DNA of 64,000 nucleotides, taken from the NCBI GenBank assembly GCA_938023085.1, contig CALHDP010000164.1, forward strand, positions 1,725 through 65,724, written 5' to 3'. A program made the translations under genes and the position numbers. Source of the DNA: an uncultured Collinsella sp. GTDB lineage: Bacteria > Actinomycetota > Coriobacteriia > Coriobacteriales > Coriobacteriaceae. Shown here piece after piece: positions 1-64,000 of this stretch (the first letter of the stretch is position 1; every line of letters starts with the position of its first letter). Under the pieces are notes generated by a model. It was not told the DNA's origin, did no database searches, and saw only the letters and a program-made list of their open reading frames with translations.

Positions 1-575
1 GTCTCACCACGCCCGATGAGAGCTACCACGGCGTGACCTATGCCGAGAAGTTTGGTCGCGAGGGTGCCTTCATTACCAAGGCAACCGCTCAGCTCATGCG
101 CGATCTTGGTCCTATGCAGAATCCGCAGGCGGCCTTCTTCTTGAACAGCTCGCTCGAGAGCCTGCATGTGCGCATGCCGCGTCATTGCGAGAACGGCCTG
201 GCCGTTGCCAAGTTCCTGCAGAGCCATCCCAAGGTGCGCTTCGTGAGCTATCCGGGCCTGGAGGGCGATAAGTACTATGACATCGCTCAGAAGTACATGC
301 CCAACGGTACGTGCGGCGTCGTAAGCTTTGGCTTTATCGGTGGTCGCGCGGCGGCCGAGACCTTTATGAAGAGCCTCAAGCTCGCCCAGATCGCTACGCA
401 CGTGGCCGACGCCCGCACCTGCTGCTTGCATCCGGCAAACGCCACCCATCGCCAGATGAACGATGAGGAGCTCATCGCCTGCGGTATCTCCGCCGACATG
501 GTGCGCCTGTCGTGCGGCCTCGAGGACACGGCCGATCTGATTGCCGACCTTGAGCAGGCGCTCGAGCAGTGCTAG
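1..575 (+). CDS. metY: O-acetylhomoserine/O-acetylserine sulfhydrylase (Cys/Met metabolism PLP enzyme), 5'-truncated by window edge
   Basis: C-terminal motifs DARTCCLHPANATHRQ and VRLSCGLEDTADLIADLEQAL typical of MetY/CysD; frame is open from the window start. Confidence 0.85.
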   Translation, partial: LTTPDESYHGVTYAEKFGREGAFITKATAQLMRDLGPMQNPQAAFFLNSSLESLHVRMPRHCENGLAVAKFLQSHPKVRFVSYPGLEGDKYYDIAQKYMPNGTCGVVSFGFIGGRAAAETFMKSLKLAQIATHVADARTCCLHPANATHRQMNDEELIACGISADMVRLSCGLEDTADLIADLEQALEQC

Positions 576-716
576 GCTAGCGTGCGTGCTAGGCGTGGGA
601 CGGCTTTTCGGCTGACGACGTCCTCATAGTTCCGATTCCGTAGGCGGGACCCCGATCGTGTCCGTTTGTAGGCGATTGGGGTCCCGTTTTTGCGTTGCAC
701 GATAGAAAGGATATAC

Positions 717-2021
717 ATGGAGAAAACTGCCGAGCAGCTGCGCCGCGAACACATTGCCCTAGAGGGCGACACCCACGGTAAGAATAAATGGGCGATTCTG
801 TTCACCGTGCTCGTCATGACCTTTATGGCGTGTCTGGATGCGAGCATCGTGACGGTGGCGCTCCCAGTGATGCAAAAGGAGCTGGGGGTGGGTCTCGACC
901 GCATTCAGCTCGTGAGCTCGGTGTATCTGCTCGCGACGTGCGTCGCCATGCTGCCGTTTGGCCGCTTGGGCGATGTGCGCGGCAAGGTGAATGTGTTCCA
1001 GCTTGGTGTAATCGTCTTTACGGGTGGCTCGTTGCTTTGCGGGCTTTCGGCTTCGCTCGAGGTGCTTATCTTGGCGCGTTTCGTGCAGGGCATTGGCTGT
1101 GCCGCCGCGATGGCCAACAATATGGGCATCATCACCGAGTCGTTTCCGGCGCGTGAGCGCGGCCGTGCCATGGGCATTCTGGCGACCTTTGTGGCTCTTG
1201 GCATGATGTGCGGCCCCGTGCTCGGCGGCGTGCTGGTGGCGAGCTTTCCCTGGGAGAGCATCTTCCTTATCAATCTGCCCATTGGCGTAATCTCGTTTAT
1301 CGTGGGGCTCTATACGCTGCCGCATGTGAAGCCGGAGGCTGGCGAACGCCCTATGCCGTTGACAGAGGCGGCGCGTCGCTGCTTTGCGAGCTCGGCTTTC
1401 ACGATTAACCTGGCTTGCATGCTTATCGTGTTCGTGGGTATCGGTGCCTCCGAGTTTGTGCTGCCGTTCTACTTTCAGGATGCTCACGGCTTTAGCTCCG
1501 ATATCTCCGGCCTGTTGTTTTTGGCGATGCCGGTCGTGAATGCCTTTGTGGGCCCGCTTTCGGGCTCGGTGTCCGACCGTGTTGGTTGTGAAGCGCCCAC
1601 GGCCGTTGGCCTGGGCGTGTACGTGTGCGGTCTCTTTGCGGTGAGCACGCTTGACGAGCACTCTTCCATCTTGATGATCGTGTGCTGCGTCGCGTTTATG
1701 TCGTGCGGCACGTCGATCTTCCAGAGTCCCAATAATTCGCTGTATATGGGTTCGGCTCCGCGTGAGGCGCTTGGCTTTGCGGGCAGCTTGAGCAGCTTGG
1801 CGCGCTATGCGGGCATAGCGCTGGGTATTACGGCGGCGTCGCGCATCCTGTATGGACAGACGAGCGCGGCGATGGGCAAGACGGTCACGAGCTATGTGGC
1901 GGGTCGTCCGGACGTGTTCCTCTTTGGCTTCCGTTTGGTATTCTACGTGCTGATGGCCGTTGCTACCGTGGGCTTTGCGCTCACATTGGTACGTTTGGTG
2001 AGGACGCGCACCCGGCATTAG
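717..2021 (+). CDS. MFS efflux transporter, DHA2/EmrB-like
   Basis: FMACLDASIVTVALP, motif A GRLGDVRG, ERGRAMG, GPVLGG, WESIFLINLPIG; AAAGGA RBS before ATG 717. Confidence 0.85.
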   Translation: MEKTAEQLRREHIALEGDTHGKNKWAILFTVLVMTFMACLDASIVTVALPVMQKELGVGLDRIQLVSSVYLLATCVAMLPFGRLGDVRGKVNVFQLGVIVFTGGSLLCGLSASLEVLILARFVQGIGCAAAMANNMGIITESFPARERGRAMGILATFVALGMMCGPVLGGVLVASFPWESIFLINLPIGVISFIVGLYTLPHVKPEAGERPMPLTEAARRCFASSAFTINLACMLIVFVGIGASEFVLPFYFQDAHGFSSDISGLLFLAMPVVNAFVGPLSGSVSDRVGCEAPTAVGLGVYVCGLFAVSTLDEHSSILMIVCCVAFMSCGTSIFQSPNNSLYMGSAPREALGFAGSLSSLARYAGIALGITAASRILYGQTSAAMGKTVTSYVAGRPDVFLFGFRLVFYVLMAVATVGFALTLVRLVRTRTRH

Positions 2022-2181
2022 CGTGTTGGGAGGCTGTCTGCCACGAATCGGGCCTATCTACTGGTCTTGCAGCTTTATGGTGCGATGCGGCTTGTGGGGC
2101 GGGCGGGGGTCGGTCCGTGGTAGACTATCGAACAACGTTTATTAATCGCGCGGTATCGTTGCCGCGAGAAGGGGTTGCGCC

Positions 2182-2760
2182 ATGCAGGAGCTTGAGGATC
2201 GTATTCGCCATGACGGCATCGTAAAGGCCGGTAACGTCCTTAAGGTTGATGCCTTCCTCAACCACCAGTGCGACGTTGAGCTGTTCGACCACATGGGTGC
2301 CGAGTGGGCCCGTCTGTTCAAGGGTGTCGAGATCAACAAGATCCTGACCATCGAGGCTTCGGGTATTGGTATGGCTTGCATTGCGGCCCAGCATTTTGGC
2401 GGCGTCCCGGTGGTCTTTGCCAAGAAGGCACAGTCCATCAACCTCGACGGCGAGCAGTATGCCACGACCATTTACTCCTTTACCAAGCAGAAGGAGTACC
2501 CGGTTATCGTGGGTAAGCGCTTCCTGTCCGAGGGCGACAAGGTCCTGATTATCGACGACTTTTTGGCCAACGGTTGCGCGCTCGAGGGCCTTATCAAGAT
2601 TTGCGAGGCTGCGGGCGCCGAGGTTGCCGGTATCGGCATTGCCGTGGAGAAGGGCTTCCAGGGCGGCGGCGATAAGCTCCGCGAGCGTGGCTTCCGCGTC
2701 GAGAGCCTGGCTCGTATCGCCGATATGGACTGTGAGACCGGCGAGATCACCTTCGCCTAA
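2182..2760 (+). CDS. xpt: Xanthine phosphoribosyltransferase
   Basis: [17 protein letters not shown] and PRPP-binding [11 protein letters not shown] motifs. Confidence 0.93.
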
Positions 2761-2787
2761 GCGCGCGACATAAGCGATTGGTATGCG

Positions 2788-2825
2788 ATGTGACAAAGGG
2801 GCTTTCCCTTTGTCACATTTTTTTG
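2788..2825 (+). terminator. Intrinsic terminator after xpt
   Basis: ATGTGACAAAGGG-gcttt-CCCTTTGTCACAT followed by a T run. Confidence 0.75.
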
Positions 2826-2844
2826 TATGAGGGGAGGTGTTGAT

Positions 2845-3225
2845 ATGGATGAGAACAAGATGGGATGGCGCGAGTATGCGCGCTATGCCGAGATGTCGGT
2901 CGAGGATTTGGCGCGCGATTGCGAGGTGCAGGTATTTCGCGCGACGGGTCCGGGCGGACAGGGCGTGAACACGACTGATTCGGCGGTACGCATGAAGCAT
3001 GGGCCCACGGGGATTGTCGTGACGGCGCGCGAGAGCCGCAGTCAGTTCCAGAACCGTAGCTGCTGTCTGCGTAAGCTGCGCGCTGAGCTTGAGCGTCGTG
3101 GCCGTCCGCCGCGCCGCCGCGTCAAGACCAAGGTGCCTCAGCGGTCTCGCCAGCGCAGACTCAATGACAAGCACTTCAACGCCATTAAAAAAGCCAACCG
3201 TCGCAAGCCGGGTGGGGAGGAATGA
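2845..3225 (+). CDS. arfB: Peptidyl-tRNA hydrolase / alternative ribosome rescue factor (ArfB/YaeJ-like)
   Basis: [14 protein letters not shown] (GGQ) motif, RSQFQNR, very basic C-terminal tail; GGAGG RBS. Confidence 0.8.
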
Positions 3226-3236
3226 TCTTCTCAATA

Positions 3237-3303
3237 AGTTGCGGTGAAATAGGGACTGTTTTGCGGCTTTAGCTGCATATACAGTCCCTATTTCACCGCA
3301 ACT
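3237..3303. repeat. 67-bp palindromic REP/MITE-like element, family A, copy 1
   Basis: AGTTGCGGTGAAATAGGGACTGT...ACAGTCCCTATTTCACCGCAACT between convergent genes. Confidence 0.85.
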
Positions 3304-3312
3304 TAGGTGGGG

Positions 3313-4275
3313 TTAGCGGGTGGGGCGCCAGACGTGGAGGGCGCCGGCGAGGATGTCCACCTCGATGCGCGAGGCGATAATGGGCTCGCCGTCGGCCTGG
3401 ATGGGGTAGTTGGGCTCCTCAAAGGTAAGCTCAGCATGGCGACAGCGGCGCATGCGAACCGGTGGCAGCTTGGTGTGGTGGCCGTCCTTGGCCGAAAGGA
3501 ACATAGGCAGGGCTACCGCGCGAGGGACGGGGCCGCAGGCGTAGCAGACGTCGAATATACCGTCACAGGGGTCGGCGTCGGGACAGATGCGATATCCCGA
3601 TCCATAGGTAGGGCCCAGCTGAATCGCCATGATGATCGCCCTCACGCGCTCGGCAGGCGTCCCGTCAAAGCTGACTGTCATGGGGTAGTTGCGATAGCGT
3701 AGGCCAAACTGCTCAAGTCCCGAGAGGGTGTAGAGCGGCGCGCCTGTCAAGCCGGTCTTTTTGCGCAGCTCGGTGGTGCCCAGGCCGATGGCGGCATCGA
3801 TGCCGACCGAAAGCGTCTGGTCGTAGTACTCAACGGTAGCCTCGCCGCTGCCGCTTGCAGGGCTCCACGAGCGAATGCGCCCGACGTCCTGACGCTGCAG
3901 CTCGCAGGTGAGCAGCGCGCCAAAATCCTTGCCGGAGAAATCGTCGATGTCGAGCGTCTGGGCAAAATCGTTGCCGGAGCCCACGGGCAGGACGGCAAGA
4001 GCGGGGCGGGCGTCCTCCTCTTGCGTCATAAGCCCGTTGACGACCTCGTGGATCACGCCATCGCCGCCAAGGGCGATAACGGTGCGATAGCCCTGAGCCT
4101 GTGCGGCAAGTCCCTTGGCATGTCCCATGCGCTCGGTTAGCATCAGGTCAAACTGGGATGCGCGTGCAGTCATGTCCAAAAAGCGCTGCAGGCGCTCGGC
4201 AACTTCATGCGCCGCACCCGACTGGGCGGCTGGGTTGGCGATGATGAGCGTGCGACCAAAATCAGTTGCGTGCAT
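3313..4275 (-). CDS. Diacylglycerol/lipid kinase family protein (YegS/DAGK)
   Basis: IIANPAA, GGDGVIHEVVNG, LPVGSGNDFA and QADGE motifs. Confidence 0.88.
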   Translation of the reverse strand: MHATDFGRTLIIANPAAQSGAAHEVAERLQRFLDMTARASQFDLMLTERMGHAKGLAAQAQGYRTVIALGGDGVIHEVVNGLMTQEEDARPALAVLPVGSGNDFAQTLDIDDFSGKDFGALLTCELQRQDVGRIRSWSPASGSGEATVEYYDQTLSVGIDAAIGLGTTELRKKTGLTGAPLYTLSGLEQFGLRYRNYPMTVSFDGTPAERVRAIIMAIQLGPTYGSGYRICPDADPCDGIFDVCYACGPVPRAVALPMFLSAKDGHHTKLPPVRMRRCRHAELTFEEPNYPIQADGEPIIASRIEVDILAGALHVWRPTR

Positions 4276-4362
4276 GGGGTGACTCCCGGCGTATGACGTG
4301 ACGGTGCGGTCGCGCTCAGGTCGAATTGCCCCCGATTGTGGCTGCACGGCGAATATTTACGT

Positions 4363-5784
4363 CTACTCTATCAGGTCGTTGTGGCGCTCGATAGCATCCG
4401 CTACCGTACCGCCCTCATCCACAATAAGCGAACGGCGCTTGGGTGAGATGATGCGCTGGGCGGGGTACACGCCACGGTGTCCGCCGGTTAGGTAGCTGAT
4501 AAAGGCCACGATGACAAAGAACCCGGCGGCCGTGCCGTGGAACAGGTCGATGGCCATCATGCAGGTGGTGATGGGCACGTTGAGGCCGGCGCAGAACACG
4601 CCGAGCATGCCTAGCGCCGCCAGAAAGCTGGGGTCGATTCCGACGAGGCAACCGATCCAGCCGCCGAGTGCCGCACCGATGCCAAACAGGGGCGTGACCT
4701 CGCCGCCTTGGAAGCCGGCGCCCAGGGTGAGGGCCGTAACCACGAGCTTGATGGCTGCGTCCGCCAGGATGGTGTTGCCGGCGAACCCGGCGCCTGAGAG
4801 CCAGGTGGCAAGGCCGGCATACTTCCAGGCGTCGAGCATCGCGTAGGCCGCGAGCACCACGAGCGCACCCACGAGCGCGCGAACGAGGTAATTGGTGATA
4901 ATGCGACCGTACAGGCTCTTGACGGTTCGAACCGACCAGGCAAAGAGGCGTGCCGTCAGACCGAAGATAATGGCGCTGATAACAACGATGGCAACCGTCC
5001 GCGGCGTCATGCCGGGAACGCTGGCGATGACATTCGCTTCGTACTCGGTACCCAGGGCGAGTGATGTAAAGTAGCCGGTAAATGAGGCGACCAGGCAGTA
5101 GATGCCCGCCGTGTAGTCGATCTTGCCGATAAAGCACATCTCCATGCCAAAGAAAGCTCCGGCAAGGGGCGAGCCGAATACGGCGCCAAAGGCCGACGAG
5201 ATGCCGGCGAGCATGAGGTCGTGGTGGTCATGCTTTTTGAGGTGGGCGAGGCTCGAGATGTTGCTGGCGATGGTGCCGCCAATCTGCACCGCGGCTCCCT
5301 CGCGACCGGCCGATCCGCCCGTTAGGTGCGTGAGCGTGGAGCAGACGAAGGTGAGGACGGCCATGCGCATATGGATGAGGCGGGTGCCCAGAGCGGAGTC
5401 GATGACCAGGTTGTTGCCACGCTTGGCGGCAAGACCGTGGTTTTTGTACACCCATGCGGTGGCAACGCCCACAACGGGAAGAAGCGCGTAAATCCACGCA
5501 TGGTGCTCGCGATAGTCGGTCGCGATATTCAACGAGGCCAAAAACGCCCAAGCGGCAACGCCCATGGCAAGCGAGACGATGACGACGAGTACGAGCAACT
5601 TGGCGCTCGCGAGTAGGTTGCGGGCGTTGCGGCGCGTGTCGGCAGCCAAGAGATGCTCGGAGCGGGTAAGTTGATGCCTGCCTGCCGTGATGACGTCGTT
5701 CAGGGAGAAAAAGCCGCCGTCGTCGAGCGGCTGGGGATGGTCTTGCGCCTCGTTTGCGCTTTCGGGTTTGTCGTTATGAGTCAT
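4363..5784 (-). CDS. eriC: CLC family anion transporter, fluoride-exporter (CLC-F) type
   Basis: GNNLV, GREGA and GEVTP signature motifs. Confidence 0.85.
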   Translation of the reverse strand: MTHNDKPESANEAQDHPQPLDDGGFFSLNDVITAGRHQLTRSEHLLAADTRRNARNLLASAKLLVLVVIVSLAMGVAAWAFLASLNIATDYREHHAWIYALLPVVGVATAWVYKNHGLAAKRGNNLVIDSALGTRLIHMRMAVLTFVCSTLTHLTGGSAGREGAAVQIGGTIASNISSLAHLKKHDHHDLMLAGISSAFGAVFGSPLAGAFFGMEMCFIGKIDYTAGIYCLVASFTGYFTSLALGTEYEANVIASVPGMTPRTVAIVVISAIIFGLTARLFAWSVRTVKSLYGRIITNYLVRALVGALVVLAAYAMLDAWKYAGLATWLSGAGFAGNTILADAAIKLVVTALTLGAGFQGGEVTPLFGIGAALGGWIGCLVGIDPSFLAALGMLGVFCAGLNVPITTCMMAIDLFHGTAAGFFVIVAFISYLTGGHRGVYPAQRIISPKRRSLIVDEGGTVADAIERHNDLIE

Positions 5785-5993
5785 ACGTTCCTCTTTTAGG
5801 TTGCATCACGAGCATTATAAAACGCGGTAAACGCGACGAGCCGATGGGTTGGTTTCCATTCTGTTTCGCGGCTTGCGGCCGACAGGTGTATTTGCGGGTA
5901 CAGGCCAAGTCGCGGTCGCGCGTCGGGGATTATACTTAGACAAGCATAAAGAATCGGCGCCCCCGTTGTGCGCCGTGGCATTAAGAGGTGCAT

Positions 5994-7256
5994 ATGACAG
6001 AGAAGCTCATTCCGCTGGAGGACGCGCAGTCGATTGTTCTGTCGCACGTTGCTCCGACCGATCTCGTCGAGAGTCCCGTGTGGCAGGCCACCGGTCTTCC
6101 CTTGGCCGAGGACGCGGTGGCCGATATCGACATCTCGCCGTTTGCCAACAGCGCTATGGACGGATATGCCGTGCGCTCGGCGGACTTGGCGCAGACGTCT
6201 GGCGAGGCGCCGGTGACGCTCGACGTTATCGGACATGAGGCCGCGGGCCATGTCTTTGAGGGCACAATCGGCGCGGGCGAGACAGTCCGCATCATGACGG
6301 GCGCGCCGGTACCCGAAGGTGCCGATGCCGTGGTGAAGTACGAGATCGTCGACGTACTCGATGGCGACGGCAACGAGGGCTCGCACGTTCGCTTCTCGGC
6401 GCCTGCTAAAGTGGGGGAGAACGTTCGCTCTGCTGCCGAGGAGGCCCATGCCGGCGATGTTGTGATGCACGCCGGCGAGGTCGTGGCTCCGGCGGGCGCG
6501 GGTCTGCTGGCAAGTGCCGGATACGCGAGCGTGAAGGTGCACGCTGCCCCACGTGTGGGCATCATCTCGCTGGGCACGGAACTGGTCGCACCGAGTAAGG
6601 TGCCGGCGCGCGGTCAGATTCGCGATTCCAACTCCTCGGCGCTGATGGCCGAGGCGCTCGATGCCGGCGCCGAGCCCGTGTTCTACGGCATTGCGCCCGA
6701 TGATGAGCAGGCGATTGCCGATCTGGTGCATCGCGCCGTGCAGGAGTGCGATTTTGTCATTACGAGCGGTGGCGCCTCGGCGGGCGACTACGATTTCGTG
6801 ACGGCGCTCGTCCGGCGCGAGGGCGAGGTGCTGTTTGACCGCATCTCGATGCGTCCCGGCAAGGCCATCACGTTTGGCTTGCTCGGAGGTAAGCCCTACC
6901 TGGGGCTTTCAGGCAATCCGGCCGCGGCGTATGTGGGCTTTGAGATGCTCGCTCGTCCGGCGATCCGCAAGATGCGCGGCTTTGCCGAGGGTGCGCGTCC
7001 CGTGCAGCAGGCGATATTGACGCACTGCGTGAAGAAGCGCCAGGACCGACGCTTCTTCGATCGCGCCACGGTTTTGCGCGACCCCGAGACCGGTGAGCTG
7101 TTGGTGACCGAGGCCAAGACGCAGAATTCGGCGCTGCTCGGCACGATGCAGCGGGCCAACTGCCTGCTGCGTATTGACGAAGGGCCGTGTGAGCTCAAGC
7201 CGGGCGACGTCGTGGACGTCGTGCGCGTCGACCTGCCTGAGGGAACGGTGCTATAG
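5994..7256 (+). CDS. moeA: Molybdopterin molybdotransferase
   Basis: PFANSAMDGYAV, RIMTGAPVPEGADAVV, GQIRDSN, TSGGASAGDYD, MRPGK. Confidence 0.95.
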   Translation: MTEKLIPLEDAQSIVLSHVAPTDLVESPVWQATGLPLAEDAVADIDISPFANSAMDGYAVRSADLAQTSGEAPVTLDVIGHEAAGHVFEGTIGAGETVRIMTGAPVPEGADAVVKYEIVDVLDGDGNEGSHVRFSAPAKVGENVRSAAEEAHAGDVVMHAGEVVAPAGAGLLASAGYASVKVHAAPRVGIISLGTELVAPSKVPARGQIRDSNSSALMAEALDAGAEPVFYGIAPDDEQAIADLVHRAVQECDFVITSGGASAGDYDFVTALVRREGEVLFDRISMRPGKAITFGLLGGKPYLGLSGNPAAAYVGFEMLARPAIRKMRGFAEGARPVQQAILTHCVKKRQDRRFFDRATVLRDPETGELLVTEAKTQNSALLGTMQRANCLLRIDEGPCELKPGDVVDVVRVDLPEGTVL

Positions 7257-7266
7257 GAGGAACGCT

Positions 7267-7746
7267 ATGGAGTTGAAAATTTCGATCGTGACGTGCTCGG
7301 ATACGCGCGATCTTGCGCAGGACGAGGCTGGAGCCGCGCTCGAGGAGCTCATCGAGGCGCAGGGATGGACGGTTGCCTCACATGTGGTCGTGCGCGACGA
7401 CGTTAGCGAGATTGGTGATGCCATTGTGGAAGCTGCCGATGCGCGCCACGCCAATGTCGTGCTCACCTGCGGCGGCACGGGTCTTTCGATGCGCGACGTG
7501 ACACCCGAGGCGACGCGTGCCGTCTGTGACCGTGATGTGCCGGGTGTCGCCGAGGCAATCCGTGCCTACTCGATGACCAAGACGCGCCGCGCCATGCTCT
7601 CGCGCGCCGTGTGCATGCAGCGTGGGCATACGCTTGTCATCAACTTTCCGGGATCCACGAAAGCGGCCCGCGAAAGCTGGGAGGCCGTGAGCGATCAGCT
7701 GGAGCATGCGGCCCAAATGACGGCGGGCGGCGGACATACCAACTAA
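7267..7746 (+). CDS. moaB: Molybdopterin adenylyltransferase MogA/MoaB family
   Basis: TCSDTR, TCGGTGLSMRDVTPEA, AMLSRA, INFPGS; AGGAGG RBS. Confidence 0.9.
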   Translation: MELKISIVTCSDTRDLAQDEAGAALEELIEAQGWTVASHVVVRDDVSEIGDAIVEAADARHANVVLTCGGTGLSMRDVTPEATRAVCDRDVPGVAEAIRAYSMTKTRRAMLSRAVCMQRGHTLVINFPGSTKAARESWEAVSDQLEHAAQMTAGGGHTN

Positions 7747-7846
7747 GCGGTTTACCTGCGGCGGGGCGACCAGAACGGCTGCTCCGCTTTTGTTTTCCGC
7801 CGAAGCGACGCCAAGGTGCACGGCAACTCGAAACTATATTCTCTGG

Positions 7847-7889
7847 CGAGAATAATTTCTCACTATCATTATTCTCGTAGAAGTATAAT
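7847..7889 (+). promoter_or_regulatory. AT-rich inverted repeat (candidate operator) just upstream of a TATAAT -10 box for modA
   Basis: CGAGAATAAT-N11-ATTATTCTCG at 7847-7877; TATAAT at 7884-7889. Confidence 0.5.
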
Positions 7890-7949
7890 CTGATTGCAGA
7901 TTAAAGCCCGCGGTGGGGTACCCGGGCACAAGGTCCGAAAGGGTTGAAT

Positions 7950-8825
7950 ATGTTCGATATGGTTTCACGCCGCGGTTTTGTCTCGCTTTCTGCTGTCGCT
8001 GCCGCCGGCTTTGGCCTTGCTGGCTGCTCGGGCAACAAGACGTCCGAGCCCGCTGGTTCCGATGCCGGCTCCGCCAAGTCTTCCTCTAAGAAGAAGGCTG
8101 TCGAGCTGCAGGTCTTTGCCGCCAACTCGCTCGAGAAGGCTCTGCCCGAGGTTCAGGAGCTCTACACCGAGCAGACCGGTACCACGTTTGCCGACACGCA
8201 GTTCAAAGCGTCCGGCGACCTTGTCGAGCAGATGCGCGCCGGTGCTGCGGTCGACGTGCTCATCACCGCTTCCAAGGGCACCATGGACGACGCCGAGGCC
8301 GCCGAGCTCGTCGACGCCGACACCCGTGAGGATATGTTCGTCAACGATCTCGTGATCATTCGCGCCGAGGGCTCCGACACCAAGGTCGAGGTCATCGCCG
8401 ACGTCGCGAATCTGGACGGCAAGATCGCCATCGGCGACGCCAAGACCGTTCCCGCCGGCAAGTACGCCAACCAGGCCCTGGCCTCCGTGGGCCTCTACAC
8501 CGGCACCGAGGGCGACGATGGCGAGTATGCTCCCGAGATCGCCGACAAGGCCGCCCTGGCCGACAAAGTTGGTACCGCCGCCGCCTATGTGTCCACAGGC
8601 GACTGCGTGGTCGGTTTTGTCTACAGCTCCGATATCTTCCGCTACGACGGCATCGAGGAGGCCTTCGTGTGCCCCGAGGATTCGCACAAGCCCATCGTGT
8701 ACCCGGGTGCCGTTGCCGAGAGCTCCGAGCACGCCGACGAGGCCAAGGCGTTTATCGACTTTTGCCTGACCAACAAGAAGGCTCAGAAGATTTGGGCTAA
8801 GTACGGCTTTGAGCTTTCCGCGTAG
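7950..8825 (+). CDS. modA: Molybdate ABC transporter substrate-binding lipoprotein
   Basis: Tat-like SRRGF plus lipobox LAGC; FAANSL, ASGDL, VPAGKYA, GFVYSSD, HKPIVYP. Confidence 0.92.
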   Translation: MFDMVSRRGFVSLSAVAAAGFGLAGCSGNKTSEPAGSDAGSAKSSSKKKAVELQVFAANSLEKALPEVQELYTEQTGTTFADTQFKASGDLVEQMRAGAAVDVLITASKGTMDDAEAAELVDADTREDMFVNDLVIIRAEGSDTKVEVIADVANLDGKIAIGDAKTVPAGKYANQALASVGLYTGTEGDDGEYAPEIADKAALADKVGTAAAYVSTGDCVVGFVYSSDIFRYDGIEEAFVCPEDSHKPIVYPGAVAESSEHADEAKAFIDFCLTNKKAQKIWAKYGFELSA

Positions 8826-8893
8826 TGCGGCTTGGCGCGATAATTCCATCGTTTTGTGTTTCACTCCGTCCTTGTATTCGCTTGGAGCTTTTC

Positions 8894-10336
8894 GTGCTTA
8901 ATAGATTCCGTATCCTTGTCGCCTGTGCTTTAACCTTCACGCTTTGCTGGGTGCCGGGATTTGCGTTTGCTGGAGACGCTGAGGATGGAGCTCAGGTTGC
9001 TGCGACCGCCCATGGGCTTTCCTATGGGATCGAGGGTTTTGAGCGGTTGGCCAAGGGGACCGCTCGTGCCATGGAGGGCCAGCCTGAGGGCTACCGGTTT
9101 CCCGTTGACGAGGACGTGGACCTTGTAGTGGCGCCTGCTGCCGATCGCGTTGTGGTGTGGATATCGCCCAAGGCGGTCGAGAAGTATGGATTGGATCCGC
9201 AGGACAACGAGTGCGTATCGGGTCTCAAGGCCCTCGTCTGTGAGCTCGACAGCGTAAACTGCATGGGAGGTGCGCAGCTAGGGGACGTGGATCTTCCTTG
9301 GTATGTCACGGCGGAAACAACGTTTGACGCCGGCGGGTATACCTATGGCTTTGACGAGCGCGGTGCGGATGGGGACCGCTATGTGGTGATTGCATCGGCC
9401 TCGGGTGATGCCAAGGGCGGCGCGCGTTGGCTTGATAGCGCTCAAATGGTAGAGGCATCGTCTGTCGTGTTGCGGGATGAGCAGGGGCCCTTGACCTCTC
9501 TGACTTCCTTTTTGGGCGACATCGACTATCGCCCGTTTTGGGTGTCTATCAAAACGAGCGGCCTCGCCCTAGTGATTGCCTTTGCACTGGGCCTGTTTGC
9601 CTCGTGGAAGACTATGGGTACCTCGAGTCGCATCAAGGGCCTGCTCGATTCGGTCTTTACGATTCCTATGGTGCTGCCGCCCACGGTCTGCGGCTTTTTG
9701 CTCCTCATGCTGTTTGGCCGCTCGACCGGGGTGGGCCGGTGGCTCATCGCGCACGGCATCTCGATCGTCTTTACCTGGCCCGCGGCGGTCATTTCGGCCG
9801 TCGTTGTGTCGTTTCCGCTGGTCTACCGCACGGCGCTCGGAGCCTTCGAGAGCCTCGACACGCAGATGCTCGATGCGGCGCGCACGCTTGGCTGGTCCGA
9901 GCGTCGCATCTTTACCAAGCTTATGATGTCGCTTGGCTGGCCCTCGATTGCCGCCGGCACGGTGCTCGCCTTCGCGCGTGCCATGGGCGAGTTTGGCTGC
10001 ACCCTGTTCTTTGCGGGCAACTACGCCGGCATTACCCAGACCATCCCCATCGCCATCTACTTTGAGTGGATGGGCGGCAACACGTCGGTGGCCCTCTTTT
10101 GGGTCGTGGTCGTAATTGCGTTCAGTTTCCTGGTCATCCTATTCATCAACATGTACACGGCGCATTCGCAAAAGTATCGCGAGCGCGGCCTGTCCCGCGC
10201 GGAGCGCAAGCAGGCCAAGCAGCTGGGCGGCCAGACCGATTCGCTCGACCCAGTCGGCGGAGATGCGCTGCGTATCGATCGCGAGGCGTTGGCCGAGCTT
10301 ATGCGCGATGACACGGTCGCAAAGGGAGGTCGATAA
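8894..10336 (+). CDS. modB: Molybdate ABC transporter permease with long N-terminal extension
   Basis: C-terminal half has PMVLPPTVCGF, DAARTLG and LAFARAMGEFG; N-terminal ~215 aa starts with a signal-peptide-like segment; start codon uncertain. Confidence 0.85.
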   Translation: MLNRFRILVACALTFTLCWVPGFAFAGDAEDGAQVAATAHGLSYGIEGFERLAKGTARAMEGQPEGYRFPVDEDVDLVVAPAADRVVVWISPKAVEKYGLDPQDNECVSGLKALVCELDSVNCMGGAQLGDVDLPWYVTAETTFDAGGYTYGFDERGADGDRYVVIASASGDAKGGARWLDSAQMVEASSVVLRDEQGPLTSLTSFLGDIDYRPFWVSIKTSGLALVIAFALGLFASWKTMGTSSRIKGLLDSVFTIPMVLPPTVCGFLLLMLFGRSTGVGRWLIAHGISIVFTWPAAVISAVVVSFPLVYRTALGAFESLDTQMLDAARTLGWSERRIFTKLMMSLGWPSIAAGTVLAFARAMGEFGCTLFFAGNYAGITQTIPIAIYFEWMGGNTSVALFWVVVVIAFSFLVILFINMYTAHSQKYRERGLSRAERKQAKQLGGQTDSLDPVGGDALRIDREALAELMRDDTVAKGGR

Positions 10337-10339
10337 GCC

Positions 10340-11410
10340 ATGTCGCTCGTTCTGGATATCAAAAAGCGCTATCCCGGCTTTACTCTCGATATTCAGCTCG
10401 AGGCTGGCGAGGAGCGCGTGGCGCTGCTGGGTGCCTCGGGTTGTGGCAAGAGCTGTACGCTGCGCTGCATTGCCGGCGTGGAGACGCCCGACGAGGGCAA
10501 GATCGTCGTCAACGGTGTGACCTTTTTTGACTCGTCGGCGGGCATCAACCTGTCGCCCCAGGAGCGCAAATGCGCCCTGCTGTTCCAAAACTATCAGCTC
10601 TTTCCCAACATGACGGTGGCCGATAACGTATGCGCCGGTGTAAAGGATGCGGGCGACGCCGTGGCGCGCAAAAGGCTGGCCGAGCGCTATCTGGGCATTT
10701 TCGGTCTAGCCGATTTTGCCGACCGCTACCCCGCGCGACTCTCGGGCGGGCAGCAGCAACGCGTGGCGCTTGCCCGTATGGTGGCGGCGCATCCGGGCAT
10801 TTTTATGCTCGATGAGCCCATGAGCGCGCTCGATTCCTATCTTAAGAGCGCCCTCGAACAGAACATGCTCGACCTGTTCGATGTATGCAACCGCACCGTG
10901 CTTTACGTGAGCCACGACATTGACGAAGCGTGCCGCCTGTGCCAGCGCATCTGCGTGATGCACGACGGGCATGTTGAGGAGATCGGCTCCGTCGAGGACG
11001 TGGTCCGCCGTCCGCAGACGCTGGCGGCACTGCGCCTGACGGGCTGCAAGAACACAAGCCGGGCGCGTAAGATCGGCGACGAAGAAGTTGAGGCCCTCGA
11101 CTGGGGTATGACCTTTAACGTGGGTCGCGAGGTTCCCGATAATGTGGCGTACCTGGGCATTCGCGCAAGCTACTTCCATGTTGACAATCGCGCTGAGCGG
11201 GGCCGCAACAGCTATGACTTGCACGTGGCCCGAGTGAGCGATTCGCGCTTTGAGCGCCTGGTGCTGCTGGACGTGCCGCGTGCTGATGCGCCCACGCGTC
11301 TGCAGTGGAAGGTCAACAAGGTGGGCATGCCTGTCGACGAGCTGCCGCAAGCAGGCGAGACGCTGCGCATGCATTTTGATGCCAGCAGGATCCATTTGGT
11401 TTGTCGATAG
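10340..11410 (+). CDS. modC: Molybdate ABC transporter ATP-binding subunit
   Basis: Walker [30 protein letters not shown]; follows modAB. Confidence 0.9.
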
Positions 11411-11840
11411 CGTCGGGTAATGCTGTCGGGGATATAAGCCTCGGTGGCTTTGTTTTTGCCGTTCGCCAAATGAGGGATGACAAACTCTTATCAATCAAGA
11501 TAATAATTTATTAAACGACGGCACACGACGCTGTCGTACGAATGTCAACGGTGTTCGCATGGTCGATGACCGTTGATATAGTTAACCTCAACTTGTAAAG
11601 GAGGGTGCGCACATGCCGCAGACGACATACATTCGCCGCGTTGCCGCGCGCGCCCTGTATATGGCTCGGAGTCGCATATGAGCGGGTATGTTCACGGCTC
11701 CGGGAGAGACGACGCACAACTAAATAATCGACCGCAAAGCAGGTTCCCCAAAATTCCGGGTTTAGGCGCGGCTGGGTTTTCGCCACCCACCGTGCAGCAA
11801 TACCGTAGCTATTCAATTTTGGTTCGAGAGGGGAACCGTC

Positions 11841-13124
11841 ATGGCTGAAGAATTTGATTTCCATCCGATGTGGGAGAGCCTCGGCATGAATCTTGCCGAC
11901 CACGATATGCTGCTGGGCGCCGTGGGCCAGATGTACGGCGATATGTTCCTGACGCAGAACAATCGCCCCAAGTCCACGTCCTACCTGGACTTTGTGGCCA
12001 CCAACATCCACAGCGGCCGTATAAAGGAGATGCTCGACAAGAAGGAAGCCGGCGAGGCCACCAAGATCGTCGGTTCGTTCTGCGTCTATGTGCCCGAGGA
12101 GATTGTGCTCGCCTGCGACGGTATCCCCGTTGGTCTGTGCTCTGGTGCCGATTGGGCAACCGATAAGGTCGAGGAGCACCTGCCGCGCAACACCTGTCCG
12201 CTTATTAAGAGCTTTGCCGGCTTTAAGCTGGGCGAGGTCTGCCCCTACATCGAGTCGAGCGACCTGGTGGTAGGCGAGAACACCTGCGATGGCAAGAAGA
12301 AAGCCTACGAGTTCTTTGCAACGCAAAAGAACATGTACGTCATGGATATTCCCAACGTACACGACGAGTCGACGCTCGTGACCTGGAAGGCCGAGGTCAA
12401 GAAGCTCGCCGCCAAGATCGAGGACGAGTGCGACGTCAAGATTACGCCTGAGCGTCTGAAGGCCGCCATCCACGCCGTCAATGAGAAGCGTCGCGCCCTG
12501 CAGCGCCTCGCTGCCACGCGCGCTGCCGACCCGGCGCCCATCAGCGGTCTCGACAGCCTGCTGACCGTTCAGGCCGCCTTTATGGACGACACGCTGCGTC
12601 TGACCGGAGCCATTAACGATATGGCGGCTGAGTGCGAGCAGCGTGTCGAGGCCGGCGAGGGCGTGGCGCCCAAGGGGACCAAGCGCATCCTGTACACCGG
12701 TACGCCCATGGCCGTGCCCAACTGGAAGCTGTTCAACCTCATCGAGAAGGCCGGCGGCGTTGTGGTGGGCGAGGAGTCCTGCACGGGTTCGCGCTATTAC
12801 AAGGACTTGGTCGATGAGTCCGGTGAGACGGTTGCCGAGATGCTCGACGCCATCGCCGAGCGCTACTTTAAGATCAACTGCGCCGTCTTTACGCCCAACG
12901 ACCAGCGTATGAAGGACATTGTCCAGATGGCCAAGGACCTGCATGCCGACGGTATCGTCGACGTGGCCCTGCAGTTCTGCACGCTCTACGAGATGGAGTC
13001 GTTTGCCGTGGAGAAGGCCGCCGAAGAGGCCGGCATTCCGTTTATGCACATCACGACCGACTACGCCGGCGAGGATGCAGGCCAACTGCAAACCAGGATT
13101 GAGGCTTTCTTGGAAACCATTTAG
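11841..13124 (+). CDS. 2-hydroxyacyl-CoA dehydratase (HgdB)-family / double-cubane-cluster anaerobic reductase, paralog 1
   Basis: FCVYVPEE, GLC, NTCPLIKS, ENTCDGKKK, ESCTG, INCAVFTPN, QFC, GQLQTRIEAFLE. Confidence 0.85.
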   Translation: MAEEFDFHPMWESLGMNLADHDMLLGAVGQMYGDMFLTQNNRPKSTSYLDFVATNIHSGRIKEMLDKKEAGEATKIVGSFCVYVPEEIVLACDGIPVGLCSGADWATDKVEEHLPRNTCPLIKSFAGFKLGEVCPYIESSDLVVGENTCDGKKKAYEFFATQKNMYVMDIPNVHDESTLVTWKAEVKKLAAKIEDECDVKITPERLKAAIHAVNEKRRALQRLAATRAADPAPISGLDSLLTVQAAFMDDTLRLTGAINDMAAECEQRVEAGEGVAPKGTKRILYTGTPMAVPNWKLFNLIEKAGGVVVGEESCTGSRYYKDLVDESGETVAEMLDAIAERYFKINCAVFTPNDQRMKDIVQMAKDLHADGIVDVALQFCTLYEMESFAVEKAAEEAGIPFMHITTDYAGEDAGQLQTRIEAFLETI

Positions 13125-13139
13125 GACTATTCGTCCCGG

Positions 13140-13240
13140 CGGCTCCCCAGGCACCCGATCTTGCCGTTCAAACCGTCGCCTGCGAATCAAAGTACGCGGC
13201 GCTCCTCTTTCACGGCAACCTCGGGCACCTGGGAAAGCCG
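13140..13240. repeat. ~100-bp structured palindromic element, family B, copy 1
   Basis: Nested inverted repeats around core TCAAACCGTCGC...AAAGTACGC.GCGCTCCTCTTT, homologous to 14436-14544. Confidence 0.8.
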
Positions 13241-13277
13241 TTTCCTTGGTTGATTAAAAGGTTTGTTAAGGAGTTAT

Positions 13278-14441
13278 ATGTCGGAAAATATTGAGCAGCC
13301 GTTGCCGTCCACGTTTGAGGAGTTCAACGAGCAACGCAAGGCGGCGTTTATTCGCGTCAAGGATTACAAACAGGCCGGCAATCGCCTGGTCGGCTTTTTG
13401 TGCAGCTATACGCCGCTCGAGATTATCGATGCCGCGGGGGCTGCGAGCGTGGCGCTGTGCGGTACGTCCGATGAGGTGATTCCCGAGGCCGAGAAGGTGC
13501 TGCCGGCAAATCTTTGTCCGCTCATCAAGTCGACGTACGGTTTTGCCTATTCGCAAAAGTGCCCGTTTACGTACTTTAGCGACATGATCATCGGCGAGAC
13601 CACCTGTGACGGCAAGAAGAAGATGTACGAGCTACTCAACGAGCTCAAGCGTACGCACATTCTGCATCTTCCGCAGGGCCGCGACCGCGCCTACGAGCGC
13701 GAGGGCTGGTACGAGGAGTGCCGCCTGCTCAAGGAGGAGCTCGAGGGCTTCTACGGCATCACGATTACCGACGATGACCTGCGCGCTGCCGTCCGTCGTC
13801 GCAACCGCTTGCGTGCGGCCCAGCTCGAGATGTTTGCGCTGCAGGCCAACCAGCCGGCGGCCATGAGCGGCGTCGACCTGATGAGCACCATGTTTGCCGG
13901 TACGTTTAGTTTTGATATCGAGGCCTATACGCAGCAGCTGGAGCAAAAGGTTGCCAAGCTGCGCGAGGCCTACGACGCGGGCGAGCGCCCGGTTGCGGCG
14001 GATGCCAAGCGCATTCTGATCACCGGCTGCCCGGTGGGCGGTGTGATCAACAAGATCGGTCGCACCATCGAGTCCAACGGCGGCGTGGTCGTTTGCATGG
14101 ACGACTGCTCGGGCGAGCGTACGGCGGCCATGATGATCGACCCGGAGGCTCCCGACATCCTGCGCGCCATCGCCGACCGCTACCTGGATATCAACTGCTC
14201 GGTCATGACGCCCAACGACGGTCGTATGGACAACACCCTGGCCATGTGCGAGAAATACCACGTCGACGGTGTGGTGGAGAATGTGCTCCAGGCGTGCCAC
14301 ACCTTTAACGTGGAGAGTGCGCGCATGCAGGAGGCTGTCGAGGGTGCGGGTATTCCGTGCATGAAGATCGAGACCGATTACAGCAACGGCGACATGGGCC
14401 AGATCGAGACCAGCATCGCCGCCTTCATCGAAACCCTCTAG
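13278..14441 (+). CDS. Double-cubane-cluster anaerobic reductase (HgdB family), paralog 2
   Basis: LCSYTPLE, ALCG, NLCPLIKS, ETTCDGKKK, DDCSG, INCSVMTPN, QACHTF; AAGGAG RBS. Confidence 0.85.
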   Translation: MSENIEQPLPSTFEEFNEQRKAAFIRVKDYKQAGNRLVGFLCSYTPLEIIDAAGAASVALCGTSDEVIPEAEKVLPANLCPLIKSTYGFAYSQKCPFTYFSDMIIGETTCDGKKKMYELLNELKRTHILHLPQGRDRAYEREGWYEECRLLKEELEGFYGITITDDDLRAAVRRRNRLRAAQLEMFALQANQPAAMSGVDLMSTMFAGTFSFDIEAYTQQLEQKVAKLREAYDAGERPVAADAKRILITGCPVGGVINKIGRTIESNGGVVVCMDDCSGERTAAMMIDPEAPDILRAIADRYLDINCSVMTPNDGRMDNTLAMCEKYHVDGVVENVLQACHTFNVESARMQEAVEGAGIPCMKIETDYSNGDMGQIETSIAAFIETL

Positions 14442-14544
14442 CTTCCTCAGGCGCCGGATCTTGCTCCTCAAACCGTCGCTTGCGTACCCAAAGTACGCTG
14501 CGCTCCTCTTTCGGGGCAATCTCCGGCACCTGAGAAACCTAGAG
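14436..14544. repeat. Structured palindromic element, family B, copy 2
   Basis: Same core as 13140-13240 with compensatory stem changes. Confidence 0.8.
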
Positions 14545-14596
14545 CTAAGGCGCCTGAACGCGCCGCTACCTTTGATGTTTAGATTGGAAGAGAGCC

Positions 14597-15361
14597 ATGA
14601 TAGGGATCGGGATCGATATCGGGTCTACGGCGGCTAAGGCTGCTGTGGTCGACGGGGAGGGTTCGGTGGCGTGGACGTGCGTGCAGCCAACCGGGTTCTC
14701 CTCGGTCGATGCTTCCGAGCGGCTGCGCGAGGCACTGGTAGCGGCCGGCTATGACGTGACGGCCGAAGATGCTCGCGTGGTCGCGACTGGCTACGGCCGT
14801 GTTGCCGTGCCCTATGCGCACAAGGTCGTGACCGAGATCACCTGCCACGGCACCGGTGCCGTGCGTCTGTTTGGTGACCATGGCACCGTGATCGATGTGG
14901 GTGGTCAGGACACCAAGGTCATCCAGCTTAAAGGCGGCCGCGTGGCCAAATTTGCCATGAACGACAAGTGCGCCGCCGGCACGGGGCGCTTTTTGGAGAT
15001 CATGGCCGACCGCCTGGGCATTACCCAGCAGCAGATGGCAGACCTCGCCCGCACCGGCGAGCCTACCAAGATTTCCAGCATGTGCACGGTGTTTGCCGAA
15101 AGCGAGGTCATCAGCCTGATCGGTCGCGGCGAGCCGCGCGAGAACATTGCGCGTGGCGTGATCGACAGCGTGGTCTCGCGCGTGGCGACCATGGCCGGGC
15201 AGGCCGCGGGCGCTCCATACTACCTGACCGGTGGCCTGTGCGAGAATGCCTTCGTGGTGGAGCGGTTGGGCGAGCTACTGGGGTCGCCGGTGACCACCTC
15301 GCCCCAGGCTCGCTTTGCCGGTGCCATCGGCGCGGCGATTCGCGCCGCCGCCTTGGCCTAG
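14597..15361 (+). CDS. ATP-dependent [4Fe-4S] activase (HgdC/BadF ASKHA family; DCCP reductase-like)
   Basis: GIDIGST, ATGYGR, TEITCH, IDVGGQDTK, MNDKCAAGTGRFLE, SSMCTVFAESE. Confidence 0.92.
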   Translation: MIGIGIDIGSTAAKAAVVDGEGSVAWTCVQPTGFSSVDASERLREALVAAGYDVTAEDARVVATGYGRVAVPYAHKVVTEITCHGTGAVRLFGDHGTVIDVGGQDTKVIQLKGGRVAKFAMNDKCAAGTGRFLEIMADRLGITQQQMADLARTGEPTKISSMCTVFAESEVISLIGRGEPRENIARGVIDSVVSRVATMAGQAAGAPYYLTGGLCENAFVVERLGELLGSPVTTSPQARFAGAIGAAIRAAALA

Positions 15362-15375
15362 GGGTGTACCGCGAC

Positions 15376-16605
15376 ATGCGCATCCTCAATATCTCGGCAC
15401 AAAAACCAGATAGCACCGGCAGCGGCACCTACCTTGCCGCGCTCGTGCGCGAACAGATCGAGACGGGGCATCGCGCCGCCGTGCTTTGCGGCGCGGCTCC
15501 GGGTGATACCCAAGGCGAGCTGGACCGACGTGCTGCCGTGTTTGCCGTACCGTTCGAGTCGCCCGAGCTGCCGTTTCCCATCTGCGGTATGTCCGATGTC
15601 ATGCCCTATCCCTCTACACGCTATCGTGATCTGACGCCTTCGATGCTCAAGGCATTTGAGCGGGCATTTGCTGCTGCAATCGATCGGGCGGTGGCTGAGT
15701 TTCGGCCCGATCTGGTGCTCTGCCATCACCTGTATCTGGTGACCGCATTGGCGCGCGAGTGTGTCCGGGGCGTGCCGGTTGTTGCCGTGTGCCATTCGAC
15801 CGACCTGCGCCAGCTGCGTTCGCATGCGCTCGAGCGCGATCGCATCGTAAGTGCGGTTCGTCGGCTCGATGCCGTCTTTGCGCTCCATGCTGAGCAGGCT
15901 GAGCAGATTAGCCTGGTGTGCGGCGTCGATACCGATCGCATCCACGTGATTGGGACGGGCTACGACCATCGCGTCTTCTGTCGCGACGCAAGCGTGGCGA
16001 GGCAGCCGGGATCGCTTGTGTACGTGGGCAAGATTTGCTTTAAAAAGGGCGTCGAGTCGCTGGTTCGAGCCGTGTCATTGCCGATTGACGATGGCGTCCG
16101 CCCATCTGGCTTGGTACTTGTGGGCGGCCGCGGGGACGATGCCGAGTACGCGCGTATCGAGCGCTTGACCGCGGCCTCGGATGTGCCGGTGACGCTGGCG
16201 GGGCGCCTGGATAGCGATGAGCTCGTGCGTGCCTACCGCAGTTCCGACGTTTTTGTGCTGCCTTCGTTTTACGAGGGTCTGCCGCTCGTGACGATTGAGG
16301 CCCTCGCGTGCGGCTGCAAAGTTGTGGCGACCGATTTGCCCGGCGTTCGTCCCTGGATGGAGGCGATGCTTCCCGGTGCTCCCGTGACGTGGGTGGCGTC
16401 GCCGCGTATGACGGATGTCGACACGCCCGTGGCGGCCGACCTTCCGTTGTTTGAGCGCGCACTGGCAGATGCTATCGCGCAGGCGCTTGCGGCTCCGCCT
16501 TCGACGTTCGAGCCGTCGGCGGTCTCTTGGGAAGCGTGCCTGGCGCGTATACTTAAAGTCGTTGATTTGTTGGAAGGGAGGTTCGTATGGCTAAGGACAC
16601 CATGA
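15376..16605 (+). CDS. Glycosyltransferase family 4 (GT-B)
   Basis: YVGKI..KKG and DVFVLPSFYEGLPLVTIEALACG (EX7E motif); N-terminus MRILNISAQKPDSTGSG. Confidence 0.88.
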   Translation: MRILNISAQKPDSTGSGTYLAALVREQIETGHRAAVLCGAAPGDTQGELDRRAAVFAVPFESPELPFPICGMSDVMPYPSTRYRDLTPSMLKAFERAFAAAIDRAVAEFRPDLVLCHHLYLVTALARECVRGVPVVAVCHSTDLRQLRSHALERDRIVSAVRRLDAVFALHAEQAEQISLVCGVDTDRIHVIGTGYDHRVFCRDASVARQPGSLVYVGKICFKKGVESLVRAVSLPIDDGVRPSGLVLVGGRGDDAEYARIERLTAASDVPVTLAGRLDSDELVRAYRSSDVFVLPSFYEGLPLVTIEALACGCKVVATDLPGVRPWMEAMLPGAPVTWVASPRMTDVDTPVAADLPLFERALADAIAQALAAPPSTFEPSAVSWEACLARILKVVDLLEGRFVWLRTP

Positions 16606-17636
16606 GGCTCACGTCTATGACGGCCGCGAGCGGTTGAGCCGCTAAGTTGGCTCCCGGAGCCCTCGCCCAGGTCCTGGGCGATTTACCCAATGTGCATAAC
16701 GACAACTTGCTCGTGGGGTTCGATACCTCCGACGATGCGAGCGTCTTTCGCGTTGGCGATAACTTGGGTCTCGTGCAGTCCATCGTCTTCTTCCCGCCGA
16801 TGGTCGACGACCCGTTTCTATTTGGCCAGATTGCCGCGGCCAACTCGCTGTCGGACATCTACGCCATGGGCGGGCGGCCGAGCCATGCCATGAACCTGCT
16901 GTGCATTCCCAGTTGCCTGGGAGTTGAGGTTGCCGGCGAAATTCTGGCGGGCGGCGCCGACAAGTGCGTCGAGGCGGGTTGCTCCATCGCGGGCGGCCAC
17001 ACCATCAACGACGACGAGCCCAAGTACGGTCTGTCTGTGAGCGGTTTTGTGCCACTAGACCGTATGCTCGCCAACAGCGGCGCTCGCGTGGGCGATGCGT
17101 TGCTGCTGACCAAGGCGATCGGCTCGGGCATCATCACCACGGCCATTAAGGGCGATCTCATCGAGCAGGGCGAGGCTGGTCCGATGTTTGACTCGATGCG
17201 CTCCCTCAACGAAGCGCCGATTCGTCTGGCCGAGGGACTTGAGCTTCACGGCTGCACCGATGTCACGGGCTTTGGTCTGATCGGGCACGCGTGCGAGATG
17301 GCCGAGGGCTCGGGCGTGCAGGTTGAGCTTGCGTCGGGGGCGGTGCCGCTCTTTGATCAAGTGCTCGACATGGCGCGTCTGGGCATTATCCCCGCGGGCT
17401 CCTACCGCAACCAGGACTTCTTTGGCCCGCGCGTGGCTGCCGACGAGGATCTGGAGCCGGGCATGCTGGATGCGCTGTACGATCCGCAGACGTCTGGTGG
17501 CCTACTCATCGCGGCACCTGCTGCCGATGTTGATGAGCTTGCGTGCCGTCTACATGCTGAAGGACGTATCGCCGCCGTCGTCGGTCGCGTGTGCGTGCCG
17601 GTGCCAGGTGGTCCTGCCGTTCGCGTTGTCCGTTAA
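16587..17636 (+). CDS. selD: Selenophosphate synthetase (selenide, water dikinase); selenoprotein with Sec17 at UGA 16635-16637
   Basis: GGAGG RBS, ATG 16587, in frame SG-TGA-AAK (G-U-x-x-K) joining the ORF with DDASV, AANSLSDIYAMGG, GGHT, TDVTGFGL, DPQTSGGLL. Confidence 0.95.
16663..16681 (+). promoter_or_regulatory. Putative SECIS hairpin of selD
   Basis: TCGCCCAG-GTC-CTGGGCGA perfect 8-bp stem starting 26 nt after the UGA, GGUC at the apex. Confidence 0.65.
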
Positions 17637-17693
17637 CGACACGTTTATTGAGCTCTGTACCGTTCTAAACCGATTTATTCGAAAGGAAAAACT

Positions 17694-18320
17694 ATGTCTA
17701 CCAAAATTGAAGTCAATGCCATGGGCGATGCCTGCCCGCTGCCCGTCGTCAAGACGCTTAAGGCACTCAAACAGCTTAATGGCGAGGGCGCCGTGGTGAC
17801 CTCGGTCGACAACGAGACCGCCGTCAAGAACATCTCCAAGATGGCACAGGAAAAGGGCTGCACGGCCTCGGTCGAGAAGGTTTCTGACGCCGAGTGGCAC
17901 GTGACCTTGGCGACCTCTGGCGCCGTTGCCGTTGCGGACCCCGAGCAGGATGGCGCTGCCTTCTGTGATGCCAGCGCCGGCAAGGGCAAGCTCGTCATTT
18001 CCGTCTACACCGATTGCATGGGCCGTGGCGACGACGAGCTGGGCCACAAGCTCATGAAGGCCTTCATCTTTGCCGTGACGCAGCAGGAGGAGCTGCCCGC
18101 GACCATGCTGTTCTACAACGGCGGCGCCAAGCTCACCGTCGAGGGCTCTCCGGTGCTCGACGACCTGAAGGGCCTGGCCGAGCAGGGCGTCGAGATCCTC
18201 ACCTGCGGCACCTGCCTCGATCACTATGGCATTAAGGACCAGCTGGCGGTGGGCGAGGTCACCAACATGTACGTGATCGTGGAGAAGATGGAGCAGGCCG
18301 TGCGCGTTGTGCGCCCGTAG
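17694..18320 (+). CDS. yedF: Sulfurtransferase-like selenium metabolism protein (TusA/SirA + DsrE domains)
   Basis: GDACPLPVVKT, MGRGDDELG..LM, FYNGG, TCGTCLDHY, GEVTNMY. Confidence 0.88.
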   Translation: MSTKIEVNAMGDACPLPVVKTLKALKQLNGEGAVVTSVDNETAVKNISKMAQEKGCTASVEKVSDAEWHVTLATSGAVAVADPEQDGAAFCDASAGKGKLVISVYTDCMGRGDDELGHKLMKAFIFAVTQQEELPATMLFYNGGAKLTVEGSPVLDDLKGLAEQGVEILTCGTCLDHYGIKDQLAVGEVTNMYVIVEKMEQAVRVVRP

Positions 18321-18339
18321 CGTATTGGTTGGAGTTGCC

Positions 18340-18591
18340 ATGAGGGAGAAGCGCCCGGCGCTTGTCATCACGTTTCCTACCACGGCGGCCGCCATGGGCT
18401 GCGAGTCCCTGTGCATCGAGCGCGGCCTTCCCGGGCGAACGATTCCCGTGCCCGGGGAGGTCGCTGCCGGCTGCGGTTTGGCATGGAAGGCACAGCCTTC
18501 GGATGAGGACCTGCTGCGCGGCGAGCTTGCCGCGGCGGGCGTTCCCACTGAGGGCTTTACGGTGATCGACATGTGGGAGGTCGTGCGATGA
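18340..18591 (+). CDS. DUF3343 family protein (selenium-cluster associated)
   Basis: ITFPTTAAAM..E, GRTIPVPGEVAAGCGLAW; ATGA overlap with next gene. Confidence 0.78.
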   Translation: MREKRPALVITFPTTAAAMGCESLCIERGLPGRTIPVPGEVAAGCGLAWKAQPSDEDLLRGELAAAGVPTEGFTVIDMWEVVR

Positions 18592-19727
18592 TCTACCTGG
18601 ATAACGCGGCGACGACTATGCATAAGCCGCAAACGGTCATCGATGCCGTGACCCAGGCGATGTGCTCGCTCGGCAATGCCGGACGCGGCGCGACGTCGGG
18701 TGCGCTCGATGCGGCGCGTACCATCCACGGCTGTCGCGCCAAGCTTGCGCGCTTGCTGGGCTGCCCGCGGGCCGATCATGTTTGTTTTACGCCCAACTCC
18801 ACCGCGGCGCTCAATACCGTCATCAATGGCGTGGTGCGCCCCGGCGACCGCGTGGTCACGACGGTGCTCGAGCACAACTCCGTGCTGCGTCCGCTCAACC
18901 GCCTGGCGGCAGAGCAGGGCGTGACCGTTGAGCATGCGGGCTGCGACGCGAACGGCGTGCTCGACTACGACGAGCTCGAGCGGTTGGTCGCGCCGGGTAC
19001 TCGTGCCGTGGTGGTGACGCACGCCTCCAATGTGACCGGCAACGCGGTTGACGTTTCGCGTGTGGCGGCCATGGCCCATGCTGCCGGCGCGCTTGTGATC
19101 GTTGACGCCTCTCAGTCTGCCGGCACGGCGCATATCGATATGCAGGCCATGGGGCTCGACGTGGTGTGCTTTACTGGCCACAAGGGGTTCATGGGTCCGC
19201 AGGGCACCGGCGGGCTGGCCGTGGCGGAGGGCATTGACGTGGCGCCGTGGGCCATGGGCGGCACGGGCGTGCACAGCTTCGATGCACTGCAGCCGCTTGA
19301 GTGGCCCACGCGCCTTGAGGCGGGCACGCTCAACGGTCACGGCATCGCGGGACTTTCCGCAGGTCTCGACTTTATCGAGGCGCAAGGCGGGGTCGAGGCG
19401 ATCGCGGCGCATGAGCGAGCACTGGCGGATCGCTTTCTCGCTGGCGTGCGCGAAATCCCGGAGATCAAGCTCTACGGTGCCTTTGACCAGCCGTCGCGCT
19501 CGGCGATCGTCTCACTCAACGTGGGTGATATCGACTCTGCCGAGATCTCGGACGCACTCATGCAAGGGTGGGGGATTGCGACGCGCCCCGGCGCCCATTG
19601 CGCCCCGCTCATGCACCGTGCGCTGGGGACCGAGCGTCAGGGCGTCGTCCGCTTCTCGTTTGGGTATTTCAACACGGACGAGGAAGTCGATACCGCGATT
19701 GACGCTTTGCGCGATTTAGCCTGCTAG
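18588..19727 (+). CDS. Class V PLP aminotransferase: cysteine desulfurase / selenocysteine lyase
   Basis: IYLDNAATT, EHNSV, HASNVTG, DASQSAG, FTGHKG, EAGT, RPGAHCAP, VRFSFG. Confidence 0.9.
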   Translation: MIYLDNAATTMHKPQTVIDAVTQAMCSLGNAGRGATSGALDAARTIHGCRAKLARLLGCPRADHVCFTPNSTAALNTVINGVVRPGDRVVTTVLEHNSVLRPLNRLAAEQGVTVEHAGCDANGVLDYDELERLVAPGTRAVVVTHASNVTGNAVDVSRVAAMAHAAGALVIVDASQSAGTAHIDMQAMGLDVVCFTGHKGFMGPQGTGGLAVAEGIDVAPWAMGGTGVHSFDALQPLEWPTRLEAGTLNGHGIAGLSAGLDFIEAQGGVEAIAAHERALADRFLAGVREIPEIKLYGAFDQPSRSAIVSLNVGDIDSAEISDALMQGWGIATRPGAHCAPLMHRALGTERQGVVRFSFGYFNTDEEVDTAIDALRDLAC

Positions 19728-19741
19728 AGCGTATATACTTG

Positions 19742-19775
19742 CGGGACGGGTCTTTTGCCCGTCCCGTTTTTGTTT
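19742..19775 (+). terminator. Intrinsic terminator closing the reductase-selD-desulfurase unit
   Basis: CGGGACGGG-tcttttg-CCCGTCCCG followed by TTTTTGTTT. Confidence 0.7.
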
Positions 19776-19794
19776 CGACCCGAAAGGTGTGCCT

Positions 19795-21153
19795 ATGGCT
19801 TCATCCGCCCCGCGCGGTCTGCGTTCCGACCATGTCGTTACCGTCGGCATTGCGCTGTTCTCGATGCTCTTTGGCGCCGGTAACCTCATCATTCCGCCGC
19901 TGCTGGCACTTCAGGCCGGCACGGCCACGCCGCTTGCCATGATCGGCTTTTTGATTGCCGCTATCGGTCTGCCCGTCATGGGCTTTATCGCCGTCGCGCT
20001 CGCCGGAACGGCGCGCGAGCTTGCCGGCCGCGTGCACCCCAAGTTTGGTGAATTTTTTGTCGCGGCGGTGTATCTGGCCATCGGCCCGTGCCTGGCCATT
20101 CCGCGCACAAGCTCTACGGCGTTCGAAATGCTGGTGCCGCTGCTACCCGAGGGTGTTTCACTCGGCACGGCACGTTTGGTGTTTGCCATTGGGTTCTTCG
20201 TCGTCGCGTTTGTGCTCACGCTGCGCCCGGGCGTCATCACACGCGTGCTCGGCCGCATTACGGGTCCCGCGCTCATTGCGCTCATCGTGCTGGTTGTGGG
20301 TGCTGCCGTGATCTCGCCGCTGGGACCGGCTGCCGCGCCGCAGGCTCCCTACGATGCGGGCGCCGCCGTGCAGGGCTTTCTGACTGGCTATCAAACCATG
20401 GACCTGCTCGCGTCGCTCGCCTTCGGCATCATCATCGCCGAGACCATCCACGAGTTGGGTGTTACCGATGACAAGCGCGTGGCCTTCGAGATTTCGCGTT
20501 CCGGTGTGATCGCCGGCGTGCTCATGGCCATCATCTACTGCGGCTTGGGCCTTGCCGGTATGCAGCTCGGCACCGTGATGCCCGACGCTACCAACGGCGC
20601 CGCCATCCTTGCGCGTTCGGCCTCCATGCACTTTGGTCTTGCTGGCACGGTTGTCGTCTTTGCGATTTTCTTCCTAGCCTGCATGAACGTGTGCATTGGC
20701 CTTATCAGCTGCTGCTCGCGTTACTTCTGCGAGACGTATGTGGTCGAAGGGGGAGCGGAGGCCTCCGAGGAGGCCATGCGCCGCCCCTTTGCGGTTCTCG
20801 CCTTTGTGTTCGCGGCGTTTTCGTGCGTGCTCTCCAACGTGGGCCTCGACGTGATTCTTATGTTCTCGGTGCCTATGCTCAACGCCTTGTATCCCGTTGC
20901 CATCGTGCTGGTGCTGATGGGCCTGGTGCACGGCTTTTGCGACGCTCATCCGCAGGTGTGGGTCTGGGTCGGCGGCGTTGTCGCGGTGCAGAGTGTGATC
21001 ACCTCGGTCCGAGATGCGTTCTTTGCGGGCGCGTGGCTACCGTTCGATTCGCTGCCGTTGGCGGATATCGGTGCCGCGTGGGCACCGGTTGCCGTGGTGG
21101 CGTTTGTGATCGGTCTGCTCCATAGTCGTTTTGTCGCACATTCGAGGAGCTAA
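19795..21153 (+). CDS. brnQ: Branched-chain amino acid:cation symporter (LIV-II)
   Basis: LFSMLFGAGNLIIPP, IGPCLAIPRT, GYQTMDLLASLAFG, LYPVAIVL. Confidence 0.92.
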   Translation: MASSAPRGLRSDHVVTVGIALFSMLFGAGNLIIPPLLALQAGTATPLAMIGFLIAAIGLPVMGFIAVALAGTARELAGRVHPKFGEFFVAAVYLAIGPCLAIPRTSSTAFEMLVPLLPEGVSLGTARLVFAIGFFVVAFVLTLRPGVITRVLGRITGPALIALIVLVVGAAVISPLGPAAAPQAPYDAGAAVQGFLTGYQTMDLLASLAFGIIIAETIHELGVTDDKRVAFEISRSGVIAGVLMAIIYCGLGLAGMQLGTVMPDATNGAAILARSASMHFGLAGTVVVFAIFFLACMNVCIGLISCCSRYFCETYVVEGGAEASEEAMRRPFAVLAFVFAAFSCVLSNVGLDVILMFSVPMLNALYPVAIVLVLMGLVHGFCDAHPQVWVWVGGVVAVQSVITSVRDAFFAGAWLPFDSLPLADIGAAWAPVAVVAFVIGLLHSRFVAHSRS

Positions 21154-21164
21154 GGCATCAATGC

Positions 21165-21193
21165 TTGCACAGGCGGGGAGTCTACCCTATAAT
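21165..21193 (+). promoter_or_regulatory. Sigma-A type promoter for the tRNA pair
   Basis: TTGCAC-17 nt-TATAAT about 50 nt upstream of tRNA-Pro. Confidence 0.7.
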
Positions 21194-21244
21194 TTCCTTC
21201 GCTTTGGGACACGCAAGGTTTAGACCTTAGCTGCTCAACACCTT

Positions 21245-21321
21245 CGGGACGTGGCGCAGTTTGGTAGCGCGCCTGCTTTGGGAGCAGGATGTCGCAGGTT
21301 CAAATCCTGTCGTCCCGACCA
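21245..21321 (+). tRNA. tRNA-Pro(TGG)
   Basis: Cloverleaf; anticodon arm CCTGC-TT TGG GA-GCAGG; GTTCAAAT T-loop; CCA end. Confidence 0.96.
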
Positions 21322-21327
21322 TATCTT

Positions 21328-21401
21328 GCGGGCGTAGTTCAATGGTAGAACCCCAGCCTTCCAAGCTGATGACGCGGGTTCGATTCCCGTCGCCCGCTCC
21401 A
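21328..21401 (+). tRNA. tRNA-Gly(TCC)
   Basis: Cloverleaf; anticodon arm CAGC-CT TCC AA-GCTG; GTTCGATT; CCA end. Confidence 0.96.
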
Positions 21402-21677
21402 TAGGATAGTTTTAACGGCTTTGGCTCCATTTGGTGCCAGAGCCGTTTTCATAAGTGTGCCGGGCGACGGGAATCGAACCCGGCAGGGTGCGAAGCTGAG
21501 AAAATGCGTGAGCATTTTCCAGCGCAGCACGCAAGGGCCAATGGCCCGCGGCGAAACAAGGGTTTGCGAAGCAAACCCTTGGACTTCCCGTCGTCCGCTC
21601 CATAAGATAGATGAATGGCTCCGGTTCCTTTTGGGACCAGAGCCATTTTCGTAAGTGTACGGGGTGACGGGAATCGA
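21384..21677. repeat. tRNA-Gly-linked ~200-bp-period duplication with direct and inverted copies of the tRNA 3' half
   Basis: TTCCCGTCG(C/T)CCGCTCCATA.GATAG at ~21384 and ~21585; antisense tRNA arm CGGGCGACGGGAATCGAACCCG at 21461-21482, partially again at ~21661-21677. Confidence 0.8.
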
Positions 21678-21788
21678 TGCCGCCCCGCGCCCTAGCTAAG
21701 GTACGGTTAAATAGTTTCTGAAAAGCCCGAATAAGCCTAATAACCCCAAATCAAGGAACTATTTCGCCACGACGTAGAAGGGATGGGG

Positions 21789-22244
21789 TTAGTGGCGACC
21801 GTGGTGGCGGAGCTTGTCGATAGTGGAGTCGGTGCTTCGGCTGCGGGCGTCGGCGGCGGTTTGGCGCTGGCGGCGGTAGTCGATCATGCCTTGGATGATG
21901 GGCTTGCCAAAGCTCACGACGTCGTCGTTATAGATGGCGGTTCGGGCTGCGAGGAGGCAGTCGGTAAAGTCCATATGGGTCTTGCCAAAGAGTTTGATGG
22001 CAAGGGCGATAACGGTGGGCTCGTCGACCATGACGTCATCGAGCAGCTTGGACATGGCCGTCGCAATCTCCACGCGCGGGACCTTGTAGACGTCGCGCAG
22101 CGTGACCACGACGCGCGTGATGATTTCGGGGTAGACACGAGCGGTGCGTGTGGCGATGACCTTGGCAGCGCGCGGCGACAGGACCTCGTCGTCGTTAAGC
22201 AGGTAGCGCAGGATGACGGTCTCGTCGATGATGGTGCTACTCAT
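21789..22244 (-). CDS. PIN-domain (VapC-like) toxin
   Basis: IIDETVILRYLLND and MDFTDCLLAA acidic PIN motifs; overlaps upstream antitoxin gene. Confidence 0.75.
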   Translation of the reverse strand: MSSTIIDETVILRYLLNDDEVLSPRAAKVIATRTARVYPEIITRVVVTLRDVYKVPRVEIATAMSKLLDDVMVDEPTVIALAIKLFGKTHMDFTDCLLAARTAIYNDDVVSFGKPIIQGMIDYRRQRQTAADARSRSTDSTIDKLRHHGRH

Positions 22245-22560
22245 GGATATCTACTTCCTCGGGACCCAAAACCGACTCGTCGCTTTCTGTGGCTAGGTAT
22301 TCAATCCAGGCATTGCGCTCCTTGGAGCGGCGATTGGGGTCCCCATATGCTTTGAGCAATCCATAGGCGGCGGTGCCGTCCTTTGAGCGCACGGCAACCG
22401 GTTGAAAGGGGAGCTTGCGCATCAAAATACTCTGCGCGACAAATAGACGGACAGCCTCGGCGAGCGATGTGCCCATAGCGTCGTAGAGACGCTCGGCATG
22501 CTGCTTGTCTTCCTCGCGAATGCGCACCTGCAGGATGGCTCGTTTTTGAGTCGATGACAT
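22237..22560 (-). CDS. RelB/DinJ-family antitoxin
   Basis: LQVRIREEDKQHAERLYDAMGTSLAEAVRLFVAQSILMRKLPF, RHH-type RelB pattern. Confidence 0.8.
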   Translation of the reverse strand: MSSTQKRAILQVRIREEDKQHAERLYDAMGTSLAEAVRLFVAQSILMRKLPFQPVAVRSKDGTAAYGLLKAYGDPNRRSKERNAWIEYLATESDESVLGPEEVDIHE

Positions 22561-22988
22561 CACTGGCCTCCCTTAATGAGCGTGCAATATGAATAGTCAA
22601 ATACAGCATTAGCTGATAATAACCAATCTTATAACCACTACTTTATTGCACTCAAGTTAATGAGCGCGAAATATATATCAAACGTATTACATCCTTTATA
22701 AACGAGCGTGAAATCTCCCTTGGATGTACGCATGTAATACACTCACCTTTATAGCTTCTAGAGAATAATTCCAACCTGCCAAAACCCCTGCAATACACCC
22801 GTATTGCAGGGCCTATGCTCAAGTTTGCCACCTGCAACTGCGTATATTTAACCTGTATATCGTTGGAGAAACTCTATCGAGTGCCTGTTTCGCCGCATGT
22901 ACTCGATACGTCGATGCCAGGCCACGGGCGGCTTGGGTCAATGTCGACAGGGTCTCTCCGGCATGGGATTCAGGAGGGAGTGAACAAC

Positions 22989-23507
22989 ATGGGCAATAAA
23001 CGAGTCGTAGCCGATTCCTCACGCTGCATTGGGTGCCAAACCTGTATGGCGGCGTGCATCGAGGCGCACGACATCCCCGGCAACATCGCCGCGCCGCGCC
23101 TGCGCGTGACGCGTACGTACGAGATCTCCGCACCGGTGGCTTGCCATCACTGCGAGGATGCCCCGTGCGCGAAGGCCTGTCCTACGGGCGCCTTGTTCTT
23201 TGATCCAAAGAACCATCGTATCGGCGTCAACGAGGACAACTGCATCGGCTGCAAGAGCTGCGTCATGGCATGCCCCTTTGGCGCCGTTAGCGTGGCGACC
23301 ACGCAGGTTCCGGTCTTGATGGGCGACGTTCGCGTGGGTTCGCAGACTAAGAGCTTCGTGCTCAAGTGCGACCTGTGCGTGGACCGTCCCGGCGGTCCGG
23401 CGTGTGCCGAGGCGTGCCCGACCAAGGGCCTCATCCTGGTTGACGAGGAGCGCCTGGCAGAACTGACTGCCGAGCGTGCCCGCGCCACCATCGAAAACGA
23501 GGCGTAA
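22989..23507 (+). CDS. hydN: 4Fe-4S electron-transfer protein (HydN/HycB-like)
   Basis: CIGCQTCMAAC, CHHCEDAPCAKACP, CIGCKSCVMACP, KCDLC..GPACAEACP. Confidence 0.85.
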   Translation: MGNKRVVADSSRCIGCQTCMAACIEAHDIPGNIAAPRLRVTRTYEISAPVACHHCEDAPCAKACPTGALFFDPKNHRIGVNEDNCIGCKSCVMACPFGAVSVATTQVPVLMGDVRVGSQTKSFVLKCDLCVDRPGGPACAEACPTKGLILVDEERLAELTAERARATIENEA

Positions 23508-23583
23508 GCGGGCGGCCATACAGGCCCAATGATTGTCAAATAAGTACCGATTAATCGGTAGCAGAGAAAGGAAGGAGGGTGTC

Positions 23584-25806
23584 ATGGAGAAGCATAAAGT
23601 GATCTGCCCGTACTGCGGCGCCGGTTGCCAGTTTAACCTCCTGGTCCAAAACGGCCAGGTCGTGGGCACCGAACCGCTCAACGGCATCACCAACCAGAGC
23701 GAGCTGTGCCTTAAGGGCATGAGCGGCTACGACTTCATCAACGACACCAAGATCTTGACTCCTCGCGTACTGCACCCGATGATCCGCCGCACTAAGGGCG
23801 CGGATCTTGAGCGCGTAAGCTGGGACGAGGCACTGAATTTCACCGCATCTAAGATGCAGGCCATAATTGACGAATATGGTCCTAACGCTGTCATGACCAC
23901 CGGCTCTTCGCGAGGCGGCGGCAATGAGGCGAACTACGTCATGCAGAAGTTTACGCGTGCGTGCATCGGCACCCACAGCGTGGACAACTGCGCCCGTACT
24001 TGACACGGCCCTACTGTCCTCGGTCTGATGGACACGGTTGGTTCAGGTTGCATGTCATGCTCCATCCCCGGTATGGAGGATGCGGGCTGCATTTTCCTCT
24101 TCGGCTATAACCCTGCCGATTCGCACCCCATCGTCGCAAGGCGTATCGTGCGAGCCAAAGAAAAGGGTTGCAAGATCATCGTCGCCGACCCGCGCCATAT
24201 CGAAACTGCGCGTATCGCCGATATCTACCTTCCGATCAAGAACGGTTGCAACGTTGCGTTCCTCAACGCCTTTGCCAACTGCTTGGTCAACGATGGCCTC
24301 TACGACAAGGAATTCGTCGCCGAGCACACGAACGGCTTTGACGAATGGTGGGAGACCATCAAGAACTACACTCCCGAATCCGTACAGGACATCACGGGTG
24401 TCGAGCCCGCGTTGATCCACCAAGCTGCCGAGATGTACGCCACGGCGAAGCCCTCTGCCATCATTGGCTGGGGTATGGGCGTATGCCAGCAGAAGCAGAA
24501 CCTGAAGACGGTGCACACCATCGCCTCCATCGCCTGCGTTGCCGGCCAGATCGGCAAACCCAACTCCGGCCTCGCGCCCGTGCGCGGTCAGAATAACGTC
24601 CAGGGCTCCTGCGATATGGGCATGCTGCCCAACCTGTACCCTGGCTACCAGAAAGTCACCGACCCCGCAGTGCGTGCCAAGTTTGCCAAAGCTTGGGGCG
24701 TGCCCGAGGAAAAGCTCCCGCTCGAGGAGGGCTACAAGCTCACCGATCTGGGCCACCTGGTCGACGAGGGCAAGGTGCACTGCTTCTACAACTACGGCGA
24801 GGACCCGGTGCAGACCGAGCCCGATTCGGCCGGTATGCGCAAGACGCTCTCCGAGCTGGATCTGTTCATTTGCCAGGACATCTTTATGACGCAGACGACC
24901 ATGCTCGCCGACGTCATCCTGCCCGCTACCTCTTGGGGCGAGCACGAGGGTGTCTTTACCGCATCCGACCGTAGCTTCCAGCACTTTGACGCGGCCGTTC
25001 CGCCCAAGGGCGAGTGCCGCCACGACTGGGAGATCTTCGCGGACCTGTCCACGCGCATGGGCTACCCCATGCACTACGACAACACCGAGCAGATCTGGAA
25101 CGAGTGCATTAGCCTGTGCCCCAACTTTGTGGGCGCGACCTACGAGAAGATGGCTCCCGAGGGCGGTTACGCCCAGTGGCCGGTCAAGAGCACCGATGTG
25201 AACGACCACGGTACGCCCGACATGTTCGCTGGTGGCAAGTTCACCACCAAGGACGGCCGCGCCAACCTGATGGCGCACGACTGGGAGGCGCCCTCCGAGC
25301 TTCCCGACGATGAGTACCCGCTCATTCTGTGCACCGTCCGCGAGGTCGGCCACTACAGCTGCCGTTCGATGACCGGCAACTGCAAGACGCTGGCGCTGCT
25401 TGCCGATGAGCCCGGTTTTGTCCGCATGAATCCCGCGGACGCCCAGGCGCGCGGCATCAAGAACGGCGACATCGTCTCGATTCACAGCCGCCGCGGTCAG
25501 GTATACAGCCGCGCCGACGTGAGCGACCGTATCAACAAGGGCACGGTCTATATGACCTACCAGTGGTGGATTGGCAAGTGCAACGAGCTGACCATGCACA
25601 AGGTCGACCCGGTCTCGCACACGCCCGAGGACAAGTTCTCCGCCTGCCAGGTCGACGCTATCGCCGACCAGGTCTGGGCCGAGGGCGAGGTCGAGCGTCA
25701 GTACACCGAGCTCAAGCAGGCTCTGGTGGATGCCGCCGCTCCCCAAGACGTTGAGCCCGGCGCCGCCAAGTTCGACGACGAGGCGCACGTGAACCAAATC
25801 GTGTAG
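23584..25806 (+). CDS. fdhF: Formate dehydrogenase H alpha subunit (Mo-bisPGD), selenoprotein with Sec140 at UGA 24001-24003; 740 aa
   Basis: Two in-frame ORFs joined at DNCART-TGA-HGP; CPYCGAGC..LCLKG, RGQNNVQG, LPATSWGEHEGVFT. Confidence 0.95.
24015..24034 (+). promoter_or_regulatory. Putative SECIS hairpin of fdhF
   Basis: TGTCC-TCGGTCTGAT-GGACA starting 11 nt after the UGA, same position and GGUCU apex as the E. coli fdhF SECIS. Confidence 0.7.
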
Positions 25807-25884
25807 TCCCGTTCTCGTTGGCTTTTTGGGCCGGGCGTCCCGTACGTTCGGGAGCCCGGCCCGTTATTTTGAAAGGAAGTGGGG

Positions 25885-26502
25885 ATGAACCGCTTCATCG
25901 ACATCAACCCGGAGAGGTGCATCGGCTGCGGAACATGCCAGTCCGCCTGTGCCGACGCCCACCGGATGCAGGGTCTTCAGGATACGCCGCGCCTGGCGCT
26001 CGTGAAGACCGGCGGTATTTCGGCCGCCCTTGCCTGCCACCATTGCGAGGGTGCCCCCTGCGCCGAGGTTTGCCCGGTGAATGCCATCGAGCACGATGGC
26101 GACCGCATCCACGTCAAGGAGCAGGAGTGCATCGGGTGCAGGCTGTGCGCCATCGCGTGCCCCTTCGGAGCCATCCATCCCGATGGCACGTCTATCGCCG
26201 GTGTCGCAGGCATGTGCGATCCGACGCCTTCGTATCCTAAGTCCCTGAGCAGCCTGCTTACGTGGGCTCCTGGCCAGTACACCTGCGCTGTCAAGTGCGA
26301 CCTGTGCGCCTTCGATCCAGACGGCCCGCATTGTGTGGCGGCGTGCCCCACCAAGGCGCTGACCGTCATGGGCGGCGCGGCCGATCGCGAGCTCGACGAG
26401 GCCAAGCGCCTGCGCTCGATCGAAAACGGTCCGGCCGTCGACGTTACCGCTGTGGCCCAGGGCCTGTCAGAGAAAGCAGAAGGGAGCGTAAACAATGGAT
26501 AG
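25885..26502 (+). CDS. hyfA: Hydrogenase-4 / FHL Fe-S subunit (HyfA/HycB)
   Basis: Four ferredoxin Cys clusters; MNRFI..PERCIGC start like HycB. Confidence 0.85.
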   Translation: MNRFIDINPERCIGCGTCQSACADAHRMQGLQDTPRLALVKTGGISAALACHHCEGAPCAEVCPVNAIEHDGDRIHVKEQECIGCRLCAIACPFGAIHPDGTSIAGVAGMCDPTPSYPKSLSSLLTWAPGQYTCAVKCDLCAFDPDGPHCVAACPTKALTVMGGAADRELDEAKRLRSIENGPAVDVTAVAQGLSEKAEGSVNNG

Positions 26503-28513
26503 CATGACGCTGTTTATCGCATCGCTTGCCGTCTCGTGCATCGGTGCGCTCGCCTCGGTTCTGCTGATCAAGGCCGATAGCGCTGCCAAAACCGCCGGCT
26601 GCCTTATCGGCGCCGCCGCCGCGGTGCTTTCGTTTGTGGCCGGTATCCAGGCCGTGCTGGGCGATGTCACGTCGGTCGACACCATCGTGTTTTTCCCGTT
26701 TGCCCATTTCCAGCTGCTGCTCAATCAGCTGTCCGGTCTGTTCGTGGCGCTCATCTCGGTGCTCGCGTTTGCCGGTTCGATCTACGGTCTCAACTACTTT
26801 GATGAGTACCCGGGCAAAAAGGGCCGCGCCGGCTTCTTCTTTAACACCTTCGTGGCGTCCATGATGCTCGTCATCACCGCCGACAACGTGTTTTGGTTCC
26901 TGGTCGCCTTTGAGCTCATGTCGCTGACCTCGTACTTCCTGGTCGTGATCGAGGAGAACGAGAACTCCATCCACGGTGGTTGGCTCTACTTTGTGATCGC
27001 GCACGTGGGCTTTGTGCTCATCATGGCGAGCTTCCTCACCATGACCAACTTCGCCGGTGGCTCCTTTGCCTTTGCGGATTTCCGCGCCACGCAGTTTAGC
27101 CCCGCGGTCGCATCCGTGTGCTTCGTGCTCGCCTTCTTTGGCTTTGGCGCCAAGGCCGGTATCATCCCGTTGCACGGCTGGCTGCCCAAGGCGCATCCCG
27201 AGGCGCCGTCCAACGTGAGTGCCCTCATGTCCGGCGGCATGATCAAGATCGGTATCTTCGGCATCCTCAAGGTGGGCCTCGACCTGCTCTCCGCCTCGGG
27301 CGTTCAGGTCTGGTGGGGCCTTATGGTCATGGTCTTCGGTGCGATCTCGTCGGTCCTCGGCGTGGCCTTCGCCCTGCAGGAGCATGACATCAAGCGCCTG
27401 CTGGCCTATCACTCCGTCGAGAACATCGGCATCATTCTGCTCGGCGTCGGCGCCTCCATGGCCGCCATGGCGCTCAACTCTGTCGGCATCGCCGTCCTGG
27501 CTCTGATGGCTGCCCTCTACCACACGTTTAACCACGCGATGTTTAAGGGCGAGCTGTTCTTGGGCGCCGGTGCGCTGCTGTACTCCACGGGTACGCGCAA
27601 TATGGAGAAGATGGGCGGCCTGTTCCGTCGTATGCCGGCAACGGCCATCTGCTTCCTCGTCGGCGCGCTTGCCATCTCGGCCATCCCGCCCTTCAACGGC
27701 TTTGTGTCCGAGTGGTTTACCTACCAGTCGCTCTTTAACGCCGCCATGCAGGGCGACAAGGCCGTCATGATCGTGGCTGTGTTCGCTGCCGTCGCGCTTG
27801 CCATTACCGGCGCGCTGGCTGTCACGTGCTTCGTCAAGGCCTATGGCGTCTCCTTTGCCTCCGCGCCCCGCTCCGAGGCCGCGGCCAATGCCAAGGAGGT
27901 TCCCGCCCCCATGGTGTTTGCGCAGGGCCTGCTCGCGGCCATCTGCGTCGTGCTGGGCATTGGCGCTCCCGTGATCGCGCCCGTGCTGGTCGATGTCGCC
28001 GCGTCCGTGCTGCATCCGTACGGCGGCGTGTTTGCCACCGAGGGCATGGAGCTCATGAACCAGTACTCCGGCGCTGCCACCTCCACGCCCGCAATCGCCA
28101 TTGCTCTCGTGGTGCTCGTCGGCCTTGCCTGCGGTTATCGCAAGCTCAAGACCGTCGGCAAGGTGCAGAAGTCCCAGCCGTGGGCATGCGGCTATGCTCC
28201 CAACGAGCATATGCCCGTCGTGGCCACGACCTTTGCCTCCGAGGTGTCCTGGTTTATGCAGCCGCTCTACACGCTGCGCGACCGTTGCACGGCCGTCTGC
28301 TGGTCCATCGCGCACTTCTTCCAGAAGCTCACCGGTGTGGCCGAGGCTGTGGAGCCCGTACCCGACAAGGTTCTCGTCGATGCCCCGCATAAGGGTGTCG
28401 AGAAGCTCGCCGACCTCGCGACTAAGCTCGAGGGCGGCAACTACAGCATCTATATCTGCTACATCGTCGCGGCACTCGTGGTGTTCCTCGTGCTCGCCGT
28501 GCAAATGGGTTAA
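26495..28513 (+). CDS. hyfB: Hydrogenase-4 membrane subunit B (NuoL/HycC-like)
   Basis: GFGAKAGIIPLHGWLPKAHPEAPSNVSALMSG, KRLLAYHSVENIG, PPFNGFVSEW. Confidence 0.9.
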   Translation: MDSMTLFIASLAVSCIGALASVLLIKADSAAKTAGCLIGAAAAVLSFVAGIQAVLGDVTSVDTIVFFPFAHFQLLLNQLSGLFVALISVLAFAGSIYGLNYFDEYPGKKGRAGFFFNTFVASMMLVITADNVFWFLVAFELMSLTSYFLVVIEENENSIHGGWLYFVIAHVGFVLIMASFLTMTNFAGGSFAFADFRATQFSPAVASVCFVLAFFGFGAKAGIIPLHGWLPKAHPEAPSNVSALMSGGMIKIGIFGILKVGLDLLSASGVQVWWGLMVMVFGAISSVLGVAFALQEHDIKRLLAYHSVENIGIILLGVGASMAAMALNSVGIAVLALMAALYHTFNHAMFKGELFLGAGALLYSTGTRNMEKMGGLFRRMPATAICFLVGALAISAIPPFNGFVSEWFTYQSLFNAAMQGDKAVMIVAVFAAVALAITGALAVTCFVKAYGVSFASAPRSEAAANAKEVPAPMVFAQGLLAAICVVLGIGAPVIAPVLVDVAASVLHPYGGVFATEGMELMNQYSGAATSTPAIAIALVVLVGLACGYRKLKTVGKVQKSQPWACGYAPNEHMPVVATTFASEVSWFMQPLYTLRDRCTAVCWSIAHFFQKLTGVAEAVEPVPDKVLVDAPHKGVEKLADLATKLEGGNYSIYICYIVAALVVFLVLAVQMG

Positions 28514-28525
28514 GGAGGGGAGAGC

Positions 28526-29452
28526 ATGAACAACATCGTACTTGCCGTTCTGCAGGGCGTTGTCGTTATGGCCGTCGCGCCGTTCTTCTCCGGTCTCGGT
28601 CGCGTTATCCGCGCCAAGATGCACAACCGTCGCGGCCCCAGCATCATGCAGGACTACCGCGACCTGGCCAAGCTCTTTGCGCGCCCCGAGTCCCAGAGCG
28701 AGGACGCGAGCTTTGCGCTGCGCATCATGCCGCCGCTGTTCTTCGCCGTCGCCTTTATGCTCGCGATGGGTCTGCCGCTCTTTACGGCACAAAGCCCCAT
28801 CCCGGTCTTTGGTGACGCCATCACCATCATGTACAGCCTGGCGCTCGCCCGCTTCTTCTTCGCCCTCTGCGGTGTGGATTCGTCCAACGCCTACGCCGGT
28901 ATCGGCGGCGTCCGCGAGCTGCTCATGAGCGTGCTCATCGAGCCGTCCATGCTGCTGGCGTTGTTTGCCGCCGCCCTGGTGTGCGGCTCCACCGATATCG
29001 CCACCATGGGTCAGCACATCATGACGGGCGCCATCGACGCGCCGGTCGCCGTGATCCTCGCCGGCATCGCCTTTGCGATTGCCTGCTACATGGAACTCGG
29101 CAAGCTGCCGTTTGATCAGGCCGAGGCCGAGCAAGAGCTTCAGGAAGGTCCGCTCGCCGAGCTTTCCGGCCCGTCGCTCGCCATGGCCAAGCTTGCCATG
29201 TCTATGAAACAGGTTCTGGTCGTCGCTTGGTTCTGCGCGATCTTCGTCCCCTGGGGCGAGCCCGCGACCGTGGGCGCCGCCGCCGTTCTGGGCGCCGTCA
29301 TCTTCCTGGTGAAGTGCCTTATCGACTTTGTCGTGTGCGGCGTGATCGAGAACTCCTGCTCGCGCTCGCGTTTTAAGGTACTCGGTAATCAGACCTGGGC
29401 CGTCGTGGGCATCGCCGTTCTGGCGTTTGTCTTCGTGGTCGTCGGCGTGTAG
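28526..29452 (+). CDS. hyfC: Hydrogenase-4 membrane subunit C (NuoH/HycD-like)
   Basis: RAKMHNRRGP, KLPFDQAEAEQELQEGPLAE. Confidence 0.9.
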   Translation: MNNIVLAVLQGVVVMAVAPFFSGLGRVIRAKMHNRRGPSIMQDYRDLAKLFARPESQSEDASFALRIMPPLFFAVAFMLAMGLPLFTAQSPIPVFGDAITIMYSLALARFFFALCGVDSSNAYAGIGGVRELLMSVLIEPSMLLALFAAALVCGSTDIATMGQHIMTGAIDAPVAVILAGIAFAIACYMELGKLPFDQAEAEQELQEGPLAELSGPSLAMAKLAMSMKQVLVVAWFCAIFVPWGEPATVGAAAVLGAVIFLVKCLIDFVVCGVIENSCSRSRFKVLGNQTWAVVGIAVLAFVFVVVGV

Positions 29453-29467
29453 GAGAAGGGAGAAACA

Positions 29468-30925
29468 ATGTCATTTGCAGTCAGTCTGTCCCTTCTCGGC
29501 TTGGTCGCTATCGCGGCCCCGATGGTGGCCTCGGTGCTCGTCGCCCTGTTCCCCCGTCCGTACGCCAAGTGGTTCAGCGTTTTGGGTGCCGCCGTCTCGA
29601 CGGCCTGCACCATCGCCCTCGCCGCGAATTTCGCTGGCGCCGGCATGCCCGACACGCAGGTCCCCCTGATCTCGTTTGGGCAGACCCTCGTCATGGGATT
29701 CACCTTCGATCGCATGAGCACGCTCCTCGCGCCCGCCTTTGTGGGTATCGGCCTGCTTGTCGTGATCTATTCGATTCCCTATATGAGCGAGAATAACCGT
29801 GAGCATCCCGACGCACCGCGTCGTCGCTTCTACGCGTATCTCGCGACCTTCATCGGTGCCATGGCCGGCCTCGTGTACAGCTCGACCCTTTTGGGTCAGC
29901 TCGTGTTCTTTGAGATCACGGGTGCCTGCTCTTGGGGCCTCATCAGCTACTATATGTCGCCTACGGCCAAGAAGGCCGGCATGAAGGCCCTGATCATTAC
30001 GCATATCGGTGCGCTCGGCCTGTATCTGGGCGCCGCCATCGTGTTTGCCCACACCGGCACCTTCGCCATTACCGCGATTGCCGGCCTCGACGCCAAGATC
30101 AAGGCTATCGTCCTTTTGCTCGTGCTGTTTGCGGCCTGGGCCAAGTCCGCACAGGTTCCCATGTACATGTGGCTGCCTTCGGCCATGGAGGCGCCGACGC
30201 CTGTTTCGGCCTACCTGCATGGTGCCTCGATGGTTAAGGTCGGCGTGTGCGTGTTCGCGCGCGCACTCGTCTCTGCCGGCGAGATTCCCGAGATCGTGGG
30301 CTGGGTCGCCATTATCGACGCCATGGTCACCATGCTCTTTGGCTTCCTGATGTACCTGCCGCAAAAGGACATGAAGCGCCTGCTGGCCTTTTCCACGATC
30401 GCCCAGCTCTCCTATGTGTTCTTTGGTCTGGGCCTTTCGGTCTTTGGCAGCCAGCTCGCCTTCGATGGTGCCGTGTGCCACATCTTTAACCACGCCTTCG
30501 CCAAGACCCTGTTCTTCCTGATCGCGGGTTCGTTCTCCTTTACGCTCGGCACGCGTATGCTGCCCAAGCTGCGCGGCATCGTAAAGAAGTACCCGATCTC
30601 GGGTGTGGGCTTTGGTGTGGCGGCGCTCGCCATTGCCGGCGTGCCGCCCATGAACACGTTCTTCTCGAAGTTCCAGATCATCGCCGGTGGCTTCTCTGTG
30701 GGTGCCGGCAACGTCGCGATCCTGGTGCTCGTGTGCATCATGGTCGCCGAGACCGTCGCCACCTTTGCCTGGTTCCTCAAGTGGATGGGCTATTGCCTGC
30801 CCGGCGAGCCGAGCGAAGAGGTCGCTGCGGGAGCCCCGCTTCCCCGCGCGATGGCGTTCGTGTTCATCGTGCTCATCATCATGGTCATCGTCAGCGGCCC
30901 GCTTTCGGCCAGCTGGATCGGTTAG
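29468..30925 (+). CDS. hyfD: Hydrogenase-4 membrane subunit D
   Basis: AWAKSAQVP..WLPSAMEAPTPVSAYLHGASMVKVG, QKDMKRLLAFSTIAQLSY. Confidence 0.9.
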   Translation: MSFAVSLSLLGLVAIAAPMVASVLVALFPRPYAKWFSVLGAAVSTACTIALAANFAGAGMPDTQVPLISFGQTLVMGFTFDRMSTLLAPAFVGIGLLVVIYSIPYMSENNREHPDAPRRRFYAYLATFIGAMAGLVYSSTLLGQLVFFEITGACSWGLISYYMSPTAKKAGMKALIITHIGALGLYLGAAIVFAHTGTFAITAIAGLDAKIKAIVLLLVLFAAWAKSAQVPMYMWLPSAMEAPTPVSAYLHGASMVKVGVCVFARALVSAGEIPEIVGWVAIIDAMVTMLFGFLMYLPQKDMKRLLAFSTIAQLSYVFFGLGLSVFGSQLAFDGAVCHIFNHAFAKTLFFLIAGSFSFTLGTRMLPKLRGIVKKYPISGVGFGVAALAIAGVPPMNTFFSKFQIIAGGFSVGAGNVAILVLVCIMVAETVATFAWFLKWMGYCLPGEPSEEVAAGAPLPRAMAFVFIVLIIMVIVSGPLSASWIG

Positions 30926-30938
30926 GAGGTAGAACGAC

Positions 30939-31592
30939 ATGGGTTATTCGATCGTCAACATCCTTGGCGGCCTTCTGATCGTCACGTCCACCATGGTGGT
31001 CGTCTCCAAGAACATCAAGCACGCCATCCGCTGGTATGCGGTGCAGTCGCTGGTGCTCGTGGGACTGCTCGCTACGCTCGGTGCCACTACCGGTGCGCAG
31101 GAGCTGCTTATGTGGGCCGGATCCGCCTTTATCACCAAGGTCGTCCTGGTTCCTTATATCCTCAACCGCGCATACAAGAAGATGGGCGAGCCGAGCGATG
31201 CATCGCTCAAGGCCGGCCTTAAGCCCGCGTGGGCCATCTGCATCATCGCCGTCGAGGTCGCGATCTGCTTTGCCGTCGTGACGCAGATCAGCCTGCCCAC
31301 GGCCGAGGTCGCAACGCCTGCGCTCGCCATTAGCTTCGCTCACTTCTTTGTGGGCCTCACCTGCATCATCTCGCAGCGCAACATCATGAAGCAGATCTTT
31401 GGTTACTGCCTTATGGAAAACGGCAGCCACGTGACGCTCGCGCTTTTGGCCCCCACCGCTCCCGAGATCATCGAGATCGGTATCGCCACCGACGCCATCT
31501 TTGCCGTCATCATCATGTCCATCGTCGTGCGTCGCATTTGGGACGACTCCCACTCGCTCGATGCGCGCGACCTGTCCGAGCTGAGGGGGTAG
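30939..31592 (+). CDS. hyfE: Hydrogenase-4 membrane subunit E
   Basis: QRNIMKQIFGYCLMENGSH, EIGIATDA. Confidence 0.9.
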   Translation: MGYSIVNILGGLLIVTSTMVVVSKNIKHAIRWYAVQSLVLVGLLATLGATTGAQELLMWAGSAFITKVVLVPYILNRAYKKMGEPSDASLKAGLKPAWAICIIAVEVAICFAVVTQISLPTAEVATPALAISFAHFFVGLTCIISQRNIMKQIFGYCLMENGSHVTLALLAPTAPEIIEIGIATDAIFAVIIMSIVVRRIWDDSHSLDARDLSELRG

Positions 31593-31595
31593 TCC

Positions 31596-33155
31596 ATGGA
31601 AACGTTGATTCTCGCCCTGCTCGCGACTCCTTTGGTGTTCTCGCTGGTCATGGCGTTTTTGCCCAAGAACACGTCCTATAACGTGTTTGCCGGTCTCAAC
31701 CTGGTCTCCGTCGCAGCCGTCCTGGTGCTGTCGATTATGACGGCCGGTGACGCCCTTATGAGCGGCGAAACCGCAAGCGCTCTTGGCCTGTGGTTCCACC
31801 TCGATTCACTGGGCGCCATCTTTGTGCTGCTCATCGGCTTTATCGGTTTTCTTACGGGGCTGTTCTCGCTGCCCTATGTAAAGGCCGATATCGAGGAGGG
31901 CTCCATGCCAGCCGAGCGCGCCAAGCAGTATTTTGCGCTGTTTAGCCTGTTCGTGTTCACCATGCTGCTCGCGTGCCTGTCCAACAACATGATCCTCACG
32001 TGGGCCGCCGTGGAGGCAACCACGCTTTCCACCGTGTTCCTCGTGGGTATTTACAAGAACAAGACGGCCCTCGAGGCTTCTTGGAAGTATGCGATGGTCT
32101 GCACCGCCGGCGTGGCCTTTGGCCTGTTCGGTACGCTGCTGATCTACGCCAACGCCGCCGACGTGATTCCCAACGCCCACGAGGCCGCATTCCTGTCGTG
32201 CGTGCTGCCGTATGCCGACCAGTTCGACCCGACGCTCATGCGCCTCGCCTTTGCGTTTATCGTGATCGGCTTTGGCACCAAGGCCGGCCTGTTCCCCATG
32301 CACACTTGGCTGCCCGATGCCCACTCTCAGGCCCCGAGCCCTGTCTCGGCCCTGCTCTCGGGTGTGTTGCTTAAGTGCGCCATGCTTGTGATCATGCGCT
32401 TCTACGGCTTTACTATCCAGGCCGTGGGCGCCGAGTATCCGCAACTTTTGCTGCTGATCGTCGGCACGCTGTCCATTTTGGTGGCGGCGCTTTCGATGTT
32501 TCGCCAGGACGACCTCAAGCGCCGCTTTGCGTACTCCTCTGTGGAGAACGTGGGCGTTATCGCCCTGTGCCTGGGTATCGGTGGCCCGCTGGGTATCGCC
32601 GCGGCCCTGCTGCACTGCGTGTTCCACGGCTTTACCAAGACGCTTGCCTTCTGCGTGTCCGGCAACATCCAGCACGCCTTTGGCACGCGTAGCCTGGCCA
32701 AGATCCAGGGCGTCGTCGAGGTTGCCCCCGCAACCGCCGCGCTCGCCATCCTGGCGCTGCTCGGTCTTGGTGCCTTCCCGCCCTTTGGCATGTTTATCTC
32801 CGAGTTCCTGACTTTTGTCGCCGGTGTTACCGCCGGTCCCATGTGGCTGGTCGTCGTGGTCGCCCTCGGTCTTACCGTGGCCATCTCCGCGCTCACCCGC
32901 ATCGCACTCAAGTCGGTGTTCGGCCATGCGCCCCAGGGCATGGGCAAGCATGAGGCCCCGGCGCTCATGCTTATCCCCGAAATCATCCTGGCTGTCATGA
33001 TCTTGTGGTTTGGCATCGCCACCCCGCTGCCCCTCGTGCACGGTGTGGAGACCGCGACCGGCATCGTGCTCGAGCAGAGCACCGAGGAACTTCACGCGAC
33101 GCCGATGTACCGCGCTGTGTTCGGTACCGAGACCGCTCAGAGCGAGGTGGAGTAA
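31596..33155 (+). CDS. hyfF: Hydrogenase-4 membrane subunit F
   Basis: WAAVEATTLS, LEASWKY, GFGTKAGLFPMHTWLPDAHSQAPSP. Confidence 0.9.
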   Translation: METLILALLATPLVFSLVMAFLPKNTSYNVFAGLNLVSVAAVLVLSIMTAGDALMSGETASALGLWFHLDSLGAIFVLLIGFIGFLTGLFSLPYVKADIEEGSMPAERAKQYFALFSLFVFTMLLACLSNNMILTWAAVEATTLSTVFLVGIYKNKTALEASWKYAMVCTAGVAFGLFGTLLIYANAADVIPNAHEAAFLSCVLPYADQFDPTLMRLAFAFIVIGFGTKAGLFPMHTWLPDAHSQAPSPVSALLSGVLLKCAMLVIMRFYGFTIQAVGAEYPQLLLLIVGTLSILVAALSMFRQDDLKRRFAYSSVENVGVIALCLGIGGPLGIAAALLHCVFHGFTKTLAFCVSGNIQHAFGTRSLAKIQGVVEVAPATAALAILALLGLGAFPPFGMFISEFLTFVAGVTAGPMWLVVVVALGLTVAISALTRIALKSVFGHAPQGMGKHEAPALMLIPEIILAVMILWFGIATPLPLVHGVETATGIVLEQSTEELHATPMYRAVFGTETAQSEVE

Positions 33156-33158
33156 CGA

Positions 33159-34931
33159 ATGATTGAAACTGAGAACAAGGTGTATGCCCGTCGCTGCGAG
33201 AGCCATGTCGAGGCCCTGCGCCGCGCCGTTCCGGGCTGCATCGAGAAGGTCGAGTGGCAGTGTGAGGACCAGCTGACGATTACCGTCAAGCAGGACAAGC
33301 TGCCCGAGGCCGTCCACTACCTGTATTACGAGCGCTACGGCTGGATTCCCGTGATCATCGGCAACGACGAGCGCAGTCTGTGCGGCCGTTACGCCGTGTA
33401 CTACGTCATCTCCATGGAGGGGGAGGACCCCGGCTGGGTGACCGTGCGCACCGAGGTCGATCCCGCCAAGATGACGTTCCCGTCCGTGACGCCGTTCGTC
33501 CCCGCCTGCGTGTGGGGCGAGCGCGAGCTGCGCGATATGTTCGGCCTGATTCCCGAGGGCCTTCCCGATCGTCGCCGCCTGGTGCTGCCCGATGACTGGC
33601 CCAGCGGCCTGTACCCGCTGCGCAAGGACTCCATGGACTACCGCTTCCGTCCCGCTCCCGCGAGCGACATGGAAAACTACGAGTTCTTGGCCGATACCAA
33701 GGGCAAGGAGACCACGCTTGTCCCCATGGGCCCGCTGCACATTACCTCCGACGAGCCCGGCCACTTCCGCCTGTTCGTCGAGGGCGAGACGATCGTCGAC
33801 GCCGACTACCGTCTGTTCTACGTGCACCGCGGCATGGAGAAGGTCGCCGAGACGCGCCTGAACTATGACGCCGTGACGTTCCTCGCCGACCGTATCTGCG
33901 GCATCTGCGGCTGCGCCCACTCGGTGGCCTACGCCGAGGCCGTCGAGCGCGCCCAGGGCATTCATGTCCCGCCGCGCGCCCAGTACATCCGCGCCATCAT
34001 GCTCGAGGTCGAGCGCCTGCACTCGCATCTGCTCAACATTGGCCTGGCGTCGCACTACACGGGCTTCGATTCCGGCTTCCAGCAGTTCTTCCGCGTCCGC
34101 GAGAAGTCCATGGACCTGGCCGAGAAGCTCTCCGGTCACCGCAAGACCTACGGCCTCAACGTGATCGGCGGCGTGCGTCGCGACATTTTGGCCGAGCAGA
34201 AGCTCTCCACGCTCACGACCATCCACCAGCTGCGCTCCGAGGTTCAGGAACTCGTCGACGTGCTGCTCTCCACGCCCAACTTTATCGAGCGTACGAGCGG
34301 CATCGGCATCTTGGACCGCAAGATCGCACGTGACTTCTCGCCGGTCGGCCCGCTCATGCGTGGCTCGGGCTATGCCCGCGACGTGCGCTTTGACCATCCC
34401 TTCGACGGCTACGCCGATCCGGACGTCCAAAAGATGCACGCCGCCACGGCCGACACCTGCGATGCCTTCGGCCGTACCGCCGTTCGCATCCAGGAGGTCT
34501 ACGATTCGATCGACATGATTGAGACCATGCTCGAGAACTGCCCGTCGGGCCCCATCCTCACCACGGATTGGGAGTACACCCCGCACAAGTACGCCATCGG
34601 CGCCACCGAGGCGCCGCGCGGCGAGGACGTGCACTGGGCTATGCTTGGCAACAACCAGAAGTGCTACCGCTGGCGCGCCAAGGCCGCCACGTACAGCAAC
34701 TGGCCGGTTCTGCGCTACATGTTCCGCGGCAACACCGTGGGCGATGCGGCGCTGATCGTCGGCTCGCTCGACCCGTGCTACTCCTGCACCGACCGCGTGA
34801 CGGTGACCGATGTCGCCGCCAAGCGCGACCACGTGCTCGACAAGGAGCAGTTCGAGAACGTCTGGCGCGACAAGTCGCCGCTTGCGGGCGAGGGCACCAT
34901 GGCCGCTCCGCTCGATGAGGAGGCGCTCTAA
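33159..34931 (+). CDS. hyfG: [NiFe]-hydrogenase group 4a large subunit (HyfG/HycE)
   Basis: L1 RICGICGCAH and L2 DPCYSCTDR motifs, N-terminal NuoC-like domain, cleavable C-terminal tail. Confidence 0.95.
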   Translation: MIETENKVYARRCESHVEALRRAVPGCIEKVEWQCEDQLTITVKQDKLPEAVHYLYYERYGWIPVIIGNDERSLCGRYAVYYVISMEGEDPGWVTVRTEVDPAKMTFPSVTPFVPACVWGERELRDMFGLIPEGLPDRRRLVLPDDWPSGLYPLRKDSMDYRFRPAPASDMENYEFLADTKGKETTLVPMGPLHITSDEPGHFRLFVEGETIVDADYRLFYVHRGMEKVAETRLNYDAVTFLADRICGICGCAHSVAYAEAVERAQGIHVPPRAQYIRAIMLEVERLHSHLLNIGLASHYTGFDSGFQQFFRVREKSMDLAEKLSGHRKTYGLNVIGGVRRDILAEQKLSTLTTIHQLRSEVQELVDVLLSTPNFIERTSGIGILDRKIARDFSPVGPLMRGSGYARDVRFDHPFDGYADPDVQKMHAATADTCDAFGRTAVRIQEVYDSIDMIETMLENCPSGPILTTDWEYTPHKYAIGATEAPRGEDVHWAMLGNNQKCYRWRAKAATYSNWPVLRYMFRGNTVGDAALIVGSLDPCYSCTDRVTVTDVAAKRDHVLDKEQFENVWRDKSPLAGEGTMAAPLDEEAL

Positions 34932-34932
34932 T

Positions 34933-35649
34933 ATGCTGAAGCTTTGGAAGGTTAACGCCAAGGCCGGCGACGCGACGGTCAAGTACCCGTTTGCGCCGTT
35001 CCCCACCAACAAGGACATGCGCGGCAAGCCCGAGCACAACGCCGAGCTCTGCATCGCCTGCGGAGCCTGCGGCGTGGCGTGCCCGGCCGATGCCATTCGC
35101 ATGGACACCGACCTTGCGGCCGATACCATCACCTGGTCGATCGACTACGGTCGCTGCATCTTTTGCGGCCGCTGCGAGGAAGCCTGCCCCATGGAGGCCA
35201 TCAAGCTCACCGAGGAGTTTGAGCTGGCCGTCATGAGCAAGGACGACCTCACCAGCAAGAGCGTCTATACGCTCGAGCATTGCTCGCGCTGCGGCAAGCC
35301 GTTTGCCCCGCACAAGGAGATCGACTACGCCAAGCGTCTGCTGCAAAAGGCCGGCGGCATGGAGGCCGAGCAGGCTGCCCGTACCGTCGGTATGTGCCAG
35401 GAGTGCAAGCGCGAGCTCGACGCCCTGCGCGCCGCCTCGGCCGTAAAGACCGGCAACGCTGCCGGCATGGCTGCCAACGAGACGCTTGCGTCCGGCGAGC
35501 CCCAGGGCCCCGGCATGGAGTATCTGGGCGGCCACGGCGTGAACCCGGAGTATATCGACCGCGAGCTCAACCCCGATGCGCCCGAGATTCCCGCCGGTCC
35601 GGCGCCGGTCGAGGGCATCATCATGGATTTTGATACGAAGGAGGAGTAA
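34933..35649 (+). CDS. hyfH: FHL Fe-S subunit (HyfH/HycF, NuoI-like)
   Basis: ATVKYPF, CIACGACGVACP, CIFCGRCEEACP. Confidence 0.9.
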   Translation: MLKLWKVNAKAGDATVKYPFAPFPTNKDMRGKPEHNAELCIACGACGVACPADAIRMDTDLAADTITWSIDYGRCIFCGRCEEACPMEAIKLTEEFELAVMSKDDLTSKSVYTLEHCSRCGKPFAPHKEIDYAKRLLQKAGGMEAEQAARTVGMCQECKRELDALRAASAVKTGNAAGMAANETLASGEPQGPGMEYLGGHGVNPEYIDRELNPDAPEIPAGPAPVEGIIMDFDTKEE

Positions 35650-35651
35650 CC

Positions 35652-36434
35652 ATGGCCGAACCCACGCTTTTGCCCGAGCGGCTTCAGTACCGCCCGACCA
35701 AGATCGAGCTCGACGAGAGCATCGAGAAGGCCAAGGAGACCCTTCTTAAGAAGATCAAGCGCTCGGTGTACGTCTACCGTGTCGACTGCGGCGGCTGCAA
35801 CGGCTGCGAGATCGAGATCTTCGGTTCCATCACGCCCGTCTTCGACGTCGAGCGCTTTGGCATCAAGGTCGTGCCCTCGCCCCGTCACGCCGATGTGCTG
35901 CTGTACACCGGCGCCGTGACGCGTGCCATGCGCATGCCGGCCCTGCGCGCCTTTGAGGCCGCACCCGATCCCAAGATCGTGGTGTCCTATGGCGCGTGCG
36001 GCTGCACCGGCGGCATCTTCTACGATAACTACTGCGTCTGGGGCGGTACGGACAAGATTCTGCCGGTCGATGTCTACATCCCCGGCTGCCCGCCCAGCCC
36101 CGCGCAGACCGTCTACGGCTTTGCCATGGCGCTCGGTCTGCTGGACCAAAAGCTCCATGCCGAGACCACGGTGGAGGCCGCCGGCGAGCAGGCCGACATC
36201 TTGCACCCCGGCGTGCCGTACAAGCTGCGCGTTGCCATCGAGCGCGAGGCTCGCGCCATGAGCGGCTACCGTTACGGCCGCGATCTCGCCAACGAGTTTA
36301 TGGATACGCTCGAGGGCGCGCCCAAGGGCGATGTCCGCGGTGCCATGGCGCTGCTCATCGACAAGCAGGACGATCCGCGCCGCGTCGAGGTGTACTCGGC
36401 GCTGCAGGATCTGGTGCTGGCCGGAGGTCGCTAG
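35652..36434 (+). CDS. hyfI: [NiFe]-hydrogenase small subunit (HyfI/HycG)
   Basis: DCGGCNGCEIE, SPRHAD, GACG..GG, VYIPGCPP. Confidence 0.93.
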   Translation: MAEPTLLPERLQYRPTKIELDESIEKAKETLLKKIKRSVYVYRVDCGGCNGCEIEIFGSITPVFDVERFGIKVVPSPRHADVLLYTGAVTRAMRMPALRAFEAAPDPKIVVSYGACGCTGGIFYDNYCVWGGTDKILPVDVYIPGCPPSPAQTVYGFAMALGLLDQKLHAETTVEAAGEQADILHPGVPYKLRVAIEREARAMSGYRYGRDLANEFMDTLEGAPKGDVRGAMALLIDKQDDPRRVEVYSALQDLVLAGGR

Positions 36435-37016
36435 ATGGAGCTCACGGACCGCTCTGGTTACTTTGCGGGCCCCGGCATGCTCGGCGGCTCCTTTGGCGAT
36501 GCCTCGCGCGCAAGCGGCGAGGCTGCCGAGGGCGTCGCCGACCCCTGCCTGGGCCATGCGCCCGATCAGGTGGTCTTTTACGAGCTCACGCGTAAGTTTG
36601 TGGAGACCGAGGAAGACGTTCCCCAGGAGGCCTGCGACGTGCTGTACTACACGCTCGCCGTGGGCCACCACACCGGCGTGCTCGATTGCTTTGAGCCGCG
36701 CCTGTCGGTGCCGGTTGATGTGTTCTATACGCTTATCGACGCGCTGCCGGAGGGGGAGGCCAAGACCAAGTTCGAGGCCATCCGTTCCTTTGGCGAGTGC
36801 CAGCTTGACAAGGCGGCGGTGCCGTCGCTACTCGAGGTCTGCGATACGCTGCTCGACGAGCGCGGTTTTCGCGGCTCGGCCAAGGCCGGCATCTCGGTGT
36901 TCGATGACGACTTTGGCCTGCATGCCCAGCAGGTCGCGTTCTTAATGAAGTTTCGCGATCTGGTTGAGCGTGTGCGCGATGTGTCGGGCGTGTATCTGAC
37001 GGGGAGGCTACAGTAA
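36435..37016 (+). CDS. hycH: FHL maturation protein (HyfJ/HycH)
   Basis: VVFYELTRKFV, YYTLAVGHHTGVLDC, FGE. Confidence 0.85.
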   Translation: MELTDRSGYFAGPGMLGGSFGDASRASGEAAEGVADPCLGHAPDQVVFYELTRKFVETEEDVPQEACDVLYYTLAVGHHTGVLDCFEPRLSVPVDVFYTLIDALPEGEAKTKFEAIRSFGECQLDKAAVPSLLEVCDTLLDERGFRGSAKAGISVFDDDFGLHAQQVAFLMKFRDLVERVRDVSGVYLTGRLQ

Positions 37017-37519
37017 TGGGTCGCGTTGTGGATGGCCGTGTGAACGGCGCCCCGTTTGCGGGCATCGTGCTCACGGCGGGAAGCGTGCTGCGTGCCGACG
37101 ATGCCGCCGGCCCCGTGCTCTCCAAAAAGATGGAGGACGCGCCCATCGCCGGTTGGTACACCATCGACGGAGGCCAAACGCCCGAGGATGACATCATCGA
37201 GGTCAAGCGCGAGCGTCCGCCGCGTTTGGTTTTGGTTGATGCCGCCGACATGGCGCTGCCCGTCGGCGCCATCCGCTTGCTCGACAAACGCGACGTGGCC
37301 CGCAAGTCGATGTTCACCACGCATTCGCTTCCCTTGTCGATTCTGATCGAAGAGATTGAGCAATCGTGTGATGATATCGTCTTCGTCGGAATTCAGCCGG
37401 GCGACACGGAGTTCTACAACCCCATGTCCCCGGAAGTCTTTGACGCCGTCGACGCCGTGTACGACGCCGTGACCGCCAACGACTTTTCCCACTTTGTCCG
37501 CTTGGGGCAAGAGCAGTAG
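37016..37519 (+). CDS. hycI: Hydrogenase maturation endopeptidase
   Basis: GSVLRADDAAGP, DGGQTPE, LVDAADM, TTHSLPL, GIQP. Confidence 0.88.
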   Translation: MGRVVDGRVNGAPFAGIVLTAGSVLRADDAAGPVLSKKMEDAPIAGWYTIDGGQTPEDDIIEVKRERPPRLVLVDAADMALPVGAIRLLDKRDVARKSMFTTHSLPLSILIEEIEQSCDDIVFVGIQPGDTEFYNPMSPEVFDAVDAVYDAVTANDFSHFVRLGQEQ

Positions 37520-37558
37520 GAGCACTTGTTCCATTTTGTTAGGAAAGAAGTGATTGAC

Positions 37559-38398
37559 ATGGCAGATTCCAAGGTGGAGTATCCCGCTCCCGATTGCCTG
37601 GCGCCCGCCGCGATCGAGGCCAAGACCGAGGTCGCCGGCGTGACCAAGGCTAACCTGCCGGTCGCGAAGGCCTTTCTGTTGGCAATGTTCGCCGGTGCGT
37701 TCATCGCCTTCGGCGGCCTGTTCTTTACGGTGTTTTTGAGCGATAGCACGCTGGGCTGGGGTGCCCAGCGCGTCGTGGGCGGCCTGTGCTTTTGCCTGGG
37801 CCTGGTGCTGGTACTGGTGTGCGGCGCCGAGCTGTTTACCGGCAATTCGCTTATGGTTTGCGCGCTCAAGAGCAAAAAGATCACCCTGGCTCAGATGCTC
37901 AAGGCATGGGTCGTCGTGTGGGTCGGCAATTTTGTCGGCGCCCTGTTCATCGTCTTTTTGGTGTACATGGCCGGCATCTATAAGCTCAACGGCGAGGCGG
38001 TCGCCAACTCCATGGTGAGCGTCGCCGCTGGCAAGGTGACGATCGACTGGGTGACGATCTTCTTCCGCGGCATCCTGTGCAACATCTTTGTGTGCCTGGC
38101 CGTGTGGATCGGTACCGCCGGCAAGACCGTGGTCGATAAGGTCGTTGGCATTCTGCTGCCCATCGCCGCCTTTGTGGCCTGCGGTTTTGAGCACTGCGTT
38201 GCCAACATGTACTTTTTGCCCATGGGCGCCGTGATGCATGCATGCGGCTATGGCGCCGACGTCGCCGGCGCCGATGCGCTCAACGCTGCGGGCATTGCGT
38301 TTAACCTGTCCGCTGCCACGCTGGGCAACATCGTGGGCGGCGCGGTTCTGGTCGCGCTCGGCTACTGGTTTATCTACGCCAAGAAGTCCGAGGCTTAA
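37559..38398 (+). CDS. Formate/nitrite transporter (FNT) family channel
   Basis: AGAFIAFG, GAELFTGN, GILCNIFVCLAVW, FEHCVANM, TLGNIVGG. Confidence 0.92.
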   Translation: MADSKVEYPAPDCLAPAAIEAKTEVAGVTKANLPVAKAFLLAMFAGAFIAFGGLFFTVFLSDSTLGWGAQRVVGGLCFCLGLVLVLVCGAELFTGNSLMVCALKSKKITLAQMLKAWVVVWVGNFVGALFIVFLVYMAGIYKLNGEAVANSMVSVAAGKVTIDWVTIFFRGILCNIFVCLAVWIGTAGKTVVDKVVGILLPIAAFVACGFEHCVANMYFLPMGAVMHACGYGADVAGADALNAAGIAFNLSAATLGNIVGGAVLVALGYWFIYAKKSEA

Positions 38399-38558
38399 TA
38401 AGCCGGAATGACGTACGGGCCTCCCGAGGGGCGTTTGCCTTTTGGGAGGCTCTTCGTGTCTTGCTGCGGTGGATGCTGCGGGCTTTGCGTCGCGGCAGCT
38501 GGTGGCAGAACTGTGGTGCGGTGGGGCTTGGACCCCTGAGATGGAAGGAATAATCGAG

Positions 38559-40676
38559 ATGGCATCGAGAGCTATGCATGACGGTCGCTCCGTGGTGACG
38601 ACATGCGGGGGATGCTATGCCGATTGCGCCTTTGCGGCACGCGTTGAGGACGGTCGCGTGGTGGCCGAGTTGCCGGTGCCGGGGCATCCGTGCGCGGCGC
38701 GTGCCCTGTGCGCCCGCGGGCGGCATCGCCTGGACATGCCGTTTGACGAGCACGACCGGATTTTGCACCCCATGCGTCGCCGAGCTAATGGCTCGGGGTT
38801 CGATGCGATTACCTGGGACGAGGCGTTTGACCAGATTGCCGAGCGTCTTTTGGGGATTGTTGACGAGCGCGGGGCCCGTGCGCTGGGCATGACGCTCGGC
38901 GTGCCCTCGTTCGACCGTTACTGGGCGTATCGCTTTATGCATACGCTGGGTTCACCCAACGTATACGGTGCCGACGGCGCCTGCGAGGTAAGCCGACTTA
39001 CCGGTTGGGAGCACAGCCTGGGCTATAGTCCCGCCTCCGACCTGGCGCACACCGATTGCATCATGTATCTGGGGCGTTCCATTGTCGATTCGTCGACGAT
39101 GGGGGCCGTTGATGCGCTCAACGATGCGCGTCGCCGTGGGGCGAAGATTATCGTGGTTGACCCCCGGCGCAGTGGCTCGGCTGCTTTTGCCGATCGCTGG
39201 CTCCGCGTGCGCCCGGGCTGCGACTTGGCGCTGCTGTTGGGTATTGTCCACGTGCTGATTGTCGAGGACCTATACGACCACGACTTTGTGGCCCGCTATA
39301 CCACGGGTTTTGATGAGCTGGCGCAGGCGGCTGGCGCTTGGACGCCCGAGTGGGCCGAGTCCATGTGCGACGTGCCGGCCGCAGAGATTGTCGCCACGGC
39401 GCGCGATCTCGCATCCGTCGCGCCTGCCGCCGTGGTGGATGCGGGCTTTCATGGTGGCATCGGTATCGCGTATGCCAATAGCACCCAGACCGCGCGTGCT
39501 ATCTGCTTGGTCGATGTGCTGCTGGGCTGCATCGGACACGCGGGCGGTGCCCTCAATCCACCCGCGCCGCTTGTGTTGGGCGACCTCGATCCCGCACGCT
39601 TTGCGACGCCGCCGGTGCCGCGCGGGCCCAAGCTAGGGTCCGAGCGCTATCCACTGGTCGATCCGGTGCGCGGCCTGTGCACGACCATCGGTCAGTCGAT
39701 TCTTGCCGGCGATTTGCGTGGGCTCATTGTCTATGCCAGTAACCCCGGTGCGGGCTATGGCAATGCACAGGCTTGGTTGAGTATTTTGCAGCAGCTCGAC
39801 TTGCTTGTGACGATTGATATTCGCTGGTCCGAGACGGCGCGCGCTTCTGACTTCGTGTTGCCCGACGTGACGTATCTGGAGGCCGACCGCGGTGTGGGCG
39901 CAGTCGTGGGCGCCAATGATTCGCGCGTGTTCTACCGCAACGCCGTGCTGCCCATTTTGCATGACGACACGAGGCCGGGGCGGGAGATCTTTGCCGGTTT
40001 GGCGCAGGCGTGCGGCGTGGGCGAGTACTTCCGGTTTACATCCGACGATCTGGCGGCTGCCCAGGTGGCACCGTTTGGGATTGATCTGGACGAGCTCAAG
40101 GAACGCGGCTGGGCCGACACGGGTGTTGCGTTGCCGTTGCGTACGGGCGAGCCGGCGATTCCCTTGGACGGCGGCAAAATTGCGCTGGCAAGCGACGTAT
40201 GGGAACGAGCCGGCCTGGGCCGCGTTCCCGGTTGGGTTGCGCCCATGGTGGAGCCCGGTCCGGGAATGTTTCGCCTCATTAGCGGCAACCGTCCCTTTGA
40301 GTCGCATACCTCGCGAAGGCTTGCGGCCCAAGGTGCCGCCGAGGCTGGATCGGACCTGGATGCTGTGCAGATGAATGCCGATGTTGCTGCGCACATGGGC
40401 ATCGCCGACGGCGAGATCGTCGAGCTCGTGAGCGATATGGGCCGCGACCGCGTGCGCGTGGAGACGACGCCGTATCTGCATCCGGCGTGTATCTTTACGT
40501 CGGCCGCCCCCGGCGGACGTTCGTTTGGCGCCGATGCCGGCGGCGCTCAAGCCTTGGGCGTCGGCCCGCTCGACCATACACCGTTGCGTTGGGACCCGTT
40601 GACGGGCGCCGCGCTCACTCAGGAAAACGCCGTTCGCGTGGAAAAGATCGCGGCGCGCGAGGATAATAACGAGTAA
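38559..40676 (+). CDS. Molybdopterin (bis-PGD) oxidoreductase catalytic subunit, DMSO-reductase superfamily, substrate unknown
   Basis: TTCGGCYADC..LCARG 4Fe-4S motif, ITWDEA, VVDPRRS, RPGCDLAL, SETARASDFVLPD; no Tat signal; start uncertain. Confidence 0.85.
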   Translation: MASRAMHDGRSVVTTCGGCYADCAFAARVEDGRVVAELPVPGHPCAARALCARGRHRLDMPFDEHDRILHPMRRRANGSGFDAITWDEAFDQIAERLLGIVDERGARALGMTLGVPSFDRYWAYRFMHTLGSPNVYGADGACEVSRLTGWEHSLGYSPASDLAHTDCIMYLGRSIVDSSTMGAVDALNDARRRGAKIIVVDPRRSGSAAFADRWLRVRPGCDLALLLGIVHVLIVEDLYDHDFVARYTTGFDELAQAAGAWTPEWAESMCDVPAAEIVATARDLASVAPAAVVDAGFHGGIGIAYANSTQTARAICLVDVLLGCIGHAGGALNPPAPLVLGDLDPARFATPPVPRGPKLGSERYPLVDPVRGLCTTIGQSILAGDLRGLIVYASNPGAGYGNAQAWLSILQQLDLLVTIDIRWSETARASDFVLPDVTYLEADRGVGAVVGANDSRVFYRNAVLPILHDDTRPGREIFAGLAQACGVGEYFRFTSDDLAAAQVAPFGIDLDELKERGWADTGVALPLRTGEPAIPLDGGKIALASDVWERAGLGRVPGWVAPMVEPGPGMFRLISGNRPFESHTSRRLAAQGAAEAGSDLDAVQMNADVAAHMGIADGEIVELVSDMGRDRVRVETTPYLHPACIFTSAAPGGRSFGADAGGAQALGVGPLDHTPLRWDPLTGAALTQENAVRVEKIAAREDNNE

Positions 40677-40728
40677 TTGACTCAGCTGATGTATTCGACT
40701 GATTCACGTTTCTTTTGAAAGGCCGCAC

Positions 40729-42186
40729 ATGAGCGATAGCCAGAACATGTCCGATGAGGTGCGCGCCCGCCTGCGCGCCATTCCCTCCGTCAACGAGCTG
40801 CTCGCAGAGTGGCCGGTTGTGAAGGCGGCGAGGGAGACCTGCGACGCGGTGGTGCATGCCGCCGTCACGGCCGAGCTCGCCGAGCAGCGCGCCGCCATTC
40901 GTGCCGGTGCCGCCCCGCGTTCCAAGCGCGACCTGGCCTCGGCCATCGAGTGGCGTGCGCATCGCTCTGCGCTGCCGAGCCTGCGCCCAGCAGTTAATGC
41001 CACGGGCGTGGTCATCCATACCAACTTGGGCCGCGCCCCGCTCGCGGAGTCGGCGGCAAAGGCAGTGGCCGAGGTCGCGCGCGGGTACAGCACGCTCGAG
41101 TACTGCGTCGACACCTGCTCGCGTGGGTCGCGCAAGGAACATGCCGCGCAGCTGATCCGCTCGCTTACCGGTGCCGAGGACGCGCTGGTCGTTAACAACA
41201 ACGCCGCCGCTGTGCTGCTGGTGCTGGCGACCCATGCCGCAGGCAAAGAGGTCATCGTCAGCCGCGGCGAGCTTGTCGAGATCGGCGGCAGTTTCCGCAT
41301 CCCCGATGTCATGGCGGCCTCGGGCGCCAAACTCGTCGAGGTCGGCGCCACCAACCGCACGCACCTGGCTGATTATGAGCAAGCCATCACGCCCGATACG
41401 GCGATGATCCTTAAGGTCCATCCTTCCAACTATCGCATCGAGGGTTTTCACGAGGAGGTGGGTTCTCGGGAGCTTGCGGCGCTTGCTCACAAGCACGGCC
41501 TGCTGTTCTACGAGGACCAGGGCTCGGGCGCGCTATTGCCTGACGACATCCTGGTTCGTGGCGGCGAGGAAACCACGCCGGCTTCGGTTTCTGCAGGGCT
41601 CGATCTGGTGTCGTGCTCGGGCGATAAACTGCTCGGTGCCGCACAGGCGGGCATTATCATGGGCCGTCGCGATCTGGTCCAGGCCTGTGGGTCGCATCCG
41701 CTTATGCGCGCCCTGCGCCCGGGCAAGCTCGCACTGGCGGCGCTCGAGGCTACACTGCGCATCTACATGGATGGGGCGGATGTGGCCCATCGCGAGGTGC
41801 CGGTGCTCAACATGCTCACGCTTCCGCAGGCTCATCTGGAGCGTCGCGCACGCAAGCTGCGCGAGCTGATGGTGACGGGCCTCGATAAGGCGGGTTGCCC
41901 GTGCGCCGTGCAGGTGGAGATCGTCGAGGAGTCGTCGACTCCCGGCGGCGGCTCGCTGCCTACCGTCGAGCTGCCCACGATGTGCGTTGCCGTGCGTCTT
42001 GTTGACGCGCGCCTGACGGTCGATGCGCTCAAGCGCTCGCTTGTCCAGGACTTCGACACGCCGGTCGTCACGCGAACCTCGCACGATCGCATTTTGTTTG
42101 ACGTCCGTACGCTCGTGGGCGACCGCGATATCGAGACGGCGGCGTCGACGCTCGTCGCGTGCGTTGAGAGGGCGATTGCTCGATGA
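40729..42186 (+). CDS. selA: L-seryl-tRNA(Sec) selenium transferase
   Basis: NATGVVIHTNLGRA, VNNNAAAV, SRGELVEIGGSFRIPDVM, SGDKLLG. Confidence 0.96.
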   Translation: MSDSQNMSDEVRARLRAIPSVNELLAEWPVVKAARETCDAVVHAAVTAELAEQRAAIRAGAAPRSKRDLASAIEWRAHRSALPSLRPAVNATGVVIHTNLGRAPLAESAAKAVAEVARGYSTLEYCVDTCSRGSRKEHAAQLIRSLTGAEDALVVNNNAAAVLLVLATHAAGKEVIVSRGELVEIGGSFRIPDVMAASGAKLVEVGATNRTHLADYEQAITPDTAMILKVHPSNYRIEGFHEEVGSRELAALAHKHGLLFYEDQGSGALLPDDILVRGGEETTPASVSAGLDLVSCSGDKLLGAAQAGIIMGRRDLVQACGSHPLMRALRPGKLALAALEATLRIYMDGADVAHREVPVLNMLTLPQAHLERRARKLRELMVTGLDKAGCPCAVQVEIVEESSTPGGGSLPTVELPTMCVAVRLVDARLTVDALKRSLVQDFDTPVVTRTSHDRILFDVRTLVGDRDIETAASTLVACVERAIAR

Positions 42187-44150
42187 GTGAGGTTCAGGCG
42201 CTGGTGGAGTGCCCCGTTATCGTTGGCACGGCGGGTCACGTTGACCATGGTAAGTCGGCACTGATCGAGGCACTGACTGGCAAGAATCCCGATCGTCTGG
42301 AGGTTGAGCGCCGTCGCGGTATGACCGTGGAGCTGGGCTTTGGCGAGCTGGCGCTGCCGAGTGGCAAGATCGTTGGCCTGGTCGACGTGCCGGGCCACGC
42401 GCATTACTTGCGCGCCATGGTGCAGGGCGCCACGGGCATCGACGTGGCCGTGCTGGTGGTTTCGGCCGTCGAGGGCGTGATGCCGCAGACGCGCGAGCAC
42501 GTGCACGTGCTGGAGCTGCTGGGCGTCACGCATATGGTGGTCGCGCTGACGATGTGCGACCTGGCTGATGCCGAGATGACCGAGCTTGCCGAGCTTGATG
42601 TCGATGACTTTTTGTCGGGTACCGTGTTTGCAGGCGCGCCGATCGTGCCCGTGTCGTCCAAGACCGGCGAGGGGATTGATGCGCTGCTGGCAGCGCTCGA
42701 CGAGTGCGTGGACGCCTGTTGGGCTGCCTGTCGCGATCGCGCCGAGCGAACCGACGCTGCGCCGCGCCTGCCGATCGATCGCTGTTTTACGATCAAGGGT
42801 GCCGGCACCGTCGTGACGGGTACACTGCACGACGCGCCGGTTGCGGTGGGCGATGAGCTGGTCGCGCTGCCGTCGCGCACGGTCTGTCGCGTCCGCGGGA
42901 TTCAAGTGCATGGCGACACGCAGCAGGCGCTGCCCGGTCAGCGCGTGGCGCTCAATTTAGTGGGCGATGGTGTCGCCGCGCTCGATCGCGGTGAGATGCT
43001 GGGCGTGGCGGACCGCTTTGGTCAGACGTTGCGCTTTATGATGACGTTCACCTACCTGGGGCGCGAGGGCGCCAAGCCGCGCGTGCTCGAGTCGGGCGCG
43101 CGTGTGCATGTGATGGCCGGCACGGCCGAGGTCGTCGGCCGCATCATGCTTTTGGAGGGCGAGGCCCCCATGGCGGTGGGCGAGACCCGTACCGTGCAGG
43201 TGCGCCTGGATGATCCGCTGCCGCTGCGTGCCGGAGACCGTGCTGTGGTGCTGTCGTATTCGCCCGTTATGCTCATCGGCGGCGGGCGCGTGCTGCTATC
43301 GCGCTGCCGTCGCTCGCGCGAGCTTTCTGCCGGCGAGCGCGCACTGTTTGCGGCGCTTGAGTCCGGTGATATCGCGGGCGGTGTGGGCGCTTGGCTGGCG
43401 CTGCAGATGCTGCCGGTTACGGCGGTTGATGTCGCCGAGGCTTTGGATCTTGGTGTCGGCGAGGTCGATGCCGCGCTGCGCGGGTTGGTGGCGCAGGGCG
43501 CTGCTTGCGCGCTTGCAGGCTCGGATGGCTCGCTGTATGCAGATTCTTCTGCGCTCGACGCCGCGATGGATGCACTGGCGGCGACCCTGTCGGCCATGCA
43601 CACGGCGGCTCCCAAGGAGACGGGCTTTACGCCCGGCGCCGTTGCCCATGCTGCGTGGCCTGCCGTTGATGAAGGCGTTGCCGCGGCTCTGATTGCCGAG
43701 GGCTGCTCCCGTGGCGTGTGCGCCGCCGAGGGCGCCGAGGTATTCGACCCGCATTCGGCCGCCGCGGCGGCACGCGTGGTGCGAGAGGCTTGCGAGCGGA
43801 TCGTCGCGCTGCTTGACGAGGCCGGCCTGGATGCGCCAGCGCTTCCCGAGGTGGGCGAACAGCTGCAGCTTGGCCGCGACACTATGACGCGTGCCCTGCG
43901 CGAGCTTTCGCTCAACCGCTCGATCGTTAAGGTCGAGCGCGACGTTGCCCTGTCTGCTGCCGCCGAGGCCCATGCGCGTGAGCTTGTTGCCGCCGCCATT
44001 GAGGCAGCCGGCGGCGCTGCCACCACGAGCGTACTGCGCGAGGCCCTGGGTGTGTCGCGCAAACGCGCCATCAGCATCTTGGAGCACCTGGATGCCGTGC
44101 GCTTTACGGTGCTCGACAAGGACGCCGGCGGCCTGAGGTCCCTGCGCTAG
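42183..44150 (+). CDS. selB: Selenocysteine-specific translation elongation factor
   Basis: GTAGHVDHGKS, RGMTVELGF, DVPGH, IDRCFTIKGAGTVVTGT, C-terminal winged helix LGVSRKRAISILEHLD. Confidence 0.95.
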   Translation: MSEVQALVECPVIVGTAGHVDHGKSALIEALTGKNPDRLEVERRRGMTVELGFGELALPSGKIVGLVDVPGHAHYLRAMVQGATGIDVAVLVVSAVEGVMPQTREHVHVLELLGVTHMVVALTMCDLADAEMTELAELDVDDFLSGTVFAGAPIVPVSSKTGEGIDALLAALDECVDACWAACRDRAERTDAAPRLPIDRCFTIKGAGTVVTGTLHDAPVAVGDELVALPSRTVCRVRGIQVHGDTQQALPGQRVALNLVGDGVAALDRGEMLGVADRFGQTLRFMMTFTYLGREGAKPRVLESGARVHVMAGTAEVVGRIMLLEGEAPMAVGETRTVQVRLDDPLPLRAGDRAVVLSYSPVMLIGGGRVLLSRCRRSRELSAGERALFAALESGDIAGGVGAWLALQMLPVTAVDVAEALDLGVGEVDAALRGLVAQGAACALAGSDGSLYADSSALDAAMDALAATLSAMHTAAPKETGFTPGAVAHAAWPAVDEGVAAALIAEGCSRGVCAAEGAEVFDPHSAAAAARVVREACERIVALLDEAGLDAPALPEVGEQLQLGRDTMTRALRELSLNRSIVKVERDVALSAAAEAHARELVAAAIEAAGGAATTSVLREALGVSRKRAISILEHLDAVRFTVLDKDAGGLRSLR

Positions 44151-44175
44151 GCCGGTCACTCGCTCCCGCCTCCTC

Positions 44176-44242
44176 AGTTGCGGTGAAATAGTTCCTATTT
44201 GGAGGCTTTGGCAGCAAATACAGGAACTATTCCACCGCAACT
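44176..44242. repeat. 67-bp palindromic element, family A, copy 2
   Basis: AGTTGCGGTGAAATAGTTCCT...AGGAACTATTCCACCGCAACT. Confidence 0.85.
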
Positions 44243-44299
44243 TCTTGTTCGTCTTTTTGGGATGGAGCCGTTTCGGTTTGGTAAAATACCGCCGCACTT

Positions 44300-44396
44300 G
44301 GGAACGGATGGGCTCCGGTGGGCTCCGCGGTCCTCAAAACCGTTGCGAGGCGTGCAAAACGTCTTGGATGTGTTCGATTCACATACGTTCCCGCCA
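44300..44396 (+). tRNA. selC: tRNA-Sec(TCA)
   Basis: Long acceptor stem, 6-bp D stem with CGGT loop, TCA anticodon at 44334-44336, 8-bp variable arm, T arm ATGTG-TTCGATT-CACAT, G discriminator plus CCA; directly after selAB. Confidence 0.93.
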
Positions 44397-44550
44397 TACG
44401 CTACCAGCGCTTTTGTGCTCGCGGTCTTGCTGCGTGCCGCAAAGGCGCTGTTTTGTTTTTGCACGAGCTTTTCGTAGCGTCGCTATTTCGGCGGCGGTAT
44501 TTAGCTTCGTGCACCGGGCTTCGAGCATGCCGATGGAGGTGTTTTGCCGT

Positions 44551-45183
44551 ATGACTACCGTAAGACGGGCCGATCTTTCTTGTGTCGTCCAAGCGGGCGG
44601 GCTGTCCTCACGCATGGGCTGCGATAAGGCTCGCATGGCGTTTTGCGGCGAGCCGCTCATCGAACGCGTGCTGGGTCGGCTGGCGCCAGTTACCGGCGAG
44701 TTGGTCGTGACGACTTCGCGTCCCAGCGAGCTTGCCTACCTTGAGGAGCGCACGTTTGGCGGTCTGGTGCCGCGAATAGTGCCGGACCTTGAGGGGCCGG
44801 CGGGCGCCATGCGCGGCATCGCGAGTTCGCTGACTGCGGCCCGGCTGCCTCTCGTTGCTATCGTCGCCTGTGATATGCCGTTTGTCTCTTCGAAGCTAAT
44901 CGGTGCCCTTGCCAGCTGTGTCGAGGCCGAGGCGCTCGACGTGTGCGTGCCGCGCGAGGAGCGGGGGATTGAGCCGCTTTGTGCTGTCTGGCGCCGTGAC
45001 GCGTGTGCGCCGGTCGCCCAAGAGCTGCTCGCCTGCGACCGTCAGCGCATTCGCTGCCTGATTAATCGCGTTCAGGCTGGTTATATGGACGAGCCTCAAA
45101 TCGTTAAGGTCGCAGGCTCGACGCTCTGCTTCGAAAACGTCAATACGCCCGAGGAGTTTACGGCGGCCGAGTTACTCGCCTAG
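44551..45183 (+). CDS. mobA: Molybdenum cofactor guanylyltransferase
   Basis: AGGLSSRMGCDKA, VACDMPF, EPLCAVW, NVNTPEE. Confidence 0.88.
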   Translation: MTTVRRADLSCVVQAGGLSSRMGCDKARMAFCGEPLIERVLGRLAPVTGELVVTTSRPSELAYLEERTFGGLVPRIVPDLEGPAGAMRGIASSLTAARLPLVAIVACDMPFVSSKLIGALASCVEAEALDVCVPREERGIEPLCAVWRRDACAPVAQELLACDRQRIRCLINRVQAGYMDEPQIVKVAGSTLCFENVNTPEEFTAAELLA

Positions 45184-45198
45184 ACGATTGGAGTTGCC

Positions 45199-45594
45199 AT
45201 GTCTCACGATATTTGTCCCGACACGGGAGAACCTTGCACTTGCGATGGGTCCGAGCCTTGTACCTGCGGCTGTGGCGGCTGTGGACATACGGCCGAGGAA
45301 GAGGCAGCGGCGGCTGCGTATCGTGAATCGCACCGCGAGGCCTCGTTTGGCGATGCTCCTGATCACGAACGCAAGATCATCGTTTCGTTCGATAGCACCT
45401 TCGATGTGATGGAATGCGAGCAGCTGTGCCTTGCCGCCGGTGTGCCCGGGCGCATCATGCCGCTGCCCGGCTCCATCACCGCCGGCTGCGGGCTGTGCTG
45501 GGCCATGCCGTTCTCGGGCGATGCACTCGCCGCCTTCCGCGCTGCCACCGAAGGCCGCATAACCCCCGCCGACTACCATCAGCTCGTCCTCTAA
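45199..45594 (+). CDS. DUF3343 family protein with Cys-rich N-terminal extension
   Basis: C-terminal SFDSTFDVM..E..GRIMPLPGSITAGCGLCW, paralogous to 18340-18591. Confidence 0.72.
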   Translation: MSHDICPDTGEPCTCDGSEPCTCGCGGCGHTAEEEAAAAAYRESHREASFGDAPDHERKIIVSFDSTFDVMECEQLCLAAGVPGRIMPLPGSITAGCGLCWAMPFSGDALAAFRAATEGRITPADYHQLVL

Positions 45595-45851
45595 CCACCA
45601 ACATCACCACAAAGGTGCCTGTCCCCAATGTGGTGGCTTGGAACACGTGGACGAAACAGGTTTGAAACACGGGTTTTGCATGTCGGGCACTCAAAAACGC
45701 CTCTACCTGCATCGTAATCAAAACGAAACATCTGCTCGTCGGCTTATGCGAAACTTTGCTGCAACAGTGCGATATTATCCATACTCGATAAAGCTCGCGG
45801 CGCATGGGGTGCCGCGACCGACACTTTTCGTTTCCCATCATTGGAGGAAGC

Positions 45852-47207
45852 ATGAGCTACACGCAGAAAGTTCTCGAAGAGCTCAAGGCCCGCTATCCCG
45901 AGCAGCCTGAGTTCATCCAGGCCGCGACCGAGATCCTCGGCACCATCCAGCCGGCGCTCGACGCCCACCCCGAGTACGAGGAGGCCGCCCTGCTCGAGCG
46001 CCTCGTCGAGCCCGAGCGCATCGTTATGTTCCGTGTTCCCTGGGTCGACGACCAGGGCAAGGTCCAGGTCAACCGCGGTTACCGCGTCGAGTTCAACTCT
46101 GCCATCGGACCCTACAAGGGCGGCCTGCGCTTTAACCCGACGGTCACCCTGGGTATGCTCAAGTTCCTGGGTCTGGAGCAGATCCTCAAGAACAGCCTGA
46201 CCACCCTGCCCATGGGCGGCGGCAAGGGCGGCTCCGACTTTGATCCTAAGGGCAAGTCCAACAACGAGATCATGCACTTCTGCCAGTCCTTCATGACCGA
46301 GCTCTATCGCCACATCGGCCCCAACACCGACGTTCCCGCCGGCGACCTGGGCGTTGGCGGCCGCGAGGTTGCCTACCTGTTCGGTCAGTACAAGCGCCTG
46401 ACCAACGAGTGGACCGGCGTCCTTACCGGCAAGGGCCTCTCCTTTGGCGGCTCGCTCGCCCGTACCGAGGCCACCGGCTACGGCCTGGTCTACTTTGTGG
46501 ACGAGTACCTCAAGAGCCGCGGTGACTCCTTCGAGGGCAAGAACGTCGTCGTTCACGGCTCCGGTAACGTTGCCATCTACGCGGTCCAGAAGGTCGCCCA
46601 GCTCGGCGGCAAGGTCCTGGCCTGCTCCGACACCCATGGCTGGGTCGAGGATCCCGACGGCATCGACTACACCGTGCTCGAGCATGTCTACAACAAGAAG
46701 CGCTCCGGCCACGACAAGGGTGTTACGCTCGCTATGTACGTTGACGAGAAGCCCAACGCCGTGTGGCACGAGGGCGACGGCCGCGGCGTGTGGCAGCTGC
46801 CCTGCGACATCGCGCTGCCCTGCGCTCGCGAGAACACGCTGCTGCTCGAGGACGCCCAGGCGCTCGTCGCCAACGGCTGCAAGGTGGTCGGCGAGGGCGC
46901 GAACATGCCCACGACCATCGAGGCCACGACTTACTTCCAGGAGAACGGCGTCGCCTTTATGCCCGGTAAGGCTGCCAACGCCGGCGGCGTGCTCGTGTCC
47001 GGCCTGGAGATGAGCCAGAACGCCGAGCACCTGTCCTGGACCTTCGAGGAGGTCGACGGCAAGCTCGAGCAGCTCATGCGCGGCATGTTCCACAACGTGG
47101 ACGATACCGCCAAGGAGTATGGCCAGGAGGGCAACTTTGTCATGGGCGCCAACATCGCCGGCTTCCTGAAGGTCGCCGACGCCATGCTCGCCCAGGGCGT
47201 CTGCTAA
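45852..47207 (+). CDS. gdhA: NADP-specific glutamate dehydrogenase
   Basis: GPYKGGLRF, MGGGKGGSDFDPK, DVPAGD, RTEATGYG, GSGNVA, KAANAGGV. Confidence 0.96.
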   Translation: MSYTQKVLEELKARYPEQPEFIQAATEILGTIQPALDAHPEYEEAALLERLVEPERIVMFRVPWVDDQGKVQVNRGYRVEFNSAIGPYKGGLRFNPTVTLGMLKFLGLEQILKNSLTTLPMGGGKGGSDFDPKGKSNNEIMHFCQSFMTELYRHIGPNTDVPAGDLGVGGREVAYLFGQYKRLTNEWTGVLTGKGLSFGGSLARTEATGYGLVYFVDEYLKSRGDSFEGKNVVVHGSGNVAIYAVQKVAQLGGKVLACSDTHGWVEDPDGIDYTVLEHVYNKKRSGHDKGVTLAMYVDEKPNAVWHEGDGRGVWQLPCDIALPCARENTLLLEDAQALVANGCKVVGEGANMPTTIEATTYFQENGVAFMPGKAANAGGVLVSGLEMSQNAEHLSWTFEEVDGKLEQLMRGMFHNVDDTAKEYGQEGNFVMGANIAGFLKVADAMLAQGVC

Positions 47208-47233
47208 ATCTTCGCTCGACATAGCATGTGATA

Positions 47234-47266
47234 GGGCTCTCAGCCATTCCGGCTGGGAGCCTTTTT
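47234..47266 (+). terminator. Intrinsic terminator after gdhA
   Basis: GGGCTCTCAGCC-attcc-GGCTGGGAGCCT plus T run. Confidence 0.75.
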
Positions 47267-47329
47267 CTATGGCGGTGAGGGTCGTGCGCTCTCGTTTGGT
47301 ACACTTAGAGGTACTGGACAAGTGGAGAG

Positions 47330-48244
47330 ATGGGGGAGAACGTGCTCAAGTTCGGTACCTACGTCCGCGTTGGTAACGCGGCCGAAGCCTATGAGCTCTT
47401 ACAGAAGAACCGCAACAACAAGATTGTGGGCGGTGGCATCTGGATGCGCCTGGGTTCGCGTCGCGTGGCGACGGCGATTGACCTTTCGGCCTGCGGACTC
47501 GATCAGATCGAGGAGACCGAGACCGAGTTTCGTATCGGTGCCATGTGTACCCTGCGCCAGCTCGAGCGCCATGCCGAGCTCAACGCGCTTGTCAACCATG
47601 TCTTTGAGTTCGCCGTCCACGATATCGTGGGCGTGCAGCTGCGCAACACCGCCACGGTGGGCGGCAGCATTTACGGTCGCTTTGGCTTCTCGGACGTTCT
47701 CTCCGCCTTCCTCGCGCTCGATTCCTATGTTGAGCTGACGGGCGCCGGCCGCGTGCCGCTCGCGGAGTTCGTGGACATGGGCTACGTGCGCGACGTTATC
47801 GAGCATGTCGTGGTCGTCAAGCACGATTACCGTGCGAGCTACGAGGCCGTGCGCAAGGCCGCGACCGACTTCCCCTCCTTAAACGTCACCGCCGCCTGGT
47901 GGGACAACAGCTGGCATGTCACCGTGGGCGCCCGCCCGCTGCGTGCGACCCTGCTGCAGGGCGAGGCGTGCGGCCTTACCAACGAGCAGCCTTCCGAGGA
48001 CGAGCTGCGCGCCCTGGCCGCATCCGTGCGTGCCCTGAGCTACGGCACCAACCTGTGGGGCTCGGCCGACTACCGCCGCCGCATCTCGGCCCCGCTGGCG
48101 ATTCAGGCCGTGCGCCGCGCCGCCGGCATCGAGCTTTCGGCCGCGCTTGCCCGCGAGCTCGAGACCGTGCAAGTGCCTAAGTTTGCCACGGACGAGTATT
48201 CCTGCCGCCGCGTGCCCGGCGTCGATTCTAGCGAGGTGCGCTAA
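47330..48244 (+). CDS. Xanthine dehydrogenase-family FAD-binding subunit
   Basis: GGG in the FAD loop, IGAMCTL, VQLRNTATVGG, SADYRR. Confidence 0.85.
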   Translation: MGENVLKFGTYVRVGNAAEAYELLQKNRNNKIVGGGIWMRLGSRRVATAIDLSACGLDQIEETETEFRIGAMCTLRQLERHAELNALVNHVFEFAVHDIVGVQLRNTATVGGSIYGRFGFSDVLSAFLALDSYVELTGAGRVPLAEFVDMGYVRDVIEHVVVVKHDYRASYEAVRKAATDFPSLNVTAAWWDNSWHVTVGARPLRATLLQGEACGLTNEQPSEDELRALAASVRALSYGTNLWGSADYRRRISAPLAIQAVRRAAGIELSAALARELETVQVPKFATDEYSCRRVPGVDSSEVR

Positions 48245-51075
48245 TGGCTGCCAAACTCATCGATCTTTCCTTTACGCTCAACGGTCGCAAGGTCAAGGTT
48301 CAGATTGCCCCCGATACCATGCTCTTTGCGCTGCTGCGCGAGCAGGGCTGCGCGTCGGTGCGCTGTGCCTGCGAGACCACCAACTGCGGTCTGTGCACGG
48401 TGTGGCTCGATGGCGACCCGGTGCTGAGCTGCTCGGTTCCCGCCGCCCGTGTTGAGGGCTGCTCCGTCACCACGCTCGAGGGTCTCAAGGCCGAGTCCGA
48501 GGCGCTCGCCCGCGCAATGGCTGCCGAAGGCGCCGAGCAGTGCGGTTTTTGCGCCCCCGGCCTCATCATGAACGTGCTGGCGCTCGCCCGTGCCGCCAAG
48601 GAGGACCCGAGCCTTGTCGCCACGCGCGAGGAACTCTCGCGCCAGCTCGCCGGCAACCTCTGCCGCTGCAGCGGCTACGAGAGCCAGCTGCGCGCTATCG
48701 TGCGCTTCCTCAACGAGTCCGGCGTGCAGTTGGGCTTTGAGATGCCTGAGCTGCCCGTCAACGAGACGAGCTCCGACGGTGTCGCGTACAAGCAGATCAC
48801 CAAGAAGCAGCCCAAGAAGGACTCGAAGGCCCTGCTCGAGGGTCGTCCCGTCTACACGGGCGACCTGGTACCCGCCGGCGCGCTCATCGTCAAGCTCAAG
48901 CGCAGTCCCTATGCCCGCGCCAAGATCCGCTCCATCGATACGTCGCGTGCCCTGAAGGTGCCCGGCGTGGTGGGCGTTTACACTTACGAGGACGTGCCCA
49001 AGCGCCGCTTTACCATCGCCGGCCAGAGCTACCCACAGCCTTCGCCCTACGACCGCCTGATCCTCGAGAACCTCGTGCGCTACCAAAACGAGGAGGTGGC
49101 GATCGTCGCCGCCGAGACCGAGGAGGCCGCCGACAGGGCGCTCAAGCTCATCAAGGTCGACTACGAGGTGCTCGAGCCGCTGCTCGACTTTACCCAGGCA
49201 CTCGATAACGACATCGTGGTTCACCCCGAGGGCGACGTGACCTTTATGTTTCCGCAGGGCGGCGACGTCCCGCGCAACTTGGTATGCAGCGGCACGAGCG
49301 ACTTTGGCGACTTGGACGAGGCCTTTGCCCAGAGCGACATCGTATTCACCCGCACCTACACCAGCCAGGCCACGCAGACCGCGCCCATGGAGACCTTCCG
49401 CGCCTTCGCGACGACCGACGCGTTTGGGCGCATCTCGGTGACCACCTCTACGCAGGTGCCCTTCCACGTGCGCCGCATGGTTGCGCAGTCGCTCGACATT
49501 CCGCAGTCGCAGGTGCAGGTCATTAAGCCGCGCATCGGCGGTGGCTTTGGCTCCAAGCAGACGGGCTGCTGCGAGATCTTCGTTGCGTTCGTCACCCAGC
49601 AGACCGGCCGTCCGAGCTACTGCTGCTACTCCCGCGAGGAGACCATCACCGCGGGCAACTCGCGCCATCAGATGCAGATGACCGTCAAGCTGGGTGCCAT
49701 GAACGACGGCACCATCACGGCCATCGATTTGCATACGCTGTCCAACGCCGGCGCGTATGGCGAGCATGCCACCACGACGATCGGCCTTTCGGGCCACAAG
49801 AGCCTGCCCATCTACAACCATGTGAAGGCGAGCCGCTTTAGCTGGGACGCCGTCTACACCAATACCAACCGCGGCGGTGCGTATCGCGGCTACGGTGCCA
49901 CCCAGGGCCAGTTTGCCGTGGAGAGTGCCGTCAACGAGCTCGCCGACATGCTGCACATGGATCCCGCCGACCTGCGTCTTAAGAACATGGTTCACGAGGG
50001 CGAGATTATGCCGCAGTACTACAACGAGAAGCTCAACGCCTGCGCGCTCGACCGCTGCCTGCTGCGCGCGATGGACATGATCGGCTGGCGCGACAAGCCG
50101 CTGGCCGTGGACCTGGGCGACCGCGTGCGTGCTCTGGGCTGTGCGCTCACCATGCAGGGCTCGGGCATCTCCAACGTGGACATCGCCGGCATCGACATGC
50201 GCCTGGAAGAGGACGGCTTCATTACCATCGGCACCGGCGCCACCGATAACGGCATGGGCGTCGACACGATTCTGGCGCAGATTGCCGCCGAGGAGCTGGG
50301 CGTGGAGAGCTCGCTTATCGTGGTGCGCGGCGTGGACACCGACGTGTCGCCGTTCGACGCCGGCTCGTACGCGAGCTCGGGCACGTACGTGACGGGCCTT
50401 GCCGCCAAGAACGCCGCGACCGAGCTGCGTGAGAAGATCTGCGCCAAGGCCGCCCAGATGTGGGACGTGGACGCCGCCGATGTGGTCTTTGATGGTCAGT
50501 ACGTGCGCTTGTCCGACGAACGTGCCGCGCGCGAGCAGAACCGCTACCTCACGCTGCGCGACTTTGCCAACCTGTGCGTCAAGAACATCGCGGGCGGAGA
50601 CGCTCTCACCTCGCATGCCTCTGCCTGCCTGCCCGTTTCGCCTCCGCCGTTTATGGCCGGCATTGCCGAGGTCGAGGTCGATAAGGCCACCGGCAAGGTG
50701 ACCGTGGTGGATTATGCGGCGGCTGTGGACTGCGGTACTGTAATCAACGAGGCACTCGCGCGCGTCCAGGCCGAGGGCGGCATTGCCCAGGGCATTGGCC
50801 ACGCGCTCTACGAGATCGTCGAGCACGACGACCGCGGCCGCCTGCGCACCGGCAACTTTATGAGCTACAAGTTGCCCACGCGCCTGGATATCGGCAGTAT
50901 TCGCGTGGCCTTTGAGCCGAGCTACGAGCCGACGGGCCCGTTTGGCGCCAAGTCGATCGGTGAGGTCGTCATCAACACGCCGCTCGCCGCCGTGGCCTCG
51001 GCCGTGGCACACGCCACCGGCCACCAGGTTCGCTCGCTGCCGATCACGCCCGAGAAGGCCCTGCTGGGGGAGTAA
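48244..51075 (+). CDS. Xanthine dehydrogenase-family Mo hydroxylase with fused 2x[2Fe-2S] domain (XdhD-like)
   Basis: CETTNCGLCTV, QCGFCAPG, NLCRCSGY, IGGGFGSKQ, AYRGYGATQ, GAKSIGE. Confidence 0.88.
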   Translation: MAAKLIDLSFTLNGRKVKVQIAPDTMLFALLREQGCASVRCACETTNCGLCTVWLDGDPVLSCSVPAARVEGCSVTTLEGLKAESEALARAMAAEGAEQCGFCAPGLIMNVLALARAAKEDPSLVATREELSRQLAGNLCRCSGYESQLRAIVRFLNESGVQLGFEMPELPVNETSSDGVAYKQITKKQPKKDSKALLEGRPVYTGDLVPAGALIVKLKRSPYARAKIRSIDTSRALKVPGVVGVYTYEDVPKRRFTIAGQSYPQPSPYDRLILENLVRYQNEEVAIVAAETEEAADRALKLIKVDYEVLEPLLDFTQALDNDIVVHPEGDVTFMFPQGGDVPRNLVCSGTSDFGDLDEAFAQSDIVFTRTYTSQATQTAPMETFRAFATTDAFGRISVTTSTQVPFHVRRMVAQSLDIPQSQVQVIKPRIGGGFGSKQTGCCEIFVAFVTQQTGRPSYCCYSREETITAGNSRHQMQMTVKLGAMNDGTITAIDLHTLSNAGAYGEHATTTIGLSGHKSLPIYNHVKASRFSWDAVYTNTNRGGAYRGYGATQGQFAVESAVNELADMLHMDPADLRLKNMVHEGEIMPQYYNEKLNACALDRCLLRAMDMIGWRDKPLAVDLGDRVRALGCALTMQGSGISNVDIAGIDMRLEEDGFITIGTGATDNGMGVDTILAQIAAEELGVESSLIVVRGVDTDVSPFDAGSYASSGTYVTGLAAKNAATELREKICAKAAQMWDVDAADVVFDGQYVRLSDERAAREQNRYLTLRDFANLCVKNIAGGDALTSHASACLPVSPPPFMAGIAEVEVDKATGKVTVVDYAAAVDCGTVINEALARVQAEGGIAQGIGHALYEIVEHDDRGRLRTGNFMSYKLPTRLDIGSIRVAFEPSYEPTGPFGAKSIGEVVINTPLAAVASAVAHATGHQVRSLPITPEKALLGE

Positions 51076-51100
51076 CAGGTCAGCGAACAAGTCGTAATTG

Positions 51101-51129
51101 GCGGGGCGGGACAACTCGCCCCGCCTTTT
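51101..51129 (+). terminator. Intrinsic terminator after the Mo hydroxylase gene
   Basis: GGCGGGGCG-loop-CGCCCCGCC followed by TTTT. Confidence 0.65.
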
Positions 51130-51215
51130 GCACTCGTGGTGAGGTCGTGAGCCTGTAAAACGTGTGCGTGCGCTTGTCGTTCGTATCTGCTATCATTCCT
51201 AGTCTGTGCGCTCAT

Positions 51216-51299
51216 GCGGGCGTGGCGGAATTGGTAGACGCGCCAGATTTAGGTTCTGGTGGGATTCCCGTGAAGGTTCGAGTCCTTTCGCCCGCACCA
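51216..51299 (+). tRNA. tRNA-Leu(TAG)
   Basis: Anticodon arm CCAGA-TT TAG GT-TCTGG, variable arm, GTTCGAGT, CCA. Confidence 0.95.
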
Positions 51300-51390
51300 A
51301 CGCATCTGCGTCGGCTTCGGCCGTCGCGACTCTTTGTTGCATAAAGGTACCAGCACCTCAGATAAGCTGGGCAGTATGAGGAGGAACGTG

Positions 51391-52689
51391 TTGAACATCA
51401 CCGCTTCTGACGTCAAGGACGCCAAGCTCACCGCTACGGTCACCATCCCGGCCGCCGACGTCGACGCCGCGATCAAGAAGGCCTACAAGGACACCGCCAA
51501 GAAGTACCGCTTCCCGGGCTTCCGCGCCGGCAAGGCTCCCCGTCCGGTCATTGACTCCGCTCTTGGCGCCGAGGCTACCCTCGCTCAGGCCACCAACGAC
51601 CTGATCTCCGCCAACGAGCCCGCCGTCCTCAACGAGCTGGACATCGTCCCCACCAAGAGCGGTGACTACAAGGAGCTCGACCTCGCCAAGGATCACGAGG
51701 ACTACACCTACACCGTCGAGTTCTCCCTGCGTCCTGCTGCCGAGCTCTCCTCCTTCGACGCCGTCGAGATCGAGATGCCTCCCGCGGAGGTCACCGAGTC
51801 CGAGATCAACAACCAGGTCGAGATGCTCCTCAACTACCGTGCCACCTTCGAGGACGTCGAGGGTCGCGCCGTCGAGGCCGAGGACTACGTCACCGTCGAC
51901 CTCAAGGCCGTCGAGAACGCCGACAACTTTGCCGCCGAGGGCCGCATGCTCATCGCCGGTAGCGACAGCAACCCCGCCGAGTTCAACGAGGCCCTGATCG
52001 GCGCTAACGTTGACGACGTTAAGACCGTCACCTGGACCGACGAGGTCGAGGAGGGCGAGGAGGCCGAGACCCACACCGTCGAGGTCACCGTCAAGGGCAT
52101 CAAGGTCCGCAACACCCCCGAGCTCACCGACGAGCTCGTCAAGTCCGACTTCGGCTTTGACAGCATCGACGCCATGCGCGACGCCATCAAGATTGAGATC
52201 GAGCAGGACAAGGCTTCCCGCCTCCCGGCCGAGAAGGAGAACCGTTGCGTCTCCGCTCTCGCCGAGCGCCTGCAGCTCGACGAGATGGACGCCGACTACG
52301 AGCAGTCCGTCTTTGAGGAGCTTGGCCAGAACTTCCTGTCCAACCTCGCTGCCCGCGGCATGACCCTGGACACCTGGCTGCCGGCTTCCGGCCTGACCAT
52401 GGAGCAGTTCATCGGCGACCTGCACAAGCAGGCCAACGACGTTGCCCGTGAGTCCCTGGCTCTCGACGCCCTCGCCCGCGAGCTCAAGATCGAGGTCACC
52501 GAGGACGACATCAACGCCGAGTTCGAGAAGGCCGGCGTCAAGGACGTCGAGGCTTCCAAGGCCGAGTTCATCGCCGATGGCCGCATGCCTGCCGTCCGCG
52601 AGTCCATCCGTCGCTCCAAGGCCGTCGACCACTTGGTCGAGAACGCCAAGGTGACCGAGGTCGACGAGACCGCCAAGGACGCCGAGTAA
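51391..52689 (+). CDS. tig: Trigger factor
   Basis: FPGFRAGKAP ribosome-binding signature; AGGAGG RBS with TTG start; tRNA-Leu-tig-clpP-clpX synteny. Confidence 0.93.
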   Translation: MNITASDVKDAKLTATVTIPAADVDAAIKKAYKDTAKKYRFPGFRAGKAPRPVIDSALGAEATLAQATNDLISANEPAVLNELDIVPTKSGDYKELDLAKDHEDYTYTVEFSLRPAAELSSFDAVEIEMPPAEVTESEINNQVEMLLNYRATFEDVEGRAVEAEDYVTVDLKAVENADNFAAEGRMLIAGSDSNPAEFNEALIGANVDDVKTVTWTDEVEEGEEAETHTVEVTVKGIKVRNTPELTDELVKSDFGFDSIDAMRDAIKIEIEQDKASRLPAEKENRCVSALAERLQLDEMDADYEQSVFEELGQNFLSNLAARGMTLDTWLPASGLTMEQFIGDLHKQANDVARESLALDALARELKIEVTEDDINAEFEKAGVKDVEASKAEFIADGRMPAVRESIRRSKAVDHLVENAKVTEVDETAKDAE

Positions 52690-52852
52690 TTCTCGCCACC
52701 TTGCCCGCGAGCGCATGCACGCGCCCGTGATGGGGTAAAGTTATAAGCCGGTTATCCGGTTGCTTCGTACGGTGCCAGCCAATGCATAGCATGCGGGCAC
52801 CGTACGTTTATCTAGAACCAATTTGGTCCGCAAGAGAGAAATGGAGATGCGT

Positions 52853-53473
52853 ATGATCGCTAAGTTCGATTCCGCCCTCGTGCCATACGTTATCGAGCAG
52901 ACGCCGCGCGGCGAGCGCAGCTACGATATCTATTCGCGCCTGCTCAACGACCGCATCATCTTCTTGGGCGAGGAGATCAACTCCGTCAGCGCCAATCTGG
53001 TCGTTGCCCAGCTGCTGCATCTTGAGAGCCAGGATGCCGAGAAGGATATCTCGCTCTACATCAATTCGCCCGGTGGCGAGGTTTACTCCGGCCTGGCGAT
53101 TCTTGACACCATGAACTTCATTAAGCCGCAGGTCTCCACCATCTGCGTCGGTATGGCTGCGTCCATGGCCGCCGTGCTGCTTTCGGCCGGCGCTAAGGGC
53201 AAGCGCTTCTGCCTGCCGCACTCTAAGGTCATGATTCACCAGCCCAGCGGCGGTGCCCAGGGTCAGCAAACCGAGATCGAAATCGTGGCCGAGGAGATCA
53301 AGAAGACTCGCCGCGAGCTCAACCAGATCCTGTCCGACGCCTCGGGCCAGCCCATCGAGAAGGTCCAGGCCGACACCGAGCGCGACAACTACCTGACCGC
53401 TGCTGAGGCCCTTGACTACGGCCTGATCGACCGTATCGTCACCTCGCGCGACCTCGCCGCGAAGGACGCCTAG
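52853..53473 (+). CDS. clpP: ATP-dependent Clp protease proteolytic subunit
   Basis: [33 protein letters not shown]. Confidence 0.96.
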
Positions 53474-53474
53474 G

Positions 53475-54881
53475 ATGGCCGGTAACATGCAGGACAACTT
53501 TGACGAGAACGGCAACCCCATCCGCTGCTCCTTCTGCGGAAAAGAGCAGGGCCAGGTCCGTCGCCTCGTAAAGGGCCCGACCAACATCTTTATCTGTGAC
53601 GAGTGCGTCGCCGCCTGCTCCGAGATTCTTGAGGAGTCGCTGGCTTCGGACTTTATGGACGCTGCCCGCAACGGCAAGCTGCCGGGCTTCCTCAATGACC
53701 ACGGCCAGGCTGCATCCCAGCCCGCTGTGGATCCCGAGACCGAGGGCTTTGAGCTCGAGGATGATCGTCAGGTCATCACGCACGTGCCGACGCCGCACGA
53801 GATCTATGACGAGCTTTCGGCCTATGTTATGGGTCAGGAGGACGCCAAGCGTGCCATGTCGGTGGCCGTGTACAACCACTATCGCCGCGTGATTGAGGGC
53901 GGCGCTGCGGTGTCTGCCTTTGATGACGACATGGGCTCGCAGTTCGATGACGATATGGACGAGGTAGAGCTCGCCAAGTCCAATATCCTGCTGCTCGGTC
54001 CCACCGGTACCGGCAAGACCCTGCTCGCCCAGACGCTTGCGCGCATCCTCGAGGTGCCGTTTGCCATCGCCGATGCCACCGCACTCACCGAGGCCGGCTA
54101 TGTGGGCGAGGACGTGGAGAACATCCTGCTCAAGCTCATCAATGCTGCCGATGGTGACATTGAACGCGCTCAGGTGGGCATCATCTACGTGGACGAGATC
54201 GACAAGATCGCCCGCAAGGCCGAGAACCTCTCCATTACCCGCGATGTTTCGGGCGAGGGCGTTCAGCAGGCACTGCTTAAGATTCTTGAGGGCACGGTGG
54301 CAAGCGTTCCGCCCACCGGCGGCCGCAAGCATCCCCAGCAGGAGCTGCTACAGATTGACACGACCAACATCCTGTTCATCTGCGGCGGTGCCTTTGTGGG
54401 TCTGGACAAGATCATCGCCGACCGCGTGGGCAACAAGGGCGTGGGCTTTAACTCCGAGATCGCCGGCCCCACCTCGGTCGACGAGAACGATCTGCTGCGT
54501 CAGGTGCTCCCGCAGGACCTCAACGCTTTTGGCATGATCCCCGAGTTTGTGGGACGTACGCCTGTCGTAACCCAGACGCAGGCGCTCGACGAGGACGACC
54601 TGGTGTCGATTTTGACCGAACCCAAGAACGCCGTGGTGCGCCAGTACCGTAAGATGTTCCAGCTCGAGGACGTTGAGCTTGAGTTTGAGGATGCCGCCCT
54701 GCACGAGATCGCCCGCATGGCGCTCGCCCGCAAGACCGGTGCCCGCGGCCTGCGCTCCATCTGCGAGGACGTGCTGCAGCAGACAATGTTCGACCTGCCC
54801 AGTGAGGAGGGTGTTTCCAAGGTCGTTGTGACCGAAGCCTCCGTAAAGGGCGAAGAGCAGCCCCAACGCATCTACGGCTAA
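53475..54881 (+). CDS. clpX: ATP-dependent Clp protease ATP-binding subunit
   Basis: Zn finger [44 protein letters not shown]. Confidence 0.96.
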
Positions 54882-54902
54882 ACCAGCCAAAAACGTGCTT
54901 GC

Positions 54903-54939
54903 AAATAGCCTCCGACCACCCGCGGTCGGAGGCTATTTT
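54903..54939 (+). terminator. Terminator after clpX, possibly bidirectional
   Basis: AAATAGCCTCCGACC-acccgc-GGTCGGAGGCTATTTT. Confidence 0.75.
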
Positions 54940-55033
54940 ATATATACGCAATAACCCCAACTACCTGTGTTATTCTGTATGTTTGTTTAAAGTCTCAGCA
55001 AAGTCCATTCAGACTGAAGTAATCGATACCTAA

Positions 55034-55147
55034 GGCGTTTCCGCCTGCTTGGTTTTCGTAGATTCCGCACGAGCCGAAGAGCACTAAATGTGCTCTTCGT
55101 GCGAGCCCAGGACCTGACCGAGCGAAAACCAAGCAGGCGGACACGCC
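55034..55147 (-). repeat. ~115-bp nested palindromic element, family C, copy 1 (upstream of valS)
   Basis: GGCGTTTCCGCCTGCTTGGTTTTCG...CGAAAACCAAGCAGGCGGACACGCC with inner GAAGAGCAC-TAAAT-GTGCTCTTC. Confidence 0.75.
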
Positions 55148-55167
55148 GACGGGCAAGGGAGAGATAT

Positions 55168-57864
55168 ATGGAAGAAATGCCCAAGAACTACGATCCGTCG
55201 ACCAACGAGCCGGCGATCCTGCAGAAGTGGCTCGACGGCGGCTACTATAAGCGCCGCGAGGGCGTGGGCGACTGCACCGTCACCATTCCGCCTCCCAACG
55301 TGACCGGCAAGCTCCACATGGGCCACGCTACCGACGACTCCATCCAGGACGCCATCATCCGTATGGCCCGCATGCGCGGCAAGTCCACGCGCTGGGTGCT
55401 TGGCACTGACCACGCCGGTATCGCCACGCAGACTAAGGTCGACAAGAAGCTTAAAGAGGAGGGCATCAGCCGTCTGGAGATCGGTCGCGACAAGTTTGTC
55501 GACGCTTGCTGGGATTGGACCCACGAGTACGGCGGCATCATCGTCGAACAGATTAAGCGCATGGGCTGCTCCGTCGACTTCGACAACGAGCGCTTCACCA
55601 TGGACGAGGACTATGCCCGGGCCGTGCGCAAGGTGTTCTGCGACTGGTACCACGACGGCCTGATCTACCGTGGCAAGCGCATCGTCAACTGGTGCCCCAA
55701 CTGCACCACCGCCATTTCTGACGACGAGGCCGAGTACAAGGACGAGAAGGGCCACCTGTGGCACCTGCGCTACCCGCTGACCGAGCCGGTCAACGGCCAG
55801 GACTACATCGTCGTCGCCACCACGCGCCCCGAGACCATGCTCGGCGACACGGGCGTCGCCGTCTCCCCGAAGGATCCCGAGAAGGCTGCCTTCGTGGGTA
55901 AGACCGTCATGCTGCCGATCGTCAACCGCGAGATCCCCATCTTTGAGGATTGGCATGTCGACGCCAACTTTGGCTCCGGCTTCGTCAAGGTCACCCCGGC
56001 CCACGACCCCAACGACTACGCCATGGGTCAGGCCCACGACCTGCCGCAGATCAACATTTTCGATGAGCACGCTGTGGTAGTCGAGGGCTATGGCGAGTTT
56101 ACCGGCATGACGCGCGACGAGTGCCGCGAGGCCGTCATTAAGTGGTTCGAGGAGCATGACCTGCTCGATCACGTCGAGGACCACGACCACTCCGTCATGC
56201 ACTGCTACCGTTGCGACGCTGCCCTGGAGCCGTGGCTGTCCGAGCAGTGGTTCGTGGCCGTCGACAAGCTCAAGGGGCCGGCGCTCGACGCCGTCAACTC
56301 CGGCAAGGTCACCTTCCACCCCGCGCGCTGGACGCAGACCTACACCACCTGGATGGAGAACCTTAAGGATTGGTGCATCAGCCGTCAGCTGTGGTGGGGC
56401 CACCGCATCCCCGTGTTCTACTGCGAGGACTGCGGCTGGGAGGACGCTCTGACCGAGGACACCGACGTGTGCCCCAAGTGCGGCGGCCATCATGTGCATC
56501 AGGACGAGAACGTGCTGGACACCTGGTTCAGCTCTCAGCTGTGGACTTTCGCCACGCAGGGCTGGCCGCAAAAGCCGGAGCTGCTCGAGGGACATCATCC
56601 CACGACGGCGCTCGTCACCGCGCGCGACATCATCGCGCTGTGGGTCGCCCGCATGGTCATGAGCTCGCTGTATTTCCTGGACGAGGTGCCGTTTAAGGAC
56701 GTCGTCATCTACCCGACGATCCTGGCCAAGGACGGCAGCCGCATGTCCAAGTCCAAGGGCAACGGCGTTGACCCCATGGACCTCATTGGCATGTACGGTG
56801 CCGACGCCATGCGCTACAACCTGCTCACGCTGTGTACCAACAATCAGGACGTCAAGTTCGACGCGAACATCGATAAGAAGACCAAGAAGCTTATCGACAG
56901 CCCGCGTACCGACCAGGCCAAGTCGTTTGTGACCAAGATTTGGAACGCCAGCCGCTTCCTGCTCATGAACATGGAGGGCTACACGCCCGGCGAGCCCGTT
57001 GTGGAGACGCCGGCCGACGCCTGGATGTTCAGCCGTCTGGCCAAGGCCGTGAAGATGGTCACCGAGGGTATTGAGAACTACACCTTTGGCGATATGGCCC
57101 GCGGCGTGCAGCAGTTCTTCTGGAACGAGGTCTGCGACTGGTACGTCGAGGTCACCAAGGCCCGTCTGAAGGGCGAGGGCCGTCTGCAGGCTCAGCGCAA
57201 CCTGATCTTTGTGCTCGACACTTCCATTCGCCTGATGCACCCGCTCATGCCGTTTGTTACCGAGGAGATCTGGGACAACATGCCGGCGAGCGTGCTCGAC
57301 CTGGACGCCGAGGGCAACGTGGACCGCGCCGAGGTGCTCATGATTGCCAAGTGGCCCGAGCCCGCCGACTACGCCAAGTACGTCGACGAGCCCGCCGAGC
57401 GCGCGTTCGAGCTGTGCCGTACCGTCGTGTCTGCCGCCCGTGCTACGCGTTCGCGTTATCGCTTGAGCCCTAAGGCCGAGCTCGACGTGGTCGTGCGCGC
57501 CGGTGCCGAGGACATCGAGAAGCTCGAGAGCCTGCGCTCGACCATCGAGCCGCTGGCCAACACGTCTTCGCTGGTCATGGGTACCGACGTTGAGAAGCCG
57601 GCTGCGAGCATCGCCGTGGTCGACAGCGGCGTCGAGGTCTTTGTGGTGCTCGAGGGCAAGGTTGACCTTTCGGCCGAGAAGGCGCGCCTGGAGAAGGAGA
57701 TTGCCGCGGCTCAGAAGGAGCTCGCCGGCTGCGAGAAGACGCTCGCCAACGAGGGCTTTGTGGCTAAGGCCGCGCCCGCGGTGGTCCAGAAGAAGAGGGA
57801 CCGTGCAGCTGAGCTCAAGGAGATCCTGGCGGCGCTGACTGCTCAGGTTGCTGACTTCTCGTAG
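55168..57864 (+). CDS. valS: Valine--tRNA ligase
   Basis: PPPNVTGKLHMGHA, DHAGIATQ, DWCISRQLWWGHRIP, MSKSKGN, C-terminal coiled coil. Confidence 0.97.
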   Translation: MEEMPKNYDPSTNEPAILQKWLDGGYYKRREGVGDCTVTIPPPNVTGKLHMGHATDDSIQDAIIRMARMRGKSTRWVLGTDHAGIATQTKVDKKLKEEGISRLEIGRDKFVDACWDWTHEYGGIIVEQIKRMGCSVDFDNERFTMDEDYARAVRKVFCDWYHDGLIYRGKRIVNWCPNCTTAISDDEAEYKDEKGHLWHLRYPLTEPVNGQDYIVVATTRPETMLGDTGVAVSPKDPEKAAFVGKTVMLPIVNREIPIFEDWHVDANFGSGFVKVTPAHDPNDYAMGQAHDLPQINIFDEHAVVVEGYGEFTGMTRDECREAVIKWFEEHDLLDHVEDHDHSVMHCYRCDAALEPWLSEQWFVAVDKLKGPALDAVNSGKVTFHPARWTQTYTTWMENLKDWCISRQLWWGHRIPVFYCEDCGWEDALTEDTDVCPKCGGHHVHQDENVLDTWFSSQLWTFATQGWPQKPELLEGHHPTTALVTARDIIALWVARMVMSSLYFLDEVPFKDVVIYPTILAKDGSRMSKSKGNGVDPMDLIGMYGADAMRYNLLTLCTNNQDVKFDANIDKKTKKLIDSPRTDQAKSFVTKIWNASRFLLMNMEGYTPGEPVVETPADAWMFSRLAKAVKMVTEGIENYTFGDMARGVQQFFWNEVCDWYVEVTKARLKGEGRLQAQRNLIFVLDTSIRLMHPLMPFVTEEIWDNMPASVLDLDAEGNVDRAEVLMIAKWPEPADYAKYVDEPAERAFELCRTVVSAARATRSRYRLSPKAELDVVVRAGAEDIEKLESLRSTIEPLANTSSLVMGTDVEKPAASIAVVDSGVEVFVVLEGKVDLSAEKARLEKEIAAAQKELAGCEKTLANEGFVAKAAPAVVQKKRDRAAELKEILAALTAQVADFS

Positions 57865-57874
57865 GTCTAACTTG

Positions 57875-57991
57875 GGGGCGCGTCCCGATGCTTTGCTCTC
57901 CGCTGCGGACAGTCCTGCGCAAGACGGACAGCACATTAAGTGCTGTCCTTTGCGTGCGGAACTTGCGGCGAGCAAAGCATCGGGCCGCTCC
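57875..57991 (+). repeat. Nested palindromic element, family C, copy 2 (downstream of valS)
   Basis: CCCGATGCTTTGCTC...GAGCAAAGCATCGGG with inner GGACAGCAC-ATTAA-GTGCTGTCC; shares cores with the reverse complement of 55034-55147. Confidence 0.7.
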
Positions 57992-58143
57992 TAGTTCGTT
58001 TACGTGATTGTTTGCAACTGGTAGGTTAGGACCACTGGTTTGTGGCCTTGAGGTCGCTGCAAAGCGGTGTTTGGCTGATATTTTGAATGGGAGGGGCTCG
58101 TTGTTTATTACGGGCCTCTTTTTATGTTGAGGGGACTTTGGTT

Positions 58144-59487
58144 ATGGCGAAGCGTTCGGGGTCGTATGTCGTTCCTTTCTCGTTTGAGTTGCTTTCGTTT
58201 GGTGAGGCTGTGGGGCTTGCTGCTGATACGGGGCGGATTTCTGGGGATGCTGGTCCTCTGCTCGAGACGGTTGTCGATATGCTCGATGAGCTGGGACGTC
58301 CGGACGAGTACTTTGATTGCATTCAGGTTGCCGGTACCAATGGCAAGACTTCGACTACGCGTTTTTCAGCTGCTATCCTTCGCGGCGAGGGGCTCAAGAC
58401 CGCGCTGTATACGTCGCCGCAGCTTGTGCGCTATCCCGAGCGCATGGAGGTTGACGGGCGCGTTGTGAGCGATGAGGCGTTTGCCCGCGGTGTTTCTGCT
58501 GCTGTTGAGGCGGGCCGTCGCGTGAATGCCCGTCGTGTGGCGGCGGGGGAGCGTGCCTATTCCATCACACCGTTTGACCTGTTGACGGCTGCCGCGCTTG
58601 TGGTGTTTGCCGAGGCTCGCGTGGATGTCGCCGTGCTCGAGGTCGGCATGGGCGGCCGTTGGGACGCCACGAGCGCGACCGATCCCGTTGCCGTTGCCAT
58701 CACGGGCATCGGGCTCGACCACACGCGCATTCTGGGCGATACGCTCGAGGCGATTGCGGGGGAGAAGGCTGCGGTTATTAAGCCTGGGCGCCTGGTTGTT
58801 TTGGGCGAGGGTGCGCATGAGCCGAGTGTTCAGCGCGTGATGGATGCGCGCTGTCGCGAGTGCGGCGTCGTGCCGCTCGTGGTGAACCATGCCACGACCA
58901 AGACGCCGGCGCATGTGGGCGATACGGTGGAGTTTAGCTGCACCACGCCGCGCGCGATTTATACGTCGAGCATGGTTAAGCCGGCGTATCAGCCGCAGAA
59001 TGCCGCGTGCGCGATCATGCTGTGCGAGGGGTATCTGGGCCGCGAGCTCGACCACGAGGCGCTCGATGCTTCGCTTATGGGCTGCCCCACGCCGGGTCGC
59101 TTTGATGTGCTGGGAACCGACCCGCTCAAGCTGATCGACGCCTGTCATAACCCTCAGAGCTGCGAGAACTTTGTGAGCGCGCTGGACGAGATCGATCCGT
59201 TCGTGGAGAACCGCCCCACGCTGCTGTGTGCCGCGCTGGCAGACAAGGACGTGGCGGGCATCGTCGACGTGCTGATTCCGGCCTTCCCGCGCGTGGTCGT
59301 GACCCAGACCGATTCCGATCGCGCCCTGCCGGCAGAGGAGCTTGCTGCCCTCGTGGACGCCAACAAGCTCGCGGGCGTATACCCCAGCGTATCCGAGGCC
59401 CTCGCGGCTTTCAAGGCCGCGGGCGAGTCCTTCGTAGCGGCCGGCACCATCACCCTAGCAGGCGAAGTGGCCGGCCTGCTCCGTTAA
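58144..59487 (+). CDS. folC: Folylpolyglutamate synthase / dihydrofolate synthase
   Basis: VAGTNGKTST, YTSPQL, EVGMGGRWDAT, IGLDHTRILG, IDACHNP; follows valS. Confidence 0.92.
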   Translation: MAKRSGSYVVPFSFELLSFGEAVGLAADTGRISGDAGPLLETVVDMLDELGRPDEYFDCIQVAGTNGKTSTTRFSAAILRGEGLKTALYTSPQLVRYPERMEVDGRVVSDEAFARGVSAAVEAGRRVNARRVAAGERAYSITPFDLLTAAALVVFAEARVDVAVLEVGMGGRWDATSATDPVAVAITGIGLDHTRILGDTLEAIAGEKAAVIKPGRLVVLGEGAHEPSVQRVMDARCRECGVVPLVVNHATTKTPAHVGDTVEFSCTTPRAIYTSSMVKPAYQPQNAACAIMLCEGYLGRELDHEALDASLMGCPTPGRFDVLGTDPLKLIDACHNPQSCENFVSALDEIDPFVENRPTLLCAALADKDVAGIVDVLIPAFPRVVVTQTDSDRALPAEELAALVDANKLAGVYPSVSEALAAFKAAGESFVAAGTITLAGEVAGLLR

Positions 59488-59501
59488 CCCATCCCCTCAT
59501 C

Positions 59502-59568
59502 AGTTGCGGTGAAATACGGACTGTTTTACAAGCCAGAAGCCTCAAACGGTCCGTATATCACCGCAACT
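59502..59568. repeat. 67-bp palindromic element, family A, copy 3
   Basis: AGTTGCGGTGAAATACGGACTGTTT...AAACGGTCCGTATATCACCGCAACT. Confidence 0.85.
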
Positions 59569-59630
59569 CAAAAGCAGTCAATTTGGGACGGGACTTTTTT
59601 GACTGCCCTCTGCTCCGAGTTGACTCGCTT

Positions 59631-59790
59631 GCCACGAAGTGGGCCTATCTACTACGTTTTACCGACTACCCTCGACCACACCGAGAATTGCGAAATTAAA
59701 ACCGCAGGTAGATGGCTTGCGGATTTTGCGAAAACCCGGTTATGGTCGACCCATGCGGGTTAAACGTAGTAGATAGCCCGCTTTCGTGGC
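59631..59790 (+). repeat. 160-bp inverted-repeat element, family D, copy 1
   Basis: Arms GCCACGAA..GGGC(C)TATCTACTACGTTT; core GCGAAATTAAAACCGCAGGTAGATGGCTTG at 59690. Confidence 0.75.
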
Positions 59791-59837
59791 GCAGCTAATC
59801 GGAAGGTGACAAAGGGGCTGTCCCTTTGCCGCATTGC

Positions 59838-60926
59838 CTAGTCTAGGCGGACAGGATCGTGGGGGTAGGCGTTTAGAATCTCGACGCCGGACTCGGTAAC
59901 TAGGACCAAGTCCTCGATGCGGACGCCGGTGCGGCCGGGGAGGTAGATGCCCGGTTCGATGGAGAACGTCATGCCCGGCTCGACAACCTGCTCGTTGGCA
60001 AGCGAGACGTCGCCCGGCTCGTGGTCCTGCAGGCCGATCGAGTGTCCCAGGCGGTGCGTAAAGTACTGTCCATAGCCCGCATCCTCAATCACGTCGCGCG
60101 CGGCGTGGTCCAGGTCGCACATGCGCACGCCCGGGGCGATGAGCGCCTCGGCGGCCTCGTTGGCACGGCGCACGATGTCGTAGATGCGCGCCGCCTCCTC
60201 GTCCGGCTCGCCCCAAAAGAATGTGCGTGTCATATCCGAGCAGTAGTTGCGATGACGTCCGCCAATGTCGAACAGCACCACGTCGCCACGCTTGAGCACG
60301 GTGTCGTCGGGTTCATGATGCGGGTCGCCGGCGTTGGCGCCAAAGCTCACGATGGGCGGAAAGCTAAAGCCCTCGCAGCCGTGCTTGCGGTACAGACCGA
60401 GCATCTGATCGGCAATTTCGCGCTCCGTCACGCCCTCGTGGACGAGCTTGATAACATCGGCCATCACAGCGTCGTTAGCGGCCGAGGACGCGCGCATGAG
60501 CTTCTGCTCGGTGGCATCCTTGTAGGTGCGTGCGTCGGTGACGGCAAAGTCGCCCAGGAAAAACTCGCTGGCGGCATGGCGCTCCATGAGGGGCATCAAA
60601 AAGCCGGAACGCATGACGGTGTCGATACCAAGCGGCTTGTCTGGGTCGATCTCACTCGCGATGGCGTCGGCCACGACATCGGTATCGGTGTGGTAGGCGA
60701 CGCGCGCATTGTCATACTCTGGCAGCTGGTGCAGGGCGTTGACTAGGATCACCGGCTCGCTACCGCGTGTGAGCAGCACGCCACAAAAACGCTCGAACAT
60801 ATCGGCATAAAAACCGGTCAGGTAATAGATCGACCACGGGTCGTTTATGAGCAGCTGTGCGCCGGGGTGCTGGGCCTCGAGCGCATCGAGCACGCGCGCC
60901 ACACGCTGGTCATCGACATGTGCCAT
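59838..60926 (-). CDS. Xaa-Pro peptidase (M24 family)
   Basis: PHHEP, DIGG..YCSDMTRT, HRLGHSIGLQDHE, FSIEPGIY, GVRIED. Confidence 0.92.
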   Translation of the reverse strand: MAHVDDQRVARVLDALEAQHPGAQLLINDPWSIYYLTGFYADMFERFCGVLLTRGSEPVILVNALHQLPEYDNARVAYHTDTDVVADAIASEIDPDKPLGIDTVMRSGFLMPLMERHAASEFFLGDFAVTDARTYKDATEQKLMRASSAANDAVMADVIKLVHEGVTEREIADQMLGLYRKHGCEGFSFPPIVSFGANAGDPHHEPDDTVLKRGDVVLFDIGGRHRNYCSDMTRTFFWGEPDEEAARIYDIVRRANEAAEALIAPGVRMCDLDHAARDVIEDAGYGQYFTHRLGHSIGLQDHEPGDVSLANEQVVEPGMTFSIEPGIYLPGRTGVRIEDLVLVTESGVEILNAYPHDPVRLD

Positions 60927-61082
60927 GAAACATCCTTTCGCTAGGGTGCCACCATGGTATCCCAAGCCCGGCACATAGGGACGTTCCTTTTATGCCGGAA
61001 CCTTGGGACACTCCTTAGCATGGGCTGTCTAGCGAACGTTCGGGCAAAAGTAGCTAAAAGAGGCCCGTCCCAAATGGGCTGG

Positions 61083-61242
61083 TTTCAAAAGTATGGCGGA
61101 TTACGGGGCTGGACCTGTATTACTTGACCATGGCAAAAATCGCGAAATTAAAACCGCATGTAGATGGCTTGTCAAAAATTGAAAATGGCCGGTATGGATG
61201 GGGGTCTCCGAATCAGCCCCGTAATCCGGCATAGTTTTGAAA
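61083..61242 (+). repeat. 160-bp inverted-repeat element, family D, copy 2
   Basis: Arms TTTCAAAA.TATG.CGGATTACGGGGCTG; same core GCGAAATTAAAACCGCATGTAGATGGCTTG at 61142. Confidence 0.75.
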
Positions 61243-61284
61243 TGGCACTAAAGTAGGCACAAGCTAAATACCGATTCCAAGGAT

Positions 61285-61351
61285 AGTTGCGGTGGAATAG
61301 TTCCTGGATGCCGGGGTTTTGGCGGAAATCAGGAACTATTTCACCGCAATT
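61285..61351. repeat. 67-bp palindromic element, family A, copy 4
   Basis: AGTTGCGGTGGAATAGTTCCTG...CAGGAACTATTTCACCGCAATT. Confidence 0.85.
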
Positions 61352-61409
61352 GAGGAGGGGCGGGGTGGATGGCGGGGGTAGCTAAAGACCCCCGTACTAA
61401 ATTAGCTAC

Positions 61410-61808
61410 TTAGGCTCGGTCGATGTCCATGCTGGCGATTAGGTTGATGTTGGTGTCTAGGAGGTTCTCTAGCACGACGTCGCCCATGCGGATGGGGGCT
61501 TTGACCACTAGTCCGCGGATGAGGGCCATGGCTTGGGCGTGGAGCGCCAACGGGATGGCTTCGGCCGTGCGCACGGGGAGCAGGGCTTCGTCACCGCCTG
61601 ATACGGCAACGGTTGTGGTGAGCACGCGCATGGGGCAGGTGAGCTCCTGATGCGCGAACTTATCGCCGCGTGGGCAGTTGTTGCCGGTTACGGAGCGCAC
61701 TTCTACCACGGCGCCGTCTGCGTCACGCTCTACCTCTACGGTCAGGAGACATTCGGATGGGCAGGTGGTGCAGTTGAACTGCAGCGTCTCGGTCACATTC
61801 GTGCTCAT
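61410..61808 (-). CDS. DUF1667-type CxxC metal-binding protein
   Basis: CTTCPSEC, GNNCPRG, PMRVLTTTV, LPVRT, PIRMGDV. Confidence 0.8.
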   Translation of the reverse strand: MSTNVTETLQFNCTTCPSECLLTVEVERDADGAVVEVRSVTGNNCPRGDKFAHQELTCPMRVLTTTVAVSGGDEALLPVRTAEAIPLALHAQAMALIRGLVVKAPIRMGDVVLENLLDTNINLIASMDIDRA

Positions 61809-61811
61809 GAG

Positions 61812-63185
61812 CTATGCCTCCTCAATGGGATCGACAGACAGAATAATCTCTCTAGCACCTAGGTCGAGTGCGCGCTGAATCACCTTCGCCGGCAGCGGGA
61901 AGCTTTCCATGACGCTCGGCTTAAATGCACGGACCTTGCCTGCGAACAGTTCCTCGCCGCCTGCCAGAATACGCACGCGGGCGGCGTCGACGGGTCGGCG
62001 CACGCGGAAGTTGAGCTTGGTGAGCGCCACAGCCGTAATGCGTCCCGGCAGCGCGTAGCCCGCGATGCCGGCAGGGGAGACGGTGAGCTCGCAGCTCGGA
62101 ACGGTGCCCGCGTCGGTCCCCAGCGCGTACGCCGCCGCAGCTGCGCCGGCGCGCTCAGACTCGGTCGTCACGTTGTCGGCCAGGTCGTGCACGTGCAGCA
62201 CGTTGCCGCAGGCAAAGATACCCGGTACGCCCGTCTGCAGACTCTGGTCCACCACGGCGCCGCGCGTACGTGGGTCAAGCTCAACGTCCGCGCCCACCGA
62301 AAGCTCGTTCTCGGGAATCAAGCCCACCGAAAGCAGCAGTGTGTCGCACGGAACGATGCGCTCGGTCCCCGGAATGGGCGCCAGGCGCTCGTCGACTTGG
62401 CTTACCTCGACGGCTTCCACGCGGTCGTGCCCGATCACGCGTGTGACGGTGGTGGACAGGTTCAGCGGAATGCCAAAGTCGTTCAGGCAGTTCTTCACAT
62501 TGCGGCGCAGGCCGTTGGCGTACGGCATGAGCTCGTACACGCCCTCGACCGAAATCCCCTCGAGCGTGCAGCGGCGCGCCATGATAAGCCCGATGTCACC
62601 CGAGCCCAAAATGACGGCACGCGAGCCGGGCTTGAGGTTTTCGATATTGATGTATCGCTGCGCCAGGCCCGCCGTAAACACGCCGGCGGGACGGCTACCG
62701 GGAATCTTGATCTCGCTGCGCGTGCGCTCTCGGCACCCCATAGCAAGGACGACAGCGCGCCCGGTGAGCTGCAGCATGCCGGCGGGATTCATGAGCGTGA
62801 CGGTGTGGACCGCGGCGTTTCCCGCGGCCCCGTCCGCGCCCGACGCGTCCCCGTCAATCCCAATCACCATGCTGTCCAAGAACAGCGCGATGTCGGTCTC
62901 GCGCACCTGATCGATAAAGTGCTGCGCGTACTCGGGACCGGTAAGTTCCTGTTTAAAGTGCGACAGGCCAAAACCGGGGTGGATGCACTGGCGGAGAATT
63001 CCGCCCAGATGCTGCTCGCGCTCCACGATGGCCACGCGTGCGCCGGCCTTGTGTGCGGCGAGTGCTGCCGCCATGCCGGCGGGTCCGCCACCGATAACGA
63101 CCACGTCGAACGCCTGCGTCTGCACAGCGTCTGCGGCAGCAATCTCGGTGTCGCGTTCGGCGCAAATCTCGATATCCGTCGCCAT
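61812..63185 (-). CDS. NAD(P)/FAD-dependent oxidoreductase
   Basis: DVVVIGGGPAG, GGILRQCIHPGFG, GSGDIGLIMARR, GNVLHVHDLAD. Confidence 0.88.
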   Translation of the reverse strand: MATDIEICAERDTEIAAADAVQTQAFDVVVIGGGPAGMAAALAAHKAGARVAIVEREQHLGGILRQCIHPGFGLSHFKQELTGPEYAQHFIDQVRETDIALFLDSMVIGIDGDASGADGAAGNAAVHTVTLMNPAGMLQLTGRAVVLAMGCRERTRSEIKIPGSRPAGVFTAGLAQRYINIENLKPGSRAVILGSGDIGLIMARRCTLEGISVEGVYELMPYANGLRRNVKNCLNDFGIPLNLSTTVTRVIGHDRVEAVEVSQVDERLAPIPGTERIVPCDTLLLSVGLIPENELSVGADVELDPRTRGAVVDQSLQTGVPGIFACGNVLHVHDLADNVTTESERAGAAAAAYALGTDAGTVPSCELTVSPAGIAGYALPGRITAVALTKLNFRVRRPVDAARVRILAGGEELFAGKVRAFKPSVMESFPLPAKVIQRALDLGAREIILSVDPIEEA

Positions 63186-63186
63186 C

Positions 63187-64000
63187 CTAGCGCACCCCCT
63201 TCAAAGGCCCCTCAACCAGCCAAGAGCCCGCGTCCTCTAACAGCACCTCGCTAGGGTCGCAGCCCAGCTCGCGGGCAAGAATCGCCACCACGCGGCTCTG
63301 GCAAAAGCCACTTTGGCAGCGGCCCATGCCCGCGCGGCAGCGGCGCTTGACGCCCTCGACCGAAATCGCACCCGGCTGGCGATGGATCGCTGCCACGATC
63401 TCGGCCTCGGGCACCGTCTCGCAGCGGCAGACGATTTGTCCCCACGCGGGGTCGGACTCGATCAGCTCCTCCTTGCGCGCAAGCGACGCGCGGTCAAAGT
63501 CGTCCGGTGCGCGGCGAATCGGATTCCAGTCGGCCTGTTCGCACAGCTCCACACCAGCCTCGCGCAGCACCTGCTCCATGCGCTCGGCAATGGCCGGTGC
63601 GCTTGCCACGCCCGGCGACTGAATGCCCGCCGCCTGGAAAAGCCCCGGCACAACGGCCGACTGTCCAATAAAGAAGTCGTTCGTTCCCTGAATGACCGGG
63701 CGCCCGCCGGCAAATGCGCGCACCACGCGACGCGTGTCCAGATCGGGCACCAGCTTGCGCGCGCCGGTCAGGAGCGCGTTGATATCGGTCGCGTAGGTCT
63801 GTGTATCGCCCGGCTCGCGCACAGCGGCGGTTGCGGTAATCACGGTGTTGCCGTGCACGGTGCCCGTCACGATAACGCCCTTCGACACCGGCGTCGGCAC
63901 GGGGTAGAGCGGCATGAGCGTGCGCGGCTCCTTGTCCAGCACCACGATGTTGCCCTGACGCCAGACCATCTGGAACTCCTCGGCGCCCGCCATATGCGAG
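63187..64000 (-). CDS. FAD-dependent oxidoreductase with C-terminal BFD-like [2Fe-2S] domain (GlpA/LhgO-like), 5' end outside the window
   Basis: GIQSPGVASAPAIA, IVCRCETV, RAGMGRCQSGFC. Confidence 0.85.
   Translation of the reverse strand, partial: SHMAGAEEFQMVWRQGNIVVLDKEPRTLMPLYPVPTPVSKGVIVTGTVHGNTVITATAAVREPGDTQTYATDINALLTGARKLVPDLDTRRVVRAFAGGRPVIQGTNDFFIGQSAVVPGLFQAAGIQSPGVASAPAIAERMEQVLREAGVELCEQADWNPIRRAPDDFDRASLARKEELIESDPAWGQIVCRCETVPEAEIVAAIHRQPGAISVEGVKRRCRAGMGRCQSGFCQSRVVAILARELGCDPSEVLLEDAGSWLVEGPLKGVR

Follow-up and report, generated by a model that had tools for sequence, protein, structure and literature searches.

A gut Collinsella gene cluster joining two double-cubane reductases and an unnamed GT4 glycosyltransferase to selD: a candidate operon for selenium supply and activation

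Eight plus-strand genes were found at 11841-19727 of a 64,000-nt stretch of DNA from an uncultured Collinsella sp. (the whole stretch is referred to as the window). They encode two double-cubane cluster proteins (DCCP_A and DCCP_B), an ATPase activase, a GT4 glycosyltransferase, SelD, YedF, a DUF3343 protein and a class V PLP enzyme. The arrangement is well beyond chance, and the cluster sits inside a molybdenum / formate-hydrogenlyase / selenium island. The explanation that we prefer, and to which we give about an even chance, is that this operon supplies and activates selenium for the cell, DCCP acting upstream of SelD and GT4 serving as an optional accessory.

The gene identities proposed in an earlier sequence-only reading of the window were borne out by curated models. 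Both reductases scored 489 bits against the double-cubane model NF040772 (cut-off 350) and are 38% identical to each other. DCCP_A (11841..13124, + strand; 427 aa; cysteines 81, 100, 119, 149, 314, 347 and 380) matched PDB 6ENO/7YYL over its full length (E 2e-124) and, with its N-terminal extension, fits the long class I set out in PMC7317905; DCCP_B (13278..14441, +; 387 aa; cysteines 42, 61, 80, 110, 277, 307 and 340) fits the short, YjiM-like class II. The seven cysteines of each protein align to those of 6ENO, and the set was invariant in 35 aligned homologues; the spacings (18/18/29/164/32/32 in DCCP_A and 18/18/29/166/29/32 in DCCP_B) lie 1-3 residues from the printed pattern, and DCCP_A gave no match to a Cys pattern whose first gap was set at 19. 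The ASKHA [4Fe-4S] ATPase activase (14597..15361, +; TIGR00241, 233 bits versus a cut-off of 125; PF01869) is of the DCCP-R type and has the ligand-type residues Cys125 and Cys163. An [8Fe-9S] cluster and ATP-driven reduction are predicted for both reductases from their family. C. hydrogenoformans DCCP/DCCP-R (6ENO, 7YYL) and E. coli YjiM/YjiL are alike in belonging to NF040772, with the seven aligned Cys, and in having an ASKHA activase adjacent; whereas in this operon the two classes have one activase between them, alongside selD, yedF, DUF3343 and the lyase.

SelD (16587..17636, +; TIGR00476, 329 bits versus a cut-off of 125), the selenophosphate synthetase, is itself a selenoprotein, with one in-frame TGA (16635-16637) at codon 17 within an SGUAAK motif (U17-A-A-K20). 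It is followed by YedF (17694..18320, +; TIGR03527, 215 bits, cut-off 110), a TusA + DsrE-like selenium metabolism protein, by the 83 aa DUF3343 (Se_S_carrier) protein with an invariant Cys45 (18340..18591, +; PF11823, 68 bits), and by an EF2568-family class V PLP enzyme, a putative Sec lyase or Cys desulfurase (18588..19727, +; TIGR01977, 418 bits versus a cut-off of 377), which has K199, the group II motif RPGAHCA and C338. The SclA model (NF040779) gave 354 bits for this enzyme, under its cut-off of 525, and so a preference for Sec is read from the gene context. All four families are in common with the known selD-yedF(SirA-like)-DUF3343-Sec lyase neighbourhood (PMC2432076, PMC5322559; E. 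faecalis SclA/EF2568). Zhang 2008 (PMC2432076) lists selD, sirA-like, yqeB and yqeC for Collinsella aerofaciens, and a STRING table for Slackia in Lin 2015 (PMC5322559) gives dehydratase subunits, an activase and the glycosyltransferase Shel_25140 as partners; the accessible text of the two papers gives the partners without discussion.

The sequence-only reading had described co-oriented genes with short or overlapping junctions, closed by a terminator at 19742. All eight genes and an intrinsic terminator-like hairpin with a T tail (about 19741-19777, +) are present where it placed them. The description of the junctions held for the last five (14, -19, 57, 19 and -4 nt) and failed for the first two (153 and 155 nt), each of which contains one copy of a dispersed palindromic intergenic repeat of ~100 nt (13131..13241 and 14441..14540, unstranded, limits approximate) with about 15 more sites across the genome. 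Because of these two gaps, each with its repeat copy, co-transcription of the first genes is putative. Records of RNA runs were dropped as evidence of co-transcription or expression, being assembled contigs from strains without GT4. Upstream, modC is followed by a terminator-like hairpin (11422-11448) and a 430-nt gap with two sigma70-like promoter matches (11477..11582, +), which are consensus matches only; 7 such matches were found in the post-modC region versus 4.2 expected. A search of the 64-kb window for Rfam riboswitches was negative.

Beyond the cluster lies fdhF (23533..25806, +; in-frame TGA for Sec at 24001-24003), whose formate dehydrogenase product is a known selenium sink, and this is followed by a hydrogenase-4-like block. 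The genes selA, selB and tRNA-Sec, which belong to the same island, start at 40729, 42183 and 44300 (40729..44396, +). Their distance of over 20 kb from selD had been noted correctly and taken as meaningful, which it is not, since many relatives have selAB beside the genes of this cluster. Contig C161 of the genome bears yqeB and yqeC, the known Se-Mo-hydroxylase route, and with selD these give the genome the Se-dependent Mo hydroxylase trait. No importer was found inside the window's operon and no YedE in this genome, which is 89% complete.

The selD at 16587 is the sole selD found in the assembly, and the selenoproteins FdhF and SelD have to rely on it. The argument that this selD points to selenium use beyond Sec-tRNA therefore fails, given that it is the only copy found, that relatives have selAB next to the cluster and that yqeBC are present. 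We also searched for orphan selD genes that would mark DCCP as a separate selenium sink, and obtained no case: yqeB was present in 21/21 selD genomes lacking selA, so that no orphan selD requires DCCP as its explanation. DCCP was present in 9/21 of these genomes, in 5 of the 9 at 3-6 kb from yqeB. Three genomes (G208, G246 and G239) had selA and no selD by model or protein search, which may represent an assembly gap. DCCP tracks selenium use whichever the sink.

The proposed conservation of the link between the reductases and selenium was upheld by the gene-neighbourhood survey. selD was present in 99/101 DCCP genomes among 201 Coriobacteriia and in 59/60 among 151 Eggerthellaceae (91 with selD), where DCCP lay within 10 kb of selD in 39/48; the association counts overstate independence because the genomes are kin. 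Only 1/60 Eggerthellaceae without selD had DCCP, and 5/60 had GT4. DCCP is dispensable, being missing from 32/91 of the selD-bearing Eggerthellaceae. In environmental Coriobacteriia, DCCP_A and the activase lie among housekeeping genes, with selD at 0/34 fetched loci and a TusA-, DUF3343- or class V-type gene at 5/34. The activase-GT4-selD order recurs in Collinsella, where 79/80 GT4 loci had selD and 79/80 had the activase. The idea of the eight genes as one fixed system did not survive, since GT4 is an optional member and selD is often some distance from the DCCP pair. The DCCP-selD link and the idea of a Se-bridged cluster are already published: Haft and Gwadz (bioRxiv 10.1101/2022.07.06.499078) reported DCCP with SelD in 955/970, a near-obligate co-occurrence like that seen here, and proposed Se-compound processing or a Se-bridged cluster. 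Their association was one of genome-level co-occurrence and adjacency to the nine-gene sao cassette, whereas in the present locus DCCP is linked straight to selD; none of the eight locus genes matches a Sao model, and neither "glycosyltransferase" nor "YedF" appears in the main text of that paper.

The supply and activation scheme would run as follows. PLP lyases of this family take Se from selenocysteine onto a catalytic Cys, and SelD converts selenide to selenophosphate, which would pass to the known sinks, i.e., Sec in FdhF and SelD and, via YqeBC, the Se-dependent Mo hydroxylases. YedF and DUF3343 may act as Se carriers on their cysteines. DCCP probably releases selenide upstream of SelD: the activase-driven reductases would use very low-potential electrons to free it from a refractory Se compound, which might be small for class I DCCP_A, and larger or DUF3343-bound for the open class II DCCP_B. 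GT4 would be an optional Se-linked accessory with a nucleotide sugar as its donor and a small molecule as its acceptor, perhaps selenophosphate or selenide. Modelling weakly suggests that DCCP_B docks with DUF3343 (ipSAE 0.58 versus 0.01 for the best of 3 controls, contact agreement of at least 83%, partner pLDDT of at least 87); the mark applied was reached by 116/157 solved pairs and 2/215 mismatches, and at ipSAE <=0.60 by only 18 of the solved pairs along with both mismatches. Importers within or adjoining DCCP clusters were counted in favor of a role in Se supply: an Opp-type ABC cassette was present in 20/80 Collinsella loci, and an NMT1-type ABC and YedE accompany the DCCP cluster in locus L151. 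SAO and Mlp clusters are likewise described with importers (SAO: Haft and Gwadz).

Identical co-occurrence would be obtained if DCCP required selenophosphate for its own cofactor, and this counts against the supply reading, as do the environmental loci without selD, the dispensability of DCCP, and the failure to find an importer in the window's operon or a YedE in the genome. It is possible, if unlikely, that the reductases consume selenophosphate, with SelD, YedF, DUF3343 and the lyase inserting Se as a bridging atom (8Fe-8S-1Se) and with a substrate that contains no selenium. That DCCP hardly ever occurs without selD, even in genomes where the two are widely separated, would fit this explanation, and the weak docking of DCCP_B with DUF3343 suits delivery equally to release. 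Among the selA-less selD genomes, however, none was found in which DCCP is the only candidate sink, and PMC9351452 describes the C. hydrogenoformans protein, which reduces acetylene, hydrazine and azide, as [4Fe4S]-u2S-[4Fe4S]. Haft and Gwadz treat a Se-bridged cluster as a formal possibility and place Se-compound processing above it.

The GT-B fold glycosyltransferase gene (15376..16605, +) overlaps the start of selD by 19 nt, and its product belongs to an unnamed GT4 subfamily with the motifs QxPxxTGSG, GMSDxMPY, HHL, HGTDLRQ and GKxxxxKG. We considered whether it could be a second, anaerobe-type Se-glycosyltransferase that joins a nucleotide sugar with selenophosphate or selenide to give a selenosugar, for use as a store, detoxified form or carrier that the DCCPs may cleave back to selenide. 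This is tentative and on balance improbable, and the reading is compatible with the selenium-supply explanation. By its sequence GT4 is a distinct subfamily and not SenB, which a 2024 description (PMC10891094) named as the sole Se-glycosyltransferase to have been functionally identified: the SenB model TIGR04348 gave 22 bits versus a cut-off of 300 and, at E 1e-40, matched nothing in this genome, and the GT4 profile gave SenB homologues 31-33 bits, under the genome's ordinary GT4s (43-60). SenB (8FBX, 8K5U; selenoneine/ovoselenol clusters) is likewise a GT-B enzyme, encoded next to selD or overlapping it, and distant homology is indicated by a profile-profile probability of 97.7% at 18% identity with His/Thr/Lys positions aligned; GT4 differs from it in failing the family model, in having EGLPLV at the place aligned with the absent EGGAHV/EGGAN motif, in the GMSDxMPY insertion, in its strict-anaerobe hosts and in having no senA partner, or downstream SenA-like enzyme, in its operon. 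In favor of selenium chemistry, GT4 residues H118, H140/T142 and K219/K224 line up with the pocket motifs HARR, TGTD and R..K of four SenB homologues (reported selenophosphate-pocket residues H58, T83, T85, R155 and K158), a match that is not specific because BshA has HGTD too.

The fold of GT4 is nearest to small-acceptor retaining GT4s (GlgM, BshA, MshA, sucrose-phosphate synthase and Leishmania SPS-like), which were best among the structural matches listed (GlgM, BshA, MshA and SPS at Z 32-34, rmsd 3.1-4.0, about 350 residues); SenB was not among the matches listed (50 each) in two GT4 fold searches, an absence that does not speak for a different fold. The small-acceptor enzymes have GSG, HGTD and EGLP-type motifs in common with GT4, whereas identity is 17-24% and every curated model falls far under its cut-off. 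None of the GlgM, BshA, MshA or SPS types is known to be linked to selenium genes. Apparent activase-GT4 fusions (P0002-P0004, P0009, P0010 and P0014) were rejected as Rosetta-stone evidence because each comes from a single record in which a frameshift or deletion has disrupted the activase. No SenB was found in five selD plasmid regions and two unannotated regions, and no report of this GT4 was found in a literature search that fell short of most subscription papers and key supplements.

The genomic company of GT4 is selenium-rich and uneven. The Eggerthellaceae carriers numbered 63, i.e., 73 less ten sister-clade genomes whose only GT matches were at E 1e-47 to 1e-55; selA was present in 61/63 and selD in 58/63, while 20/63 had no DCCP, so that GT4 stands by Se genes without the reductases. 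GT4 was head-to-head with selA within 300 bp in 17/43 same-contig cases, lay in L010 and L011 with selD on one side and selA on the other, all in the same orientation, and adjoined selD in L012 and L015. The sister clade, which lacks GMSDxMPY, had selD in only 4/10 genomes; one of the ten was inspected (L206), and G330 was also without selD. Set against a selenosugar role are the 14/63 copies lying >10 kb from both selA and selD, and two genomes in which neither gene was found, G273 with an intact GT4 and G120 with a copy bearing one frameshift. At metagenome loci, selD, selA, yedF or DCCP accompanied GT4 in 10/80 (e.g., selD-GT4 in L151) and 70/80, many of them short, had no Se gene; a PP2C-like phosphatase, which would fit a phosphorylated acceptor, was a neighbor in 15/80. 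The evidence beyond Coriobacteriia consists of metagenome contigs, protein names and one Acetoanaerobium record, in which selD is 275 kb and DCCP 360 kb from GT4; a scan of whole-contig genomes gave close Collinsella-type loci only. A scan of viral sequences returned one locus. The low synonymous diversity of GT4 (pS 0.05 versus 0.18-0.28) was set aside, because loci picked by GT4 similarity are biased. GT4 is optional and often alone. In distant anaerobes it is repeatedly a neighbor of selD, selA or DCCP. The earlier suggestion of a selenosugar thus gains circumstantial support from the GT4 neighbors and none from chemistry, and GT4 is a candidate second selenosugar enzyme.

It is still less probable that DCCP and GT4 have non-selenium anaerobic functions and are carried on the island through a common anaerobic niche. 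The patchiness of GT4 (11/44 genus-level genomes), its lower GC3 (0.69 versus about 0.8), its orphan contexts in Acetoanaerobium and many sediment contigs, and the unlinked DCCP and selD of environmental Coriobacteriia would all agree with such carriage; however, the same linkages are seen in several gene orders and among lineages just 35-55% identical, and members of the same anaerobic family without selD nearly always lack both genes. That the reductases and their activase make up an ordinary 2-hydroxyacyl-CoA dehydratase, which the shared Pfam family PF06050 and activase type and the view, in PMC7317905, that class II DCCPs may accept CoA esters might suggest, is most improbable, as the HadC model gave 102 and 86 bits (cut-off 700), the benzoyl-CoA reductase models (BzdN, BcrB/C) 83 and 78 bits (cut-off 454), and both proteins pass NF040772 with seven aligned Cys in place of a three-Cys set.

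The supply and activation reading bears on the physiological substrate of DCCP, in that the locus unites both DCCP classes, an activase and a whole Se relay in a culturable type of gut bacterium. Natural variants that have or lack GT4, and others that have or lack an ABC importer, make the selenium hypotheses testable by strain comparison and reconstitution. A broader possibility, which we regard as doubtful, is that strict anaerobes, among them common gut Coriobacteriia and Stickland clostridia, possess a small-molecule Se pathway not yet described, in which GT4 would convert selenophosphate to a selenosugar by a route separate from SenB, and a DUF3343-docked, ATP-driven DCCP would reductively free Se from the selenosugar or from imported organoselenium. 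If true, this would represent a new selenometabolite and the first physiological DCCP reaction, and a second Se-glycosyltransferase family in anaerobes would bear on the competition of gut microbes for dietary selenium.

The eight genes lie on the + strand between modC and brnQ, co-oriented as the sequence-only reading had claimed, and gene calls and curated models name them: two double-cubane cluster proteins (DCCPs), DCCP_A (11841–13124) and DCCP_B (13278–14441), each scoring 489 bits to NF040772 (cut-off 350); an activase (14597–15361; TIGR00241); a GT4 glycosyltransferase (15376–16605) under all curated cut-offs; SelD (16587–17636), with Sec at codon 17; YedF (17694–18320; TIGR03527); DUF3343 (18340–18591; PF11823); and a class V PLP enzyme (18588–19727; TIGR01977, short of the SclA model). 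In order, the junctions measure 153, 155, 14, −19, 57, 19 and −4 nt; the short or overlapping junctions claimed earlier thus hold for the last five but not for the first two, and the claimed closing terminator was seen as a terminator-like hairpin at 19741. A palindromic intergenic repeat of ~100 nt, folding as a long hairpin and with no Rfam match, lies in both long junctions (13131–13241 and 14441–14540) and has ~15 more copies on other contigs of the host assembly (2.15 Mb, 89% complete); it is REP- or MITE-like. The eight-gene set is a real selenium operon (predicted).

The wider island around the cluster holds moeA, moaB, modABC, a Sec-containing fdhF, a hydrogenase-4-like block, selABC, mobA and a xanthine-dehydrogenase-family pair. 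Positions 22815–40676 form a formate hydrogenlyase-like block with hydN-type ferredoxins, the Sec-containing fdhF, hydrogenase-4-type genes, a formate/nitrite transporter and a molybdopterin oxidoreductase gene (38442–40676). A further DUF3343 protein, extended at its N-terminus by a Cys-rich stretch (45199–45594), adjoins mobA and tRNA-Sec. RelB/DinJ-like and PIN-like genes on the minus strand (21789–22563), after a tRNA-Pro/tRNA-Gly pair, look by inspection like a candidate toxin-antitoxin.

The association of the reductases with selD was upheld by genome survey. Among 201 Coriobacteriia genomes selD was found in 165 and DCCP in 101, with selD in 99 of the 101 (the two exceptions being 86% complete); among 151 Eggerthellaceae the counts were 91 and 60, with both in 59; and in the host's order DCCP occurred in 51 of 97 genomes and selD in 51/51 of them, all counts that overstate independence, the survey genomes being related organisms. 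Physical linkage is lineage-bound: of the 59 Eggerthellaceae genomes with both genes, 48 had them on the same contig (39 of these <10 kb apart, 5 >50 kb apart); whereas outside the host's order, where DCCP loci from 34 of 50 genomes were fetched with up to ~9 kb on each side, selD was near DCCP in 0/34. These 34 loci included 5 with a TusA-, DUF3343- or class V-type gene near DCCP and 6 with a second, class II DCCP, several having ABC-type genes between both DCCPs. Gene order within the cluster is freely shuffled in relatives of the host and selA and selB are often included (selAB directly follows brnQ in 3 of 80 Collinsella loci chosen by GT4 similarity); the distance to selAB in the window is therefore uninformative on the destination of selenium, and the earlier argument, from the remoteness of selA/selB/selC, that selenium goes beyond Sec-tRNA falls, since selAB adjoin the same genes in many relatives.

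As published, 955/970 high-scoring DCCPs occur in SelD genomes, for which Se-compound processing, or a Se-bridged cluster as a formal possibility, was proposed (Haft and Gwadz, bioRxiv 10.1101/2022.07.06.499078), so that the main hypothesis of the sequence-only reading was already in print. Other publications place DCCPs within methyl-selenium salvage clusters (Mlp preprint, PMC10418091), tabulate C. aerofaciens with selD, a sirA-like gene and the yqeB/yqeC pair (Zhang 2008, PMC2432076), connect the breakdown of purines in the gut, a C. aerofaciens cluster among the examples, with SelD and YqeBC (2025 preprint, 10.1101/2025.04.24.650524), and have group II NifS-like enzymes form a Cys-perselenide (SclA preprint, 10.1101/2020.02.07.939272).

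Twenty-four genomes without TGA in the selD match were compared together with the window's genome. selA was absent in 21 of these 25, yqeB was present in 21/21 of the selA-less genomes, and selU was found in 0/25. DCCP occurred in 9 of the 21, in 5 of the 9 at 3–6 kb from yqeB, and the window's genome has selA, yqeB and yqeC; DCCP is thus present whichever sink exists, which fits a supply function. Importers in or beside DCCP clusters point in the same direction: an Opp-type ABC cassette was found in 20 of the 80 Collinsella loci, between both DCCPs where both were seen, and metagenome locus L151 has the order class II DCCP, NMT1-type ABC, selD and GT4, with PP2C-like, activase and class I DCCP genes on the other strand, then yedE and DUF3343. 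In the cassette type found in about a quarter of the Collinsella loci, five genes of an Opp/Dpp-type importer stand between two DCCP genes (L003:4412–9689); this importer is absent from the window, and what it binds may be the compound on which the DCCPs act. L151 also carries a YjeF-C / carbohydrate-kinase-like gene (16615–17475) after yedE and DUF3343, a sugar-related gene within a selenium island. That the DCCPs carry Se themselves, in a Se-bearing cofactor, is an unlikely rival. A DCCP acting as a separate sink might have explained selD in genomes without other selenium use, but none of the 21 selA-less genomes had DCCP as its only candidate use. That the reductases are ordinary 2-hydroxyacyl-CoA dehydratases is contradicted by the curated-model scores, which rule out both as dehydratase subunits.

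DCCP_A aligned over its full length to the Carboxydothermus protein and DCCP_B is without the N-terminal extension; they match, respectively, class I (narrow small-molecule channels) and class II (open site) as described in PMC7317905. The seven Cys of 6ENO aligned in both, with spacings 1–3 residues off the printed motif. PMC9351452 gives double-cubane proteins no assigned physiological function. A predicted complex of DCCP_B with DUF3343 scored 0.58 against 0.01 for the best control, with contacts agreeing to 83% or more and a partner pLDDT of 87 or more. The docking mark was reached by 116/157 solved pairs and 2/215 mismatches, but of these no more than 18 solved pairs, together with the two mismatches, did so at ≤0.60; the result gives weak support, as a lead, for docking of the two.

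The GT4 subfamily is bounded (374 clusters at E ≤1e-30), and of 255 full-length matches 247 have QxPxxTGSG and 246 GMSDxMPY. Its named members come from Coriobacteriia, Clostridium sporogenes, C. drakei, C. botulinum, Tepidibacter, Romboutsia, Tissierella and Cloacimonetes, with Thermodesulfobacteriota added by Atlas clusters; these would be for the most part Se-using anaerobes. The predicted model (pLDDT 95.6) is closest, among the matches listed, to GlgM, BshA, MshA and SPS-like enzymes. Identity with SenB was rejected by family-model and profile comparison, leaving only distant homology, although His, Thr and Lys residues of the GT4 line up with the SenB pocket motifs given in PMC10891094, one of which BshA shares. 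A Leishmania sucrose-phosphate-synthase-like protein (PDB 8VRF/8UAG/9DCM), for which the abstracts on these structures give no function, aligns with subfamily alignment A2 across the N-terminal insertion region. Fusions join GT4 to a GFO/IDH/MocA oxidoreductase (P0213), DUF6873 (P0241 and P0254) and a gamma-glutamyl cyclotransferase-like domain (P0193). The window's GT4 is 4 residues longer than the usual 405-aa form, and its overlap with the selD start (16587–16605) is 19 nt.

Profile matches were found in 73 of 151 Eggerthellaceae genomes, of which 63 were kept after removal of ten weaker sister-clade matches (selD in 4 of the ten); selD was present in 58 and selA in 61 of the 63, and DCCP was absent in 20. 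Thirty-five of the 63 copies lay <10 kb from selA or selD, 14 farther, and 14 had neither on the contig; 17 of 43 same-contig copies were head-to-head with selA at <300 bp, which may be one inherited arrangement. Other layouts are activase-GT4-selD (Collinsella) and selD-GT4-selA-selB (family f3). Se-gene layouts occurred in 10 of 80 metagenome loci (765 kb), these ten including two pairs of close kin and one Coriobacteriia-like locus. Against a GT4-Se link, most metagenome loci had no Se gene; one genome, G273, retains an intact GT4 with neither selA nor selD found; and GT4 is frameshifted in G120 and truncated in G094. Only 11/44 Collinsella genomes carry GT4, many having the operon without it; pN/pS among close Collinsella copies was 0.18 vs. 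0.03–0.07 for neighbour genes, a weaker constraint; and a single-protein query (E 1e-25) found GT4 in 0/104 sampled genomes outside the host's order. The literature search found no published Se association for this subfamily, and supplements may hold one. The commonest neighbour in metagenome loci is a PP2C-like phosphatase family (15/80, including L151:11232–12020), usually convergent with GT4; one sediment clade has a radical SAM gene immediately upstream of GT4 (12/80; L137:8945–9931 and 11 related loci). Three Eggerthellaceae with selA and GT4 (G246:C1:1023558–1024955, G208:C317:6569–7969 and G239:C64:5276–6673; one genome of 6 contigs, 97% complete) gave no selD by model or protein search; either the assemblies have a gap there or selenophosphate would come from an unusual source. 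A 22-kb Terrisporobacter plasmid (NZ_CP101638.1) with selD, selA, selB, a Se-associated LysR, a class V enzyme and proline reductase genes is a mobile selenium cassette.

Activases push electrons into the double cubane and SelD makes selenophosphate. For the supply role, there is an even chance that the DCCPs would free selenide for SelD; YedF and DUF3343 would relay Se; and GT4 would, doubtfully and compatibly with other readings, glycosylate a Se species. The DCCP-selenium link, known in outline, is sharpened here toward a supply role.

Follow-up and report, generated by a model that had tools for sequence, protein, structure and literature searches.

In a 64,000-nucleotide stretch of DNA from an uncultured Collinsella sp. 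(the window), a glycosyltransferase gene overlapping selD encodes a member of a separate, motif-defined and uncharacterised GT4 subfamily that is linked to SelD. This subfamily occurs almost only in selD genomes, including those in which the two genes are unlinked, and it probably performs an as-yet-undescribed step of selenium handling in anaerobes.

The gene belongs to a same-strand array, all of whose features lie on the forward strand. Two genes for double-cubane (8Fe-9S) cluster proteins (11841-13124 and 13263-14441; 489 bits each with NF040772, cut-off 350) and one for an ATP-dependent activator of the BcrAD/BadFG family (14597-15361; TIGR00241 and PF01869) precede the GT4 gene at 15376-16605, which is followed by selD (16587-17636; TIGR00476, 329 bits, cut-off 125). 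The selenophosphate synthetase has selenocysteine at residue 17 (TGA 16635-16637), and the hairpin downstream of this TGA is weak (z -1.67). Next come yedF, coding for a sulfurtransferase-like selenium metabolism protein (17694-18320; TIGR03527, 215 bits, cut-off 110), a DUF3343 gene for a putative Se/S carrier (18340-18591; PF11823) and a gene for a cysteine desulfurase or selenocysteine-lyase-like PLP enzyme (18588-19727), which scores above the cut-off of TIGR01977 and, with 354 bits, below that of NF040779 SclA (525). A hairpin at 19741-19767, after this last selenium gene, resembles an intrinsic terminator by consensus match only, and RNA depth runs on past it. The selA, selB and tRNA-Sec genes are found at 40729-44396, about 24 kb from selD and directly 3' of a molybdopterin oxidoreductase gene (38442-40676; best match PhsA-like, below cut-off), and yqeB is on another contig of the genome. 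YedF, DUF3343, YedE and LysR_Se, as covered in the accessible part of PMC5322559, and the double-cubane proteins, as covered in that of 10.1101/2022.07.06.499078, share operons with the GT4, and the evidence available from these portions for the known selenium accessory genes is of the same kind as ours, namely neighbourhood and SelD profile.

Several other features of the window and of related loci were noted. An FdhF-like formate dehydrogenase gene (23533-25806) contains an in-frame TGA at 24001-24003 (DNCART*HGP) that splits it and marks it as a selenoprotein gene; a hydrogenase/formate-hydrogenlyase-like cluster lies downstream. The intergenic stretches 13146-13190 and 14458-14517 draw numerous RNA reads that match in part and have loose ends, which suggests a palindromic repeat scattered over the genome. 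In the Collinsella-like loci L037 (1119-6639), L039, L072, L093 and L118 an insert of several kb separates the double-cubane genes and, in L037 and L039, includes ABC ATPase genes; it is absent from the window. On the reverse strand, after tRNA-Pro/Gly, lies a small gene pair (21789-22563) which, by the look of its sequence, we take to be a RelB-like antitoxin and a PIN-domain protein; the counterpart of the PIN gene in L031 is apparently frameshifted. Other Coriobacteriaceae (L034-L036, L041 and L042) have a different selD cluster made of yedF, a Sec-lyase-like gene, DUF3343 and a selD without TGA; the GT is absent in all of them and selA in the three tested.

At the GT4/selD junction (16576-16605, forward strand), compared over 30 same-genus loci, the start of selD is most likely the ATG at 16587-16589, 5 nt after a GGGAGG ribosome-binding site (16576-16581), which makes the overlap with the GT4 gene 19 nt long here. 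The initial annotation had drawn attention to an ATGA formed by the GT4 stop codon (TGA 16603-16605) and selD Met6. This tetranucleotide does exist, at 16602-16605, coinciding with selD codon 6; its importance was not upheld. It is created by one extra A at 16579 that is present in 3 of the 30 loci and missing from 27, 26 of which, when inspected, encode a GT4 of 405 aa with an 8-nt overlap (ATGGCTRA) at selD Met1. A public contig likewise has the allele without the extra A, and by frame count the 67%-identical L037 allele ends in the same 8-nt overlap. Codon 6 itself varies (ATG 20, ATT 7, GTG 2, ATA 1). Given this rarity of the extra A, the variable codon and the good ribosome-binding site before ATG 16587, the ATGA is incidental: the GT4/selD overlap is conserved and the ATGA/Met6 junction is peculiar to a few strains. 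A TATACT box inside the 3' end of the GT4 gene (16548-16553, forward strand) is a candidate -10 element that may serve as an internal selD promoter, in which case translational coupling would be less needed. The consensus promoter scan does not call it; in the comparison of loci L031-L033, L037 and L038 it also stands upstream of selD in three loci that lack the GT.

The GT4 gene is an intact ORF of 409 codons whose product matches PF00534, PF13439 and PF13692, and the two-Rossmann architecture of GT4/GT-B enzymes (PF00534 plus PF13439) is found by Pfam, in an AlphaFold2 model (pLDDT 96) and in fold searches. Its motifs are Q9xPxxT14GSG, G71MSDxMPY78, H117-H118, H140xTxLR145Q146, G218K219xxxxK224G and E300x7E308. 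An alignment of 115 subfamily members contains 22 invariant columns, many of them in the acceptor domain (Q9, T14-G-S-G, G71-M-S, M76-P-Y, H118 and H140). The E-x7-E motif and the N-domain catalytic histidine of GT4 enzymes are both present (E300 in 114/115 members, E308 and H140 in 115/115), and since H140 aligns with the GlgM His the enzyme probably retains anomeric configuration. Relatives at E<=1e-30 fall into 374 clusters at 50% identity, and in genome searches subfamily members (>390 bits) are well separated from a sister group (183-189 bits) and from generic GT4s (<126 bits). Members with a named source belong to Coriobacteriia, to many Clostridia (C. difficile among them), to Halarcobacter and to Cloacimonetes, to which the Atlas adds clusters from Thermodesulfobacteriota; loci whose GT is 96-98% identical to that of the window are from Collinsella. 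A DUF6873 gene lies 3' of the GT4 in Peptostreptococcaceae-like loci (L056, L057, L060 and L154-L156) and is fused to it in two proteins (P0242 and P0255); further fusion partners are a GGACT domain and a Gfo/Idh/MocA domain.

The retaining small-molecule GT4s of known structure, GlgM (6TVP), BshA (3MBO, 6D9T), MshA (3C4Q) and sucrose-phosphate synthase (6KIH), share 17-23% identity with the window protein. Its scores lie far below the cut-offs for BshA (TIGR03999, 35.5 against 273.7 bits), MshA (TIGR03449, 47.5 against 462.5 bits) and glycolipid GT4s of the UgtA/UgtB and BgsA/LafB type (NF053513, 31.6 against 460). None of the four retaining enzymes has a counterpart of the family loop, Lys219 stands where they presumably have Arg as a rule, and to our knowledge none of them has a link to SelD. 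A Leishmania major "sucrose-phosphate synthase-like protein" (8VRF, 8UAG, 9DCM) and the clostridial sister group (genomes G372 and G353) are related as well, and in both the GMSDxMPY loop is replaced (by FPCFTTHP in the sister group). At L140:6406-10582 and L141:393-4559, the gene of this group lies between a gene for a protein of about 400 aa without known family and one for a cNMP-binding-domain protein, and the group is not SelD-restricted.

The dependence on SelD was examined in 349 evenly drawn Clostridia genomes (the centre genome G302 included), selA being searched only in the 66 that have selD and found in 52 of these. All 19 GT4 carriers have selD (19/19, against a background of 66/349) and selA (19/19). 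These carriers represent 8 clusters at 50% identity, so that the chance of such co-occurrence is 0.19^8, or ~2e-6; this is a fairer estimate than the 9e-15 given by Fisher's test. As controls in the same sample, generic GT4 matches (107-126 bits) fall in selD genomes in 3 of 12 cases and sister-group matches (183-189 bits) in 1 of 2. The DNA around the GT4 contains selD in none of the 19 carriers (0/19), some contigs ending early, and a Sec-lyase-like neighbour in 1 of 19. Physical hitchhiking with selD therefore fails as an explanation. Among 48 further carrier entries (47 distinct genomes, G326 duplicating G228) 46 have selD; of the two exceptions, G246 has a frameshifted GT and lacks selA, selU and yqeB, and G331 is a 1.9-Mb genome of unreported completeness. 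Within the Coriobacteriaceae, 33 of 151 genomes carry the GT4 and all 33 have selD (background 124/151), and in the Coriobacteriales outside Collinsella's family the GT4 is present in 9 of 14 selA-positive against 2 of 31 selA-negative genomes. Of 11 Coriobacteriales loci from outside Collinsella, 9 have the gene among selA/selB, 8 of them with selD, in shuffled orders such as selD-GT-selA-selB-yedF; in a wider set of 37 non-Collinsella GT4 loci, 8 include sel genes. One genome, G155, has an intact GT, located in a yedF-yqeB-Mo cofactor cluster, together with a Cys-type SelD and YqeB, and lacks both SelA and SelU; this single case argues that SelD rather than Sec proteins is the shared requirement. 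In the co-occurrence check proposed in the initial annotation, the pattern that would have spoken against its proposal, homologues mostly in genomes without selD or in envelope loci, was not observed in the Clostridia, the further entries or the Coriobacteriaceae.

The GT4 is at the same time an accessory gene. In the genus of the window it is found in 32 of 121 genomes, selD in 112 of 121; three same-genus genomes without the GT were examined and have otherwise the same operon, which RNA reads show to be transcribed in a GT-less strain. The gene is absent from 33 of the 52 selA-positive Clostridia in the sample, from all 105 other sampled Coriobacteriia (98 of them selA-positive) and from all 120 other sampled Campylobacterota, the last of which suggests that the Halarcobacter GT was acquired by transfer. 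In that Halarcobacter genome (G311, C83:5818-8387) a double-cubane gene adjoins selD and the GT is elsewhere. Double-cubane proteins are enriched among carriers and not required by them: they are present in 17 of 19 Clostridia carriers against 17 of 33 selA-positive non-carriers, and they are missing from carriers G155, G167, G394, G431, G333 and the complete genome G181.

We then compared the GT4 with SenB, a GT-B enzyme that uses selenophosphate and was found by the logic of selD overlap (accessible part of 10.1101/2022.04.13.486033). SenB (TIGR04348; 8FBX, 8JJQ, 8K5U) resembles the GT4 in its GT-B fold, E-x7-E motif, C-domain Lys and selD-overlapping gene. The proposal that the two are the same enzyme nevertheless did not survive the comparison, sequence, fold rank and pocket all speaking against it. 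TIGR04348 gives 22.4 bits over residues 204-324 only, against a curated cut-off of 300, and SenB ranks 30 in the structural search. Its selenophosphate pocket (N20/H58/R61/T83/T85/R155; numbering carried over from SenB homologues in the accessible part of PMC10891094) is not reproduced: by hhalign and column counts, H58 and T85 are kept as H118 and T142, T83 is replaced by the invariant H140, R61 by L121 and R155 by S/A/C221; for N20, which the alignment does not reach, the counterpart by eye is S16. The EGGAHV motif and Lys158 of SenB do align with E300/E308 and K224 of the GT4, where the motif reads EGLPLV, but GT4 enzymes in general have these residues. Of the senA-senB-senC cassette only an adjoining selD is seen here. 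A homologue of SenA, which is related to EgtB and requires oxygen, is absent from the 14 operon-region proteins scanned, as the initial annotation had stated, and from the recurring neighbours. SenB identity is thus false, and a SenB-like way of working is plausible.

Our preferred reading is that the GT4 is an accessory glycosyltransferase, probably a retaining one, which uses selenophosphate or selenide to make a selenosugar; we give this reading slightly less than even credence. We favour it because the SelD product is a small, strong nucleophile, because SenB offers a precedent and because the partner enzymes that a longer pathway would need do not recur; that the enzymes of closest structure use hydroxyl acceptors and that the SenB pocket is not reproduced both count against it. 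The enzyme is a soluble GT-B protein whose usefulness depends, at the genome level, on SelD. K219/K224 and E300/E308 would bind an NDP-sugar from which hexose or HexNAc is donated, and the acceptor, held by the invariant Q9/T14-G-S-G, GMSDxMPY, H118 and R145/Q146, would be the selenium of selenophosphate or of selenide supplied by the Sec-lyase-like enzyme, YedF and DUF3343. Since the GT4 keeps the H140 of retaining GT4s where SenB has Thr83, a front-face (SNi) route to an alpha-linked selenosugar is probable, against the beta product of SenB, and the GT4 would be convergent with SenB rather than descended from it. The product may serve to store, buffer or detoxify reduced selenium, which is likelier than a role as selenoneine precursor given the lack of a SenA-like gene nearby and the patchy distribution among selenium users. 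The stronger proposal, a second, independently evolved selenosugar synthase in anaerobes including gut bacteria and C. difficile, a retaining GT4 forming an alpha-linked selenoglycoside from selenophosphate, is possible, and we hold it with more reserve.

Other readings were weighed against the same data. The GT4 could take the first step of a BshA/MshA-like route, O-glycosylating a small anionic or phosphorylated acceptor into the scaffold of an anaerobe's low-molecular-weight thiol or selenol carrier, to which other enzymes later add selenium. The acceptor of a GT4 cannot be predicted from its structural rank, and no partner deacetylase or cysteine ligase recurs in the clustered neighbourhoods; we consider this unlikely. 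Somewhat harder to credit is a service to selenium-dependent anaerobic physiology without selenium chemistry, such as glycosylation of a pterin or of a metabolite tied to Mo/Se enzymes or double-cubane reductases: several carriers lack double-cubane proteins, and clustered neighbours are mostly selD, selA, selB and yedF, not moa genes. The enzyme might also cap another selenol for protection, be it free selenocysteine, a YedF/DUF3343 perselenide or the Sec of a selenoprotein; G155 has an intact GT without selA, and no selenoprotein is shown to be common to carriers (only SelD was examined), which makes this quite improbable.

An ordinary cell-envelope or storage-carbohydrate GT4 that hitchhikes with selD would explain why the gene is dispensable (it is missing from 89 of 121 same-genus genomes, the operon of those examined being intact and transcribed), why its GC3 (0.69) lies below that of neighbouring genes (0.74-0.85) and why a gene for a cell-wall-binding protein lies 3' of one orthologue (L143). 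It cannot account for the full co-occurrence with selD where the two are unlinked, no polysaccharide-type locus is seen among annotated neighbours, and we regard it as very improbable. Evidence from C. difficile bears on it directly. The orthologue there is CDR20291_0773: two stretches of the deletion primers (available supplement of PMC11898633) map directly 5' of the L143 GT, a protein with 95% identity to P0404 from C. difficile. According to the accessible part of PMC11761805, the cdr0773 deletion is viable and leaves the glycolipid profile unchanged, which excludes an envelope-glycolipid role for this orthologue.

We found no selenium role proposed for the subfamily in the literature. The accessible part of PMC5322559 mentions "Shel_25140 (glycosyltransferase)" of Slackia, a possible member of the subfamily, once, at STRING rank 6 for YedE and without comment; in the main text of 10.1101/2022.07.06.499078, which links double-cubane proteins to SelD, the accessible part does not contain "glycosyl". 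New here are the unlinked, genome-wide SelD profile, the contrast between H140 and Thr83 and the link to an existing C. difficile mutant. The accessible part of PMC10702425 counts four enzymes that specifically form C-Se bonds, and its small-molecule selenium route ends in SenA. The preferred reading is testable now, since a SenB assay is published, the 45-kDa protein is soluble and C. difficile survives deletion of its orthologue, and even with a negative selenium assay a new, tightly SelD-linked family would still need explanation. If a second selenosugar synthase of this kind exists, anaerobes would have, beside Sec, selenouridine, the Se-Mo cofactor and selenoneine, a trait of selenium storage or of a small-molecule selenol that is independent of oxygen. 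More broadly, a SelD-dependent GT family in anaerobes of the gut and the environment would indicate another selenium-use trait, perhaps a new selenometabolite, with a bearing on how dietary selenium is held by gut bacteria.
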